64,000 bases of DNA from an uncultured Rhodobacterales bacterium (GCA_964590405.1 CAZPXZ010000004.1:23544-87543), one strand, 5' to 3'. Numbered from the stretch's first letter, positions 1-64,000 are shown. Numbers and translations: made by a program. Notes: generated by a model not told the origin, from the letters alone.

Positions 1-99
1 GGCCCCTGGCGATGGAGACGTCGCTAGATCGGACGACCGTGCTGATCCGGAGGAGTAACGGCAGACCGAACGATGAGGTGACTTCTGCAGCGCACTCAT

Positions 100-1206
100 C
101 TAGCCAGCATGAAAGTGCTTTGCCAGTTGGAGACGTTGTCCCTGGTAACTCGATCCGAGCGCCTGTCCATAGATTTCTTCTGGCTTCTCCAGCATTTCCT
201 CGAACACCAGCCGACCGACGGTCTGCCCGTGTCGCAGCGCAAACGGTGTCTCGTGGCAACGAACTTCCAGTACACTGCGTGCACCGGCATTGTTCTGCAG
301 ACCAAATCCGAACCCGGGATCGAAGAAACCTGCGTAGTGAACGCGGAATTCGCCGACGAACGGAAGATACGGGTTCATTTCCGCAGCATATCCCGGCGGG
401 ATCCGGACCGATTCCTGCGACATCAGGATGTAGAACGCGCCTGGATCAAGGATAATCTCTCCGTTTCGTGCGTGGACCGGGTCCCAGAAGTCGGAGGCGC
501 GGTACGCATCGGTCCGGTCAATATCGATCAGGCCACAATGGCGCTTGGCCCTCCAACCAACCGGCTCGGAGCCGGTGGAAAGGAGGTCGACACTGAACCT
601 GAGCCCCTCGTGATCGATGTTGGCGCTGTCTTCACCGACCACGGATGCGTTGGAATTCAGTGCGCGCAATGCCTGTCCCGACATGGTCGGGCGTCCTCGG
701 CAGAAGCGGATCTGGTTCAGCCTGGATCCGGTACGCACGAGCAGACTGAAGGTTCGGGGGCTGATTTCCGCATAAACCGGTCCGGAATAGCCGGCCGGCA
801 CGCGATCGAACTCCGAACTGTTGTCCACGATAAGCCGGGTAAACGTGTCAAGGCGCCCAGTCGAACTCTTCGCATTTGCGATGCCAGAGATGTCCTCGGG
901 TAGCGCAAGTCGCTCCTGCTGGAGGGCCACGTAGACGCATCCCGTCTCCAGCGCGGCTCCGTGAGCGAGATCGATCTCGTGCATTGCGAGATCCTTCAAC
1001 CGGTCCGCAACCCGTGCGCCGACACCAGGCAGGAAGCTTGCTCTTACGCGCCAAGCCCTGCTGGCAAGCCGCAGGTCCAGGCTTGCGGGCTGAACCTGCC
1101 GCTCCTCCAGCGGCAACTCTGCTTCCAGCGCTCCAGATTCCGCAAGGTGCCGTATCCGTTGCGATGGCAATATGCCTTGCGAGTCACCCACGACCAATTG
1201 GTTCAT
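100..1206 (-). CDS. dcd: 2'-deoxycytidine 5'-triphosphate deaminase family protein (long ~370-aa form)
   Basis: Complete 368-aa ORF. Carries dCTP-deaminase-like motifs AKSSTGRLD and HYAGFFDPGFGFG. Length matches the long alphaproteobacterial DCD family as I recall it. Confidence 0.7.
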   Translation of the reverse strand: MNQLVVGDSQGILPSQRIRHLAESGALEAELPLEERQVQPASLDLRLASRAWRVRASFLPGVGARVADRLKDLAMHEIDLAHGAALETGCVYVALQQERLALPEDISGIANAKSSTGRLDTFTRLIVDNSSEFDRVPAGYSGPVYAEISPRTFSLLVRTGSRLNQIRFCRGRPTMSGQALRALNSNASVVGEDSANIDHEGLRFSVDLLSTGSEPVGWRAKRHCGLIDIDRTDAYRASDFWDPVHARNGEIILDPGAFYILMSQESVRIPPGYAAEMNPYLPFVGEFRVHYAGFFDPGFGFGLQNNAGARSVLEVRCHETPFALRHGQTVGRLVFEEMLEKPEEIYGQALGSSYQGQRLQLAKHFHAG

Positions 1207-1258
1207 ATGGCGACAGCCTTCGAAACATCCGTCGGGGGTTCGACCGGATCCTGTTGAT

Positions 1259-1335
1259 TGGTCGGGCCGGCGGGATTCGAACCCGCGACCTCATGCGCCC
1301 CATGCATGCGCGCTACCAGGCTGCGCTACGGCCCG
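1259..1335 (-). tRNA. tRNA-Pro (anticodon GGG)
   Basis: Hand-folded 77-nt cloverleaf on the minus strand. Acceptor CGGGCCG/CGGCCCG, D arm GCGC-AGCCTGGTA-GCGC, anticodon stem CATGC/GCATG with loop AUGGGGC (GGG, G37). T arm GCGGG-TTCGAAT-CCCGC, discriminator A, encoded CCA. Confidence 0.9.
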
Positions 1336-1472
1336 ACGGGGAGAAACTACGGCGGTGCGACCGTAAAGGCAACCACCAGCGACCGCACGCAACCATCTGT
1401 TCCGGCCAAGGTGGGCGTCCGCACCCAAGTGGGGCGTGGCGCGATTTCCACGGTCCCGGCAACCGGTGCGGC

Positions 1473-1889
1473 CTACGCGTCGCCCTTCGCCTGTCCGACA
1501 TCTGTCGCGCTGCCGGGTTCCCTGCCTTCGGATCGGAGACCTCGAGCACACGCCCGCAGCGACTCGGCGGCAGCAAGGAGCGTGTCCCGATGTGCCGAAG
1601 CCGGAGAGCGGGCGCCTCTGTCCGAGAGTTCTGACGCTGCGGCGACGCCGTGCTCGCGGAGGTAGCGATTCACGCCACGGATGGTCAGTCCATCTCTGCG
1701 GATGAGGAGTTGGATACCTTTCAGAAGCTGGATATCCGATTCGCGATAGTACCGACGCCCGCCCGCGCGCTTCACTGGTCGAAGGAGCGCGATATTGCGT
1801 TCCCAGAAACGCAACACGTGCTGGGGCTCTCCAATGAGCTTGCTTGCCTCGCGGATGGATAGGAAGGTCCGAGGCGCTGTCGAGTTCAA
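1473..1889 (-). CDS. MerR family transcriptional regulator
   Basis: 138-aa ORF. N-terminal MerR-type HTH (FLSIREASKLIGEPQHVLRFWERNIALLRPVKRAGGRRYYRESDIQLL). Sits directly downstream of ihfA, an arrangement I recall as conserved in alphaproteobacteria. Confidence 0.75.
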   Translation of the reverse strand: MNSTAPRTFLSIREASKLIGEPQHVLRFWERNIALLRPVKRAGGRRYYRESDIQLLKGIQLLIRRDGLTIRGVNRYLREHGVAAASELSDRGARSPASAHRDTLLAAAESLRACARGLRSEGREPGSATDVGQAKGDA

Positions 1890-1907
1890 GGCCGGTCGAC
1901 CCGGGCG

Positions 1908-2216
1908 TTAGCTGCGCCCGACCCTCTTTCGCAAGACGGGAGAAGGCCGAAGTACAACTGTAGTCCGTTCAGGCACAGTCGCGGCCTCGCCGGTCTTCGG
2001 ATTGCGCGCCTGGCGTTCGGCTCTGCGGACCACGCGGAATGCGCCAAATCCGCTCAGGCGAACATCCTCGCCAGCCGCGAGCCTGTCGCAAATTGTTTGC
2101 AACGCGTCCGCGATGATTCTCGCTGTGTCGGAGTGGCCCAAGCCGATGTTTCGGCTGACATTGCGGGTTATTTCCAACCGGGTTACGTTTCTGTGCATTG
2201 TTGTTCTTGCGTCCAT
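1908..2216 (-). CDS. ihfA: integration host factor subunit alpha (HU/IHF family)
   Basis: 102-aa ORF with the IHF/HU signature LSGFGAFRVVRRAERQARNPKTGEAATVPERTTVVLRPSPVLRKRV. The start could instead be the ATG at 2198; no clear SD for either. Confidence 0.85.
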   Translation of the reverse strand: MDARTTMHRNVTRLEITRNVSRNIGLGHSDTARIIADALQTICDRLAAGEDVRLSGFGAFRVVRRAERQARNPKTGEAATVPERTTVVLRPSPVLRKRVGRS

Positions 2217-3069
2217 AACGATCTGCGCGCCCGAGGCCTACGATACCTGTCAAGGCGTTGCAGACCTGAATACCAAGAGGAAGCACCAGGCCGGACAGCC
2301 AGCGGCAAACGCTTGTTTCCTTGACAATAGTTGCGGCAGCGAAGAGGGTCAAGCCAAAGAGTTGAGATCTGTTGTGAAACGGTGAGAGTGCGCGCGAGTC
2401 CTGGGGTATGGCGCTTGCCGCAACGGGGAGTCGGACGCCTCGCGAATCGGGAGGGCGAATCGCCATTCCGTATCGACCGCCTGCAACCGTCAGTTCCTTC
2501 CCGGGCTGCCTGTACCATTTTCCCTTTCACGTTTATGGTCGGACTGGGAATCGTTTGTGCAGCCAAATAGATAGAGCATTCTCAGGAAAGCACTGAAACG
2601 AGTTCTCAGCCTCTTGGAAGGTGTTGCCTGGCCAGACCGATCGGTTCTGTCGACTCGGGATTGCGAATTCGGCCCGGCAGCGTGAAGGTGCCAGGAAATC
2701 AGTTCGTTGTTCCATTTCGCAGGACTTCGCGATTGAGCCGCCACGTGGGCGATCGGCATCGCAGAGTTTGTCTCGCCAATCTGTTGCTCGCAAACCACAC
2801 AGTCCTAATGACATGTAATGCGGAGAATCCTCCCATGTATACGAGAGCATGGAGATGCATGCTGCGGGAGTGCCCTCCTGTCGCGAGACCACGGAGGAGG
2901 TCCTGTAGTTTGCGCTTGCGATTCGTCGTTGGTTCGCTACGATTTCTGCACGCCGCGCTAGCGGCCTCGGTTATGCTGGCAATTGATTGAGAGGCCGCCG
3001 ACGGAACTTGACCATAAGGTCGTCGATTCGAGCTGGCGCGCACTCGAGCTTCAGGTGGGAGGATGATTT

Positions 3070-3600
3070 ATGATGCGAAGCAGCTTGGCCATCTGCGCTG
3101 TCGCCCTGGTCTTCGGGCTGGCGGCATGCTCTGACGTGGAAGAGGAAATTGTGGATACTGCCGCGACGGACGCGGAGAGTAGTTCTACAGTGGTGGAATC
3201 GACTGGCGATGATCCCGCACTGCCACCGATGGATTCCAGGGCATATTTTGACCAGGTCGTCGGTGACCGGGTGTTCTTCGAGTTCGATAAGTCAGATCTC
3301 AGCGCCGAAGCGCAGGCAACACTGTTCAATCAGGCGGAATGGCTGAACCAGAACCCGAATGCCGTGTTGATCGTCGAAGGACATTGCGACGAGCGAGGCA
3401 CGCGCGAGTACAACCTTGCCCTTGGAGAGCGGCGAGCCGAAGCCGTCAGGGCATTCCTTGTTGGCGCGGGGGTGGACGAGTCCAGACTACAGACAGTGAG
3501 CTATGGCAAGGAACGTCCGGTCGCTGTCTGCTCGGATGAGTCCTGCTGGTCACAGAATCGTCGCGGAGTCTCGGTTGTCTCCGGTGTGCCGGTGAGTTGA
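3070..3600 (+). CDS. pal: peptidoglycan-associated lipoprotein Pal (OmpA-like)
   Basis: 176 aa. Signal peptide plus lipobox (VFGLAAC). OmpA-like C-terminus (VEGHCDERGTREYNLALGERRAEAVRAFLV ... SYGKERP). SD GGGAGGA upstream of the ATG. Confidence 0.9.
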   Translation: MMRSSLAICAVALVFGLAACSDVEEEIVDTAATDAESSSTVVESTGDDPALPPMDSRAYFDQVVGDRVFFEFDKSDLSAEAQATLFNQAEWLNQNPNAVLIVEGHCDERGTREYNLALGERRAEAVRAFLVGAGVDESRLQTVSYGKERPVAVCSDESCWSQNRRGVSVVSGVPVS

Positions 3601-3689
3601 CCCAATCCGTCAAGGTGCGCTCCCGGGCGGCGTCAGGATGATCGTCGGCCGGTGAGTTGCCGGGCTTGAGGAGAAATGCGCCGGAAGTG

Positions 3690-4586
3690 ATGCGAAGACT
3701 TCGAACAGCGTCGCAGCTCGTGGTCGTTGCCGCGTTGCTTCTCGCTAGCACGGCGGGCACGGCTCTTGCGCAATCCGATGCGGACACCTTGGCGCGGAGA
3801 ATGCAGGCCCTGCAAATCGAGTTGACAAACCGTTTGGCGGCGATCGAGCAATCCATCCGATTCGTGATGGACCTGACGGAGCGGATTCAGCGCGATCAGA
3901 GGGAGTCGGCAGAAGAAATCCAGGGACTGGTAAACGAGATTCGCTTCCAGTTGGCGGAACTGCGCTCCCAACTTCCTGCCGGAGCGGTCGGTACCGGCTC
4001 CGGGTTTGCCGAAGGGCCTGGGCCGGCAACCGGGGAGGGGTCTCTGGGAGTCATTCGTGTTCCAGCCGACGCCTTGGACGAACAGCAGTCTGATGCTGGA
4101 ATATCGGCTCCGGCAGACCCACAGGCAGAACAGATCACTGCCTTGTTGGACGCTATCGGCGGTCTGGATGGCGGCGGCGGTGCGGCGACGGAGGATGTGT
4201 CCCCCGACGAGCTCTTTGATCAGGCGCGTCAGCTTCTGCGGGATGGGTATGTGAATGATGCTTCCGAGCAATTCAAGCAGTTCGTACAGTCCCATCCGGA
4301 CGACCCGCGGATTCCGGATGCGTATTACTGGATCGGCGAGGCACACTTTGCGATGAATCGCTTTCGCGCTGCGGCTGAGGCGCACTACAAGGTGGTGCAG
4401 GAGTTCAGCCAGTCGCAGCGCGCTCCGGATAGCCTGCTGCGGTTGGGGATGATTTTCCGCCGTCAGGGAAGCGATGAAAATGCCTGTAAGGCACTGAGGT
4501 CGCTCGGCGATGTCTATCCCGATGCAGATGAACGCCTGAAGGCGCGTGCCGAAAAGGAAGCGCGCGATGCAGGGTGCGGGGTCTAG
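3690..4586 (+). CDS. cpoB: Tol-Pal system protein CpoB/YbgF (coiled coil + TPR)
   Basis: ORF 3657-4586. Sec signal MRRLRTASQLVVVAALLLASTAGTALAQ, then a coiled-coil stretch and a C-terminal TPR-like region (YYWIGEAHFAMNRF...LLRLGMIF). Lies directly after pal. Start is uncertain: TTG 3657, GTG 3687 or ATG 3690. Confidence 0.8.
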   Translation: MRRLRTASQLVVVAALLLASTAGTALAQSDADTLARRMQALQIELTNRLAAIEQSIRFVMDLTERIQRDQRESAEEIQGLVNEIRFQLAELRSQLPAGAVGTGSGFAEGPGPATGEGSLGVIRVPADALDEQQSDAGISAPADPQAEQITALLDAIGGLDGGGGAATEDVSPDELFDQARQLLRDGYVNDASEQFKQFVQSHPDDPRIPDAYYWIGEAHFAMNRFRAAAEAHYKVVQEFSQSQRAPDSLLRLGMIFRRQGSDENACKALRSLGDVYPDADERLKARAEKEARDAGCGV

Positions 4587-4619
4587 GCGCGGATACACGG
4601 CTTTCAACTGAAGGCTTCA

Positions 4620-5867
4620 ATGAACTTCAATGAACTCGTTGCCCCCTTCCGCCTGCCGGAGAGGGTCGTAATCGGAGTCTCCGGCGGAGGCGACAGCACT
4701 GCGCTGCTGGTGCTGGCGACAGACTGGGCACGGAATTCCGGGCGGGAGATTGTTGCCGGAACTGTCAATCACGGCATTCGCCCGGAATCCCGGCTGGAAT
4801 GTGAACATGTGGCGAGATTATGCAGTTCACTGAACGTGGTACACCGGACTCTCGAGGTCACGCAGGAGGCACCCGGGACCGGACTTCAGGAATGGGCACG
4901 CGTGCAGCGATTCAGTTTGCTGGCGGGCCTGTCGACCGACGTTGGCGGCGTACCGGTAATGCTTGCTCACACCCAGGACGACCAGGCCGAAACGGTACTG
5001 ATGCGCCTGTTGCGCGGAGCCGGTGTTGACGGTCTGGCAGCGATGCGCGCGGATACTTGGCACGGTGAACTGCGAATCATCCGGCCGCTGCTGGGAGTTA
5101 CGGGCATCCGCCTGCGGGAGATGTTGCGGGAACGCGGTCAGTGCTGGATCGAGGATCCATCGAACACCGATCCCCGGTTTGAAAGAGTGCGGCTGCGAAA
5201 GGCCATGCGGGGGCTCGGACTTGATTCCGTCGCCCTGGCGCGTACCGCATCGGCAATGGGGCGTGCTCGGCATGCCCTGGAGGCTGAGGCCGGGCGATTG
5301 CTGGAGCAATATGCTTCGCGGGGCGCTCTCGGCGAAGTTGTCCTTGATCTTCGTGGCCTTTCGGAGACTGAGGAGGAATATGCCGTTCGGGCGTTTGCGC
5401 GCCTGCTTCGCATTGTCGCGGGCCGTCGCACGATCCGATTTCGGCACAAGAGGCTGCTGGATACGGTTCGGTGGGCCCTCGCTCCGAAAGCGCAACCCTC
5501 CGGATGTACACTTGCCGGGTGCATTCTGAAGAGGGCTTCGGGTCACCGACTCCTGGTCGCGCGCGAGCCGGCGATGTGTGATCCACCAATCCCGCTATGC
5601 AAGGGGCAGGAGGTCGTCTGGGACCAGAGATGGCGGGTCCGGTTTGATGGCTCCGGCTTTGCGGAGGTCGGGGCTCTGGGATACTCTGGGGCGCGAGACA
5701 TTGCTGGCTGCGCAGCGCACTGGCGTCAGAGCCCGGCATTGGTCCGGGCTTCGGTGCCTGCGTTCCGCCGTGATGGTCGGATTGCCGCGATTCCATCGGT
5801 CGAATATTGGCTTGACGGCAATTCTGCGCTCGCCGGCGCGGAATTGGTCGGAACTTGGGCTGGATGA
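4620..5867 (+). CDS. tilS: tRNA(Ile)-lysidine synthase
   Basis: 415 aa. PP-loop motif [14 protein letters not shown] near the N-terminus. Conserved position between cpoB and ftsH. Confidence 0.85.
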
Positions 5868-5970
5868 TCCTGCTTGTGTTACCGGGCTTGCACGCCTACA
5901 TGAAGGACAGGTCTGGAGAATTCGGCGAGACGGTCTGGTTTGTGCCTGCGGCCGAACCGAGGAGGACGGG

Positions 5971-7896
5971 TTGAAGAATTTGAGAAGCGTCCTGCTCTGG
6001 GGCGTAATGATCCTTGTACTCGTGGCGTTGTTCAACCTCTTTCGCGAGCGAACCGCTGGCGAGAACGCCCTGCGCATTCCCTATTCTGCATTCGTGGAGT
6101 CGGTTGATACGGCTACGATTCGCGATGCGGTGATCGATGGCGAGCGAATATCGGGGCACATGCGAACGGGGCAACCCTATGTGACCTATCGTCCCGGTGG
6201 CACGGACATCGTGAACCGCCTGGTCGACAGCGGTGCCACAGTGGAGGTGGAGCCGGAGGATTCCGGGGGAATCTGGTCGACACTTGGTTTCTGGCTTCCG
6301 ATGCTGGTGCTGTTGGCCGTCTGGATCTTTTTCTTCAGCCGCATGCCGCAGGGCGGAAGGAATCCGTTGAATTTCGGCCGGAGCCGGGCACGGATGCTGA
6401 CAGAGAAGACTGGCACGGTCACCTTTGAGGATGTTGCGGGTATCGACGAGGCCAAGGACGAACTCGAAGAGATTGTGGAGTTTCTCCGCAATCCGCAGCA
6501 CTATTCCCGGCTCGGCGGAAAGATACCCAAGGGTGCACTCCTGATTGGTCCTCCGGGAACCGGAAAGACACTGCTGGCACGTGCGATTGCCGGCGAGGCT
6601 GGGGTACCGTTCTTCACCATCTCCGGTTCTGATTTTGTTGAGATGTTCGTCGGCGTGGGTGCGAGTCGGGTGCGCGACATGTTCGAGCAGGCGAAGAAGA
6701 ACGCGCCTTGTATCGTGTTCATTGACGAAATCGACGCGGTCGGACGTCATCGCGGCGTCGGATATGGCGGAGGCAACGATGAGCGGGAACAGACTCTGAA
6801 TCAGCTTCTCGTCGAGATGGACGGTTTCGAATCCAATGAAGGTGTCATCCTCATCGCAGCCACGAACAGGCCAGATGTCCTGGATCCGGCTCTCCTCCGG
6901 CCAGGACGCTTTGACAGGCAGGTGACGGTTCCCAATCCCGACGTTACGGGTCGAGAGAAGATACTGCGCGTACATGCCCGGGAAATACCGCTCGCCCCTG
7001 ATGTTTTGTTGCGTACTATTGCGCGGGGCACGCCGGGATTCTCGGGAGCGGACCTGGCAAACCTGGTCAACGAAGCGGCATTGCTCGCCGCCCGCCTCGG
7101 CAAACGCTTGGTAACAATGGAGGATTTCGAGAACGCCAAGGATCGGGTGATGATGGGTACGGAACGTAGATCCTTGGTCATGACCGAGGAGGAGCGCCGA
7201 TTGACCGCCTTTCATGAGGCGGGGCATGCCATCGTCGGCCTGAACGTGCCGGCTCACGATCCCATTCACAAGGCGACGATCATCCCCCGTGGGCGGGCGC
7301 TTGGTCTGGTGCTTTCGCTTCCGGAGCGCGATCATCTTTCTATGACGAGACAGCAGCTTGAGTCAAAGATTGCAATGGCAATGGGGGGCCGCGTGGCAGA
7401 GGAACTCGTTTTCGATGCCGATTCGGTAACCAGCGGGGCGGCATCGGATATCCAGCAGGTAACCCGAATAGCGAGAGCGATGGTTACCCAGTTCGGAATG
7501 TCGGAACTGCTCGGTACCATTGATTACGCGGAGGATCGTGACACTTTCCTGGGCGTACAGCGGGGAATTTCTCCGATCTCTCCGGAGACCCAACGGGTGG
7601 TGGACGAGGAGATCCGGCGGCTGGTCGACGATGGGCACCGGACGGCAATGGATGTCCTGAAGGAACGTCGGGACGACCTCGAACGACTGGCGATGGGTCT
7701 GCTCGAATACGAAACGCTCACCGGTGAGGAAATTCAGAAGGTGATCGCGGGCGAGAAACTCGACCGAGGGGATGACGATAGCGGGTCCGATGAGGAGGGA
7801 GCCAAGCCGACCGTCGCATCGGTGCCGAAGAGCCGGCGCCGCCGGAGCACCAAAGACGGGCTGGAAGGTACCGCTCCCGAACCGCAGGGGGGGTAG
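5971..7896 (+). CDS. ftsH: ATP-dependent zinc metalloprotease FtsH
   Basis: N-terminal TM segment, AAA+ Walker A GPPGTGKT, Walker [12 protein letters not shown], zinc site HEAGHA. The ORF is open from 5578 but overlaps tilS. TTG at 5971 follows GGAGGA and gives a typical ~641-aa FtsH starting (M)KNLRSVLLW. Confidence 0.95.
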
Positions 7897-7923
7897 AACG
7901 AAACGATACGGCCTCGTTCAGGA

Positions 7924-8991
7924 ATGGCCTCCTTTTTCCTGCCCATTGCCGAACTCGATTTGGCCACGGAGTCGGTTGCCGTTCGTGCCAACCAAGGGAA
8001 CCGTCTTCCGCTCGCTGGAGGGGTAGTCGGTTTTCGTGCCGTACGCTTGGTGCATCGGGACCGCGGAGGCGGCATTCGATTGGGTCCACTCCAGGATGCC
8101 GCTGGCTTGCACGACCCGGACTGGCTGCGAATTCGTCCAAGCATTGTGTCCGAACGGCAGCCCTTTTGCGGTGTTCCTCCGGGCCGGCCTGCCCTGATGG
8201 GCATTGTCAACATTACACCCGACAGCTTTTCGGACGGTGGGTTGAATTTCAGTCCGGAGGCCGCGGCACTGCACGGCAGGCGCTTGGTGGAGGGCGGAGC
8301 CGCGATTGTGGATTTCGGTGGCGAGTCGACCCGTCCTGGTGCTGCAGAGGTGTCTGAAGAGGAAGAGATACGGCGCGTGATCCCCGCGATCGAGCGATTT
8401 CGCGAGGCCTGTCCCGACGTACCTGTCTCGATCGATACACGGAAGGCAAGGGTTGCCAAGCGGGCGCTTGAGGCCGGTGCCGGCATCATCAACGATGTTT
8501 CGGGTCTGGCGCGGGATCCGGAAATGATCGGGGTTGCACTCGAACATGGAGCATTCGTCTGTGTGATGCATGCGCAGGGGGAGCCAGCCGACATGCAGCG
8601 CGACCCCCGCTATCGATCGGCGCTTCTTGATGTGTACGAGTGGCTCGAGGAACGGGTGGGTTGTTTGCGGGAAGCCGGCATTCCTTGCAGCCGGATTGCA
8701 GTCGATCCGGGGATCGGATTTGGCAAGACATTCTCGCACAACATGGAAATCCTTCGAGGACTTGCGCTGTTTCACGGGCTCGGGTGCGTCCTGCTTGTTG
8801 GCACCTCGCGGAAGCAGTTTCTCAGTAGATTTCCAGGAGGCGGTCCGGTACGGTCCCGGCTTCCCGGATCCGTCGCAGCAGCCCTGCATGCGGCGGCATC
8901 CGGAGCGCATATCATGCGCGTACACGATGTTTCTGAGACGGCGCAGGCACTTTGCCTCTGGCGCGTCCTGAACGGATACGGGATGGATTGA
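7924..8991 (+). CDS. folP: dihydropteroate synthase (possible ~90-aa N-terminal extension)
   Basis: DHPS core begins at [15 protein letters not shown] (ATG 8197), followed by [11 protein letters not shown] and the rest of a pterin-binding fold. The frame is open back to ATG 7924, so the true start is unresolved. Confidence 0.85.
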
Positions 8992-8992
8992 G

Positions 8993-10351
8993 ATGGCTGC
9001 CAGGCGGTACTTCGGGACAGACGGAATGCGTGGCCGGGCCAATCAATGGCCGATGACGGCGGAAGTTGCATTGCGGCTTGCGATGGCTGCCGGACGTTAC
9101 TTCCGAAGTGGAAAGGAGGGACGCCACCGGGTCATCATCGGCAAGGACACGCGGCGATCGAACTACATGATCGAGAATGCGCTTACTGCGGGGTTTGTTT
9201 CCGTCGGCATGGATGTATACGTGCTTGGCCCACTTCAGACACCGGGTGTCGCCATGCTGACGCGCACGCTGCGGGCGGATGTGGGCATCATGATCACTGC
9301 GTCGCATAATCCGCATTTTGACAACGGTATCAAGTTGATCGATGGCGAGGGGCGAAAGCTCTCCGACGAAGTGGAAGCGATGATTGAGGCTGAAATGGAG
9401 CAGCCTGTCGGACCGGGACTGGCAAGCCCGGAAGACATCGGCCATGTGCAACGTCTCGACGACGGTGCCGCACGTTACATCGAGTTCGCGAAGGCTACAT
9501 TTCCACGCAGTTTGCGCCTCGACGGCTTGAAGATCGTCCTGGATTGCGCAAATGGTGCCGCATACCGTACTGCGCCTTCCGTGTTCTGGGAACTTGGCGC
9601 CGAGGTTCTGGCAATCGGCGTGGAACCGAACGGCTTTAACATCAACGAGGGGTGCGGGTCGACAGTTCCCGAATCGGTCCGCCAGCGCGTGCTCTCGGAG
9701 GGAGCGGATGTCGGGATCGCCCTGGACGGAGATGCCGACAGGGTTGTTCTGATTGACGAGGCCGGCGCGATGATCGACGGAGATCAAATCCTGGCCAGCC
9801 TGGCAACGAGATTACAGGACCGTGGTGAACTTCAAGGTGGTGCGGTTGTCGCGACGCACATGTCCAATCTCGGTCTGGAACAGTATCTGGCGGGACGCGG
9901 CCTCCGGCTTGAGCGGGCCGAAGTTGGCGACCGCTACGTGATCGAGCGAATGATGGCGCTGGGCAGCAATCTCGGAGGCGAGCAGTCCGGGCACGTGATA
10001 CTCTCCGAATACGGTATGACTGGGGACGGCGTGATAGCCGCGTTGCAGGTATTGGCCGCGGTTGCGGAACTGGAGCGTCCGGTTAGTGAAGTTTGCGGCT
10101 TGCTGGAACCCTATCCGCAGGTTTCGAGAAGCGTTCCGGCTCTGAATGACGGTGTTCTGGAGGACGGCAGCGTATTGGAGGCAATTCGCGCGGTACGCAA
10201 ACGGTTACGCGGAGAGGGTCGGCTTCTCGTTCGGAAATCGGGCACGGAACCGGTGATTCGGGTCATGGCCGAGGGACGAGACGGCACGGCCCTGCCTGGC
10301 GCGGTAGACGAGGTTTGCGAGGCGATTGGCGGCGTCGCCCGACGTAGCTGA
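8993..10351 (+). CDS. glmM: phosphoglucosamine mutase
   Basis: 452 aa. [10 protein letters not shown]-terminus, phosphoserine loop TASHNP, Mg site DGDADR. ftsH-folP-glmM synteny. Confidence 0.95.
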
Positions 10352-10975
10352 AATTTGCTGGTCGACGAGGCCCTTCAAGCCGGCCAATAGGGCATCCACT
10401 TCCGTTGAACGGGGGAGGTAGACGGGTCGACCAAGTTCATTCAGAGGATTCTAGACTACGCCTGAGGCTGTCCAACCAACCTTTGCGGAGAGCGCGAAAT
10501 CGCGCTGTGGAACATGTTCAAGTCCCGCCGGACTGTTTTCCTCGGCCGAGCGACTGGCGCAATGCCGGGTGCGCGCCAGAGAAACGAATTCCTGCTTTCC
10601 CGTTTCGTGAATCCTGTCACGGGGGGGCTGTGAGCGCCGGCATTTTCTTCGTCAAGTCTCTTCCGGACGGCACATCGCAGGACTGTACGTGCCGTCGAAC
10701 CCGGAATCGAAGCCGCTCTCGGAGCATCCGGTGCCGAACCGGATGGGCGCGAGAACGCGGCGGGATCATACAAGGCTCTAGTCTGGCGGTGCTTGCTTGA
10801 AGGGAATACGGCAACGGATAAGTGGGTGTCTGGCGCTCCCTCGGCTTCCGTAGAGCGTTGAATGCAGGGGTGGAAGACATGCCGCACTGACTCTGGGCGG
10901 TACGCCGGGCGAGTCCGGGAAGAAAGATCGGCATGGAGGATGAACGGTACACAGGATCCGAATATTGCAGGTCCC

Positions 10976-11572
10976 CTAACGGGTTAAGTAGAAGCGGTCG
11001 TCTTGGACCCGAAAGCTGCTGAACCGGTTCAGGTAGTCCATACCCAATAGCGAGAGGTTTAGCGGCCCGGTGTTCACCGTGGCCGGAACATCAAGGTCGG
11101 TGAATCCTGCAAGCCGCATGCTGCGGATGCGCACCGGTGCACTCAACACCAATCCGTTCGCGGTTTGTGTAGGAATGTGAAAGGACAGAGTGTTGGTATC
11201 GATTCCGGCCCGTTGGGCATCGCCGCGGGCCAGGACTATGCTTGAGGCACCGGTATCGATCATGAAGCGGATATCCCGGCCATTTACTTCCAACGTCGCG
11301 TAGAAGTGACCGTCCCGGGCGCGTTCCAGTGCGACGGTGTTGTCGTTGACTGGCTGCGCCGATTCCGGGAACAGGCTTTGCTTCAGCGGTTCGGAGAACC
11401 CGAAGGCGAGCACAACGCCGATGAAGATCAGAGCCCAGATCGCGGCATGCTGGGCTGCCTGTCCAAAACGCTTCCGGTAGCGGTAGGCCATCCAGAATGC
11501 GAGGAGCATGCCAAGGGCAAGGAGATAGAAGAGTCGTGCCTGGCTGCTGGGATCATTGGGAAGCATGCACAA
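10976..11572 (-). CDS. retropepsin-like (clan AA) aspartic protease, membrane-anchored
   Basis: 198 aa. Two N-terminal hydrophobic segments, then a retropepsin-type domain with active-site motif MIDTGASSIVL. Resembles the TIGR02281-type family as recalled. Confidence 0.7.
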   Translation of the reverse strand: MCMLPNDPSSQARLFYLLALGMLLAFWMAYRYRKRFGQAAQHAAIWALIFIGVVLAFGFSEPLKQSLFPESAQPVNDNTVALERARDGHFYATLEVNGRDIRFMIDTGASSIVLARGDAQRAGIDTNTLSFHIPTQTANGLVLSAPVRIRSMRLAGFTDLDVPATVNTGPLNLSLLGMDYLNRFSSFRVQDDRFYLTR

Positions 11573-11884
11573 TCCGTCCGGGTTGCTTTCCTGTTGATGC
11601 GTTCGCGCTCACGCTTGGGGGCGGGGGCGTGTTCGTTCCACCCGTCAATATAGGGTGCGGCGATCTGACGGGCATGGCAGGAGCGCCACTCGGCAGCGCC
11701 AGTGGAGACAGTCTCGAATTGAACGGTTCGGCCTGTAAGCGGAATCACGGAACCTCGCTGGCCGGATACACTTGCCAATTTGGGGCCATTTCGCGATAGT
11801 ACCGGGACGGAAGCTGCCATCGCCACATTGATTGGCCGCGGGTCCCGCAATCAAGCTTTGATGTCAGTTCGGCTGGAGTTGACC

Positions 11885-13063
11885 ATGCAGGTTGAACGAG
11901 GTGTGCCTACCAGATTGCCCGGCCGACCGGAATTCTCGTCCGGTCCCTGCGTGAAGTTTCCGGGGTGGAACGCGGACTCGCTGGTGGAACGTGCCTATCT
12001 CGGCCGGTCACATCGGGCGAAATCCCCTCGGGAGCAGATACGGGACGTAATCCGGAAGACAAGGGACTTACTTGTCATTCCGGAAGATTTTCGAATTGGG
12101 ATCGTTCCGGCGTCGAACACGGGTGCGCTGGAAATGGCGATGTGGAACCTGCTGGGAGCGCATCCGGTGGATGTTCTGGTTTGGGAGCACTTCGGCGCAG
12201 TCTGGGCGCGGGATGTTTGCGACGAACTTTGTCTTGCCGACTGTCGAATCCTGCAGGCTCCCTTTGGGGAGTTGCCGGATCTTTCCGCGGTCCGCAGGGA
12301 GGCAGACCTTGTCTTTGTGTGGAACGGAACCACTTCCGGAGCACGATGCCCGGGGGCCGATTGGATCCCGGCGGACCGCGAGGGAATTACAATTTGTGAC
12401 GCGACCTCCGCAGCATTCGCGCAGCCACTGGATTGGGCGAAGCTCGATGTGGCCACATTTTCCTGGCAGAAGGCTCTGGGGGGCGAAGCAGCGCATGGCG
12501 TTCTCATCCTGAGTTCACGCGCGGCCGAACGTATGCGCTCAGAGCCGCCACGGCGCGGCCTTCCGAGAGTTATGCGCCTCGTGCATCGGGATGGCGGGAT
12601 CATTGAAGATGTGTTTGATGGCGCAACACTGAACACACCGTCCATGCTCTGCATTGCGGACTGCCTTCTGGCTCTCGAATGGGTAGAGTCCATTGGTGGT
12701 CTCCAGGGGATGATGACACGCGCCAACCGTAATTTTGGTATTTTGCAGGGTTGGATGAATTCGTCGGAGTGGGCAGAGAACCTTGTGCGGGATCCCACAG
12801 CTCGTTCAAACACATCCGTCTGCTTTTGCATCACGGATGCGTGGTTCTTGTCGCTTGACGAGAACGCGCAGAGGAAGGCCCTCAAGCGAATGGCAGAATT
12901 GTTGGAGTCTCGTGGTGCCGCGCTGGATATTGTCAATCATCGGGGCGCGCCGCCATCAATGCGCGTCTGGTGTGGTGGTACGGTCGAGGCAGAGGATCTT
13001 GCGGCTCTGACGCCTTGGCTTGACTGGGCACACGAGCAACTCCGCAAGGAGATCGATTGCTGA
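11885..13063 (+). CDS. serC: phosphoserine aminotransferase
   Basis: ORF open from 11780. ATG 11885 lies 6 nt after GGAG; ATG 11861 is an alternative. Class-V aminotransferase-like sequence upstream of serA, and its stop overlaps the serA start. Confidence 0.85.
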   Translation: MQVERGVPTRLPGRPEFSSGPCVKFPGWNADSLVERAYLGRSHRAKSPREQIRDVIRKTRDLLVIPEDFRIGIVPASNTGALEMAMWNLLGAHPVDVLVWEHFGAVWARDVCDELCLADCRILQAPFGELPDLSAVRREADLVFVWNGTTSGARCPGADWIPADREGITICDATSAAFAQPLDWAKLDVATFSWQKALGGEAAHGVLILSSRAAERMRSEPPRRGLPRVMRLVHRDGGIIEDVFDGATLNTPSMLCIADCLLALEWVESIGGLQGMMTRANRNFGILQGWMNSSEWAENLVRDPTARSNTSVCFCITDAWFLSLDENAQRKALKRMAELLESRGAALDIVNHRGAPPSMRVWCGGTVEAEDLAALTPWLDWAHEQLRKEIDC

Positions 13064-14655
13064 TGTCAGGAATCCTTGTCGCGGATCGGCTCGATCCGGC
13101 TGTTGTGGATGTCATTGAGGGTCGGGGGGTCCAGGTTCGCTACGAGCCGGAACTTGCCCATGATCCGGACGCATTCCGCGAAGCGGTCGCGGATGCAGAA
13201 GGCCTGGCCGTGCGCTCCGGCGCGAGAGTCACGGCAGGAATCCTGGATTCCGCCAAACGGTTACGTGTGATCGGGCGGGCTGGAGTCGGGGTGGATACGA
13301 TCGACGTTGCGTCGGCCACCGCCCGCGGCATCGTGGTGCTAAATGCTCCATTCGGCAACACCGTTACTACTGCAGAGCATACTATGGCCATGCTGTTGGC
13401 CCTGGCGCGTCATATCCCGCAGGCCGATGCATCGCTGCGGTCCGGGCACTGGAAACGCTCGGAATTTGTCGGTCTGGAACTTCAGGACAAGACGCTCGGT
13501 GTCGTCGGTTGTGGCCATGTCGGGAGTGAGGTGGTACGCCGCGCCCTGGCCCTGGGGCTGCGTGTGCTTGCATATGATCCCTACCTTGCGCCCGAGCGGG
13601 CAAAGTCCCTCGGTGTCATGCGTGTCGACGAACTCGAGGTGCTGCTGGGACGATCGGATATTGTGACGTTGCACGTTCCGCGTACGGACGAGACCGCTCA
13701 GCTTCTATCTGCCGACCGCATTGCGATGATGAAACCGGGAGCGCGACTCATCAATTGCGCTCGCGGCGGGATTGTGGATGAGGTTGCCCTGGTTTCTGCA
13801 CTGAAGTCGGGAGCATTGGCCGGTGCTGCGATCGACGTGTTCGAGGAGGAACCGGTTACCCGACATCCACTGTTCGGTCTGCCGAATACGGTGGTAACAC
13901 CGCACCTGGGAGCGTCTACTGCGGAGGCCCAGGCGAAGGTCTCCGTGCAGATTGCGCAGGATCTCTGTGATTTTCTGCTGGATGGAGCGATCGCGCACTC
14001 GGTCAATGTGCCTTCTCTGGACGCAAAGGAAGCGCAACTTCTGAAACCCTGGATGGAGGTTGCGCAAACACTTGGAGCATTCGTGGGTCAGGTAACCGAG
14101 AGTTCCATTCTCCGGCTCGGAGTCGAGTATGCTGGGGATGCCGGTACCCATGGTACCAAGGCGCTCACTGCGGCCGTGATTGCCGCCGTACTTCGGCCGG
14201 TATTGGGGGAGGGGATCAATATGGTTTCTGCCCCCGAGATTGCGCGCGGGCGGGGAATGCGCGTTTCCGAAAGCGTAGCGGATGCGAGAGGGGCGTTTGG
14301 CTCCTACATCGAACTGGAAGTGTCGACGGAACGGCAAACACGGTCCATCGCGGGTACGGTGTATTCAGACGGGCTGCCCCGGATCGTGCAGATCAAGGGC
14401 GTTGGTCTGGAGGCGAAACCGCAACCGCACATGATTTATACGACGAATGACGATCAGCCAGGGTTCATCGGTGCAATCGGAACGGCTCTGGGTGAGGCGG
14501 GCGTCAACATTGCGACATTTGCTCTCGGTCGTGCGGAGCGGGGCGGTGAGGCCATTGCCCTGCTGGGGGTTGATGAAGCTCCCGAACCGTCGGTTCTGGA
14601 ACGGATTCGACAACTGCCCATGGTCCGTCAAGTCAAATCGGTTCGCTTCTCGTGA
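13063..14655 (+). CDS. serA: D-3-phosphoglycerate dehydrogenase (long form with ASB/ACT C-terminus)
   Basis: About 530 aa. NAD-binding [12 protein letters not shown], 2-hydroxyacid dehydrogenase core, long C-terminal regulatory region. The ATG overlaps the serC TGA (TGATG). Confidence 0.9.
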
Positions 14656-15941
14656 ATTCTGTGGTCGTCGTTGGCGCCCAGTGGGGTGATGAGGGCAAGG
14701 GAAAAATTGTCGACTGGCTGAGCGGACGGGCGGATGCGGTCGTCCGGTTCCAGGGCGGTCACAATGCGGGGCACACGCTTGTCGTGGATGGCATCAGCTA
14801 CAAGCTGTCGTTGCTTCCCTCCGGTGTGCTTCGTCCAGAAGCCGTCTCTGCGATCGGTAGCGGGGTCGTCATCGATCCCTGGTCACTTCTCTCCGAGATC
14901 GAAGCGTTGGAACAGCGCGGAATTCCATTACCGCCTGGACGCTTGAGGGTGTCGGAGACCGCTTGCCTGATTCTTCCCATTCACCGTGATCTGGACAAGA
15001 TGCGGGAGGAACGTGCTGGTGCACGGCGGATCGGAACCACTGGGCGCGGAATCGGGCCCGCATACGAGGACAAGGTTGGCAGACGTGCCATTCGCGTCGC
15101 CGATCTCCTGGAGCGGGATAGCCTGGAAGCGGGCGTGGACCGTCTGCTGGCGCATCACGGCCCACTTCGGAATGGGCTTGGCGCCGATCCGGTCGATCGC
15201 AGGAAACTTGTTCAGAGTCTGCGGGAATTGGCACCGAAAATTGCGCCCTATGTGGCAAAGGTCTGGGCGGAGGTTGCCGAGTGGCAGAAGTCGGGGAAGC
15301 GGATCCTGTTTGAAGGTGCGCAAGGCGTCATGCTCGATGTGGACTACGGCACTTATCCGTATGTTACCTCCTCCAATACGGTTGCCGGCCAGGCGCTTGT
15401 CGGGACTGGAACCGGCGTGCGGCCAGCGCCCTTCACACTGGGAATTGCCAAAGCGTATGCAACACGAGTCGGCGCCGGACCATTTCCGACCGAATTGGCG
15501 GATGAAGTGGGAGAACGGCTGGGCGTACGGGGGCGCGAGTTTGGCACGGTAACGGGCCGGAAACGGCGCTGTGGCTGGCTGGATGCGACAATGCTGCGCC
15601 AGGCCGTCCGTATCTCGGGCATCGATGGGATTGCGCTAAGCAAGATCGATGTCCTCGATGGGCTGAAGCATGTCCGAATTTCGACCGGTTACCGCATAGA
15701 CGGGGAAGATCTGGCGGAACTCCCTCCGACGACTGAGGCGCAGGCAAGGGTCGAACCCGTTTACGAGGAGCATTCAGGATGGAATGCGGCGACTGGCGGC
15801 ATCCGGGAATGGGAACAGCTACCACCAGCAGCACAGAATTACGTCAAGCGGGTGGAGGCATTGGCCGGGTGCCCGGTGGCCCTCATTTCCACATCTCCAG
15901 AGCGGGACGACATGATCGTCCGCACCGATCCGTTTGGTTGA
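14652..15941 (+). CDS. purA: adenylosuccinate synthase
   Basis: 429 aa. N-terminal P-loop [17 protein letters not shown]. The GTG start overlaps the serA stop (GTGA). Confidence 0.95.
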
Positions 15942-15997
15942 GAAAGGCTCGAGAACCTTCTGCCGAGCGGGCAGTTCAGTCGTCGGTTCGCGCGTAA

Positions 15998-16555
15998 CTA
16001 ACGCACGATGGTGCTGAACTTTGCGCCCTCCAGGCTTGCACCGAGAAGTGCACCGTCCTGGCCAAACACAACTCCGATCACGTGACTACTGGCTGTCGTG
16101 CTGTCCATTCCAAGATTTGCCCCCTTGCCGGGAACCGTAACCTCCGCATCTGCGCCGACCTCCCATCCGTCCGCGTTGCGGAACCGCCGGAGCCCACTCT
16201 CGGTCATGAAGAACAGGGCCTGCTTCGTGATCTGTGCCCCGACCTGAAGTCCGATGGAGAACGACGCAACCGAATAATATCCAACCGTTTCACCCCCTAC
16301 CAGAAGCGCGCCTTCACCATAGGAGCCGCCGAGAATCAGCCCCGCCTTCTTGACATCCGGCATGATGAGTAAGCCAAAGGCGCGGTCCGCGAGTTCGCGT
16401 GAACCAGGTATCGCCTCAAAGAGTTCCTGCTTCGCATAGGAGACCTTTGCATCAATCTCGGCCTTGGTATCGGCCTTGGCGGTCTGCAGGAATATTCCGA
16501 CACAAAGTGTTGCGGCGGCACCCAGAATTGTGGCTGTGCGGCGGACTTGGAGCAT
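15998..16555 (-). CDS. SYLF (Ysc84-like, DUF500) lipid-binding domain protein, secreted
   Basis: 185 aa. Signal peptide followed by SYLF-like repeats (KKAGLILGGSYGEGALLV ... SFSIGLQVGAQ ... GADAEVTV ... LLGASLEGAKF). Confidence 0.7.
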   Translation of the reverse strand: MLQVRRTATILGAAATLCVGIFLQTAKADTKAEIDAKVSYAKQELFEAIPGSRELADRAFGLLIMPDVKKAGLILGGSYGEGALLVGGETVGYYSVASFSIGLQVGAQITKQALFFMTESGLRRFRNADGWEVGADAEVTVPGKGANLGMDSTTASSHVIGVVFGQDGALLGASLEGAKFSTIVR

Positions 16556-16724
16556 GAAACGCCTCGCTGCGGGCAGTCCAGTATGGTGCTCTGATCTGGA
16601 AGCGGATTGTACTCATCCGCCCGGTCGGCACCTTGTTACCACGATTCGTTTTATCTTGTTGCATGTTTCTGCACCCGGGCACTCTCGAGAATGCGGCGAG
16701 TCTGCCGGATGAAGTGCGAGGGGT

Positions 16725-17402
16725 CTAAGAATTGTCCGCCGTTCGCACGAGGAGATTTTGAACCAGATTGGCGGCAATCTCTGCTGGGTTTGTGAGGTCG
16801 TCTGGATTCTCGCCGGGAAAGCCCCGCTTTCGGAGTGCGGTTGCCATGGGTGGTGGGTCGACAAGGACGATGCCAACCGCCGGGCACTCGGACTTCCACG
16901 CCTCGATGATGGTCCTGAGAGCGTTTTGGGTTGCGGCGTAGGCGCTGCGATACGCGCCGGCAACGTTGCGGTCGCAGACAAATCCGGCCCGTCCACCGCT
17001 CTGTGCCAACAGAGGTTCGAAACTGGCGATCATGGCTCTCGCCGTGTCCACATTGATTCGCCATAGTCGCAGGAAGCCTTCCGGATCGATATCGCGAATC
17101 GGGGTGAAGGGGAGGGAATCAGCGGCAGCATGGACGAGGATGTCGAGACGTCCGAACCGGGCTCGTATTTCATCAGAGAGACGCTGCAGTCCCTCGTGAT
17201 CGGTCAGGTCGAGAGGAACCAGCGTGGCAGTTCCGCCCGAGTCCCGAATGCGATCGTCCAGTGCTTCGAGGGCGCCCGAAGTTCGTGCGACTGCAACCAC
17301 ATGCACGTTGCGAACCGCAAGTCCCAACGCAACTTCCGCTCCCAACCCGCGCGAGGCGCCGGTCACGAGGGCGATTTGTTGCTCGGGGCGCTCGGAACCC
17401 AA
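16725..17402 (-). CDS. SDR family oxidoreductase
   Basis: Rossmann motif ALVTGASRGLG. The ORF is open to 17549 but that would overlap purF by 130 nt. TTG at 17402 gives the usual short lead before TGxxxGxG. Start is uncertain and no good SD is present. Confidence 0.7.
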   Translation of the reverse strand: MGSERPEQQIALVTGASRGLGAEVALGLAVRNVHVVAVARTSGALEALDDRIRDSGGTATLVPLDLTDHEGLQRLSDEIRARFGRLDILVHAAADSLPFTPIRDIDPEGFLRLWRINVDTARAMIASFEPLLAQSGGRAGFVCDRNVAGAYRSAYAATQNALRTIIEAWKSECPAVGIVLVDPPPMATALRKRGFPGENPDDLTNPAEIAANLVQNLLVRTADNS

Positions 17403-17419
17403 GGGGACGTCCGCGGGTT

Positions 17420-18877
17420 TCAGTGCGATGTATCCATGGGGAGGGACGGCTGCTGTTCCCCATCCGCCCGGACGATCGGGTAGTCTCCGGTAAAACAGGC
17501 ATCGCAAAACTGCCGTTCTGCTTCCCCTCGTCCCTGCGGGCTTCCGCAAGCGCGGTACAGACCGTCAATGGTGACAAAACACAGGGAATCGACTCCAACA
17601 TATTCCGCCATGGATCGGGGATCCATCTGCGCGGCGAGAAGATCGCCCCGTTCGGGCGTGTCCACACCGTAGAAGCAGGGCCACTGCGTCGGCGGACTTG
17701 CCACCCGGAAATGTACGGACTTCGCTCCGGCCTCCTGTACCATGCTGGCGATCTTGCGGACGGTCGTTCCGCGAACCACGGAATCGTCCACAAGCACGAG
17801 GCGCTTTCCGGCCACAAGGCTCCGGTTGACATTGAGCTTCAGACGTACTCCCATGTTTCGAATCTGTTCGGTCGGTTCAATGAACGTGCGCCCGACGAAG
17901 GGGCTGCGGACGATGCCGAAGGCAAAGGGGATATCGGATTGCTGTGAATAGCCGATAGCGGCCGGCGTTCCGCTGTCCGGTACCGGGCAGACAAGGTCCG
18001 CGTCCACCGGAGCTTCCTTCGCAAGTTCCGCGCCGATACGGCGTCTGACTTCGTAGACGCTGGTACCGTCATGCTGGGAATCGGGTCGGGAAAAGTACAC
18101 ATGCTCAAAAATGCAGAATCTATTGGAGTTGCGGGGAAGCGGCTGCTCCGTTCGTACACCGTCCACATTCACCACGATCATTTCTCCCCGGCCGACCTCG
18201 CAGATGAATTCTGCGCCGACAATGTCTAGCGCGCAGGTTTCCGAAGCAAAAACATGCCCCGAACCCAGACTTCCCAGCACCAGGGGGCGGATTCCATGCC
18301 GATCGCGGACACCGATCATCTTGCTGCGTGTCATGGCGACAATGGAGAAGGCTCCCTCGACCTGGCGCAACGCATCCTTCATTCTGCCGACTACGTCACT
18401 TTCGCGAGAGCGCGCCATGAGGTGAACGATGCATTCCGTATCCGAACCGGACTGGAAGATCGAGCCCTCCCTGACAAGGTTCCTGCGCAGCAGCTGAGCA
18501 TTGGTCAGATTGCCGTTATGGGCAATTGCGACACCGCCCTGGGAAAATTCCGCGAAGAGGGGCTGTACGTCACGGATCGCGGTATCGCCCTTTCGGCCTG
18601 CTGTGGCATAGCGGACATGACCCAGCGCAGTGTGACCCGGCAGGTGCCGGATGACCTCTTCCCGCGTGAAGTGGTCGCGTACGTATCCCAGCCTGCGGAC
18701 ATTGTTGAACGTTTGCGCCATGGAATCGTAGGCCACTACGCCGCAGGCCTCCTGGCCCCGGTGTTGCAGTGCGTGCAGTCCCAAGGCCGCGTACCGGGCC
18801 GCATCCGCGCATCCAATTATGCCGAATATGCCGCATTCCTCGCGCCAGGAGCGATCCATCTGTCGGGATCTTCTCAT
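17420..18877 (-). CDS. purF: amidophosphoribosyltransferase
   Basis: 485 aa. Ntn-type CGIFGI after a short propeptide, PRT motif VLVDDSVVRGTT. The ATG overlaps the cvpA stop (ATGA). Confidence 0.95.
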   Translation of the reverse strand: MRRSRQMDRSWREECGIFGIIGCADAARYAALGLHALQHRGQEACGVVAYDSMAQTFNNVRRLGYVRDHFTREEVIRHLPGHTALGHVRYATAGRKGDTAIRDVQPLFAEFSQGGVAIAHNGNLTNAQLLRRNLVREGSIFQSGSDTECIVHLMARSRESDVVGRMKDALRQVEGAFSIVAMTRSKMIGVRDRHGIRPLVLGSLGSGHVFASETCALDIVGAEFICEVGRGEMIVVNVDGVRTEQPLPRNSNRFCIFEHVYFSRPDSQHDGTSVYEVRRRIGAELAKEAPVDADLVCPVPDSGTPAAIGYSQQSDIPFAFGIVRSPFVGRTFIEPTEQIRNMGVRLKLNVNRSLVAGKRLVLVDDSVVRGTTVRKIASMVQEAGAKSVHFRVASPPTQWPCFYGVDTPERGDLLAAQMDPRSMAEYVGVDSLCFVTIDGLYRACGSPQGRGEAERQFCDACFTGDYPIVRADGEQQPSLPMDTSH

Positions 18878-19491
18878 AGCGGCTCGGGATCGGAAACCGG
18901 AGGAGCCTCGACGTCAGGAAGCGACCGGTCTATATAGCCGCATCCCTCGGTCAATGCCTCTAGTCGGCCGCCAATCCAACTTCGCATTCCTTCGGTGTTT
19001 GTGCTGCGCAAAAGGTTTGCACCCTCCTCCAGGGGTCCGGCGAACGCCGCAGACGTGAGAAGGTCCGGCTTCTGGCCACCTTCAATAATTGCATCATAGG
19101 CAACGTAGGCAATGAGCACGACAATTGCACCTCGCATGAAACCGAACGCGAGACCAAGCAACTGATCCCCTCCGCGTACTTCACCTCGCGATGTAGCACG
19201 GCTGAGGATCGGTGATATCACCGAAACGCCCAGGATCGATATCAGGAAGAGGCTGATGAACGCGAGGAAGGTAGCAATCAGGCAAGCATCGGCGAAATCG
19301 CCGAACAGGCCGATCTCAGGCATCATTGGACGCACTGAGGGCGTGAAGAGGAATGCGACTACGAACGCAGACAGCCACACCAGGATGCCGATGATTTCCT
19401 GCGATCCGCCATGCAGAAATCCGCGAGCCATGGAGAGCCCCACGACCAGCAGGATGATGCCGTCAACGATGTTCAGTGCTGGCAGTTGCAT
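18874..19491 (-). CDS. cvpA: CvpA family membrane protein
   Basis: Hydrophobic protein starting MQLPALNIVDGIILLVVGLSMARGF (ATG 19491). Canonical cvpA-purF pairing. The ORF track extends to 19608 without support. Confidence 0.8.
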   Translation of the reverse strand: MQLPALNIVDGIILLVVGLSMARGFLHGGSQEIIGILVWLSAFVVAFLFTPSVRPMMPEIGLFGDFADACLIATFLAFISLFLISILGVSVISPILSRATSRGEVRGGDQLLGLAFGFMRGAIVVLIAYVAYDAIIEGGQKPDLLTSAAFAGPLEEGANLLRSTNTEGMRSWIGGRLEALTEGCGYIDRSLPDVEAPPVSDPEPL

Positions 19492-19568
19492 GGAGCGGCA
19501 TTCCGCAGAAGGCGCAAGTCGAGCGACAATTCTAGCGGCGTTGGAATGCAGCCGCTCATGGTCCCGAA

Positions 19569-21305
19569 CTAACTGAGGGTCTCGCGCCTGTCGGCCAGCT
19601 GGCTCCATGCCAGTTGCCGCAGGTGCCTTCGGAACAGCAGTGCAGGGAGCAGACCCGTGGCAATAACTGCGAGTGCCGCAGGTGAGGCCTCGCCAACCTG
19701 CTCCAGTGATGCATAGCTGTACGTAAGTGTAGAAAGAGTATCAAATCCGAATGGCCTCAGGATCAGCGTTGCCGGCAGTTCCTTGACTGTTTCGACGAAG
19801 ATCAGCAGTGCAGCGCTGATGAGAGTGCCGCGGAGTAGGGGTGCCTGTACGCGTCGGAGAACGATGCCCCGCGTGGCGCCGAGCGTTCGCGCTACGGTTT
19901 CCATCGCCGGCGTGACGCGTGCGAATCCCGCCTCTATGGCACCATATGGTATGGCCGCAAACCGCACGACATAAGCGGCCAGCAGGCCAACAATGGACCC
20001 GCCGAGGAGGAGACCGGATGTCCATTCAATTGAATACAGAAACTTGTCCACTGCCAGTAAGGGAATGAGAATGCCGACTGCAAGAACGGCGCCCGGTACG
20101 GCATATCCGAGCGTCGCAATCCTTGCCACAAGTCGGACCACAGGGGATTTTGCACACCGGATTCCGTAGGCGAGAATCAGCATAGACGCGACGGCGAGCA
20201 GGGCCGCAAGTCCCGCTACCGAGGCGGTTCGCACTGCGGCGAGGAGGAACTGGGGCGAGGTGAATTGCTCAAGATGGGAGAGCGAAAGGGATCCGAGAAC
20301 GAAAGCAGGAACCGCGAATCCGATCAGGATGGGGATCAAGCACAGGCCGAAGGCAAGAATGCCGGCCCAGCCTTGCAGACGGCGACCCCGGCTCGGCCGA
20401 TGCAGGGAAGACGGATCGTGATAGCGGGCATTCCGTCGGCCGGCTCGTTCAATGGCGAGAAGGCCCATCACCAGGGCCAGGACAACCAGCGCGAGTTGCG
20501 CGGCACCGCCAGCGTTGTATCCCTCGAGCCAAATGGCGAAGATGCCCACCGTCAGGGTCTGCACGGCGAAATACTCAACCGTACCGAAATCCGCCAGCGT
20601 CTCCATCAGGACCAGTGCCGTGCCAGCTGCGATGGCGGGTCGGGCCAGCGGCAATGCCACACGCCACAGGCTGCGCAATGGCCCGCAGCCCAGCGAACGG
20701 GAGGCTTCGACCGAAGAGGCGGATTGTTCGTGAAAGGCTGCGCGGGCAAGAAGATACGTGTAAGGATAGAATGCAAATGTCATGACCGCCGCAGCGCCTC
20801 CCATCGAGCGGATCTCCGGAAACCAGTAGCTGCGGGCGTTTTCCCATGCGAAGATGGACCGGAACGCGGTTTGCACCGGCCCAGCGTATTCCAGGAGGTC
20901 CACATAGGCATAGGCTGCGATGAACGACGGCACTGCAAGCGGCGCAAGTAGACCCAGTGCAAGGATGTCGCGGCCGGGGAAACGGTAATTGGCAACGATC
21001 CAGGCAGTTCCGGTTCCGACCACGCACGAGCCAATGGCGACGAGTGCCATGAGTTGAAGCGTATTTGCGAGATAGCGCGGAAGGGCTGTCTGCAGAAGAT
21101 GAGGCCAGATATTCTCTGATGGCGTGAAGGCGATCCAGACGATTGCCAGGAGAGGGAGCAGAAGGGTCAGTGTGATGACTACTGATGCGGCGAGCCAGGG
21201 GTCCGGAGCGGACCGTTTCCAGCGGCGTACCTGGATGGATATCCCGAGCGTACTGGTACGTTGAAAAGACATTGCTGGCCGGATGGGAACCTGAGAAGGG
21301 AGCAC
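19569..21305 (-). CDS. iron(III)/thiamine-type ABC transporter permease (fused two-domain)
   Basis: 578-aa polytopic protein with two tandem permease halves, typical of FbpB/ThiP-like permeases. The start could be the internal ATG at 21272. Confidence 0.75.
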
Positions 21306-21499
21306 TGGAGTTTACAGAATCCTGCGCCCGGGCGCGATTGCGGTTGAGGGCCGTCGCCGAACCGTCCCCGTCATGTCAACGGTCGGAAGAACGGCAGGCT
21401 TGGTACGGATTCTACAGCACTGAATTTCACTTCGGAATTGTCGCCCAAGCGCAGACTCTGTACAAGAGTTCCGTTGCAGGACCACGCAGGAATTCTGGA

Positions 21500-22429
21500 A
21501 TGCCACATCAAGACGCAGCGTCGCTTCACCAACCCGAGACCTTCCAGGATGTGGTGCTGGAATTGCACCGCTTTTGGGGCAGGCGGGGATGCGCGATCCT
21601 GCAGCCATACGATATGGAGGTGGGCGCAGGTACCTTTCATCCAGCGACGGCGCTACGCTCATTGGGACCCAGGCCTTGGTCCGCTGCCTACGTGCAGGCT
21701 TCCCGGCGGCCGACGGACGGACGGTATGGCGAGAACCCCAATCGCCTCCAGCACTATTTCCAGTATCAGGTGATCCGCAAGCCGGTTCCGGAAACGTTCC
21801 AGCGCGACTACCTCGAGTCGCTCGAGGCGATCGGAATCGACCTCGCAGAACACGACATCCGCTTTGTTGAGGACGATTGGGAGAGTCCGACACTCGGTGC
21901 ATGGGGCTTGGGTTGGGAGGTTTGGTGCGATGGCATGGAGGTAAGCCAGTTCACTTACTTCCAGCAGGTAGGGGGACATGACTGCGACCCCATTCCGGGT
22001 GAGATCACCTACGGGCTTGAACGCCTCGTGATGTATGTGCTCGGCATAGAGGACGTGTACGACATTCCATATGCGCCCGGTCTCTCCTACGGTGCGCTCT
22101 TTCGGCAGGCGGAGCGCGAGTACTCGCGATGGAACTTCGATGTTGCCGGTACGGAGATCCTGCTTCGGCATTTCGAGGATGCGGAAGCGGAGTGTCGCCA
22201 GATTCTCACGGCTGAAGCGGTCGATCCTCGCACAGACAAGCCCACCATCATGGCGCATCCCGCCTACGACCAGTGCGTGAAGGCGTCGCATATCTTCAAC
22301 TTGCTGGATGCAAGGGGCGTAATCGCGGTCGCCGAGCGGCAGGCGTATATCGGCAGAGTTCGGGCCCTTGCCAAGGCTTGTGCCGACGCGTTTCTTGCGA
22401 CCGAGGCGGGTGGCGCGGAGTTGCGATAG
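21500..22429 (+). CDS. glyQ: glycine--tRNA ligase subunit alpha
   Basis: [37 protein letters not shown] is a canonical GlyQ N-terminus. ATG 21500 lies within a longer open frame that starts at 21185. Confidence 0.95.
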
Positions 22430-22443
22430 AGCCGGGAGCAGGA

Positions 22444-24519
22444 ATGCCGGATTACTTGTTGGAGTTGCTGTCGGAGGAAATTCCGGCACTCATGCAGCGC
22501 GGCGGTGCGGAGGCACTCGATCGCGGATTGACGACCGCTTTTTCGGAAGCAGGAGTGGCGCCGGGCACCTCCGAGGTTCATGTCACACCCAGACGGCTTG
22601 CCTGGATCGGTCGTGGGATGCCCTCCGGGTCAGAACCCGTGCGGGAAGAACGGAGGGGTCCACGTGTAGGAGCGCCGGAGCGTGCGGTCGCAGGCTTCCT
22701 TCGATCGGCCGGGATAACCAGGGAAGAACTCGAGGTGGAAGGCGAAGGAAGTGCCGCGCGGTATCTCGCAATCCGGACAATTCCTGGAAGGTCCCTCGAA
22801 TCGCACGTAGCGGAGCAAGTGCCCATGGTGCTCCGGGGTTTCCGTTGGCCGAAGTCGATGCGTTGGGGACGGGGCGCGTTCCGATGGGTTCGTCCCCTTC
22901 GCGCCATTGTCAGTCTGATCGAGGATACTGGTCAGGTTCGAGTCGCTCCATTTGTCCTGGAGGGAATTCCGGTTGGCCTGGAATCGCGTGGACATGCCCA
23001 GATCGCGGATCGCTCGCTCCGGATCGTTTCTGTCGGTGAGTATGTAGTGCAACTCAAGGAGTCGTTTGTACTCCTTCGGAGCAGCGACCGTCGCTCCCGT
23101 ATCGAGGTTGGCGCGCAGCGGCTGGCGCAGGAAAACGGGCTGGAGCTCGTGGCGGATCCCGGTTTGCTGGACGAGCTTGCCGGGCTGGTGGAGTGGCCGG
23201 TACTCCATTTCGGACGGATTGAAGCGGCGTTTCGGCACTTGCCCGGCGAAGTCCTTCGGACTGCAATGCGCACCCATCAGCGGTTTCTTTCGTTGCGCGA
23301 TCCGGGTACCGGTGGGATTGCCGGCTATATCGCCGTTGCAGACAACGATCCGTCGGACGGTGGAGCACAAGTGCGCGCTGGCTACGCCCGTGTGCTTCGC
23401 GCCCGGCTCTCGGACGCGGCCTTTTTCTGGGCGAATGACCGCGCGCACGGCCTGGAGCGAATGCAGGCCGGCTTGCCCGGGATGATGTACCACGCCCGCT
23501 TGGGAGACGTGGCGGCCAAAGCGGAACGAGTCGGACGCCTCGCGGAGCGCGTGGCTGTTCATCTCGGTGCTGAAGCAAGTCTGGTTCGTCATGCGGCACG
23601 GCTGGCCAAGTGCGATCTCGCATCGGAGACGGTGGGCGAGTTCCCGACATTGCAGGGTACGGTGGGAGCTCGCCTCGCGGAGCTGGCCGGGGAGGACCCG
23701 TCGGTGGTTGCAGCCATTGCAGGGCAGTACCGCCCGGCTGGTCCGTCCGACTCCACCGTTTCTGACCCCGTTGCCGCATCGCTGGTGATCGCGGAGCGGG
23801 CGGACACCCTGTACGGCTTCTTTGCTGCCGGGATGCGTCCCACCGGTTCCAAGGATCCATTTGCACTTCGGCGAAGCGCACTGGCACTCCTTCGTACGCT
23901 GGAGGAAAACGGACTTCGACTTCCGCTTGACCAGCTCATGTCCTGGGCCGAAGAAACCCATGGCGGGGTAGATCTTCCTGATAGGGAGTGTGCTGCCCGT
24001 GTCGTGGTCGAATTCGTCCTGGAACGACTCTCCGTCAACCTTCGGGAGCGGGGATTTCGCCACGACTTGATCTCTGCGGTCCGAGGCGCAGGCGATGACA
24101 GCGATGCATTGTCCATTCGCCGGCGCGTGCAGGCATTGGCGGATTTTCTCGAGGCCGGTGCGGAATCGGAGGACCTGGTTTCCGCGTATACCCGTGTACG
24201 GAGTATTCTCGATCAGGAGGGCGTGGCGGAGCCTGACACCCGACCGGAACCGGAACTGTACCAGCAACCGGAAGAATCCGACCTGGACAAGGCCCTCGTG
24301 AATGCAGACCGCATCATTGTGTCGGCCTTGGTAGTCGAGGATGACAACAAGGCAATGAGCGCGATCGCACGGCTTCGCGAACCTGTCGACGCTTTCTTCG
24401 ATCGCGTTACCGTTAACGTGGAGTCCAAGGCGCTGCGAGGCAACCGCCTGCGGCTGCTGGCGTATGCCCGGCAGGTCATGGAACGGGTCGCGGCGTTTGG
24501 AGAACTTGAGGGACGATGA
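22444..24519 (+). CDS. glyS: glycine--tRNA ligase subunit beta
   Basis: Starts MPDYLLELLSEEIPA at ATG 22444, 14 nt after the glyQ stop. About 691 aa. Confidence 0.9.
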   Translation: MPDYLLELLSEEIPALMQRGGAEALDRGLTTAFSEAGVAPGTSEVHVTPRRLAWIGRGMPSGSEPVREERRGPRVGAPERAVAGFLRSAGITREELEVEGEGSAARYLAIRTIPGRSLESHVAEQVPMVLRGFRWPKSMRWGRGAFRWVRPLRAIVSLIEDTGQVRVAPFVLEGIPVGLESRGHAQIADRSLRIVSVGEYVVQLKESFVLLRSSDRRSRIEVGAQRLAQENGLELVADPGLLDELAGLVEWPVLHFGRIEAAFRHLPGEVLRTAMRTHQRFLSLRDPGTGGIAGYIAVADNDPSDGGAQVRAGYARVLRARLSDAAFFWANDRAHGLERMQAGLPGMMYHARLGDVAAKAERVGRLAERVAVHLGAEASLVRHAARLAKCDLASETVGEFPTLQGTVGARLAELAGEDPSVVAAIAGQYRPAGPSDSTVSDPVAASLVIAERADTLYGFFAAGMRPTGSKDPFALRRSALALLRTLEENGLRLPLDQLMSWAEETHGGVDLPDRECAARVVVEFVLERLSVNLRERGFRHDLISAVRGAGDDSDALSIRRRVQALADFLEAGAESEDLVSAYTRVRSILDQEGVAEPDTRPEPELYQQPEESDLDKALVNADRIIVSALVVEDDNKAMSAIARLREPVDAFFDRVTVNVESKALRGNRLRLLAYARQVMERVAAFGELEGR

Positions 24520-27068
24520 GCGCTCCGATCATCGACTTGGGAACGGAAGGGACACAGTCTCAGATCGGCGAACGGGCATTTCGGCTCGGGTTATTGCGCC
24601 GGGCGGGGCTTCCGGTTCCCGACGGCTTCATCATTACCGCCGGGGCTGTCGAAGATTGGGCGCGAAACGACTTGTCCGGATCCCCGCTATGCCATGCCCT
24701 CGCTGCTGCTGTGGAGCGTCTCGAAGTCAGGTTGAGCCAGAAATTTGCTGGTAGCCAGGCTCCGTTCCTGCTCGCAGTGCGTCAATCACCAGTCGCTTCC
24801 AGCTTCGGGCTTCATCCGACCATTCTGAATGTCGGTACGGCGGCGGATGCAATCCCCGGTCTTGCCGCCGTGTACGGAAGCGCAGGAGCCTGGTGGATCC
24901 GTTGCGGATTTCTGCAGGATTTCGCCTCGCTGGCGCTCGGCGCGGAACCGGAGTTGTTCGAGACGGCCCGCAGGGGGCTGGTAGAGAGCGATACACGGTT
25001 TCATGAACGGCTTGCAGCCTTGTATCGAGAGGCCCTGGCGGGAGCAGGCATCGTTGTGCCCGAGTCGGGGCTCGGACAACTTGAGACGGCGATCGGTTGC
25101 CTTTGTCGACCCCGATATGGTCCACCCGCAGGCCAAGCCATTCTCGTGCAGGTGATGGCACAGGAGATTGGAGGCCCGCGACCGGGTGTCGGTACCCTGC
25201 GTACCCGGAAACGGCCCGATGGATCAAGGAATTGGGTGGCCGCCTTTCGGTCGGGCTGGTCGCCGGAACGTGGTTTCTCAGGGGGCTCGGAACCCTGCAG
25301 CCGGACGACGACGGATGCGAGGGGCGTCTGGCCAGACCTGGGCGATGCCGTACGACGCGCCGAGGACACCCTGCGGCAGGCGCTGGAGATTTCGTTCATC
25401 GTCGGATTTGACGGAATGCAGATCGTGGGTGCCGATCCCCTGCGCCTTGAACCGAAAGGAGAAGCAGCAGTAACCAAGGAGTTTGTGGACCGATCGGTGC
25501 TTACCAAGGAAGAGGCTGTAGCCGTTATCGACCCCGTCCTCGTGGAACGGATGCTGCATGGGCGGGTCGATCCTGCTGTACGTGCCGAGGTCATCTGCTC
25601 CGGCGTTGCCGCCGCGCCCGGAGCGGCTGTTGGGGAGCTCGTCTTCTCGGCCGCGGCCGCGGAACGCCTTGCGAACAGGGGCGGCCATCCGGTGCTGGCG
25701 CGAACGGAAACCAATCCGGCAGATGTCGGAGCGATGCACTTTGCGAAAGCCGTCATTACGAGTCGGGGAGGGATGACGAGCCATGCAGCGGTGGTGACGC
25801 GGGCACTGGGCCGCCCCTGCGTAGCGGGAATTGCTGACCTCACCATCGATGCCGGAGGGAGGCGCTTGCGATTTCCCGGTGGGTCTTGGTACGAGGAAGG
25901 CGCCCAGGTGACCGTTGACGGGAGTTCCGGTCGCCTGCTGGCGGGCACTGTCCGCGTGCTTCCGCCGGAGTTCGATGGTCCCATGGCCGCAATCGTGGAC
26001 TGGGCCGACCAGTTCCGCCGAATGGGTGTGCGAGCAAATGCCGATACCACGGGGGATGCCCGGTTGGCATTGGAATTCCGGGCCGACGGTATCGGATTGT
26101 GCCGAACCGAGCACATGTTCTTCGAAAAGGGTCGGATTGCAGCCATGCGCGAAATGATCCTCGCCGGAACAGAGGAAGAACGGCGAATTGCGTTGCAAAA
26201 GCTGCTTCCCATGCAACTCCACGACCTGCGCGAACTCTTTGTCGTCATGCGCGGAAAACCGGTCGTCATACGGCTCCTGGATCCGCCGTTGCATGAGTTT
26301 CTGCCACGTGGTGAACGAGAAATGCTGGAACTGGCGGAACGCATGCACGTGCCGGTCGACCAGGTTATGACACGGGCAAAGTCACTGGAAGAATTCAATC
26401 CCATGCTGGGAAATCGGGGCTGCCGTGTGGGTATCGCCTTTCCCGAGATTTATGAGATGCAAGCGCGGGCCATCCTGCAAGCTGCCATCGAAGCCGGTCG
26501 CCAGACCGACGAGCCAGCTCAGCCCGAGATCATGGTGCCGCTTGTATCAGCGCATCGCGAGATGGAAATCCTGAGACAGGTGGTCGATCAGGTTGCTGCC
26601 GATGTTGAGAGGGAATTCGGGGAACCGGTTGCATACCGGGTTGGCGCCATGATCGAGACGCCGAGAGCGGCGCTACGCTCGGATGCGATCAGTCGTTCGG
26701 CAGACTTCCTGAGCTATGGTACCAATGACCTGACCCAAATGGCATTCGGACTTTCCCGGGATGATGCCGGCAGGTTCATGCCGCAATACCTTCGGCAGCA
26801 AGTCTATACGGCAGACCCGTTCACAACGATCGACCAGGAAGGTGTTGGTGAACTGATTGAATGGTCCGTGCGCCGTTCCCGCAAGGTTCGAAGCGGAATT
26901 GCACTCGGTCTCTGCGGGGAGCATGGGGCCGACCCGGATTCGCTCGCATTTTGCGAAAAGCTGGGGATCGACTACGTTTCCTGCTCCCCCTTCCGCCTTC
27001 CTGTCGCCCGGCTTTCTGCTGCACAGGCGGCGATCGCCAGGAGGAACCGGGGGACGGCTCACGACTGA
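24516..27068 (+). CDS. pyruvate,phosphate dikinase homologue with divergent N-terminal ATP-grasp region
   Basis: 850 aa. Canonical RGGMTSHAAVV, GLCRTEHMFF, LDPPLHEF, GTNDLTQM, CGEHG and SCSPFR motifs. The N-terminal third is colinear with PPDK but its motifs are substituted (see findings). ATGA overlap with glyS. Confidence 0.8.
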   Translation: MSAPIIDLGTEGTQSQIGERAFRLGLLRRAGLPVPDGFIITAGAVEDWARNDLSGSPLCHALAAAVERLEVRLSQKFAGSQAPFLLAVRQSPVASSFGLHPTILNVGTAADAIPGLAAVYGSAGAWWIRCGFLQDFASLALGAEPELFETARRGLVESDTRFHERLAALYREALAGAGIVVPESGLGQLETAIGCLCRPRYGPPAGQAILVQVMAQEIGGPRPGVGTLRTRKRPDGSRNWVAAFRSGWSPERGFSGGSEPCSRTTTDARGVWPDLGDAVRRAEDTLRQALEISFIVGFDGMQIVGADPLRLEPKGEAAVTKEFVDRSVLTKEEAVAVIDPVLVERMLHGRVDPAVRAEVICSGVAAAPGAAVGELVFSAAAAERLANRGGHPVLARTETNPADVGAMHFAKAVITSRGGMTSHAAVVTRALGRPCVAGIADLTIDAGGRRLRFPGGSWYEEGAQVTVDGSSGRLLAGTVRVLPPEFDGPMAAIVDWADQFRRMGVRANADTTGDARLALEFRADGIGLCRTEHMFFEKGRIAAMREMILAGTEEERRIALQKLLPMQLHDLRELFVVMRGKPVVIRLLDPPLHEFLPRGEREMLELAERMHVPVDQVMTRAKSLEEFNPMLGNRGCRVGIAFPEIYEMQARAILQAAIEAGRQTDEPAQPEIMVPLVSAHREMEILRQVVDQVAADVEREFGEPVAYRVGAMIETPRAALRSDAISRSADFLSYGTNDLTQMAFGLSRDDAGRFMPQYLRQQVYTADPFTTIDQEGVGELIEWSVRRSRKVRSGIALGLCGEHGADPDSLAFCEKLGIDYVSCSPFRLPVARLSAAQAAIARRNRGTAHD

Positions 27069-27098
27069 CCGCTGTCCGGGCCGATGGTCTGTTCGGGG

Positions 27099-29507
27099 CT
27101 ATTCGCGGAGGCGCGCTCCAGACGGATCGTAGACCGGGTCCCGCAGGACCGTTGCCGCGAAACGCTCATGCAGAATCTCCACTTCCAAGTTCCGGCCGGG
27201 TTCTGACTCCGCGCTCTCGATTAGCCCGACCGCGAGCATTTTGCCTGTGCGCCAGCCCATTCCGCCCGACGTAACCTGTCCGACCAGCCTGGCATCCGCG
27301 AATACCGGCTCGTCTCCCCAGCAGGGTGGAGCTTCAGTATCGAGTTCCAGCGTAGCAAGTTTGCGCTGGGGCGGATGCCGGCGTTCATGGTCCACGGTTT
27401 GGCTTCCGACATATTCCTTGTGCCGTGCGCAAAACCGCTCGAGACCCGCCGCGTGGGGTGTGATTTCGGTCGTCAGTTCGGAATTCCAGCTGCGATATCC
27501 CTTCTCCAGTCGCAGCATGCCCATGGCCCGGCTGCCAGTGAGAACGAGGCCGTGGCGTTCAGAGATACCCATCAGCGCATGAAAGAGATGCTCCTGCCGG
27601 TCTCGGCGGCAGTAGAGTTCCCAACCGAGCTCACCGGAGTAGCTGACCCTGAGAGCACGTACGTGAACGTTGGCGACCTCCACCCGGCGGGCCGAGAGGA
27701 AGGGAAAACGCGAGAAGGCGCCGCCGGACAATTCGTTGAGGATATCCCTGGACCTGGGCCCCGCCAGGCCAAGTGCGGCATACGCGTCGGTCACATCTTC
27801 GATGTCCACGCAATGGTCATGCACATTGGCCAGAAGCCAACGATGGATGAAGATGCGTGCCATGGTTGCACCAACGATATGAAACGAATCTCCTTCCCGG
27901 TGCACGGTTATGTCGCCGAGGATGCCGCCCCGGTTGTTCAGCAGTAGAGTCAAGACAATTCGGTTGTCGACCATGGGAACCGGTGCAGAGCACACACGCT
28001 CCAGGAAACCCTGCGCGCCTGGTCCCGAAACACGAAACTTGGCATAGGAAGACATCTCGGTCAGCCCGCATCCCGAAGCAATGGCGCGCGCTTCGTCGCC
28101 GACATGGTTCCACCAGTTGGGTCGCCGAAAGTTGGGCACTTCCACAGGCTCGACGCCGGCGGGCGCGAACCACAACGGCCGCTCCCAGCCATTTGCCTGT
28201 CCCATGACGGCACCGTGCAACAGCAACTCCTGGTGGATCGGTGCCATCCTCAGGTTACGGCCAGATTTTCGTTCGAGACCGGGATGGGATATTTCATAGC
28301 GGAGCGGATAGATTTCGTAGATTCTCTCACGGGCGAAGTCGCCAGTGGTCCAGGAACCGAAGCGTGCGACGTCAATGCAATGCAGGCAAAGCTCCGGTTC
28401 GCCGCGCCTGATCCATTCACTCAGGGCCAGACCAACACCGCCACCCTGCGCGATTCCGCCCAGAAAACCGCAGGCGACGAAGTAGTTCGGAATGCCGGGC
28501 AGGGGACCGACAATTGGTCGTCCGTCCGGGGAGAAACTGATTGCGCCGTTCACGGTTCGCCGAATTCCCGCCCGCTCGAGGGCTGGAACACGATGGACGG
28601 CCGCCGCCAGCCCATCGGAGAGCCGCTCGAGATCCTCGGGGAATAACTCCTCCCCAAATGACCAGGGCGCATCTGCACCGTTCCATGCGGCGCGGCAGCC
28701 CCTCTCCCACGGCCCGACAAGCAGTCCGGGGCCTTCCTGACGCAAGTAATACTGGCTGTCTGTATCCCGGATCATCGGTAGCCTTCCTTGATATCCTGCT
28801 ACTTCCGGAATGGCCTCTGTTTCCAGGTACTGGTGCTCCATGTTGGTGATCGGTACGCGGGCATCCACCAGGCGAGCCACCTTGTTCGCCCAGAATCCCG
28901 CGCAGTTGACTACGACTTCGCATTCGAGAGTGCGTTCTCCGGCGACAAGTCGCCAATACCCCGAAGAGAGACGCTCGATGCGCTCGACCCTGGCATTGCG
29001 GTAGATCCGTCCGCCGAGCCGTCGCGCGCCGGAAGCAAGGCCCATGGCCACGGAGTACGGATCGACATAGCCCTCGTCCGGATCCCACGCGCCGCCATAC
29101 AGGTCGTCGACTCTCACCAAGGGGTGTTTCGTGCGAATTTCATCCGGAGTGACAAGCTCGTACTCGATGCCCAGCGTACGGAACTTGCCTGCGAGTCGCC
29201 TGAATTCCTCCATCCTTTCCTGAGTCTGCGCGAGAAAGAAGCCCCCGACGATATGGCTGCCCACATCCTGGCCCACCTCTGTGCCCAAGCTGTCGTACAG
29301 GCGAATGGAATAGGCTTGAAGCGCCGACAGATTTGCATACGCGGACTGCGTATGGACGTTGCCGGCAGCGTGCCATGTTGCTCCGGCTGCCAGTTCGCGT
29401 CGCTCAAGCAGGAGCGGTTCCGGTTCCCCTGCCTTGGCAAGATGGTATAGCGTTGACAGGCCGACGATTCCGCCGCCGATGATGATGACGCGGTGGTGGG
29501 ATCCCAT
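27099..29507 (-). CDS. dimethylglycine/sarcosine dehydrogenase-like FAD oxidoreductase with C-terminal GcvT (folate-binding aminomethyltransferase) domain, paralogue A
   Basis: About 802 aa from ATG 29507, with SD GAGGA upstream. Dinucleotide fold VIIIGGGIVGLS and ATWHAAG (position of the covalent-FAD His in DMGDH/SDH). Long GcvT-like C-terminal half. Confidence 0.8.
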   Translation of the reverse strand: MGSHHRVIIIGGGIVGLSTLYHLAKAGEPEPLLLERRELAAGATWHAAGNVHTQSAYANLSALQAYSIRLYDSLGTEVGQDVGSHIVGGFFLAQTQERMEEFRRLAGKFRTLGIEYELVTPDEIRTKHPLVRVDDLYGGAWDPDEGYVDPYSVAMGLASGARRLGGRIYRNARVERIERLSSGYWRLVAGERTLECEVVVNCAGFWANKVARLVDARVPITNMEHQYLETEAIPEVAGYQGRLPMIRDTDSQYYLRQEGPGLLVGPWERGCRAAWNGADAPWSFGEELFPEDLERLSDGLAAAVHRVPALERAGIRRTVNGAISFSPDGRPIVGPLPGIPNYFVACGFLGGIAQGGGVGLALSEWIRRGEPELCLHCIDVARFGSWTTGDFARERIYEIYPLRYEISHPGLERKSGRNLRMAPIHQELLLHGAVMGQANGWERPLWFAPAGVEPVEVPNFRRPNWWNHVGDEARAIASGCGLTEMSSYAKFRVSGPGAQGFLERVCSAPVPMVDNRIVLTLLLNNRGGILGDITVHREGDSFHIVGATMARIFIHRWLLANVHDHCVDIEDVTDAYAALGLAGPRSRDILNELSGGAFSRFPFLSARRVEVANVHVRALRVSYSGELGWELYCRRDRQEHLFHALMGISERHGLVLTGSRAMGMLRLEKGYRSWNSELTTEITPHAAGLERFCARHKEYVGSQTVDHERRHPPQRKLATLELDTEAPPCWGDEPVFADARLVGQVTSGGMGWRTGKMLAVGLIESAESEPGRNLEVEILHERFAATVLRDPVYDPSGARLRE

Positions 29508-29704
29508 CGGAGTGTCCTCTCTGGAAGACTGGCTGGTTACCTGCTTGGCAAAGGCGGTGGCGTCACAATGGGCAATCCATCCCGGGATATCGCACTGCCA
29601 AGCTGTTAGTCCTGTATCCTCCGTGATATATGCGGATGCCATGCGGCGCTAGCGCCGGGGTCCGCCTACCGGAAGTTGTGTCGGTCATCCCGGAGCCGCG
29701 AGTT

Positions 29705-30457
29705 CTACAGGATCTGGCTGAGGAATTCCCTGGTTCTGGGATCCTTCGCGCGGTCGAAGAAGGTGTCGGGCGGTCCGTGTTCCACGATGACGCCATTGTC
29801 CGTGAAATAGATGTGATCAGCGATTTCGCGGGCGAAACCCATTTCGTGGGTCACCAGGATGCAGGTCATTCCCTCCGCGGCGAGTTCCTTGATGGTTACC
29901 AGCACCTCCTTCACCGTCTCCGGGTCAAGCGCGGCCGTAACTTCGTCAAAAAGCATGACGTCGGGATTCATCGCGAGAGAGCGGGCAATTGCGACGCGTT
30001 GCTGCTGTCCTCCCGAGAGCTCTCCCGGATATGCATCCTCCTTGCCCTCGAGCCGGACCTTTCGCATCAATTGTCTTGCGCGCTGTTCCACGCTCTCACG
30101 GTCCTGCCGGAGGACCAGCAGCGGCGCCATCATGATGTTCTCCAGCGCGGTCCTGTGCGGGAAGAGGTTGTATTGCTGAAACACCATGCCGACCTTTTTT
30201 CGCAATTCGAGCTTGTTGAGATTCGGGTCATGCACTTCACGTCCCTCGACGGTGATGGAGCCGGACTGGATATCGTTCAGCGCATTGATGCAACGGATGA
30301 GGGTTGACTTTCCGGAACCGGAGGGGCCGATGATACAGATGACCTCTCCCTTCATCACGGAGATCGATACGCCCCTGATGACTTCCAGTTCACCAAACGA
30401 TTTGTGAACGTCCTTGAGACAGACGATGGGCTGGTCGGGAGTCCAATGGCCGGACAT
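29705..30457 (-). CDS. polar amino acid ABC transporter ATP-binding protein
   Basis: Walker A GPSGSGKST, signature LSGGQQQRVAIAR, Walker B MLFDEVTAALD. ATG 30457 lies inside a longer ORF. Confidence 0.9.
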   Translation of the reverse strand: MSGHWTPDQPIVCLKDVHKSFGELEVIRGVSISVMKGEVICIIGPSGSGKSTLIRCINALNDIQSGSITVEGREVHDPNLNKLELRKKVGMVFQQYNLFPHRTALENIMMAPLLVLRQDRESVEQRARQLMRKVRLEGKEDAYPGELSGGQQQRVAIARSLAMNPDVMLFDEVTAALDPETVKEVLVTIKELAAEGMTCILVTHEMGFAREIADHIYFTDNGVIVEHGPPDTFFDRAKDPRTREFLSQIL

Positions 30458-30465
30458 GAACGTTC

Positions 30466-31323
30466 CTATTGCTTTACGGCGAACTCTTGCTCGAGCCGTC
30501 GGGTGTAAACAGCGATCGGGTAGCTGTAGATGAAGAACCAGGACATCAGCCACAGGTACATCGGGATCAGGTACTCGCTTCGTGCCTCGGCAGCGAGTGC
30601 ATCCTGGGTCAGGGTCATACCGTCATTGACACCGAGTATGGAAATCAGCGGAGTCGACATTGTCAGGATGCAGTACCAGTTCATCCAGGGTGGAATCATC
30701 CGTTTCACGCATTGCGGAAGGATGATGCGCCAGAGCGTCTGTCTCCGGGTAAAGGCCAGGCTTTCTGCCGATTCCCACTGGCCGGTCGGAATTGACAGGA
30801 TGGCTCCGCGAACGATTTCGGACACATTCGCCATGATCGGAAGCGATAGAGCCAGGGTCGCCTTCGTCCAGCCGGGAATGTCGAACCGCTGACCCCCGAT
30901 TTCGACCGTGAATGGCAACAGCAGCATGAAGTAGAAAAGAAGTACAAGCCAGGGGGAATTGCGGAAGAGTTGGGTTGCACACCAGCAGAGACTCCGGATC
31001 GGTTTGCTCGGCGAAACCTGTCCAATTCCAACCCAGAGACCCATGAACGTGCCGAGCCCCATGGCAACGAAACTGACGACGATGTTCAGGATGAACCCAC
31101 CGAATTCTCCTGGGGGGCCAAGAAACATCAACGGAGACCACTTGACGATGGTCTCCAGGGCTGTCTGTTCTCCCGTGCCGAGCAATTGTGCCTGGGCGGT
31201 GTCCAGCAGGATCCAGGCCACGAGTACGGCGATCATGGCGGCACCGAAACGTGGGTCGGCGAGCGCGGCCGGGATTGCTCTGTGCCACTGCCATTCCTTC
31301 CGAAACGGCCGGAAGGCCTTCAT
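30466..31323 (-). CDS. amino acid ABC transporter permease
   Basis: About 285-aa polytopic protein of the His/Glu/Gln/Arg/opine permease type. Start MKAFRPFRKEW at 31323 inside a longer ORF. Confidence 0.8.
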   Translation of the reverse strand: MKAFRPFRKEWQWHRAIPAALADPRFGAAMIAVLVAWILLDTAQAQLLGTGEQTALETIVKWSPLMFLGPPGEFGGFILNIVVSFVAMGLGTFMGLWVGIGQVSPSKPIRSLCWCATQLFRNSPWLVLLFYFMLLLPFTVEIGGQRFDIPGWTKATLALSLPIMANVSEIVRGAILSIPTGQWESAESLAFTRRQTLWRIILPQCVKRMIPPWMNWYCILTMSTPLISILGVNDGMTLTQDALAAEARSEYLIPMYLWLMSWFFIYSYPIAVYTRRLEQEFAVKQ

Positions 31324-31376
31324 GACCGGGAGGTCAGTGCTTCCGGACAGGACGTGGCCCCTTGGGCGATGAACCA

Positions 31377-32114
31377 TCACTGTCCGAATCCCGGGATGCG
31401 CATTGAGCGTTCCCATCGATACATCAGCCAGACAACCGTTCCGACCAGGATGATGTAGACAACCCACACCACGTTCATCATTTCCGGTACGTTGTACTCG
31501 TCCGACCAGATCTGGTTGGATACGTAGAGTGTTTCCGGCACGGCGATGGCGTAGGCCACGGTTGTCGTCTTGACCAGATTGATCAGGTTGTTGTTGAGAG
31601 CCGGAAGGCAAACGCGAAATGCCAGCGGGAGGGTCACATACCGATAGACCTGCAACTTGGTATAGCCCAGGGAATGGGCAGCTTCGACAGTTGAATCCGG
31701 CACCGACTCAATGCCCGCACGAAATATCTCGGTATTGAAGGCGCCAGCAAAGAATGACAGCGAAATCACCGCCCAGCCGAAACTGTCCAGGACTCCACCG
31801 CGAATGTCGAAGAGGCTGGCGATTCCACGATCAACGGCGAAATAGAAGAAATAGAGTTGAACCAACGGGGGGGTGTTTCGGAAGAAAGCGATATACCCCT
31901 GCATGACGACGCGGATCAGCACGAAGCGGGACATCTGCAGCCATGCGCCCAGTATTCCCACAATGATACTGGCGACAACGCAGACGACAGACAGCAGAAT
32001 GGTTGTCCAGATACCCCGGATGAACCGGGCACGGTCCCATTCATCGAAGAAGATGGTCAGCTTTATGCCGTGGGCCTCATGCAGCCATCTGAACCATTCG
32101 GCTACGATGTCCAC
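31377..32114 (-). CDS. amino acid ABC transporter permease
   Basis: 245-aa polytopic protein of the same permease family, sitting between the binding-protein and second permease genes. Confidence 0.85.
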   Translation of the reverse strand: MDIVAEWFRWLHEAHGIKLTIFFDEWDRARFIRGIWTTILLSVVCVVASIIVGILGAWLQMSRFVLIRVVMQGYIAFFRNTPPLVQLYFFYFAVDRGIASLFDIRGGVLDSFGWAVISLSFFAGAFNTEIFRAGIESVPDSTVEAAHSLGYTKLQVYRYVTLPLAFRVCLPALNNNLINLVKTTTVAYAIAVPETLYVSNQIWSDEYNVPEMMNVVWVVYIILVGTVVWLMYRWERSMRIPGFGQ

Positions 32115-32148
32115 TCAGGTGCATCCCTCGGAGTGCCGGTAAGGAGGA

Positions 32149-32176
32149 CGCGGCGACAGGGCAGTCTGTCGCCGCG
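32149..32176 (-). other. GC-rich intercistronic stem-loop (11-bp perfect stem, 6-nt loop) between binding-protein and permease genes
   Basis: CGCGGCGACAG-ggcagt-CTGTCGCCGCG read directly from the sequence. No U-tract follows. Confidence 0.5.
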
Positions 32177-32195
32177 ACGAACGCAGGAGGAGGGT

Positions 32196-33107
32196 CTATT
32201 CGCCTTCGTCATGCACGGCGTCACAGATCTTGTCGCCGGCTTTGCATTTCTCGTGCATTTCCGCAAGCCAGGCAGTCGCCGGGATGCCCCACTTTGCTTC
32301 GAGTTCAACAAGCAAGCCGGAAGTGTGCCAGTCGATGATTGCCTCCGAAAGGGCCTGGCCGATCGGTTCGTGCAGGTCTTCTTTGCGGACGGCTGCGCCC
32401 CAGGGAACATCTGCGACTACCGGAGTGGCGATGGAGAAGTCGGCCCATTTTTCGGGTTCGTTCACCTTGCGCGGAATGAAGGCGGAATCATCGTAGATCC
32501 AACCGACACAGCGGCCGTCAAGTAGCGCTGCCAAGACTTCGGCCACACCCTTGAAGGCAATTACCTCGGCACCATTCTTCTGCCCATGGTCCTTGTTGTA
32601 CCAGGCTCCCTGGATGCCGCAAATCTTCTTGTCGGCAACCGATTCCCAGCTATCAATTCCGGAGTCCTTGTGCGCGAGCACGGCGACACCCGAGGAGTAG
32701 TAGTTCGGTTGCACGATGCCGACCACCTCCCGGCGCTCCACCTTGTCGGACATGGTGGCGATCATCACGTCGATCTTGCCCTGCTCCAGGAATTGCATGC
32801 GGTTGGACGCAACGACAACGACCAGTTCAAGTTCGATTTCCTTGCCGGCGGCATCGCCGATCCGCCGCGCAAGATCGCGAATCATGTCGATTTCCATCCC
32901 GACAATGTTGCCGTCCGAATCGCGCATGCCCCAAGGCGCATAATCGGCCTTTACGCCGGCGACGAGCTTGCCCCGTTCAATCACGTCATCAAGAGTTCCG
33001 GCCTGTGCCGAAGCCGTTAGGAAACCGGCGAGAGCAAACGCTTCGGCGCCGGCCGAAAGGACCTTCCGAGGGACTCGTCCCACAACGTCCATCCATTCTC
33101 TTCTCAT
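32196..33107 (-). CDS. polar amino acid ABC transporter substrate-binding protein (family 3)
   Basis: 303 aa. Signal peptide ending TASAQAG, then RGKLVAGVKADYAPWGMRDSDGNIVGMEIDM, typical of family-3 SBPs. Confidence 0.85.
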   Translation of the reverse strand: MRREWMDVVGRVPRKVLSAGAEAFALAGFLTASAQAGTLDDVIERGKLVAGVKADYAPWGMRDSDGNIVGMEIDMIRDLARRIGDAAGKEIELELVVVVASNRMQFLEQGKIDVMIATMSDKVERREVVGIVQPNYYSSGVAVLAHKDSGIDSWESVADKKICGIQGAWYNKDHGQKNGAEVIAFKGVAEVLAALLDGRCVGWIYDDSAFIPRKVNEPEKWADFSIATPVVADVPWGAAVRKEDLHEPIGQALSEAIIDWHTSGLLVELEAKWGIPATAWLAEMHEKCKAGDKICDAVHDEGE

Positions 33108-33147
33108 GTTGTTCTCCTTCTTTTTTCAGCGCAATTCCTTGCGATCT

Positions 33148-34020
33148 TCACGGAGCCCAGAATTCTCCCAGGCTGTGATTCTGGCGGGCGACAGCACTGA
33201 TTCGAGCTTCCGCCTGCGGGCCTGCCCGGGCAACCAGCATGCCGATCATCGTTTCCAGAAGAACGAGCGTTGCGGTATAGGATGGAAAGAACGTCGGACC
33301 GTCCGATGGCACGACAAACCGGTGCTGTGCATGAACGAGTCCCGGAAAGACATGGCTGTCGGTGATCGCGATCAGGCTCGACCCGGATTCCGCCGCGGTT
33401 TCGCAGGCGCGGACCGCCAGACGCGCGTACGGTGCCTTGCTCAGTACTATGACCGTGTAGCTGGGCTTAAGCCGTGCCATGGCGGCGCCAAAGGAGACCC
33501 CGCTCCGTCCCACGACTACCCAACGCTCGCTGAACCAACTGGTGATGTATGCGAGATGCTCCCCCAGTCCCGCGGACCCAAGTGCCGCCACCATGATTAC
33601 ACGGTTTGCCCCTGCGACGCAGTCGACTGCAGCTGCGAAACGGGCCTCGTCCAACCCGTTGACCATGTTTTCAATATTGGTTACGCAGGCAGCGCTGTGG
33701 CGGCGCAAGAGGGGAGCCATTCCCTTTCTGTCCGCCTCCGATTGCAATTGGCGCGCCTTGCTGGAAAAAGTGACAGTCGGGCGCTCCAGGTCGGCCCTGC
33801 TGGCTTCCCGCATTGCCTCGTAGGAATCGTAACCGAGAGCCAGCGCGAGGCGGGAAAGGGTCGGGGGTGAGACGCCGCTGGCTGCAGCTACCGAGCGAAG
33901 ACTGCGAGTGGCGATATCAAACGGATTGTCAACGAGGTGGTCTGCAGCCACGCGCAACTTCCCGCTGAGGGCAGCGTAGTTAGCCGTGATTGCTTCATGG
34001 ACAGATGCTTCCTGCGGCAT
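33148..34020 (-). CDS. MurR/RpiR family transcriptional regulator (HTH_6 + SIS domain)
   Basis: About 290 aa from ATG 34020 (SD GGGGGAG upstream). N-terminal HTH (IATRSLRSVAAASGVSPPTLSRLALALGY) followed by a SIS-like domain. Confidence 0.8.
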   Translation of the reverse strand: MPQEASVHEAITANYAALSGKLRVAADHLVDNPFDIATRSLRSVAAASGVSPPTLSRLALALGYDSYEAMREASRADLERPTVTFSSKARQLQSEADRKGMAPLLRRHSAACVTNIENMVNGLDEARFAAAVDCVAGANRVIMVAALGSAGLGEHLAYITSWFSERWVVVGRSGVSFGAAMARLKPSYTVIVLSKAPYARLAVRACETAAESGSSLIAITDSHVFPGLVHAQHRFVVPSDGPTFFPSYTATLVLLETMIGMLVARAGPQAEARISAVARQNHSLGEFWAP

Positions 34021-34063
34021 ACTCCCCCCACATTCTATACCTAATGATACGTTTGTTCTAGGC

Positions 34064-34115
34064 CTTGTCAAGTTCAATTTCAAGTGTAATATTGTAGTCG
34101 GAACTTGTCGGCAAG
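34064..34115. promoter_or_regulatory. candidate operator repeats in the RpiR / DMGDH-like divergent promoter
   Basis: AT-rich 107-bp divergent region containing CTTGTCAAG (34064-34072) and CTTGTCGGCAAG (34104-34115), both CTTG..CAAG inverted repeats. Function is inferred only. Confidence 0.25.
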
Positions 34116-34127
34116 GGCGCCGCTCGC

Positions 34128-36548
34128 ATGACTGCGGATCTTCCTGCCAGTACACCGGTCGTCGTGATCGGAGGCGGTGTGCTTGGTTGCTCCACGCTCT
34201 ACCACTTGGCGTGCGACGGAGTCACCGACGCCGTTCTGCTCGAGCGGAACAAGCTGACCTCTGGTACCACTTGGCACTCCGCTGCCCAGGTGCGGATGCT
34301 GCGATCGACGCGCAGTATGACGGAGATCATCCGGTATTCCGCTGATCTCTATGCGCGTCTGGAATGTGAGACCGGGCAGCATACCGGGTGGGCCCGGACT
34401 GGCTCCCTCTCGATCGCAACCAACCCGGATCGCCTGGTTCATATTCGCCGGCAGGAGGCTTTGGCCCGTCTCTTTGGCGTGGACGCAGTATCGATCTCAC
34501 CGGGCGAGGCGAAGGAACGCTGGCCCCTGATGCAGGTTGACGATGTGCTCGGCGCGGTTTGGTCAGAGGGTGATGGCCGGGTCAGCCCATCGGATCTCTG
34601 TGCAGCGCTGGCAAAGGGTGCACGGCTGCGCGGTGCGCGGATCTTCGAGGATACCGCGGTGACAGGCATTCACACCCGGCAGGGCCGGATCTTCGGTGTC
34701 GAGACGCAAGCGGGAACCATCCGATGCGACACGGTGGCGATATGTGCCGGGCTCTGGAGTCGAGAGGTTGCAGCGATGGGCGGCGCCATGGCCCCGGTCT
34801 GGCCGTGCGAGCACTCATATCTCCTGACACGGACGGTCCCCGGTGCTCGGCGCAACTTGCCAACCCTGTCGGATCATGATGGCCATCTCTACATCCGGGA
34901 TGAGGGTGATGGACTCCTGGTCGGCTGTTTCGAGCCGGGCGCCAAGCCCATTGATCCGGAGCGGTTCGATGAGGACTTTGCTTTCAGCCTGCTCCCGGAG
35001 GATTGGGAGCACTTCGAGCCAATGCTGCAGAACGCGCTGCATAGGATCCCGGCTCTGGCCGAAGCGGAAGTCAGGACCCTGGTCAACGGACCTGAGAGCT
35101 TTACCCCGGACGGCATGTTTCTCCTTGGAGAAACTGCTGAGACCAGTGGCCTCTTTCTCGGTTGCGGCATGAATTCCGTAGGGATGGCGACAGGGGGTGG
35201 CGCAGGCCGGGCGCTTGCCAGCTGTCTCCAGCATGGGGCGCCGCCATCAGACCTTCATGAAGCGGATCCGAAGCGTTTCCCGGAGTGCTTCAACTCGGTA
35301 GGCGCTCTTGTCGAGCGCGTGCCGGAAGTCCTCGGGCGGCACTACGAAGTCGCCTATCCCGGTCGGCAATGGGACAGCTGCAGGGGGTTGCGGCGGATGC
35401 CGCTGCACGACACATGGGTTGCCGAGGGAGCGCATTTCGGGCAATTCGCCGGGATCGAACGGCCCCTGTACTTTGCAAGCCGGGGAACCCCGCGCCTGGG
35501 CTTCGGGAAACCCGATTGGCATTCGCAGGTCGAGCGCGAAGTTCAGGCCGCGTCGACGAGGGCGGCCATCTTTGACCAGTCCTCCCTTGGCAAGATCGAT
35601 GTCCGGGGGAACGGGGCCTGCGCCTTCCTCGACCGGGTTTGTGCGAACCGCATGGATCGGGTTCCGGGAAGTGTCATCTATACCGTCATGCTGAACGAAG
35701 CGGGCGGTGTCGAGAGCGATTTGACCGCAATCCGGATCTCGGAAGACCACTTTCGGCTCCATGTCGGTACTGCTAGCCTTCGGCGCGACCTTGCCTGGCT
35801 TCGACGTCATCTGGACGTCCGAAACGACGTCGATATCACTGATGTGACAGACTCTTTCGCCATTCTGGCGCTGATGGGCCCGGCGAGCGGGCGCATCGCC
35901 GAGGTCGTCGGCGCAGAAGGGCTGCATGAGCTTGGTTACTTTCGCGCCGATCAGGTGCGGATCAACGGCATCCCTGCAATCGGCGCGAGACTCTCCTATG
36001 TCGGTGAGCCGGGATGGGAGATCACCATGGCCGCTACGGATGCATCCCGTGTCTATCGCTCGATGCGGGCGGCGGGCGCAGAACCGGCTGGCCTGTTCGC
36101 ACAGACATCCATGCGCATCGAGAAGGGGTTTCGCGCCTACGGGCACGAACTCGATTCGGACATCACGCCCATCGAGGCCGGCCTCGGCTTCTCACTGGGC
36201 TGGGGCACGGGATTCATTGGCGAGGCGGCGCTCAATGCGGCGGGAGTGCAGGATTCTGCCCTGCGAATCGCCTCTCTCGTGCTGCATGATGTGGAAGCAG
36301 TTCCCCTCGGCGGAGAACCGGTTCTGATGCAAGGACGAATTGTGGGACGGACGACATCTGCCGCCTTTGGTTACCGGGTCGAGGCACCGGTCGCCTTGGC
36401 GGATCTCGAGCACCTTACCGAGCGCGCGGAAGACGCGGCGGTCGAGGTTGACATCGCGGGGGCATTGCATTCGGCCACGGTTCGACTTGCTCCCGCATTT
36501 GACCCGGAGGGCGAACGCTTGCGTCGCACCGGGAGTTGGAGGGCCTGA
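34128..36548 (+). CDS. dimethylglycine/sarcosine dehydrogenase-like FAD oxidoreductase with GcvT domain, paralogue B
   Basis: 806 aa. VVVIGGGVLGCS dinucleotide fold, TTWHSAAQ motif, GcvT-like C-terminal half. Same architecture as 27099-29507. Confidence 0.8.
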   Translation: MTADLPASTPVVVIGGGVLGCSTLYHLACDGVTDAVLLERNKLTSGTTWHSAAQVRMLRSTRSMTEIIRYSADLYARLECETGQHTGWARTGSLSIATNPDRLVHIRRQEALARLFGVDAVSISPGEAKERWPLMQVDDVLGAVWSEGDGRVSPSDLCAALAKGARLRGARIFEDTAVTGIHTRQGRIFGVETQAGTIRCDTVAICAGLWSREVAAMGGAMAPVWPCEHSYLLTRTVPGARRNLPTLSDHDGHLYIRDEGDGLLVGCFEPGAKPIDPERFDEDFAFSLLPEDWEHFEPMLQNALHRIPALAEAEVRTLVNGPESFTPDGMFLLGETAETSGLFLGCGMNSVGMATGGGAGRALASCLQHGAPPSDLHEADPKRFPECFNSVGALVERVPEVLGRHYEVAYPGRQWDSCRGLRRMPLHDTWVAEGAHFGQFAGIERPLYFASRGTPRLGFGKPDWHSQVEREVQAASTRAAIFDQSSLGKIDVRGNGACAFLDRVCANRMDRVPGSVIYTVMLNEAGGVESDLTAIRISEDHFRLHVGTASLRRDLAWLRRHLDVRNDVDITDVTDSFAILALMGPASGRIAEVVGAEGLHELGYFRADQVRINGIPAIGARLSYVGEPGWEITMAATDASRVYRSMRAAGAEPAGLFAQTSMRIEKGFRAYGHELDSDITPIEAGLGFSLGWGTGFIGEAALNAAGVQDSALRIASLVLHDVEAVPLGGEPVLMQGRIVGRTTSAAFGYRVEAPVALADLEHLTERAEDAAVEVDIAGALHSATVRLAPAFDPEGERLRRTGSWRA

Positions 36549-36552
36549 CAGG

Positions 36553-37872
36553 ATGCCACACATATTCCATCGTTCTACCGGTGCCGAGCCGCCGATCGCG
36601 GTGCGCGGCAAGGGGATGTACCTCTACGATGCTGCCGGCAAGCGTTATCTTGACGGCTCGGGCGGTGCAGCCGTTTCCTGCCTTGGCCACGGTGACGCCG
36701 ACATTTCTCGGGCGATCAGAGATCAGATCGATCAACTCGACTATGCACATACGGGCTTCTTCACGTCCGAAGCCGCGGAGACGCTCGCGGACAAGCTGAT
36801 CGCACATGCTCCGGGTGATCTTGACCGGGTGTGTTTTGTCTCCGGCGGTTCCGAGGCGGTCGAGGCTTCATTGAAGCTTGCCCGCCAGTACTTTCTTGAA
36901 ATCGGCCAGCCGGAGAGGTACCGCATCATTACTCGCCGGCAGAGCTATCACGGCAATACGCTTGGGGGGCTCGCTGCTGGCGGCAGCCTGTGGCGGCGCC
37001 ACCCCTTTACGCCAATGCTGCTCGAGACATCACACATTTCTCCCTGTTACGAGTATCGGGGGCGGGAGGACTGGGAGAGCCCCATCGAATATGGCCAGCG
37101 AGTTGCCGACGAGTTGGAAGAGGAGGTGCTTCGGCTTGGCCCGGAGACCGTCATGGCGTTCATTGCAGAGCCGGTCGTCGGAGCGACTCTCGGCGCCGTA
37201 GCAGCGGTCGATGGTTATTTTCGGCGCATCCGGGAGATTTGTGATCGCTATGGGATCCTGCTTATCCTCGATGAAGTGATGTGCGGCATGGGGCGAACAG
37301 GAACACTGTTCGCCTGTGAGCAGGACGGGATCGCCGCCGACATCGTCGCCATCGCAAAGGGTCTTGGCGGCGGTTATCAGCCCATTGGCGCCATGCTCTG
37401 TTCAAGTGCCATCTTCGAAGCCATCCAGATCGGTTCTGGTTCGCTTCAGAATGGCCACACCTATATGGGGCACCCGGTTGCCTGCGCCGCTGCTGCTGCC
37501 GTAGTAACAAAGCTGACGGATGGGGGTCTTGCCATGCGCTCGATGGTCATGGGCAAGGCGCTGCGGTCTGCGCTGGAGGGCGCCTTCGCGCAGCATCCTC
37601 ACGTGGGAGACATACGCGGGCGCGGTCTCCTCCTTGGCCTGGAAGTGGTAGCAGATCGAGGAACCAAGGAACCATTCGATCCGGAGCGCGCCGTGCACAA
37701 GCGCATCAAGAGCGCCGCCTTGTCGGCAGGCCTGGCCTGCTATCCGGGTGGCGGAACGGCGGACGGCGTCGCCGGTGACCATGTACTGCTGGCTCCGCCC
37801 TACATTCTCGATTTCAACCACATCGAGGAAATTGTCGAGAAGCTTGGCATGGCCTTTGACGAAGCCTTATGA
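36553..37872 (+). CDS. class-III (omega) aminotransferase
   Basis: About 439 aa from ATG 36553, 4 nt after the upstream stop. Motifs GGAAVSCLGHGD, SGGSEAVE, LILDEVMCGMGRTG. PLP-Lys context AIAKGLGGGYQP. Confidence 0.85.
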   Translation: MPHIFHRSTGAEPPIAVRGKGMYLYDAAGKRYLDGSGGAAVSCLGHGDADISRAIRDQIDQLDYAHTGFFTSEAAETLADKLIAHAPGDLDRVCFVSGGSEAVEASLKLARQYFLEIGQPERYRIITRRQSYHGNTLGGLAAGGSLWRRHPFTPMLLETSHISPCYEYRGREDWESPIEYGQRVADELEEEVLRLGPETVMAFIAEPVVGATLGAVAAVDGYFRRIREICDRYGILLILDEVMCGMGRTGTLFACEQDGIAADIVAIAKGLGGGYQPIGAMLCSSAIFEAIQIGSGSLQNGHTYMGHPVACAAAAAVVTKLTDGGLAMRSMVMGKALRSALEGAFAQHPHVGDIRGRGLLLGLEVVADRGTKEPFDPERAVHKRIKSAALSAGLACYPGGGTADGVAGDHVLLAPPYILDFNHIEEIVEKLGMAFDEAL

Positions 37873-38702
37873 GATCACTTCCATACATGATGCTGGCCCC
37901 GAACGGGGCGCGGCGGGGAAGGGCGGACCATCCGAACCTTCCCGTGTCCATCGGCGACACAGTTGAGGCTACCCGGTCCGCAGTTCTGGCGGGTGCGGAC
38001 GGATTGCATCTGCATGTACGCGATGCTGCCGGCGAACATTCGCTTGATGTGGGATTGTATCAGGAGGCTGTCGCGGCCGTGGCGGAGGCCTGCCCCGGTC
38101 TCCCGATCCAGGTCACGACCGAGGCGGCGGGTCGCTATTCGCCGAAGCAGCAGATCGCTCTTGTCGATTCACTTGGCCCCGGAGCGGCTTCGGTCGCGCT
38201 GCGAGAGTTGCTGGCCGACGGTGCCGTTGTGCCAGCGAAGGAGGCGTTCCTGCGCTGGTCCGAAAGGGGGATCGCAATTCAGCACATTCTCTATGCCCCG
38301 GGGGATTTTCGAGAATTGATCGGAGTTCTCGGCGCTGATGCCGTCTCCCGTGCACAATTGTTATTCGTACTCGGCAGATACGCGCCGGCGAGGGATGGCC
38401 GGGTGCAGGATCTCGACGGTTTTGTCGCAATCCTTCGTTCGCTGCCTGCCACGCCGGATTGGGCAGCATGCGCGTTTGGTCCTGGGGAAACCGAGTGCCT
38501 TCTGGCGGCGCATGTTGCGGGCGGAAAACTGCGCGTTGGTTTCGAGAACAATTTGGTCAATTCCGATGGCAGGCTCGCGACTGACAACGCGGAACGTGTG
38601 GCCGATCTCCGAAAGGCGTTGCGACAGGGCGTAGCGGGCAGGTTCGTGCATTCCGGCAGTGCCAGCGGGTCGACCGGTGTTTCAGCGGTGGTGGACCACT
38701 GA
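37869..38702 (+). CDS. DUF849 / beta-keto acid cleavage enzyme (3-keto-5-aminohexanoate cleavage protein family)
   Basis: 277 aa. MLAPNGARRGRADHPNLPVSIGDTVEATRSAVLAGADGLHLHVRD resembles the BKACE N-terminus as I recall it. ATGA overlap with the aminotransferase stop. Confidence 0.7.
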   Translation: MRSLPYMMLAPNGARRGRADHPNLPVSIGDTVEATRSAVLAGADGLHLHVRDAAGEHSLDVGLYQEAVAAVAEACPGLPIQVTTEAAGRYSPKQQIALVDSLGPGAASVALRELLADGAVVPAKEAFLRWSERGIAIQHILYAPGDFRELIGVLGADAVSRAQLLFVLGRYAPARDGRVQDLDGFVAILRSLPATPDWAACAFGPGETECLLAAHVAGGKLRVGFENNLVNSDGRLATDNAERVADLRKALRQGVAGRFVHSGSASGSTGVSAVVDH

Positions 38703-39126
38703 CCAGATGACCGTATGCTTGGCTACTTGAAACCAATTTCGGTGCACATCCGAGTTTCGCGTATCGGTGATCGAGCACCCAATGCCCTGCGCAATTGCAG
38801 AGTTTCCAGTTTCGAGACTGCACTCCAGATCGCTGAGAGCCCGAGTCTCTGCTCACACTATTTTAGCCACGCCTAGACATGGCAACAAGTTACGTGATGC
38901 AAGAATCGCTTGGACAAACAAGGAGATATCCCACAAGTTTCTATGCCTCTGGTCGTACGAGGTCTGGTTCTTGCTGACAGACCCGTTCCCAGGCAGGAAC
39001 GGTGAGGCACCCGGTCGCGGCAACTGTCCTGTTCGGGAGTTGTTGCTCCGTGGTCCAACGAGTGGTACGGCTTGCATCGGCGAACAGTTCTGTCGGCTGT
39101 AGCACTGGAGCGATGCGCGGAACACC

Positions 39127-40011
39127 ATGGGAGCTCTCTGGGGACTGCTTGCCGCCGGACTGATCGGCTGCGCCGACAGCACGACACGGGTCACGGCACG
39201 GCGGATGCCCATTCCGCACTTGATCTTCTTCACGGCCTGGCTCGCATTGCCCCTCGGGATTCTCCTGTTCGGCCTGCCGGACACGGCAAGCGTGTCGTCG
39301 CGCTGGTCGGTTTTCCTTGCCGGCCTGGCGGGCTTCCTCCATGTCGGTGTGCTCGTCCTCCTCTTCCGTGCGCTCGCCGACGGCCCGGTGTCTGTGGCAG
39401 TGGCTGGTACAGCATCCAACACTGTGTTCCTGATCGCCTGGAATGTCCTTGCCGGGGAGCCCTGGACCTTGCTGCAGGTGATGGCGGGTCTCGGTGTATT
39501 TCTGGGCGTGGCCATGGCTACTCGTCCCGAGCGGACGATCCGGGAAGTGGCCACCCCCCGACAACTCCGGAAGACGGCGTTGTTGGGGCTCGGCGCCGGG
39601 TTCATCTCGTCTGTTCGACTGTTCCTGATTCAGGAGGCTTCTGTTGGAATCGGTCCGGGAGATGCGATGGTGGCGATGCGCATCGGGGCCGCTGCTGCGG
39701 TGCTGGTCATGCTGTTGGTCCTGGTCAGGGGGAGATTGACCGTGGTCCGGGTGCCGCGGGGCAGGATTGGGAGCCTCGTGATTCTGCAGGTCCTACTGGA
39801 GACGGCAGCGGTACTGGCGCTGTTGTACGGTTCGGTCGTCGCGGGACGCATCGGAGCGGCGGTGGGCTTCGCTGTCGTGCCCGCAGCGTCCACGATCGCC
39901 GCCAGGCTGTTCCTCGGTGACCCCATCGGACGCAGGCGGGGATGGTGGGTCCTGTTCGTGGTGGCTTGCGTCGTCCTCTCGACGCTTGCCGAACGGCTGA
40001 TGCAGTTGTGA
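39127..40011 (+). CDS. DMT/EamA-like membrane permease
   Basis: 294 aa, about 10 hydrophobic segments in two repeats. Family assignment rests on composition and topology only. Confidence 0.5.
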   Translation: MGALWGLLAAGLIGCADSTTRVTARRMPIPHLIFFTAWLALPLGILLFGLPDTASVSSRWSVFLAGLAGFLHVGVLVLLFRALADGPVSVAVAGTASNTVFLIAWNVLAGEPWTLLQVMAGLGVFLGVAMATRPERTIREVATPRQLRKTALLGLGAGFISSVRLFLIQEASVGIGPGDAMVAMRIGAAAAVLVMLLVLVRGRLTVVRVPRGRIGSLVILQVLLETAAVLALLYGSVVAGRIGAAVGFAVVPAASTIAARLFLGDPIGRRRGWWVLFVVACVVLSTLAERLMQL

Positions 40012-40143
40012 GTTCGTTTTCTCCGGTGGCGAATCCGTACGGAACCTGCTGCTGAAGGCCGTTCCCCGTGGCATGGCGCGGCAGCCTCGCATCCCCTACA
40101 TTATTGAGTCCAACTCTTCGGCTGGCCGGTTGACCGGGTTACC

Positions 40144-41391
40144 ATGCGCTATTCGATTTTCACTCTGGCACGCAACGCGCTTGCCTACCACGAGGGCTGG
40201 AGCCGGGCGTGGCGATCTCCAGAGCCGCAGCCGAGCTACGACACGGTGATCGTTGGAGGAGGCGGCCACGGCCTTGCCACCGCCTACTATCTTGCCCACA
40301 ACCATGGAATGCGCAGCGTAGCAGTACTGGAGAAGGGACCCATCGGCCTGGGAAACACGGGCCGCAATACGACCATCATCCGTTCCAATTACCTGCAGGA
40401 CGCCTCTGCGGGTGTATACAAGCTCTCTCATGATCTTTACGAGACCCTGAGCCAGGAACTGAATTTCAATGTCATGTTCAGCCCTCGAGGCGTCCTGACG
40501 CTCTGCCATACGGAGCACGATCTGCGGGGCATGTCCCGGATTGAACACGCCAACCGCGTCCACGGCATCGATTCGCGGATGGTCGGGGTGGAGGAGATGA
40601 AGCGGATCTGTCCGCCGTTGAACTTGTCGCGGGACGTGCGGTTTCCGATCCTGGGCGGTCTTTGGCAGGCGCGTGGCGGAACCGCGCGCCATGACGCGGT
40701 TGCCTGGGGCTATGCCCGTGCCGCAGACCGACTCGGTGTTGACGTCATTCAGAACTGCGAGGTGACGGGCTTCGACATTGACCGCGGACGCGTTCGCGGG
40801 ATTCACACGACGCGGGGTGACATTCGCTGCAACCGGGTCGGGCTCGTCGTCGCAGGCCACTCCACGCGGCTTGCCGCGATGGCAGGGTTCCGGCTCCCGA
40901 TCGAATCGGTCACACTGCAGGCGTATGTCTCGGAGCCGGTCAAGCCCTGTCTCGACATCGTGGTGATGGCGAGTACGGTGCACGGCTATGTCAGCCAGTC
41001 CGACAAGGGAGAGTTGGTTCTCGCCGGTGGAACTGACAGCTGCAACTCCTTTTCACGCCGTGGATCCTTTCACCATGTTCGCGAGTCTTGCACGGCTCTG
41101 GTCGAGTTGTTTCCCATGATTTCCCGCCTCCGGTTGATGCGGCAATGGGGTGGCACGGTTGACATGACGGCGGATCGTTCACCGATCATTGGCCCATCAC
41201 CGGTCGAGGGCATCTTCCTGAACTGCGGCTGGGGAACCGGTGGATTCAAGTCGATTCCGGGTTCCGGGCATTGCTTTGCCGCGACGCTCGCGAACGGTGC
41301 TCCCGACCAGGTGGCAGCCCCATTCGGGCTGGAGCGGTTTCGCGAAGGACGGCCGATCGATGAGTCGGTCGCCGCCGGCGTAGCGCACTGA
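40144..41391 (+). CDS. soxB: sarcosine oxidase subunit beta
   Basis: 415 aa. N-terminus MRYSIFTLARNAL...WRSPEPQPSYDTVIVGGGGHGLATAYYL is typical of heterotetrameric SoxB. Confidence 0.9.
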   Translation: MRYSIFTLARNALAYHEGWSRAWRSPEPQPSYDTVIVGGGGHGLATAYYLAHNHGMRSVAVLEKGPIGLGNTGRNTTIIRSNYLQDASAGVYKLSHDLYETLSQELNFNVMFSPRGVLTLCHTEHDLRGMSRIEHANRVHGIDSRMVGVEEMKRICPPLNLSRDVRFPILGGLWQARGGTARHDAVAWGYARAADRLGVDVIQNCEVTGFDIDRGRVRGIHTTRGDIRCNRVGLVVAGHSTRLAAMAGFRLPIESVTLQAYVSEPVKPCLDIVVMASTVHGYVSQSDKGELVLAGGTDSCNSFSRRGSFHHVRESCTALVELFPMISRLRLMRQWGGTVDMTADRSPIIGPSPVEGIFLNCGWGTGGFKSIPGSGHCFAATLANGAPDQVAAPFGLERFREGRPIDESVAAGVAH

Positions 41392-41401
41392 GGGCTGTTC
41401 C

Positions 41402-41713
41402 ATGCTTCGAATTCCCTGTCCGTGCTGTGGCATAGAGGGCGACGAGAGTGAGTTTGCCTATGGCGGTGAGGCGCATATCGCGAGGCCCGATGGCGAGTTC
41501 GCCACAGACGTGGAATGGGCAGAGTATTTGAGCGTCCGAAACAACCCCATGGGCCCGCATCTCGAACGCTGGCGTCATGCCATTGGTTGCGGAAAGTGGT
41601 TTCACCTTGCCCGCAATACCGTGACCCAGGAGGTATATGGCGCCTATGCGGCTGACGCCGCCGCCCCGTCGGAGGAGATACTCCGGCGCATGCGTGGGGA
41701 GCCGGATACATGA
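41402..41713 (+). CDS. soxD: sarcosine oxidase subunit delta
   Basis: 103 aa. Cys-rich N-terminus MLRIPCPCCG, positioned between soxB and soxA. Confidence 0.85.
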   Translation: MLRIPCPCCGIEGDESEFAYGGEAHIARPDGEFATDVEWAEYLSVRNNPMGPHLERWRHAIGCGKWFHLARNTVTQEVYGAYAADAAAPSEEILRRMRGEPDT

Positions 41714-44700
41714 GCGTGACGGGGCGGCTGACCCAGGGCGGTTTGCACATTGACCGTGATCGTGTGCTCCGCTTCCGATTTGATGGTCGCGAGATGTCGG
41801 GTTTCGGCGGCGATACGCTTGCCTCTGCGCTTCTCGCCAATGGCCAGCGGTTGGTCGCACGCTCATACAAGTATCACCGACCGCGCGGCATCCTCGGCTC
41901 GGGGCCGGAGGAGCCGAATGCGCTCTTCGGGATCGGCTCTGGTCCCGCCGCGACGCCGAATCAGAGGGCAACCGAAGCTCTGCTCGCCGACGGCATGGAC
42001 GTGCAGAGCCAGAACCGCTATCCGAGCCTTTCCTTTGATATCGGAAGTGTCAATTCCCGCTTTGCCCGACTGTTGCCAGCCGGATTCTATTACAAGACCT
42101 TCATGCACCCGCGTGCGGCCTGGAAGCATGTCTATGAGCCGCTGATCCGGCGCGCGGCCGGACTCGGTCAGCCGCCAACCGAACCGGATCTCGATTCCTA
42201 CGAGCATATGCGTTTCGAGGCCGAACTCCTTGTCATTGGTGCGGGACCGGCCGGGTTGATGGCTGCGACGATCGCTGCGGAGAGTGGCGCACGTGTACTC
42301 CTTGTGGAACAGACTCCCTGGATCGGGGGGCGGTTGCTCGGGGACGAATCCGAAATTGGGGGTGTGGCCGGAAGGGATTGGGCGACGGGAATGGAGGAGC
42401 GAATCCGTGCCCGCGACAATGCGGTCATTCTGACTTCCACCACGGCCGCAAGCGTTGGCGATCACGGACATGTGCTGCTCTGCCAGCGGCCATCGGATCC
42501 CGGCGCGCCTCGAGTGCGCCTTTGGGATGTGCGAGCGCGGCAGGTCGTGCTCGCGGCTGGTGCGGTGGAGCGGCCCATCCCGTTCGCCGACAATGACCGG
42601 CCAGGCGTGATGCTGGCTTCCGCTGTGCGGGACTACGTGCGTCGGTGGGCGGTTCGCCCCGGAAGTGCCGCAGTGGTGTTCGCAACCGATGACACGGCTT
42701 ACGAGACCGCTCTCACGCTCCACAACGCGGGAGTAGAGGTACGGCGTGTCGTTGACACCAGGCCACGTCCGTCCGGGCATTTCACACTGGAGGCAAGGCG
42801 TATTGGTATACGGGTCACCTCCGGAAGCGCGGTGATCGCTGCGCACGGACGGTTCGGCCTGAGTGCCGTAGATGTCGGCCCGCTCCGTGGCAGCTGGCGT
42901 CCGGCGAGCCGGAGTGAGCGAATATCGTGTGACCTGCTGGCCGTTTCCGGAGGCTGGAATCCGAACGCCCATCTGTATTGCCATACGGGCGGAAGGTTGG
43001 CCTGGGACGAGGTGAAGTGCCTGTTTCGTCCGGACCCGTCGCATCCGCCCATCGGGGCGAACGGGCGGATCGCGGTCCTTCCCGCTGGTGCGGCTGATGG
43101 TGTGATGCCGCTGGCTGCCGTTCTGCGCAGCGGTGCAGACGCGGCCTGCCGGGCGTTGACGACATGCGGTTACACCGCTCCTGCGCCTGAGATGCCGGAA
43201 GTTTCTGCGCCGGGAGACTCGATAGCCCGGCCGATATGGATAGTGCCCGGTGCAGGACGAAAGGCCATCGGGGACAAGCACTTCGTGGATTTCCAGCACG
43301 ATGTAACCGTCGCCGATCTCGAATTGGCCGTTCGCGAGGGATACGACAGCGCGGAGCTTGCCAAGCGCTACACGACTCTCGGGATGGCGCCGGATCAAGG
43401 CAGGCTGTCCAATGTTGTTGGGCATGCGATCCTTGCCGACGCCTCGCTGAGGCCGTTGGACCATACGGCGACGACGACGACCCGACCGCCGTACACACCG
43501 GTTCCGTTCGGTTCGATCGCGGGAGCCGAGACCGGGTCCCTGTTCCATCCGGTCCGGGAAACGCCGATGCATGGATGGCATGCCAGGCATGGTGCGGACT
43601 TCGAACCGGTAGGTAGTTGGCGCCGACCGTTCTGCTATCTGCGTGCCGGAGAGAGCAGGGAGTCGGCCGTCGAGCGGGAGATACGGGCTGTGCGGGGCGG
43701 TGTCGGAATGATCGATGCGTCGACGCTCGGCAAGATCCTGGTCAGGGGACCGGACGCCGCAGAATTTCTGGATCGGATCTACACGGGCATCATGTCGACC
43801 CTGCCAGTGGGGCGCTGCAGATACGGCCTGATGTGCAACGATGCCGGGTTTCTGTTCGATGACGGTGTTGTCGTACGCCTGCGGGACGAGGAATTCCTCT
43901 GTCACACCACCTCCGGGGGTGCAGAACGGGTGCATGCCTGGCTGGAGGAGTGGCTGCAGACGGAATGGTTTGATCTACGCGCATATGTGCTCAATGTAAC
44001 CGAGCAATGGGCGCAGGTTGCCGTGGCTGGCCCGCGTTCGCGGGAACTCCTCGAGAGGCTTGGTTCAAGTGTGGATTTTGGAGAGGAGTCCTTGCCGTTT
44101 CTCGGCATGACGGAGGGGAGAATCGGATCGGTTCGGTTTCGTGCGTTCCGGATTTCCTTCTCGGGCGAACTTGCGTTCGAGGTCGCGGTCCCCGCGGGGT
44201 TCGGGGCCTCCCTTTGGCAGACGCTATCGGAAACCGGAAGGGACATGGGACTCGTTGCCTATGGCACCGAGGCGCTCCACGTGATGCGGGCGGAGAAGGG
44301 GTACATCATGATCGGCGATGAGACGGATGGAACCGTGACACCGCTTGATCTGGGTCTTGGCTGGGCGGTTTCAAAGAAGAAGCGGGATTTCCTCGGAAAG
44401 CGCGGCATGCGGATGCCGCATCTGGCCGATGCCGGTCGCAGACGGCTGGTCGGTCTGCTCACCGAAGACTCCGAAACCGTTCTGCCAATCGGTGCCTGTG
44501 CGGTGGAGACGGAAACAGGAGACAGGCAGCGAATCATCGGCCATGTGACCTCTTCCTATCGGTCTCCCACGCTCGGCCGCTCCATTGCCATGGCACTGAT
44601 CGAGAGAGGGCCCGAGCGGATGGGGGAGACGGTTTCGTTTCCGGTGCAGGACGGGATCGTTCGCGCCAGGATTGTGAAACCTTCCTTTATGGAGGACGGG

Positions 44701-44715
44701 GGCGGGAATGGCTGA
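41710..44715 (+). CDS. soxA: sarcosine oxidase subunit alpha
   Basis: 1001 aa. NAD/FAD fold LLVIGAGPAGL, C-terminal GcvT-like domain. ATGA overlap with soxD. Confidence 0.9.
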   Translation: MSVTGRLTQGGLHIDRDRVLRFRFDGREMSGFGGDTLASALLANGQRLVARSYKYHRPRGILGSGPEEPNALFGIGSGPAATPNQRATEALLADGMDVQSQNRYPSLSFDIGSVNSRFARLLPAGFYYKTFMHPRAAWKHVYEPLIRRAAGLGQPPTEPDLDSYEHMRFEAELLVIGAGPAGLMAATIAAESGARVLLVEQTPWIGGRLLGDESEIGGVAGRDWATGMEERIRARDNAVILTSTTAASVGDHGHVLLCQRPSDPGAPRVRLWDVRARQVVLAAGAVERPIPFADNDRPGVMLASAVRDYVRRWAVRPGSAAVVFATDDTAYETALTLHNAGVEVRRVVDTRPRPSGHFTLEARRIGIRVTSGSAVIAAHGRFGLSAVDVGPLRGSWRPASRSERISCDLLAVSGGWNPNAHLYCHTGGRLAWDEVKCLFRPDPSHPPIGANGRIAVLPAGAADGVMPLAAVLRSGADAACRALTTCGYTAPAPEMPEVSAPGDSIARPIWIVPGAGRKAIGDKHFVDFQHDVTVADLELAVREGYDSAELAKRYTTLGMAPDQGRLSNVVGHAILADASLRPLDHTATTTTRPPYTPVPFGSIAGAETGSLFHPVRETPMHGWHARHGADFEPVGSWRRPFCYLRAGESRESAVEREIRAVRGGVGMIDASTLGKILVRGPDAAEFLDRIYTGIMSTLPVGRCRYGLMCNDAGFLFDDGVVVRLRDEEFLCHTTSGGAERVHAWLEEWLQTEWFDLRAYVLNVTEQWAQVAVAGPRSRELLERLGSSVDFGEESLPFLGMTEGRIGSVRFRAFRISFSGELAFEVAVPAGFGASLWQTLSETGRDMGLVAYGTEALHVMRAEKGYIMIGDETDGTVTPLDLGLGWAVSKKKRDFLGKRGMRMPHLADAGRRRLVGLLTEDSETVLPIGACAVETETGDRQRIIGHVTSSYRSPTLGRSIAMALIERGPERMGETVSFPVQDGIVRARIVKPSFMEDGGGNG

Positions 44716-45331
44716 ATTGCGCCACGATGCGCCGGAATGCGGTCCAGCCGGAGGCACTTCCGGCAGTGCGGTCGTCGAGGCCCTTCCGCCTGTCGGTCTG
44801 GTGGGCGTGCGAGCTGAATTGTCCGCCCATGCGGTTCGACTGGCGCTCGAGGAGGAATCCGGGCTGCCATTGCCGGGCGTGCGGCAGGCTGCGCTTCGGG
44901 AGGACGACAGGACTGGCTGGTACTGGATGGCAACGGACGAGTTGCTCCTGCGGATTCCGCCTGACCACGCTGCCCCTGCCGTGGAGGCCCTCGAAGCCGC
45001 ACTCTCTGGAATGCACTGCCTCGTTGTCGATCTCTCCGATTCGCGGGCCTTCTTTCGGATTGCCGGGCCCTTAGCACGGGAGGTTCTCGCCAAGGGAGCG
45101 CCGGTCGATCTGCACCCCGCGGCCTTCCTCCGCGGGATGTTTCGGCGCACGCATATCGCTGGCGTTGCGGTCGCATTTTCGCTCGTGGCAGAAGATCCCG
45201 ATGTATTTGAACTCTTTTGCGCCCGCTCCTATGCGCGCTACATGCGCGACTGGCTCGTCAACGCGGCCCGTGCCGGCACGATGACCGGCGTTTATGCGCC
45301 TCCGGAGGGAGTGGATCCGGGAAGCGGATAG
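44708..45331 (+). CDS. soxG: sarcosine oxidase subunit gamma
   Basis: 207 aa in the last position of the soxBDAG operon, overlapping the soxA stop by 8 nt. Confidence 0.75.
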   Translation: MAELRHDAPECGPAGGTSGSAVVEALPPVGLVGVRAELSAHAVRLALEEESGLPLPGVRQAALREDDRTGWYWMATDELLLRIPPDHAAPAVEALEAALSGMHCLVVDLSDSRAFFRIAGPLAREVLAKGAPVDLHPAAFLRGMFRRTHIAGVAVAFSLVAEDPDVFELFCARSYARYMRDWLVNAARAGTMTGVYAPPEGVDPGSG

Positions 45332-45513
45332 CCAATTTCGAAGAGTATCAACTCCAGGGCGATGTAGACGATTGCGGCGAGCATTGCCGCGATGGTGCCG
45401 CGATGGGCAGCATCCGCCAGCGGGATATTGCGGCGGCGTTGGCGCCAGAACACCAGAGCAAACGCCGCAAGAACAACGATCGCGCCCCTGAGCAGGCCTG
45501 GAGCTATCTCCAT
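45292..45513 (-). CDS. hypothetical small membrane protein (73 aa), translationally coupled to tpiA
   Basis: Its ATG overlaps the tpiA TGA (TGATG). Two hydrophobic segments. Overlaps the soxG 3' end by 40 nt. No recognisable family and not SecG-like. Confidence 0.3.
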   Translation of the reverse strand: MEIAPGLLRGAIVVLAAFALVFWRQRRRNIPLADAAHRGTIAAMLAAIVYIALELILFEIGYPLPGSTPSGGA

Positions 45514-46250
45514 CACATGGCTGCCCGGACGATTGGCAGGAAGTCCGTAGCCCGGAGGCTCGCGCCGCCGACCAGGGCACCATTCACTTCCGGAACGCTG
45601 AAGATCTCTCGTGCGTTTGTGGGCTTGACGGAGCCGCCATACAGGAGCCGGATGGCAGTGCCGGTGCCATCGAAACGCTCTGCAAGCTGTTTTCGGAGCA
45701 TCGCATGAATTTCGGCGATCTCGGTGAGGGAGGGCGTTCGGCCCGTTCCAATGGCCCAGATTGGCTCGTAGGCGACGGCTGTATTGGCGGAATTGGCTCC
45801 GTCCGGGATGGATTGACACTGGGCGCTGACCACCGCGACGGCTTCCCCGCGGTTGCGGGCATCTTCGCTTTCTCCGATACAGATGATGGCAGTAAGCCCC
45901 GCTCTCCAGGCCGCTCGCGCCTTGGCCGACACAAGCGAGTCGGATTCTCCGTGGTCTGCGCGGCGCTCCGAGTGTCCGACGATAACATGGGAGGCGCCAG
46001 CGTCGCGGAGCATTTCTGCTGCGAGATCGCCGGTATGGGCACCGGATTCTCTCGGATGGCAGTCCTGGGCACCGATGGACAGCCGATACGCTGCCGCCCG
46101 GTTCGCAAAGGCAGGAATCAGGGTCGCAGGCGGGCAGATCAGGACCTCGGGAGCGTTACTGTCGATTCCGTCAAGGATTTCGTCCAGCCTGGCGAGGGCG
46201 TCGGGGCCCCCGTACATCTTCCAGTTGCCAGCGACAAGTCTGGGGAGCAT
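45513..46250 (-). CDS. tpiA: triose-phosphate isomerase
   Basis: 245 aa. [10 protein letters not shown]-terminus, catalytic context VGHSERR, and [11 protein letters not shown]. Confidence 0.9.
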
Positions 46251-46259
46251 GGGCGGTAC

Positions 46260-46631
46260 TCAGCGCACCGCATCGTTTGATACGACGCTGAACTTTACCG
46301 ATTCTCCACATCCGCAACTTTCGACCACATTGGGGTTGGTGAAGGAGAAGCCGGATTCGAGAAGTCCGGTCTTGTAGTCGATCTCCGTGCCGATCAGGAA
46401 CATGGTGGCGGCTGGAGCAACCGCGAGCCGGACGCCGTCCTGTTCGATGGTCTCGTCATTGGGCTCCGGTGAATCCGTGAAATCCATGGTGTATTCCATA
46501 CCGGCACAGCCGCCGCTCTTGACGCCGATTCGTACCCAGGACGCGTGTCTCGTACTGTCGAGTTGGGTACGGAGCTTCTCCACCGCACCAGTTGTGAGGG
46601 AAAGGATAGGCTGTCCAGGAATTGAGAACAT
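46260..46631 (-). CDS. erpA: iron-sulfur cluster insertion protein (HesB/IscA/ErpA family)
   Basis: About 123 aa from ATG 46631. Motifs GGCAGMEY and C-terminal CGCGESVKF. Confidence 0.85.
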   Translation of the reverse strand: MFSIPGQPILSLTTGAVEKLRTQLDSTRHASWVRIGVKSGGCAGMEYTMDFTDSPEPNDETIEQDGVRLAVAPAATMFLIGTEIDYKTGLLESGFSFTNPNVVESCGCGESVKFSVVSNDAVR

Positions 46632-47083
46632 GTTCGTTTCTGCCGAGGCGCCTCGCTGATTCCCCTGAGCATAGTGGTGCCCAAGTACAGATATAGTGGC
46701 TAGGACGCCGAAATTCACCCTCTACCGAAGCCAGTGATTTGCCGAAGGGAACTCATTTGAGGATCCGTCGGGCATTCCGTGTAGATGCGATCCCATCGCC
46801 CGCCGGGATTTCGATTTCGATTTCATGGTCGGACGGACTGTTCTGCGGGCCAGTGCCCTTGCCCGGTTCAGAACCATGAAGTCGCGTGTCCGCCGAACGG
46901 ATTTAGGGAGAGCCGAACGATGCACCGGATGCATTGGGGCATCTGTGCAGCCCGGATGCCTGCACGCACAGAGTGGGGCAATGCGATGCCCAATTTCGGG
47001 AGACAGCCGCAGGTTGAGGGTTTACGCGGTTGTATTGCAGATTCCGGAAGTGTGACCTCCTGTCCAGGTGGAATGAAGGCTGC

Positions 47084-49000
47084 CTACTCTTGCGTCCAGC
47101 AAATTCCTGCAGGGGGGAGGTCTTGATTCAGGCCGGAAACCACCCCACGCGGGACCGGTTCGGATCCATAATTTGCCCAGAATCGACCACTCTCGCATAG
47201 GCGGGTCCGCACGGTGGCAGGCAGATCGATCGTTGGAAGGCTGGCGTCCCTCGCTGCGTCGCGCATGATTCGGTGAAGTGCTTCGCTGTCAGGCCAACCG
47301 GCGATGTAGCGAAAGGACCCCATTCCGAGCAGTGCCGGACGTCCGGACGAAGATCGTTCGATGACCTTGGCATCGCCCGAGCAGTGTTCAAGCCAGAGTT
47401 GGAATGCACCGCCTCTTTCCAGAGGGTCCCGCATGTCGGGACGAAGGCTTTCCACACGCTCAACCGTCAGGCCGAGTGCAGGCCAGTCGGGCGGCAGGCC
47501 TTCAGGAATTTGAAACTCGGCGGTTCGAGATCCTGTCCGCGGCCCAATAACTGTAATTGCACCTGAATTTTGCAATGCGTCCTTGAGAAGATCTGTCCAG
47601 TACATCAAGCCCGGAACCAGAATCAAACCGTATCCGGACAGGTCGGTTGCCATAGCCGGCACGATGTCCACATTCAGCGCATTTTGCCGCAGTGCACGGT
47701 AGAAGGACAGGACAAGACGCAGATAGCTGAACTCGGCTCCGTGTGGCTGTGCTTCCCAGGCCCAGGCGCTTTCGTAGTCAAAGACCAGGGCCGCATGCCT
47801 GGGGCCGTGGCCGGGGGATGGATGATCGGCGAGTTCGCGGGCGGTCCGGGCGGCTTCCGCGAGGGCAGGTGCAGGATTGCTGTCCGGCTGGAGAAGACCG
47901 GCGTGCATCTGCTCCTGGGCGAAGGGTGCCTGGCGCCAGCGAAAGAAGCAGACCGTTTCCGCACCATGTGCAATTGCTTCCCATGCCCATAGACGGACCA
48001 TTCCAGGCAGCGGCGCCGGGTTGTGGGAAGCCCAGTTCACCGGGCCTGGCTGTTGTTCCATGACCCAGAAACGGCCGCGGCCAACCGCTCGGTACAGGTC
48101 GTGGTGAAATGCCTGGAAGTCCGGGTCACCCTGGCGCAGGAACTGCTTGATCCAACTGCCATCGAGATCTGTCCGTTCCTCCAGGAAACCGAGCGGGTAA
48201 CTGTCCCAGGCAGCAACGTCTAGGTCCTGGCCAACCCTGAAGTGGTCGAACGAAAGGTGCCGGCCCATGAAGTTGTGGATGACCGGAGCGTCGGTCGCGG
48301 CGCGGATGATTTGGACCTGTTCGTGGTTGAAGGCTTTGACCCGCTCCGACGAGTAGCGCCGGAAATCCAGAACATGAGCGGGGTTGGCCTCGGCAACGGT
48401 GAGATTCGGCAACCCGATTTCGTCGTATGTCCGGTATTCCATGGACCAGAAGACATTTCCCCATGCCCGGTTGAGGCTGTCGATCTGGCCGTATCGCTCG
48501 TACAGCCAGTCCTGAAAGCCGGCGCGAGCGTTTGCGGAGTAACTGAGGGTGGTGTCGTGGCAACCATATTCGTTGTCCGTCTGCCAGGCATGGACATGCG
48601 GGTTGGCACCGTAGCGTTCCGCCAGGATTCGCGTGATCCGGGCGCTCTCCTCGCGGTAGCCCGGATGGGAGAAGCAGTAGTGTCGTCGCGATCCGAAACT
48701 CCTCGGATTGCCCCTCGCGTCGATCGCAAGCATGTCCGGATGCCGGCTCAGCATCCAGCGCGGCGGTGTGGCGGTGGGGGTGCCGAGGATGACGCGCAGT
48801 CCCTGGGATCCGAGCGTATCGATGGCGCGGTCCAGCCATTCGAGATGCAATTCACCAGGCGTTGGCTCAAGTCGCGACCACGCGAATTCGCCGATGCGGA
48901 CCCATTGCAGTCCCGCGTCCGCCATGCGGGTGGCATCCGTTGCCCAAACGGATTCAGGCCAATGCTCCGGATAATAGCAGACGCCGAGCGCAGGCCTCAT
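47084..49000 (-). CDS. beta-galactosidase, glycoside hydrolase family 42
   Basis: About 638 aa starting MRPALGVCYYPEHWPE. Carries WVRIGEFAWSRLEP and WQTDNEYGCH, GH42-type motifs. ATGA overlap with the dgoA stop. Confidence 0.85.
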   Translation of the reverse strand: MRPALGVCYYPEHWPESVWATDATRMADAGLQWVRIGEFAWSRLEPTPGELHLEWLDRAIDTLGSQGLRVILGTPTATPPRWMLSRHPDMLAIDARGNPRSFGSRRHYCFSHPGYREESARITRILAERYGANPHVHAWQTDNEYGCHDTTLSYSANARAGFQDWLYERYGQIDSLNRAWGNVFWSMEYRTYDEIGLPNLTVAEANPAHVLDFRRYSSERVKAFNHEQVQIIRAATDAPVIHNFMGRHLSFDHFRVGQDLDVAAWDSYPLGFLEERTDLDGSWIKQFLRQGDPDFQAFHHDLYRAVGRGRFWVMEQQPGPVNWASHNPAPLPGMVRLWAWEAIAHGAETVCFFRWRQAPFAQEQMHAGLLQPDSNPAPALAEAARTARELADHPSPGHGPRHAALVFDYESAWAWEAQPHGAEFSYLRLVLSFYRALRQNALNVDIVPAMATDLSGYGLILVPGLMYWTDLLKDALQNSGAITVIGPRTGSRTAEFQIPEGLPPDWPALGLTVERVESLRPDMRDPLERGGAFQLWLEHCSGDAKVIERSSSGRPALLGMGSFRYIAGWPDSEALHRIMRDAARDASLPTIDLPATVRTRLCESGRFWANYGSEPVPRGVVSGLNQDLPPAGICWTQE

Positions 49001-49641
49001 GGTCGGATACCGCCTGAAGAGGACCCGTTCGACAAGCCGTCGTAGGCAGCGACGCATTCGTCAGCACGGGCACGCACCTCGGAAACGCTGCGGCCGGGCG
49101 AGTACAGAAAGGAACCAATGCCGAATCCATCAGCCCCGGCAGCGGTCCATTCGAAGAAGTTGGAGGGGCCGGCGCCACCGACGGCAATGATACGCACTCC
49201 TGGGGGTAGTACGGCCCGGAGTGCCCTGATGCCGACGGGGCCCATGATCTCCGCCGGAAAGATCTTCAGCGCGGTTGCTCCGGCATCCACAGCGGACAGG
49301 CACTCGGTTGCAGTAAATACCCCGGGGTAGCAGTCAATCCCTGCATGCAGGGCCTCCTGCACGACGAGCGGGTTGAAATTTGGCGATACCACAAACTTGG
49401 CGCCGGCATCCACCACATCCCGGACTTGCGATGGCTCGAGTACGGTTCCCGCACCGATCCGGCTGCGACATTCCAGGGCACCGGAAAGGCGGGCAATGCT
49501 ATCGAGTGGCGTTGGGGAGTTGAGCGGGACTTCCACCATTCCGAAGCCGGCATCGAGAACGCTGGCGCCCACCTCCACGGCTTCAGTCGGGTGAATGCCC
49601 CTGAGGATTGCGATCAGGTTCCGAATATTGTCCTCCCTCAT
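48997..49641 (-). CDS. dgoA: 2-dehydro-3-deoxy-6-phosphogalactonate aldolase
   Basis: About 214-aa KDPG/KDPGal aldolase fold (MVEVPLNSP, GAGTVL, KIFPA). ATGA overlap with the dgoK stop. Confidence 0.8.
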   Translation of the reverse strand: MREDNIRNLIAILRGIHPTEAVEVGASVLDAGFGMVEVPLNSPTPLDSIARLSGALECRSRIGAGTVLEPSQVRDVVDAGAKFVVSPNFNPLVVQEALHAGIDCYPGVFTATECLSAVDAGATALKIFPAEIMGPVGIRALRAVLPPGVRIIAVGGAGPSNFFEWTAAGADGFGIGSFLYSPGRSVSEVRARADECVAAYDGLSNGSSSGGIRP

Positions 49642-50549
49642 TTCGCCAACCAGCGGCTGCGAGCCGCGCGGAGCCCCTCGAGTACGCACTCCTCCGGGTC
49701 GAATATGCGAAATGCAATGCCCAGGTGGTTGAAGGCGATGCGATACTGCTCCGCCACCATCCCACTGGCGATCACACTGAACTCCTTTGCTTCCCGGTAG
49801 GACGTGGCACCGGCGAATTCGATCCCGGTCAGGAATCCGCTTAGCTGGCTGCTTGAGGCTACCGGATGGACGCCATTCAGGAGATGAGACGCCCGCAGCG
49901 TGAACAGCCGGGAAGAAAGGCTTTCCGGCTTCGCAAGCGTTTCAACAAACGCGCCTGCAAACGCGTCCCCGTCGAAGCCGTCCGGTGACACGGAATGACG
50001 GAGGATCGAGGTACCCGTTAGCAATCCGAACAGTTCGCCGGTCATAAAAGTCGTAAAGCGCTGTACCTTGCCGCCAGCGACACGAACCCACTTGGTGTGC
50101 GTTCCCGGAAGTATGGCAGTTCCATCCAGGTTCGGAATGAAACGGGACAATCCTGCAAGGATCGTTTCCTCACCGCGCATCACATCCTGAGGTGAAGTCT
50201 GGCAAATGCCGCCGGCAATGTGAACCTGAATTCTCTTGTCTCTGGTGGGCGCCTCGACAAGTGCGTTCGCGTCCTCCGTTGCGGCAGGTGTGGGCCGGTA
50301 TGGCGCCTCGATCCAACCCTGCCGTGAGCCGGCCATTCCGCAAGCAAGGATGACGGTCCTTTGATGAACGGACAGCCAGGGGTCGACCAGGCCTAGCAAC
50401 GTGGACTCGTACTCCAACGGGCTCTCTGACAGTCTGTCCATTCCCGCGTGGCATTGCGCGGATTCTAGGACACGGCCGTCCTCGGCCATCGCCCAAGCCC
50501 TGAGGTTCGTCGTCCCCCAGTCGACCGCGATCCATTCGACCTTGCTCAT
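49638..50549 (-). CDS. dgoK: 2-dehydro-3-deoxygalactonokinase
   Basis: 303 aa. N-terminus WIAVDWGTTNLRAWAM is typical of DgoK. Confidence 0.8.
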   Translation of the reverse strand: MSKVEWIAVDWGTTNLRAWAMAEDGRVLESAQCHAGMDRLSESPLEYESTLLGLVDPWLSVHQRTVILACGMAGSRQGWIEAPYRPTPAATEDANALVEAPTRDKRIQVHIAGGICQTSPQDVMRGEETILAGLSRFIPNLDGTAILPGTHTKWVRVAGGKVQRFTTFMTGELFGLLTGTSILRHSVSPDGFDGDAFAGAFVETLAKPESLSSRLFTLRASHLLNGVHPVASSSQLSGFLTGIEFAGATSYREAKEFSVIASGMVAEQYRIAFNHLGIAFRIFDPEECVLEGLRAARSRWLAK

Positions 50550-50593
50550 GCGCTCGGTTGCACACGGGAACTGGGAGGCAGATTCTGTCCCAT
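50546..50593 (-). other. candidate 15-codon upstream ORF (MGQNLPPSSRVQPSA) coupled to dgoK
   Basis: GGAGGA lies 6 nt upstream of ATG 50593. The uORF TGA overlaps the dgoK ATG (ATGA). dgoK itself has no visible SD. Confidence 0.2.
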
Positions 50594-50806
50594 TGCTGAT
50601 CCTCCGGACAGTTCCAACTCAGATTCCTGCCGGAACGACATCATGCACACCCATTGGACAATTGTTCGTCTCTCATGACTCTACGCTTCAGAATCCGTTT
50701 GCACGGGGGCCACCATGGTCGATGCCGGAAAACTCGAAGTGGATCCTCCGGCACGGGCTTGCCTCAAGGGGGAAACGGGCCGGTTGATCCAGCGTTCAGC
50801 AAGGGA

Positions 50807-51640
50807 TCACTTGACTGCTCCGAGGGTGAGGCCTGCGATGAAGTGGCGTTGCATGAGGAAGAACATGAGGACCGGCGGCAATGCCGCTACGATGGATCCG
50901 GCCGAAACCAGATGCCAGGCGGCTACCCACTGGCCGTTCAGGGAGTACAAGCCTGCAGTGACCGGCTGGGTATCGGCGCTTTGGGTAAGCACGGTGGCCC
51001 AGAAGTACGTGAAGACCAGCACGGCGAGAGCTGCGATGGCCGGCCGGATGAGCGGCAGTACGACGTACCAGAAGATTCGATACTCGCTCACACCCTCGAC
51101 CCGCGCCGCTTCGATCAGTTCCCGTGGGAGCGCCTTGATGAAGTTCCGCATGAACAGTGTGCAGAAACCAGTCTGAAATGCCACATGAAACAATACCAGT
51201 CCAAGAGTGGTGTTGTAGACGCCCATCTGGAGCGAAAGGTCGCGGACCGGAACCATGAGAATCTGGAATGGAATGAAGTTGCCTGCGATGAACATGAAAA
51301 AGAGCGGTAGCGCCGCCCGGAAGTTGTAGACTCCGAGCGCGAATCCGGTCATGCAGGACAGGACCAAGGTTCCCACTACTGTCGGAATGGTAACCTTGAA
51401 ACTGTTGAAGATGTACTGGCCAATCGGCGAATTCTGGAATATGGCGGTGTAGTTCTCAATCACATTCACCGAGGTCGGCCATCCCCAGTAGTTTCCTGCC
51501 GTGATATCGCCTGCGGAGCGAACCGAGGTGATGGCGACAGCGATCAGTGGAAGGAGCCAGATGACCAGCGCTATCGGCAGGGCGACCTTATAGGCGATCC
51601 GGCTTGGAGGGGAGGCACGCTGTATCGGTCGGGGAAACAT
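50807..51640 (-). CDS. carbohydrate ABC transporter permease (CUT1, second permease)
   Basis: About 277-aa polytopic protein. ATG 51640 lies 1 nt after the upstream permease stop. Confidence 0.85.
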   Translation of the reverse strand: MFPRPIQRASPPSRIAYKVALPIALVIWLLPLIAVAITSVRSAGDITAGNYWGWPTSVNVIENYTAIFQNSPIGQYIFNSFKVTIPTVVGTLVLSCMTGFALGVYNFRAALPLFFMFIAGNFIPFQILMVPVRDLSLQMGVYNTTLGLVLFHVAFQTGFCTLFMRNFIKALPRELIEAARVEGVSEYRIFWYVVLPLIRPAIAALAVLVFTYFWATVLTQSADTQPVTAGLYSLNGQWVAAWHLVSAGSIVAALPPVLMFFLMQRHFIAGLTLGAVK

Positions 51641-51641
51641 G

Positions 51642-52574
51642 TCAGCGTCCTTCCCGCTCGTCCAGATACATCCGTCGGAGAAAATAGGCGATGTAGAGAA
51701 GCATGATGGCGAAAAGGACGACAGCGATGGCGGCCCCGTAGCCCATCCGGAAGCCATATTCGCTCAATGCCTGTTCATACATGTAGAAGGCGAGCACCCG
51801 GCTCGATCCATAGGGTCCACCGTCGGTCATGATGGAAATCAGGTCGAAGGAGCGGAGTGCGCCGATAACGGTTACCACAACGGCAATGAACGTCGCCGGC
51901 TTCAGTTGCGGAAGGATGACATACCACAACATTCTCCAGCCCCGTGCACCGTCCAGCCGCCCGGCATCCACCTGTTCTGGATCCACGGCATTCAGGCCGG
52001 TCAGGTAGAGGATCATGCAGTAGGCGGTCTGCGGCCAGAGACCTGCCAGGATAATTCCATAGGTCACATATCGTTCATCGGCAAGGACCGCGATGGACGG
52101 AATGCCCAACTGGTTCAGGATGAGGTTCAGAAGTCCGAAGGAAGGATCGTAGAACCACGCGAAGACGAGGCCGACGACCACCTGGCTGATCACGAAGGGA
52201 AAGAAGAAGAGGGACTTGTAGATCCGGATGCCGCGCACATCCTGGTTCAGGAACAGGGCGGCGAACAGGCCGGCCGGGATCGCCAGCAGATAGAGAACGA
52301 GCCAGATGAGATTGTTCTTGAGCGACGTATAAAACGCTTCGTCATCCAGCAATTCGAGATAGTTGCCCAACCCGATGAATTCAGGGTTCGGTGCGATGCC
52401 GTCCCAATCGTAAAGGCTGATGGAGAACGACTCGAAGATTGGACCGATGACGTAGATCAGGAACATCAGTAGTCCGGGCGCCAGAAAGATCCATGGCGCC
52501 ACCACGGTCTGTTTCCAGCGTCGCCGGCGACGCGCATTCTGCGCCGCCGGCCGAAGGATGGCAGTATCGCTCAT
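51642..52574 (-). CDS. carbohydrate ABC transporter permease (CUT1, first permease)
   Basis: 310-aa polytopic protein of the MalF/UgpA-like family, located between the SBP and second permease genes. Confidence 0.85.
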   Translation of the reverse strand: MSDTAILRPAAQNARRRRRWKQTVVAPWIFLAPGLLMFLIYVIGPIFESFSISLYDWDGIAPNPEFIGLGNYLELLDDEAFYTSLKNNLIWLVLYLLAIPAGLFAALFLNQDVRGIRIYKSLFFFPFVISQVVVGLVFAWFYDPSFGLLNLILNQLGIPSIAVLADERYVTYGIILAGLWPQTAYCMILYLTGLNAVDPEQVDAGRLDGARGWRMLWYVILPQLKPATFIAVVVTVIGALRSFDLISIMTDGGPYGSSRVLAFYMYEQALSEYGFRMGYGAAIAVVLFAIMLLYIAYFLRRMYLDEREGR

Positions 52575-52649
52575 CCAGATCTCCGTATACGCGATGCCAT
52601 GCCCGGCATGTCGGAACAGGCCCCCGCGCGGAATACCGATTCACACCGC

Positions 52650-53845
52650 CTAGTATACGCGAGCGCGAACCTTTTCGAGACGCTCCAGGATCTTGTCGAG
52701 GCGGTCCGGCTTGACCATGAATTCCTGGAAGCCCTCCATTCCGGCCTTTGCCATCTCCGCCGGTGCATCGCGGTCAAAGAACTGTGCGATTCCCGTTGCG
52801 TTGGAGAGCATTTCAAAACCGGCGACCAGGAACTGGTCACTCTCGTCAATCGCTGACGCGGAGTTGATGGGGAGTTGCCCAAGCGTCTGGTTGATCTTGG
52901 TCTGGACATCCGCGCGTCCGAGATAGGCGAGGAATTTCCGGGCATCTTCCTTGTTCTTCGCATTGGCCGCGATGTGGATGGTGTCCGTCGGGGCATCCTC
53001 AGCCAGTGCGATACCTTCGGTGATTCGCGGGAACTGGAAGAATCCCAACTGATCGTCGGTAAGTCCAGCCTCCTTCAGCGGCGCGACCGCGAAGTTTCCC
53101 ATGACATACATGGCGGCGTTGCCCTGCACCATGGGTGCAAGTGCCTCCTGCCAGGAGTATGCGGCGTGGTTCTCGATGAAGCATCCGCCATCCAGCAATT
53201 CCTTCCAGTTGGCCATGGTCTGTCGGACGCGGTCATCTGTCCATGCCACCTTGCCATTCGTGAGATCCATATGGAAATCGTATCCGTTCGTTCGAAGGTT
53301 GATGTAGTCGAAGACGCCCGCTGCGGTCCAGAGATACTTCGTGCCGATCGTGATTGGCGATACACCTGCTGCTGTCAGTGTGGCGCAGGCTCCCTTGAAC
53401 TCTTCCCAATTGGTCGGCACGGCAATTCCGTGACTCTCGAAGATGTCCTTTCGGTAGTACACGCCCCACTGATAGTAGGTGTAGGGAACACCCCATTTCT
53501 TTCCATCGATTGTCATGGAACTTGCGGCTGACTTCAGACTCTCGTTGAGACCGTTCTCTTCCCAGACATCATCCACAGGCTCGAACAGGCCGGCGTTGAC
53601 GTAGGGACGCATGCGGTTTCCTGCATACCAGTTGGCGAGGTCAGGCGCGTCCGCAGTCAGGAAATTGCGGATCGAGGTCTTGTATCCCTCGTGGTCAAAG
53701 AGGTTCCACTCAACCTGGATGCTTTGGGAGCGGGATCGGACGTGTCCGTATTGATCACCAGTGTTCGTTGCTGAGCGGAAGCTGAAACTGCGATCAAAGC
53801 GCTGGCGGCGGTCAGGACCAATGTCCGGCGGATGTTGAAGGTCAT
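52650..53845 (-). pseudogene. sugar ABC transporter substrate-binding protein, disrupted (frameshift / internal deletion near 53720)
   Basis: Signal peptide and first strand (MTFNIRRTLVLTAASALIAVSASAQQRTLVINTDTSDPAPK) are in one frame from ATG 53845. The rest of the family-1 SBP (IQVEWNLFDHEGYKTSIRNFL...) is in another frame. The join lies at about 53715-53725. Confidence 0.7.
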
Positions 53846-53866
53846 GGTGAGCCATCCTTCCTGTCT

Positions 53867-53910
53867 ATTGAGTTCTCAATTAGTGAAACTGTATATCACT
53901 TATTGAGAAT
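53867..53910. promoter_or_regulatory. candidate IclR operator in the SBP / iclR divergent promoter
   Basis: AT-rich region with palindrome ATTGAGTTCTCAAT (53867-53880) and a half-site repeat ATTGAGAAT (53902-53910). Function is inferred. Confidence 0.3.
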
Positions 53911-53992
53911 AGTATCCAGTTACGTTATGATTGTCAATCGAGTCGGGGAAACCTGAATCGGAACTGCCGAATTTCGAAGAAGGAGGAAATGC

Positions 53993-54802
53993 GTGGCTAC
54001 GACCCGCACGGAGGGAACTGTCGGCAAGGCACTGGAGGTGCTGGAAACTGTCGCTTCCTTCAACCGACCGGCCCGGTTCTCGGAGATTCTGGAACGATTG
54101 CCCTATCCGAAGGCTACGCTCTATCGGTTGCTCCGTACGCTCCACGACGAGGGAATGCTATCCCATGACCGGGAACGAAGTACCTACTCGATGGGGATAC
54201 GACTGGTGCGGTTTGCCCACGCTGCCTGGGCCCAGGCGTCGATAGCACCTGTGGCCCGTCCGCACCTCGACCGTCTCAGTTCCCGCCTCGGTGAAACCGT
54301 GCATCTCGCGCAATTGGAGGCGGGCCATGTGCTGTACGTCGACAAGCGCAATGCACAGAATCCGATACAGATGTTTTCCGAGGCCGGAAAGATCGGGCCC
54401 GCCTACTGCACGGGCATCGGCAAGGCAATTCTGGCATTTCTGCCACCCGCGGATTTGAGGCAGGCACTCTCGGTGCAGAGCTTTCAGCGGCACACGCCAA
54501 CGACCATTACGTCCGCAGATGCACTGTGCAGAGAACTCCAGTCCATTCGGGAGTCCGGGATCAGCTTTGATCGCGAAGAACACGAACCACGGATCATCTG
54601 CGTTGCAGTCCCGATCCTGAACGAGGCGCAGGTGCCGGTCGCCGGACTTAGCGTAACCTCCTCGACTCTTCGCCATTCCTTGAATGAACTCTCCCAACAT
54701 GCGCCCGACCTGCGGGAAACGGCGAAAGAAATTGCGATACAGTTGCAGCCATGGGCATTCCCTGAGCCGCGGCCGGCGCAGATGGAGGATCAGAAGCCAT
54801 GA
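53993..54802 (+). CDS. IclR family transcriptional regulator
   Basis: 269 aa. HTH region GKALEVLETVASFNRPARFSEILERLPYPKATLYRLLRTL plus an IclR-type effector domain. The GTG start lies 6 nt after AGGAGG. Confidence 0.85.
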   Translation: MATTRTEGTVGKALEVLETVASFNRPARFSEILERLPYPKATLYRLLRTLHDEGMLSHDRERSTYSMGIRLVRFAHAAWAQASIAPVARPHLDRLSSRLGETVHLAQLEAGHVLYVDKRNAQNPIQMFSEAGKIGPAYCTGIGKAILAFLPPADLRQALSVQSFQRHTPTTITSADALCRELQSIRESGISFDREEHEPRIICVAVPILNEAQVPVAGLSVTSSTLRHSLNELSQHAPDLRETAKEIAIQLQPWAFPEPRPAQMEDQKP

Positions 54803-55851
54803 GCGTTATTCTGCAGGATGTCGTCAAGCGGTTCGAAGCGGTGCAAGTCGTACATGGTGTCGATCTCGAGATTGACGAAGGGGAATTCGCGGTGTTTGTT
54901 GGCCCGTCCGGTTGCGGGAAGTCCACTCTTCTACGGATGATTGCGGGGCTCGAAGAAACAACGGAAGGAAGGATCCTGATTGACGGGAATGATGTAACTC
55001 ACCATGACCCCGCCGAGCGTGGCGTGGCTATGGTATTTCAGAACTACGCCCTCTATCCGCACATGACCGTTGCCGAGAACATGGGATTCGGGTTGAAAAT
55101 GAACGGCGTTGCCAAGACGGTGATCGACAGCAAGGTAGCCGAGGCGGCCACGATTCTAAAGCTTGAACCATTCTTGTCACGCAAGCCCAAGGCGCTCTCC
55201 GGAGGACAGCGCCAGCGGGTGGCGATCGGCAGGGCCATCGTTCGTGGACCCAAGGTATTCCTGTTCGACGAGCCGCTTTCCAATCTGGACGCTGAGCTGC
55301 GGGTCGGCATGCGCGTGGAGATCAGTCGGCTCCACGCCGAGATCGGCGCAACCATGATCTATGTGACCCATGATCAGGTCGAGGCAATGACTCTTGCGGA
55401 CAAGATCGTGGTGTTGCGTGACGGCAGGATCGAGCAGGTCGGGGCACCACTGCAACTCTACGACGATCCGGCCAACCGATTCGTGGCAGGCTTCATAGGT
55501 TCGCCCGCTATGAACTTTGTCGAGGGAACTGTGGAGGACGGTCGCGTTCGAGTCCCCGGACTCGGGATGGAGTCTTTACCGGCGACTGCCAGCGTTCCGG
55601 CCGGCGGCACGGTCACCCTTGGTATCCGGCCGGAACACCTGGTGGTGACCGGAGACGGTCAGTTGCGCGTCGATCTGGTCGAGCATCTCGGTGGGGTTTC
55701 CTACGTGTACCTCGATACACCGACCGGCGACCGGATCGTGGCCGAGGCAAAGGACGCTCGGGGCGTTGCGGCCGGAACCACCGTGGCGGTTTCGACGGAA
55801 CACAATCCAGTCTACTTCTTCGATTCCGAGACTGGGGCACGGCTTCGGTAG
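54799..55851 (+). CDS. sugar ABC transporter ATP-binding protein (MalK/UgpC type)
   Basis: 350 aa. GPSGCGKST, LSGGQRQRVAIGRA, LFDEPLSNLD, C-terminal TOBE-like region. ATGA overlap with iclR. Confidence 0.9.
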   Translation: MSVILQDVVKRFEAVQVVHGVDLEIDEGEFAVFVGPSGCGKSTLLRMIAGLEETTEGRILIDGNDVTHHDPAERGVAMVFQNYALYPHMTVAENMGFGLKMNGVAKTVIDSKVAEAATILKLEPFLSRKPKALSGGQRQRVAIGRAIVRGPKVFLFDEPLSNLDAELRVGMRVEISRLHAEIGATMIYVTHDQVEAMTLADKIVVLRDGRIEQVGAPLQLYDDPANRFVAGFIGSPAMNFVEGTVEDGRVRVPGLGMESLPATASVPAGGTVTLGIRPEHLVVTGDGQLRVDLVEHLGGVSYVYLDTPTGDRIVAEAKDARGVAAGTTVAVSTEHNPVYFFDSETGARLR

Positions 55852-55973
55852 AGACCGCGGCGGGAATCTCGGGGACGGCGGGCGAAACTCACTCAGATTC
55901 GGGTTCCCGCCAAGACCTCCACCGCGCGGTGGCTACGGTCCTGCCATCCGAGAAGCCAATGGCGGTACCCGAA

Positions 55974-56351
55974 TCAGAAGAAGCCGAGTTCCATGCGAGC
56001 TTCATCGCTCATGCGGGACATGTCCCAGGGCGGATCCCAGACCAGGCGCACATCTACCGTCTTGACGCCAGGCAGAGGTTCGACTGCCTCGGCGATCATT
56101 CCAGGCATTTCGCCGGCGACCGGGCATCCTGGGGTTGTCAGCGTCATGTCGATTTCGACCTCGCTTTCATCCGAAACCACCACTCGGTAGACAAGTCCGA
56201 GGTCGTAGATATTCACCGGAATTTCCGGATCATAGACCGACCGCATGGCCTCGATGATATCCGGGAAGAGGGGATGATCCGTACTCGACTCGCCGATCAG
56301 GAGATCACCCTCGACCGCACCGCTCGACATGGAAGCATCCATGGTGCCCAC
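55974..56351 (-). CDS. DUF59 / SufT-like Fe-S assembly protein
   Basis: 125 aa. Motifs DPEIPVNIYDLGLVY and TLTTPGCPVAG, typical of the DUF59 family. The N-terminal start among several ATGs is uncertain. Confidence 0.75.
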   Translation of the reverse strand: MGTMDASMSSGAVEGDLLIGESSTDHPLFPDIIEAMRSVYDPEIPVNIYDLGLVYRVVVSDESEVEIDMTLTTPGCPVAGEMPGMIAEAVEPLPGVKTVDVRLVWDPPWDMSRMSDEARMELGFF

Positions 56352-56437
56352 TTTCCCTAATTCCCGGCCATACGTCCACTATAGTCTGGATTTCTGGGGG
56401 CCGCGACCTGGTGCGGCTGCCGGCGAAGGAGAACCGC

Positions 56438-57892
56438 ATGGCCCTGGCGCGTTCCGTCATGATTCAGGGAACGGGATCCAATGTCGGGAAGTCACTGGTG
56501 GTGGCAGGCCTTTGCCGTGCCATTGCCAACAGGGGGCTCCAGGTGGTTCCGTTCAAGCCCCAGAACATGTCCAACAATGCTGCAGTGGTGGAGGGCGGGG
56601 AGATCGGGCGCGCGCAGGCTCTGCAGGCGCTCGCTTGCCGGCAAAGGGCGACAGTGGACATGAACCCGATTCTCCTGAAGCCCGAGGCGGACCGAGGTTC
56701 GCGTGTCGTCGTGCGGGGTCTTGCCAGGGGGCGTATCGAGGCAGGGGAATTCCGCAGTTTGCGGGAACGATACTTGCCGACAGTGTGCGAGAGTTTTGCC
56801 CGGTTGGCATGCACTGGACTGGTGGTCGTTGAAGGTGCCGGGTCCCCGGCCGAAATCAATCTCCGTTCCGGAGATATCGCGAACATGGGATTTGCCGAGG
56901 CCGTTGGCGTGCCGGTCATATTGGTCGGGGATATCGACCGTGGCGGCGTGATCGCGCAGCTGGCCGGTTGTTCGGCGATTCTTCCGCAGGCAGACAAGGA
57001 ACGCATCAGGGGGTTCGTTGTCAACAAGTTTCGTGGTGAGCCGGCTCTCTTCAAGGACGGATACCGTGAAATCGAACACCGCACCGGCTGGGTCGGGCTT
57101 GGCGTGCTGCCTTGGCTGGAGGTAGCCGGTCGATTGCCGGCAGAGGATGCGCTGGATCTTCGTGGTGGAGGGAGCGGAAGCCTTCATATCGCAGTACCTG
57201 CGTTTTCGAGGATTGCGAATTTCGACGACCTTGACCCGCTGCGTCTGGAACCGGGCGTACGGCTGACAATCGTGGAAGCGGGGCAACCGCTGCCCGCAAA
57301 TGCGGACCTGGTGCTGTTGCCGGGAACGAAGTCGACCCTTGGTGAACTCGCCTGGTTCCGGCGGCAGGGATGGGACATCGATCTTGCAGCTCATGTCCGT
57401 CGGGGTGGGCGCGTCATGGGAATATGCGGCGGCTACCAGATGCTCGGCATGCGTGTGGTGGATGCCGAGGGTGTCGATGGAGAACGCGGTGAAGCTCCCG
57501 GACTGGGCTTGCTCCAGGTCGAGACCGTGATGGAGCAGGCCAAGAGCTTGAATCGGGTCGAGGCGATCCACGTTGTTACCGGTACGAACTCTACTGGCTA
57601 CGAGATTCACAGTGGACACACGGCAGGACCGGATCGTGCCCGGCCGGTCTTCCGGGTTGGCGGGAGGGGCGAGGGGGCATCCGCAAGGAATGGACGCGTC
57701 TGCGGTACGTACATTCACGGCTGTTTCGCATCTGATGACTTTCGAAGCGCCTGGCTGAGAAGTCTGGGTGGTGAACCGGGCGGACTGGTGTTCGGTGACA
57801 TGGTGGAGGAAGCCCTTGAGCATCTCGCCGAGGCGATCGAAGCACATCTGAACGTGGATGCCATATTGGATATCGCCTCACCGGCGCAGTAG
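56438..57892 (+). CDS. cobQ: cobyric acid synthase
   Basis: About 484 aa starting MALARSVMIQGTGSNVGKS (AAGGAG 6 nt upstream). C-terminal GATase-like domain (GICGGYQMLG). Confidence 0.9.
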   Translation: MALARSVMIQGTGSNVGKSLVVAGLCRAIANRGLQVVPFKPQNMSNNAAVVEGGEIGRAQALQALACRQRATVDMNPILLKPEADRGSRVVVRGLARGRIEAGEFRSLRERYLPTVCESFARLACTGLVVVEGAGSPAEINLRSGDIANMGFAEAVGVPVILVGDIDRGGVIAQLAGCSAILPQADKERIRGFVVNKFRGEPALFKDGYREIEHRTGWVGLGVLPWLEVAGRLPAEDALDLRGGGSGSLHIAVPAFSRIANFDDLDPLRLEPGVRLTIVEAGQPLPANADLVLLPGTKSTLGELAWFRRQGWDIDLAAHVRRGGRVMGICGGYQMLGMRVVDAEGVDGERGEAPGLGLLQVETVMEQAKSLNRVEAIHVVTGTNSTGYEIHSGHTAGPDRARPVFRVGGRGEGASARNGRVCGTYIHGCFASDDFRSAWLRSLGGEPGGLVFGDMVEEALEHLAEAIEAHLNVDAILDIASPAQ

Positions 57893-58374
57893 CGAAACCG
57901 GGTTCGCCTTCCGATTTCCGATTGGCGAAAATCCAGCTTTCGGAAATAGTGTCTCCGCCTTGGCGCAGGCTCCGGCAGTGGTTGGCTGGCGCGGGTTCGG
58001 AATGTAGCCTCCGGACCTCACGCTGTCAGGCAAGTCATCTTGTTGAGCAGGTGAGATTGGGATCGGTCGAGTTTCCTGGCGATTGCCAGAGCGTGCAAAC
58101 ACAGATTCCAGGGATCCGCATGAGAACCCGAACATCCGGGGTTTGCTTGCGTTTTATACCACGCACGGTTTGGTCATGGGTCAATCGGACAACAGGGAAT
58201 CAGTCCGCCGGTTTCCACGAAGACCAGATGATTCCCCCATGGCCGATACCGGAGTTGGCGACTCGGTATCTGATCCTTGATAAGACGGCTCGAAACATGG
58301 GAACCCGTCACGTTCAAGAAACGCCTCGCGTTCAAATGCGAGATCATTGGGTCAGGAGTGTCCGCATTCGACCT

Positions 58375-58737
58375 TCAAGTCACGGGTTCCCAAAGCTCGA
58401 TCGCATTGCCTTCGGGATCGTGGATACGGGCGAAGCGGCCGATGTTCGCCATCTCGGTTTCTTGGCTGACCTCGATTCCCGCGGACTTCAGTTGTGTGAT
58501 CATCGCGTCCAAATCGGCCACGCGGAAGTTCAGCATGAACGTCTTGTCCGCAGCGAAATAGTCAGTGTCAGAGTCAAAGGGTGAGAAAACAGTGACCCCG
58601 GACTCGGTCGTCCAGGGCACCATTTCCATGTTTGTCGGGGCAGGATTGATACCAAGGTGATCCCGATACCAGTTTGCAAGGCCCTCCGGGTCCTTCGCCC
58701 GAAAGAAGAACCCACCAATTCCCTGAACTTTCTGCAT
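58375..58737 (-). CDS. VOC (glyoxalase/bleomycin-resistance/dioxygenase) family protein
   Basis: About 120 aa from ATG 58737, with SD GGAGGAAG upstream. C-terminal FARIHDPEGNAIELWEP is typical of VOC folds. Confidence 0.75.
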   Translation of the reverse strand: MQKVQGIGGFFFRAKDPEGLANWYRDHLGINPAPTNMEMVPWTTESGVTVFSPFDSDTDYFAADKTFMLNFRVADLDAMITQLKSAGIEVSQETEMANIGRFARIHDPEGNAIELWEPVT

Positions 58738-58928
58738 GCTACTTCCTCCAGTCAGCGCAGAGGCTATCACAGATCCTGGGTACAACGGGAATCCTGAAGG
58801 TCCGGCGCTGCTGGGGAACCAAACAGGTTTTGAGCAGCGCATCCTGGATTGGGGATACCCGGACCTTTCGACAGACTGGACCGGTTCCGCACTCGCGCTT
58901 CACCCAGGCAGCGATGCACGGTCGTGGA

Positions 58929-59790
58929 TCAGTGGACGGCTTCGGTGTCCCGGATGTGGGTGTTGTGTTCCGTGGGATGCCTGGATGTCCCGATTGGGTC
59001 GGGTTCGACCAAAAGCCACCTGTCCGTCCTCGTTGGCGTCAAGTGGCCCATGATCAGACGAGCTGTGCCGTACCTCGCTATCTCTGGAGCCAAGGCTGTC
59101 GCGAAATCGAGTGGCGCGATCTGCTGTGCGGGGCGTGGCATCTTCGTGATCGGGTTGACCCAGATCCCTCGTTGAATGGCAATTTGCTCGTTTGGCGGCG
59201 TGGTGGCAAGGAGCCCAATCTTCGCGTTTTAGCGGGATTGGGCCTCGAAATGTGCTTGACGCGTGGAGGAAGACGTTGAACCGGTGGTCGGCCACCGACG
59301 GATATGGATCTCTTTCACTGACCCTGGTTGAGGTCATCGAAGTAGCTGAATTTCAGGGTAAGCGGTCAACCTTCCGACCGTAGGGTCGGGTGGAGAGAAT
59401 CGCGAAGGCAATCCCCGACGAGGCAGATGGAGAGAGCCAGTGGGAAGATTGTCCCCCCGGGGGACATGGTCAACCACCACGCAGTTCGCCCGGGAAGCGT
59501 GCTCGCAAACGCCGACATCCGGCAAAGCAACCGGCACCTGTCTGCTTTCCCGCATGGACTTGTGGTCAGCGTGAACTCGGCCCTTCCTTCCAGGGGTCTG
59601 GCAGATCGCATACGCACGAGCCGGGCAAGAATCCTGATTGCGCCTCGCGAACTTGCTCGGTTTCTCGCGTCTGCGCCGGACAGGCGGTTCACCGGTTGAG
59701 TTCACGGGTTGAATTCAGCGCGAGCCATGCGCGGTCGACGGTCTGCCGCGGTCAACCGCGCAGAACGGTATGGATTCTCATATCACCAAT
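58929..59790 (-). pseudogene. possible decayed LysR-type regulator (multiple frame breaks)
   Basis: No intact ORF. Minus-strand fragments in three frames weakly resemble, in the correct order, LysR elements. These are ..ARAEFNP*TQPVNRLS.. (HTH-like, ~59701), RLTAYPEIQLL (59337-59372) and ARYGTARLIMGHLTPTRTDRWLLVEPDP (within 58929-59141). By-eye similarity only. Confidence 0.2.
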
Positions 59791-59853
59791 TGCTAAAGGA
59801 CTACGGTGTTCGAAGAAAGCGATCTGTCGTCCGGATGTTGAGGAAACGCTACC

Positions 59854-60990
59854 ATGACAGACATCTCGCAACGCATTGTCGGTTTCGACCTCTGGCAACT
59901 CGCGCTGCCGGTCGTTTCACGTCGCGATCATGGTATCGGGACCGTTCAGGGTGCCTGCGAAGTGGTCGTGCTACGCCTGACCGCCGAGGGTGGGGAGGCG
60001 GGGTTCGGGGAGGCGTCGCCATGGGCGGTCTTCACGGGCTCTCCGGAGGCGGCTTGGGCGGCCCTCGATCGCTACATCAGGCCACATGTCGTCGGACGTT
60101 CATTGACCGATCTGGCCGCCATCATGTTGGATGCCGACCGAGCGGTTGCCCATTGCACCGAGGCCAAGGCGGCCCTTGAGACGGCGCTCCTGGATCTTGT
60201 CGGGCGGATCGCCGGATTGCCGGTTTGGGCGCTCCTGGGAGGACGCTGCCGTGCCGAAATCCCACTGTCCGTATCGTTGGCCAATCCGGAGTTCGAGTCG
60301 GACCGACGGCTTGTTGATCGGCTTGTGGCGGACGGGGTAGGGATCGTGAAGGTGAAGGCCGGTGTGAAGGATCACGCGTTCGACGTTGCGCGGCTTGAAG
60401 CGCTGCGAACACATCATCCCGGACTCGACGTGCGGGTGGACTACAACCAGGGACTCGAACCGGATGAAGCGGAATCCAGGGTGCGTGATATCGCGGAATT
60501 TCGCCCAACCTTCATCGAGCAGCCGGTTCGCGCCCATCACCATGCACTGATGGCCCGTCTTCGGGATTCGATCGATGTGCCGCTCCTGGCAGACGAGAGC
60601 GTTTTCGGACCGGAGGACATGCTACGAGCGGTGGGCGCAGGCATGTGCGACGGCGTCTCCGTGAAGATCATGAAATCCGGTGGTTTGCGTCGAGCGCAAC
60701 AAGTTGCCGCAATCGCTGGAGCGGCGGGCCTGTCCGCCTATGGCGGTGATATGTTCGAAAGTGGGCTCGCGCATCTGGCAGGAATACATGTGATTGCCGC
60801 CTCGCCGGAGATCACCCTGGGCTGCGAGTTCTATCAGGCGCGGTACTATCTGGAGGCCGACATCTTGGCAGAGCCATTTCCCGTCGTGGGAGGAAAGGTG
60901 CTGGTGCCCTCGGGTCCCGGGTTGGGAATCCGACCGGATATCGGAAAGCTCAAGCATCATGCCGTGCGCAGCACCGATGTAATGACATGA
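59854..60990 (+). CDS. enolase-superfamily enzyme (mandelate racemase / muconate lactonizing enzyme family)
   Basis: 378 aa. Capping domain followed by a barrel with KVKAG, VRVDYNQ, IEQP and LADES-type metal/base motifs in MR/MLE order. Confidence 0.85.
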
Positions 60991-62249
60991 ACCGGAAGAA
61001 GAAGCGGGTCGCGATTGTCGGTGCGGGAATTGTCGGCGTATCTACAGCGGTCTGGCTCCAGCGGGATGGGCACGAGGTTGTGCTGATCGACCGCGCCGGT
61101 CCCGCCGGGGGTGCGAGTTCCGGCAACGGTGGCATCCTGGCTTCGAGTTCCATCGTCCCGGTAACGATGCCTGGAATCGTGGCCAAGGCGCCGCGGATGC
61201 TCTTCGATCCGAACCAGCCCCTCTACCTGAAATGGGCCTATCTGCCTCGAATGCTTCCCTGGTTGCTGCGATACCTCGGGCATGCCAACGAGACTGATGC
61301 TCGTCGAATCGCGGCAGCACTCGCTCCCCTCATCGGTGACAGTCTGGCGGATCACGAGGCACTGGCTGCGGGTACCGGGGCGGAAGGGTTCGTGGTGCCC
61401 TGCGACTACGTGTATCTCTACAATGACCGCGGGGCATACGAGGATGACGTACTGGGCTGGTCAATCCGGAAGGCGCATGGCGTTGAGTGGGAGGAATTGG
61501 ATGGCGCAGGCCTTCGCGCGCTTGATCCGATCTTCTCGCCAGAAATTGGCTTTGCCGCCAGAATGCCCAATCATGGCCGCATTACGGACCCGGAACGTTA
61601 CGTAAAGAGGTTGGCGGCGCATGTCGAGACCGCCGGCGGTCGTGTTCTCCGGGCGGAGGTCTCCGACATCGTGCGTGACAATGGCAGAGTTTCAGGGGTA
61701 CGGCTGGGCGGCGAGACTCTTCCTTGCGAAGCCGTGGTCGTCGCGGCCGGCGCGTGGTCCGGTGGATTGGCGGCACGGCTCGGTGTCAAGGTGCCCCTTG
61801 AATCGGAACGGGGGTACCACGTAGAACTCTGGGAACCATCCGTCATGCCGCACGCAGCTGTAATGTTGGCTTCGGGCAAGTTTGTGGCTACGCCGATGGA
61901 CGGGCGACTCAGGGTCGCTGGACTGGTCGAGTTCGGCGGACTTGACGCGGGTCCTTCCCGTGCACCGTTTGCGTTTCTGTTGCGTTCGATTAGGGTTGCC
62001 ATTCCAGGCTTGTCCTGGAAGGAAACAACGAGGTGGATGGGCCACCGTCCGGCCACCGCCGATTCCATTCCGGTAATCGGTGCAGTGCCAGGGCTGCGTG
62101 GCGCTTATGCGGGTTTTGGGCATCACCATATCGGCCTGACGGGCGGTCCCAGAACCGGCTGGCTCTTGTCGCAAGTCGTTGCCGGACGAAAGGTCAATAT
62201 CGACCTTTCGCCGTACTCTCCGGCGCGCTACGTTCGAGCCTCAACCTGA
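60987..62249 (+). CDS. FAD-dependent oxidoreductase (D-amino-acid dehydrogenase-like, DAO family)
   Basis: 420 aa. [17 protein letters not shown] dinucleotide fold. ATGA overlap with the upstream enolase-family gene. Confidence 0.85.
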
Positions 62250-62289
62250 TCCTGAATCGCGGGTAATAGAGGGAACAAGGAGACCAACC

Positions 62290-63267
62290 ATGAAGATAGC
62301 AAGATGTCTGATGGCCACCGCGGCCTTGAGCATTGTGGCGGTATCGCCGGCATTGGCGGAAAAGTGGGATATGCCGATGGCGTATTCGGCGACGAATTTC
62401 CATTCCGCAACGGGTGCCGAGTTTGCCCGGTGCGTCACCACCGGAACCCAGGGTGAAATCGAGATTGTAACCCATCCATCCGGTTCGCTCTTTCCCGGAG
62501 CCCAGATCAAGCGGGCGATCCAGACCGGGCAGGTGCCCATCGGTGAACGCCTTCTGTCCGGCCATCAGAACGAGAACGCGATCTTTGGCGTCGATTCCGT
62601 TCCGTTCCTCGCAACCTCCTTCGATGATGCCGCCAAGCTTTGGGAGGCCGCAAAGCCAACCTTGGAGCAGGTGCTGGCAGATCAGAACCTGACGCTGCTC
62701 TATTCGGCGCCGTGGCCCCCGCAGGGCCTCTATTTCCGCGATGCGGTCAACTCCGTCGCGGACATGAAGGGCATCAAGTTCCGCAGCTACAACAATGCGA
62801 CCTCGCGTCTCGCAGAACTGACCGGCATGCTGCCCGTGGTGATCGAGGCCGCGGAGATCAGCCAGGCGTTTGCAACCGGCGTGGCGGACGCCATGGTCTC
62901 CTCCGGTTCCACTGGCTATGACCGCAAGGTATGGGAAAGCCTCAACTACTTCTATGAGGTCGATGCGTGGCTCCCCCGCAACTACGTGATGGTCAATTCC
63001 GACGTCTGGTCCGGTGTTTCCGACGGGAACAAGGCGGTGATTACCGCGTGCGCCGAATTGGCGGAGTATGCGGCCACCTGGCGTGCCAAGGAGTACACCG
63101 GTTTCACGCTTCAGGGCCTTCGGGATGGCGGAATGACTGTCCAGCGTGCCAATGATCAGATGGTTGCCGAACTCCGGGAGATCGGTGAGATCATGACCGC
63201 CGAGTGGCTGGAAGCAGCGGGCGAGGATGGTCAGGCGATCGTGGATGCCTTCAAGGGGATGCAGTGA
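62290..63267 (+). CDS. TRAP transporter substrate-binding protein (DctP family)
   Basis: About 325 aa from ATG 62290 (AAGGAG upstream). Signal peptide ending ALAEKW, then a DctP-like sequence. Confidence 0.85.
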   Translation: MKIARCLMATAALSIVAVSPALAEKWDMPMAYSATNFHSATGAEFARCVTTGTQGEIEIVTHPSGSLFPGAQIKRAIQTGQVPIGERLLSGHQNENAIFGVDSVPFLATSFDDAAKLWEAAKPTLEQVLADQNLTLLYSAPWPPQGLYFRDAVNSVADMKGIKFRSYNNATSRLAELTGMLPVVIEAAEISQAFATGVADAMVSSGSTGYDRKVWESLNYFYEVDAWLPRNYVMVNSDVWSGVSDGNKAVITACAELAEYAATWRAKEYTGFTLQGLRDGGMTVQRANDQMVAELREIGEIMTAEWLEAAGEDGQAIVDAFKGMQ

Positions 63268-63296
63268 CCTCTGACCACAACGGTTGAAAGCAGTTT

Positions 63297-63324
63297 GACG
63301 CGGGCGGTTCGGTTCGCCCGCGTC
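63297..63324 (+). other. GC-rich intercistronic stem-loop (9-bp perfect stem, 10-nt loop) between dctP and dctQ
   Basis: GACGCGGGC-ggttcggttc-GCCCGCGTC read directly from the sequence. No U-tract follows. Confidence 0.5.
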
Positions 63325-63353
63325 ATGAGTTCTACGAGGAAACGAGGGAACGC

Positions 63354-63887
63354 ATGCGCGCATTGCGTGGGCTTCGATCTGCACTCGACCTCCTTTATCT
63401 TGCGGCAGGAGTACTGGCGTCCCTTTGCCTGATCGCCATCTTGACGCTGATCGTTCTGCAGATGCTTGCGCGTTGGACCGGGGAAGTGTTTCCTGGCGCT
63501 CCAGACTACGCGGGCTATGCGATGGCGGCGGCAAGCTTCCTGGCCTTTGGCCATGCCCTCAGTCGCGGTGCACATATCCGCGTATCGATCCTGCTGAACG
63601 CTTTGGGTCCTGTTCCCCGCAGGTTTCTGGAAACCTGGTGCTTCGCGATCGGCACAGCGGTTGCGTGGTACTTTGTGTGGTACGCCCAGCGCTTCGTCTA
63701 CTGGTCCTGGAAATTCAACGACATCAGCCAGGGCCAGGACGAAACCGCTCTCTGGATCCCGCAATCCGCCATGCTGGTCGGCGCGGTGATCCTTGCCATA
63801 GCACTTACCGACAATCTGATTCATCTCCTTCTTCTGGGACGACATCGAATCAAGCGGGATTCCGTCGGTCAGGGTCCCGGGGAGTGA
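63354..63887 (+). CDS. TRAP transporter small permease (DctQ family)
   Basis: 177 aa with four hydrophobic segments, positioned between the dctP-like and dctM-like genes. Confidence 0.8.
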   Translation: MRALRGLRSALDLLYLAAGVLASLCLIAILTLIVLQMLARWTGEVFPGAPDYAGYAMAAASFLAFGHALSRGAHIRVSILLNALGPVPRRFLETWCFAIGTAVAWYFVWYAQRFVYWSWKFNDISQGQDETALWIPQSAMLVGAVILAIALTDNLIHLLLLGRHRIKRDSVGQGPGE

Positions 63888-63891
63888 GTGC

Positions 63892-64000
63892 ATGGAAGAC
63901 TTTTCGATTGTCGCGCTGTTTCTCTTCGTTCTCTTTCTTCTTCTCGGCACGGGCGTTTGGGTAGCCCTTGCCCTGATGGGCGTGGCATGGGTCGGGATGG
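63892..64000 (+). CDS. TRAP transporter large permease (DctM family), 5' partial
   Basis: Begins MEDFSIVALFLFVLFLLLGTGVWVALALMGVAWVG, typical of DctM. Runs off the window end. Confidence 0.7.
   Translation, partial: MEDFSIVALFLFVLFLLLGTGVWVALALMGVAWVGM

Follow-up and report, generated by a model that had tools for sequence, protein, structure and literature searches.

A 64,000-nt stretch of DNA from an uncultured Rhodobacterales bacterium (the window) carries a two-layer island, built around one RpiR-controlled divergent promoter, that we tentatively propose, at slightly less than an even chance, to import an N-methylated relative of beta-glutamate, demethylate it, and turn it into acetoacetate. 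In the feeder layer, an ABC system (29705-33107) would import an N-methylated amino acid, most simply an N,N-dimethyl and/or N-methyl derivative; DMGDH-like enzyme A would then act on the tertiary amine to give a secondary one, from which its paralogue B would produce the primary amine, each demethylation delivering a C1 unit to tetrahydrofolate (THF) via the GcvT domain. In the core layer, the substrate would be a beta-amino dicarboxylate, with beta-glutamate (3-aminoglutarate) the likeliest candidate; a class-III aminotransferase would transaminate it to 3-oxoglutarate, and a Zn-dependent DUF849 enzyme would decarboxylate this product to acetoacetate and CO2 without acetyl-CoA. Three elements of this scheme are inferred: that the amine is beta-glutamate, which methylated compound is imported, and that A acts before B. 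A sequence-only reading of this DNA knew of no characterized pathway with this gene combination. Strictly this holds, but earlier work had noted the core of aminotransferase, DUF849, RpiR, and transporter genes as a conserved synteny; what is new is the feeder, i.e., the demethylases and the ABC importer.

All genes named in the sequence-only reading are present where it placed them, with small corrections to three starts (Pfam, translations; Table 1). Its junctions were also recovered: the TGA stop of B is followed, after 4 nt, by the aminotransferase ATG at 36553, and the aminotransferase and DUF849 genes overlap by ATGA (37869-37872). Comparative genomics found the same gene sets again in numerous genomes and metagenome contigs that are unrelated, and their grouping is far beyond chance. 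The cluster is real, co-regulated, and marine-bacterial.

Table 1. Features of the island and its downstream neighbors (window positions)
Feature	Position	Strand	Product	Basis or remark
DMGDH-like A (predicted N-demethylase)	27099..29507 (ORF 27099-29642)	-	about 802 aa	Pfam DAO+FAO_M+GCV_T+GCV_T_C; Shine-Dalgarno; homologue length
ABC transporter ATPase	29705..30457 (corrects ORF 29705-30553)	-	250 aa	Pfam ABC_tran; translation
ABC permease 2	30466..31377 (not the 30623-31294 ORF)	-	303 aa	BPD_transp_1; translation
ABC permease 1	31377..32114	-	245 aa	Pfam BPD_transp_1, HEQRo 3-TM type
Periplasmic binding protein, polar-amino-acid family	32196..33107	-		Pfam SBP_bac_3
RpiR/MurR-family regulator	33148..34020 (ORF 33148-34155)	-		Pfam HTH_6+SIS
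Divergent promoter/operator region	34021..34127	.		sigma70-like matches; conserved site layout
Putative operator site 1	34045-34060			TGATACGTTTGTTCTA
TTGTCAA element	34065-34071			4-nt spacer on either side, between sites 1 and 2
Putative operator site 2	34076-34091			AATTTCAAGTGTAATA
DMGDH-like B (predicted N-demethylase)	34128..36548	+	806 aa	Pfam DAO+FAO_M+GCV_T+GCV_T_C; WHSAA motif
Class-III (omega/beta-amine) aminotransferase	36553..37872 (ORF 36340-37872)	+	439 aa	Pfam Aminotran_3
DUF849/BKACE-fold Zn enzyme, putative "G6" type	37869..38702	+	277 aa	Pfam BKACE, PF05853
EamA/DMT-family membrane transporter, possibly associated	39127..40011	+		Pfam
soxBDAG, heterotetrameric sarcosine-oxidase genes	40144..45331	+		Pfam DAO; SO_alpha_A3/GCV_T

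The DUF849 protein matches PF05853 with 152.8 bits and has the TIM-barrel fold of that family (Pfam); the top Foldseek match of its AF2 model (pLDDT 93.7) is Kce (TM 0.76). The 3-keto-5-aminohexanoate cleavage enzyme Kce (PDB 2Y7D-G) and BKACE15 of Paracoccus denitrificans (PDB 8RIO/8RIP/9HNF), at 25 to 27% identity, share this fold, the Zn ligands (His-x-His and the Glu of GFE[DN]N), and a conserved Arg. The ligands H47/H49/E226, which align with Kce H46/H48/E230, are invariant in 30 family members, and R222 is kept. [quoted passage not shown] We nevertheless consider this scheme very unlikely. The catalytic-Glu strand P-E-x-E, present in eight canonical BKACEs, is changed to x-Q-H-I with an invariant Q138-H139-I140, and none of the 30 aligned family members has the catalytic Glu (Kce E143). 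An Ile stands family-wide where Kce E143 and BKACE15 E171 are found, the latter mapped by offset from matched ranges rather than by residue-level alignment to 8RIO; an E171L mutant of BKACE15 is inactive (PMC11961710). Asp231 is replaced by Asn, E85 and E113 are new invariant residues, and all NCBIfam BKACE equivalogs score far under their cut-offs (best, 82 versus 382).

The gene context argues in the same direction. Table 7 of PMC4922564, summarizing Bastard et al. 2014, lists group G6 as “not BKACE, presenting decarboxylation activity”, and G6 was reported to lack BKACE activity when 20 substrates were screened, showing decarboxylation instead. NetSyn cluster 14/G6 is said to decarboxylate beta-ketoglutarate in Suppl. 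Table S1 of the NetSyn preprint (10.1101/2023.02.15.528638), although this might be a secondary activity, given that the substrate is unstable. This cluster, found in Alpha-, Beta-, and Gammaproteobacteria, combines a DUF849 gene next to a class-III (“BioA-like”) aminotransferase with RpiR and a TRAP binding protein plus UspA or a Glu/Asp-type ABC subunit. The DUF849 orthologues show exactly this context, of which the aminotransferase, RpiR, and an ABC system are present in the window; the window differs in its polar-amino-acid ABC importer and adds two THF-linked demethylases to a published description that has no DMGDH-like genes. From synteny and the loss of the catalytic residue, we infer that the window's DUF849 protein would belong to G6; it is probably a decarboxylase of 3-oxoglutarate, a beta-keto acid, rather than an acetyl-CoA-dependent cleavage enzyme. 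With the Glu missing and the context that of a reported decarboxylase without BKACE activity, BKACE cleavage as the last step is not upheld.

The aminotransferase is a fold-type I omega-aminotransferase (PF00202, 302 bits; Pfam) and scores 722.8 bits (cut-off, 485) with NCBIfam PRK07483, a family that carries no assigned substrate; about 90 solved relatives at E<1e-40 do not assign one either. Its gene immediately precedes that of the DUF849 protein in 61 of 80 genomes, and a TAXI-TRAP system, the usual transporter of the module, is present at 40 of the 80 loci. Isolates that carry the module include Paracoccus pantotrophus DSM 2944 and Roseovarius halotolerans. The TAXI binding proteins are about 70% identical (442 bits) to VcGluP of VcGluPQM (VC0430/VC0429), the L-glutamate-specific TAXI-TRAP of Vibrio cholerae (PMC11574862); as there, the QM component is fused and a Usp lies downstream. 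Of the 13 VcGluP ligand-contact residues, nine are invariant in 44 module TAXI binding proteins, and both carboxylate-binding sub-sites of the glutamate-specific protein are kept, while three pocket changes (S40G, D157Q, M201T) are consistent. The predicted pocket thus indicates that the ligand would be a C5 amino-dicarboxylate other than L-Glu. Taken with the core module, this Glu-like but altered pocket points to a route from beta-glutamate via 3-oxoglutarate to acetoacetate and CO2. Beta-glutamate, an osmolyte, is a major marine metabolite, with 730 mM reported in Nitrosopumilus (PMC8269262). A third variant of the module, with a GlnHPQ-like ABC system and a C45 Ntn-hydrolase (10 loci), follows the same logic, a derivative-unmasking enzyme placed before the core. 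In the window, the ABC importer stands in for a TAXI system, which is absent there.

The same architecture might serve a different amine: beta-alanine betaine, N,N-dimethyl- or N-methyl-beta-alanine, or another N-methyl beta- or omega-amino acid, whose free amine would be transaminated, e.g., to malonate semialdehyde, and then decarboxylated, e.g., to acetaldehyde. Beta-alanine betaine is a known marine metabolite (PMC9321204), class-III aminotransferases commonly accept beta-alanine, and B homologues are named “4-methylaminobutanoate oxidase” in some sources, so that such an architecture can act on N-methyl omega-amino acids. However, the carboxylate sub-sites kept by the usual TAXI partners, the C5 skeleton that the GlnHPQ-like variant also indicates, and an activity on beta-ketoglutarate, the only one reported for G6 in the supplementary table cited above, make this quite unlikely. 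The carnitine-like and opine-like substrates considered in the sequence-only reading are likewise judged unlikely. For the favored beta-glutamate relative, a literature search found neither N-methyl- nor N,N-dimethyl-beta-glutamate as a natural product, and no acetoacetate-activating gene is present within the 64,000-nt window.

The proposal that the ABC system is the importer is supported. The best solved relatives of the binding protein bind Arg, Gln, Glu, or Asp, and its orthologues (47 to 51% identical) accompany both B and the DUF849 gene. ATPases 80 to 85% identical to that of the window flank B orthologues in nine metagenome contigs. In Granulosicoccus and Halioglobus, where the ATPases are 83% identical, a window-type ABC system and the DUF849 gene lie in one operon. 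Permease 2 has equal length and position in locus L087, which with L001 is one of the two closest relatives of the window.

The window regulator has the N-terminal HTH_6 and C-terminal SIS architecture of RpiR/MurR regulators, both domains being weak (SIS, 25.5 bits, just over the cut-off of 25; HTH_6, 20.6 bits, under the cut-off of 28.3; Pfam). They are clearer in orthologues, e.g., 56.8 and 31.4 bits, respectively, in L007. The rpiR gene is probably the first of an rpiR-ABC-A operon, and regulators 38 to 54% identical to its product are divergent from the aminotransferase or B in many loci. The sequence-only reading found RpiR an odd controller for amine catabolism; on the contrary, it is the standard regulator of the module, occurring in 43 of the 80 loci with a conserved operator/promoter layout, and the gene context suggests a non-sugar effector.

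Three of the four sigma70-like matches found in 13.4 kb fall in the 107-bp rpiR/B intergenic region, on both strands, and the rpiR-directed match scores 11/12. A site-4nt-TTGTCAA-4nt-site layout was found in 17 of 34 orthologous intergenic regions, compared with 0 of 200 shuffles. The half-sites of the window are degenerate, and its match to the operator palindrome is not significant on its own, yet they are conserved in L087 though the spacers differ. In L085 and L007 it is B rather than the aminotransferase that follows the conserved operator pair, which places B inside the same regulon. The single RpiR-controlled divergent unit described earlier is supported.

Both A and B show the domain order DAO, FAO_M, GcvT, GcvT_C of DMGDH, SARDH, and DMGO, and share the folate domain and covalent-FAD His with DMGDH (4P9S and 5L46; rat, human) and Arthrobacter DMGO (1PJ5). 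The covalent-FAD motif reported earlier was confirmed as WHAAG in A (TWHAAG at ORF residue 90) and WHSAA in B (TWHSAA at residue 49). Because its homologues are 802 to 805 aa long, A most likely begins at Met46 (29507), a codon with a GAGAGGA Shine-Dalgarno sequence. As A and B are only 33% identical, they are old paralogues and not a recent duplication. A matches the rat/human DMGDH structures with 554 bits, whereas B is more distant (408 bits), and no NCBIfam equivalog reaches its cut-off for either. The gamma-N-methylaminobutyrate oxidase of the nicotine pathway is a relative of the DMGDH/sarcosine dehydrogenase/DMG oxidase family. We propose that A and B, both predicted FAD- and THF-dependent N-demethylases, perform the first demethylation (tertiary to secondary amine) and the removal of the last N-methyl group, respectively, the latter freeing the primary amine.

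B recurs in a consistent setting. Its orthologues (52 to 82% identity) lie directly 5' of the aminotransferase gene in L085/86, L087, L007, L100, L101, and L112; besides these loci, about 10 contigs place B beside this type of ABC system and RpiR. The aminotransferase, with or without DUF849, also accompanies B in L089, L111, and L124, RpiR recurs with B as well, and the window-type ABC system does so in nine contigs. The B-linked aminotransferases fall into at least three separate clades, and in three unrelated lineages B separates the aminotransferase from the conserved RpiR operator/promoter (gaps of 4 to 60 nt). Its partner is A in the window, L087, and the tandems of L090, L133, and L134, an MSOX/MTOX-like oxidase in L091, and a GbcA-like Rieske oxygenase in L007; L096 and L108 have short DAO-family genes in the position seen in L091, with weak tblastn matches only. 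The three demethylase classes beside B are a non-orthologous replacement of the first demethylation step. This context fits a THF-linked removal of methyl groups from an N,N-dimethyl/N-methyl amino acid before the core acts on it, and the operons with aminotransferases of several clades, the A-B tandems, and the three partner classes support the earlier proposal of two sequential THF-linked N-demethylations followed by transamination.

Glycine betaine is demethylated stepwise by GbcAB, DgcAB or DMGDH, and SoxBDAG, and proline and hydroxyproline betaine by Rieske plus flavoprotein demethylases. These pathways share with the window the principle that N-methyl groups are taken off one after another before the carbon skeleton is attacked, with interchangeable Rieske, flavin, and THF-linked demethylases. 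The window differs in having RpiR instead of a GbdR/AraC-type regulator, another importer class, and a predicted transaminase and DUF849 decarboxylase at the end of the pathway. The conserved neighbors of B are the amino-acid ABC importer, RpiR, and the aminotransferase rather than betaine/choline genes, which argues for an N-methyl amino acid other than dimethylglycine or sarcosine.

The gene context of A is ambiguous as to substrate. With A close to genuine DMGDH and soxBDAG next door, the substrates of A (and B) might just be dimethylglycine and sarcosine derived from glycine betaine, and beta-glutamate would be degraded independently by the aminotransferase and DUF849 enzyme in a shared island under a shared regulator. 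In keeping with this, soxBDAG lies alongside in the window as well as in L001 and L087, an A orthologue in Shimia follows an MTTB quaternary-amine methyltransferase homologue, L133 has RpiR, A, and B alone, and many B and ABC loci (L091, L094, L096, L098, L099, L102) have no aminotransferase or DUF849 gene nearby, where the B product may need no such step. The order aminotransferase-DUF849-EamA-soxBDAG is kept in L001 and L087, with SoxD and SoxG called in both; soxBDAG is conserved only in the window's lineage and lies outside the widespread module, and the EamA gene was not found with the module in lineages other than L001/L087. We regard this division of labor as rather unlikely, since B sits between the RpiR operator/promoter and the aminotransferase, the ABC and DUF849 genes share operons in Granulosicoccus and Halioglobus, and a sarcosine-specific B would duplicate soxBDAG. 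The pocket of the sole TAXI locus containing B also differs, reading 157T/200W/201A compared with Q/Y/T in most modules without B.

The locus consists of two divergent gene strings bounded by ppdK (24516-27068) and the triose-phosphate isomerase gene (45513-46250). The gene cluster described in the sequence-only reading was confirmed overall, together with its junctions, namely a 4-nt gap between the DMGDH-like gene B and the class-III aminotransferase gene, which in turn overlaps the DUF849 gene by ATGA. Starts were corrected for the DMGDH-like gene A, which probably begins at Met46 with a GAGAGGA ribosome-binding site (its homologues have 802 to 805 aa), for permease 2, whose frame differs from that of an ORF without a Pfam match, and for the ATPase. 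A and B are only 33% identical. No convincing intrinsic terminators were found within or after the operons (13 found versus 10.8 expected).

Features of the locus, with the comparison loci carrying the C45/GlnHPQ variant in the last row
Feature	Position	Strand	Remarks
rpiR	33148-34020	-	
Binding protein	32196-33107	-	SBP_bac_3
Permease 1	31377-32114	-	
Permease 2	30466-31377	-	
ATPase	29705-30457	-	250 residues
DMGDH-like A	27099-29507	-	DAO-FAO_M-GcvT-GcvT_C; W-H-[AS]-A motif
DMGDH-like B	34128-36548	+	DAO-FAO_M-GcvT-GcvT_C; W-H-[AS]-A motif
Class-III aminotransferase	36553-37872	+	
DUF849/BKACE-fold protein	37869-38702	+	
EamA permease	39127-40011	+	
soxBDAG	40144-45331	+	
C45/GlnHPQ variant loci	L136 (Paracoccus pantotrophus pPAN2) 3447-9768		also L006, L013, L015, L020, L051, L067, L076, L077, L078

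We fetched 80 genome loci encoding DUF849 relatives and mapped the window proteins and their neighbors onto them (L numbers denote fetched genome loci or metagenome contigs). The aminotransferase gene lies directly upstream of the DUF849 gene in 61 of the 80 loci, and a TAXI-TRAP system, composed of an NMT1_3 binding protein, a fused QM permease, and Usp, is present in 40/80. An RpiR regulator, regarded in the sequence-only reading as unusual for amine catabolism, is encoded in 43/80 and is thus no peculiarity of it. Carriers of the core, i.e., the aminotransferase and the DUF849 protein, include Roseovarius, Paracoccus, Hoeflea, Roseibium, Cohaesibacter, and Granulosicoccus; among the culturable ones are Paracoccus pantotrophus DSM 2944, Roseovarius halotolerans CECT 8110, Maritalea mobilis, and Cohaesibacter marisflavi. 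The context of the DUF849 orthologues is the one that a supplementary table of the NetSyn preprint lists for the BKACE-family synteny group G6 (cluster 14): a BioA-like aminotransferase, RpiR, a TRAP solute receptor, UspA, and a glutamate/aspartate transporter subunit. The entry for this group reads [quoted passage not shown] and an independent summary of the 2014 screen (PMC4922564) lists G6 as “not BKACE, presenting decarboxylation activity.” Although noted before, the core module is experimentally unproven, and its demethylase-bearing form is a new variant.

Judged by its sequence, the window “BKACE” is not a typical BKACE. The BKACE fold is present (Pfam, 152.8 bits; the AF2 model, with a pLDDT of 93.7, is closest to Kce, with a TM score of 0.76), and the Zn ligands H47, H49, and E226 are retained, as is R222. 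An alignment was made of 12 members of the family and eight canonical enzymes (Kce, 3CHV, 9ZSC, and five paralogous BKACEs from the fetched loci). While each of the eight has P-E-x-E-x-[YF] on one strand of the barrel, this strand reads x-Q-H-I-[LV]-Y in the window's family, with H139 and I140 invariant and Q138 near-invariant in 30 sequences. The second Glu of the strand is Kce E143 and, by the offset of matched ranges (a coordinate inference, not a residue-level alignment), corresponds to BKACE15 E171, the catalytic base whose E171L mutant is inactive according to a 2025 structural study (PMC11961710). Thus, the fold and Zn ligands are common to Kce and the window's family, whereas the P-E-x-E strand differs, as does Kce D231, which is replaced by Asn; E85 and E113 were gained as invariant residues in the family. 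All matches to the NCBIfam BKACE equivalogs are far below cutoff (best, 82 bits versus 382). The last step is more likely a decarboxylation than an acetyl-CoA-dependent cleavage. It is in this step that our interpretation departs from the initial one, whose import, two tetrahydrofolate-linked demethylations, transamination, and single regulator are retained. These observations also correct a routine misannotation, as the DUF849 genes are labeled “3-keto-5-aminohexanoate cleavage protein” in every genome carrying them.

Beyond BKACEs, a Foldseek search with the DUF849 model matched cis-epoxysuccinate hydrolase (5ZMU) and the oxalate biosynthesis enzyme ObcA (4NNA-C), so DUF849-like barrels support chemistries other than beta-keto acid cleavage. 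The window protein has 277 aa, and its C terminus, a tail of low pLDDT in the AF2 model, is ~17 to 25 residues longer than those of homologues (252 to 260 aa). The gap between the DUF849 and EamA genes (38650-39127 region) measures 424 bp, versus 86 to 162 bp in L001, the closest relative, and L087, a related metagenome contig.

Information on the substrate of the core was obtained from the TAXI binding protein of the module, which matches VcGluP, the L-glutamate TAXI binding protein of Vibrio cholerae (PDB 8S4J/9IBO), with 442 bits and ~70% identity. VcGluP is a high-affinity, L-glutamate-specific protein, and its contact residues are known from crystallography and mutagenesis (PMC11574862). 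Across 44 binding proteins associated with the module, V44, Y45, Y46, S75, Q93, H123, E125, G156, and G203 are invariant, while three contacts are consistently changed (S40G in 43/44, D157Q in 39/44, and M201T in 42/44). Therefore, both carboxylate subsites are kept and the residues near the amino/alpha-carboxyl end differ, which leaves a pocket that is glutamate-like yet altered. Class-III aminotransferases, as a class, handle non-alpha amines. Four observations, namely the altered pocket, the aminotransferase class, the reported 3-oxoglutarate decarboxylation, and a variant with a GlnHPQ-annotated transporter, converge on a route in which beta-glutamate (3-aminopentanedioate) would be converted by the aminotransferase to 3-oxoglutarate and by the DUF849 enzyme to acetoacetate and CO2. 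A scan of 10 other large ORFs of the window showed no acetoacetate-activating genes.

Beta-glutamate is ecologically plausible as a substrate. It is among the most concentrated solutes of marine ammonia-oxidizing archaea and of methanogens. In Nitrosopumilus maritimus, no other identified metabolite was as abundant (730 mM), and in Pacific particulate samples it rises with depth (PMC8269262). Neither a characterized catabolic route for beta-glutamate nor any mention of N-methyl-beta-glutamate was found in the searchable literature. The core and its glutamate-like TAXI importer constitute a concrete, widely distributed candidate route for beta-glutamate, one that is testable for an abundant archaeal osmolyte and requires no departure from known enzyme chemistry.

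The transporter variant occurs in ten loci, including one on the Paracoccus pantotrophus plasmid pPAN2, in which rpiR, a C45 Ntn-hydrolase gene, and glnQPH-like genes (annotated GlnHPQ by NCBI) are divergent from the aminotransferase and DUF849 genes. Because the hydrolase holds the place of the demethylases, an amide derivative would be unmasked ahead of the core. This arrangement suggests an amide substrate, beta-glutamine being an obvious guess, and supports a modular reading of the core.

B was found in one of the 80 DUF849 loci (Granulosicoccus, L007), and a second search, started from B, yielded metagenome contigs and loci with B orthologues. The window organization is repeated in L087 (B, 82% identical; aminotransferase, 91%). 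In an alphaproteobacterial metagenome-assembled genome (L085/L086), rpiR is divergent from B-aminotransferase-DUF849 with a TAXI system behind, and in Granulosicoccus the strings rpiR-DUF849-ABC and B-aminotransferase-Rieske-SDR run divergently. The aminotransferase gene follows B in L100, L101, and L112, B is found together with both core genes in L089, L111, and L124, and an RpiR gene adjoins B in L093 and L097 to L099. Nine contigs have a window-type ABC system (ATPase 80 to 85% identical) divergently upstream of B. In a neighbor-joining tree, the aminotransferases linked to B are spread over at least three separate clades, interspersed with B-less ones, indicating that B was gained or lost repeatedly with the aminotransferase staying the same kind of enzyme. 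On the evidence of gene order, the DMGDH-like genes are a recurrent, putative feeder of the core and not chance neighbors. In many loci with B and the ABC system, the aminotransferase and DUF849 genes are missing from the contig; either the core genes lie elsewhere in the genome or the product of B does not always need them.

The second demethylase found with B is A in the window, in L087, in the A-B tandems of L090 and L134, and in L133, where rpiR is divergent from A-B. It is a 390-aa oxidase in L091 (best NCBIfam matches, N-methyl-L-tryptophan oxidase and monomeric sarcosine oxidase, both below cutoff) and a Rieske oxygenase in L007 (best match, GbcA, below cutoff). Short DAO-family genes with only weak tblastn matches lie at the position of the L091 oxidase in L096 and L108. 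Such interchange of three enzyme classes at one position, with B unchanged, is what would be expected if an N,N-dimethyl amine were demethylated in two successive steps. The window variant predicts that methylated derivatives, a class so far not described, exist and are fed into the same route, with their C1 units recovered on tetrahydrofolate; this prediction is open to direct tests with a few purified proteins and culturable strains. In Shimia, an A orthologue is preceded by a homologue of MTTB-family methyltransferases, which fits A acting on a tertiary amine. A is nearer to genuine DMGDH (554 bits versus 408 for B), and soxBDAG is adjacent in this lineage; A may have a dimethylglycine/sarcosine role, which is less probable for B.

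The TAXI binding protein of L085/L086, the only one found in a B-containing locus, has T157, W200, and A201, positions that are Q, Y (or F), and T in most modules lacking B. The smaller residues and the Trp beside the site of the amino group would be well matched to an N-methylated amine, which is weak evidence because it comes from a single lineage. L001 keeps aminotransferase-DUF849-EamA-soxBDAG and has an AAA_15 gene instead of the rpiR-ABC-DMGDH block; the feeder block is thus dispensable and mobile.

The L001 gene in question (5883-7604) encodes a 573-aa AAA_15/AAA_21 ATPase (OLD/ABC-like) between ppdK and the aminotransferase gene and may mark an island exchange. In L087 (2966-4937; contig labeled 4x), the A orthologue is broken into two ORFs, one with DAO+FAO_M and one with GcvT, by sequencing error or as a pseudogene. 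The Granulosicoccus B-aminotransferase operon continues with the GbcA-like Rieske oxygenase and SDR genes (L007, 128-2058); the sequence retrieved there showed no reductase to partner the Rieske protein. Between the TAXI binding-protein and permease genes of the L085 module (6871-7926; likewise in L086) lies a gene for a PLP enzyme of the D-cysteate sulfo-lyase/D-cysteine desulfhydrase family (343 bits, below the cutoff of 450).

For 34 loci with window-type regulators, we compared the intergenic sequence that separates rpiR from the divergently oriented target. A strict layout, consisting of a 16-nt site (nnnTTCAnnTGTTTCA), 4 nt, TTGTCAA, 4 nt, and a second 16-nt site, was present in 17 of them and in 0/200 shuffles; in some loci the 16-nt site is a perfect TGAAAC-N4-GTTTCA palindrome. 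The same elements occur with wider spacing in L007, L023, and L085, among others. In L085 and L007 the operator/promoter precedes B and not the aminotransferase gene, placing B inside the same regulon. The window has identical geometry at 34045-34091, with half-sites diverged to TGTTCTA and TGTAATA that are conserved in L087 although the spacers differ. The 107-bp rpiR/B spacer also holds three of the four sigma70-like matches in 13.4 kb. The exact palindrome is not enriched in the window (14 matches versus 16 expected, with 3 mismatches), and the window's operator match alone is not statistically distinguishable from chance, so it is from positional homology that we infer RpiR regulation in the window.

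Other substrates were considered and rejected. A carnitine-type route, in which dehydrocarnitine would be cleaved by a BKACE, is at odds with the absence of a carnitine dehydrogenase, a DUF849 protein that is not of the cleavage type, and the non-betaine type of the importer. Two points argue against opine catabolism: Lys/Arg/Orn/opine binders are only remote relatives of the binding protein (93.6 bits versus a cutoff of 256), and the GcvT domains require an N-methyl group. For phosphonate (N-methyl-AEP) catabolism, there were only faint matches to the TIGR03329 and PbfA models and no phosphonatase genes.

A broader reading, which we hold only tentatively and consider rather unlikely as a whole, is that beta-glutamate, together with masked forms that have not yet been described, is handled in marine bacteria by a modular route dedicated to it; the masked forms would be N-methyl or N,N-dimethyl in window-type loci and amide (e.g., beta-glutamine) in C45/GlnHPQ-type loci. 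If so, N-methylated beta-glutamate would be a natural metabolite that has gone unrecognized and may serve as an osmolyte, one sub-branch of the SIS-domain RpiR regulators would sense an amino or keto dicarboxylate and not a sugar phosphate, and a BKACE-fold enzyme would have been converted to a CoA-independent beta-keto acid decarboxylase via a relocated catalytic acid/base.

RpiR regulators recur in methylated-amine clusters such as the large one of Shimia thalassica (L135, 7450-22418). One string there contains genes for a GlxA/AraC-type regulator, the MTTB homologue, and the A orthologue, and the opposite strand contains genes for a class-III aminotransferase, three MR_MLE proteins, a Zn-ADH, and an 812-aa DMGDH-like protein, followed by RpiR and a Rieske oxygenase. 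The window itself contains an enolase-superfamily (MR_MLE) gene and a DAO-type FAD oxidoreductase gene with overlapping stop/start codons (59854-62249), resembling the epimerase and dehydrogenase pairs of the proline- and hydroxyproline-betaine pathways. A galactoside/galactonate utilization block (47084-53855, minus strand) encodes a GH42 beta-galactosidase, 2-keto-3-deoxygalactonokinase, and a sugar ABC transporter (SBP_bac_1).
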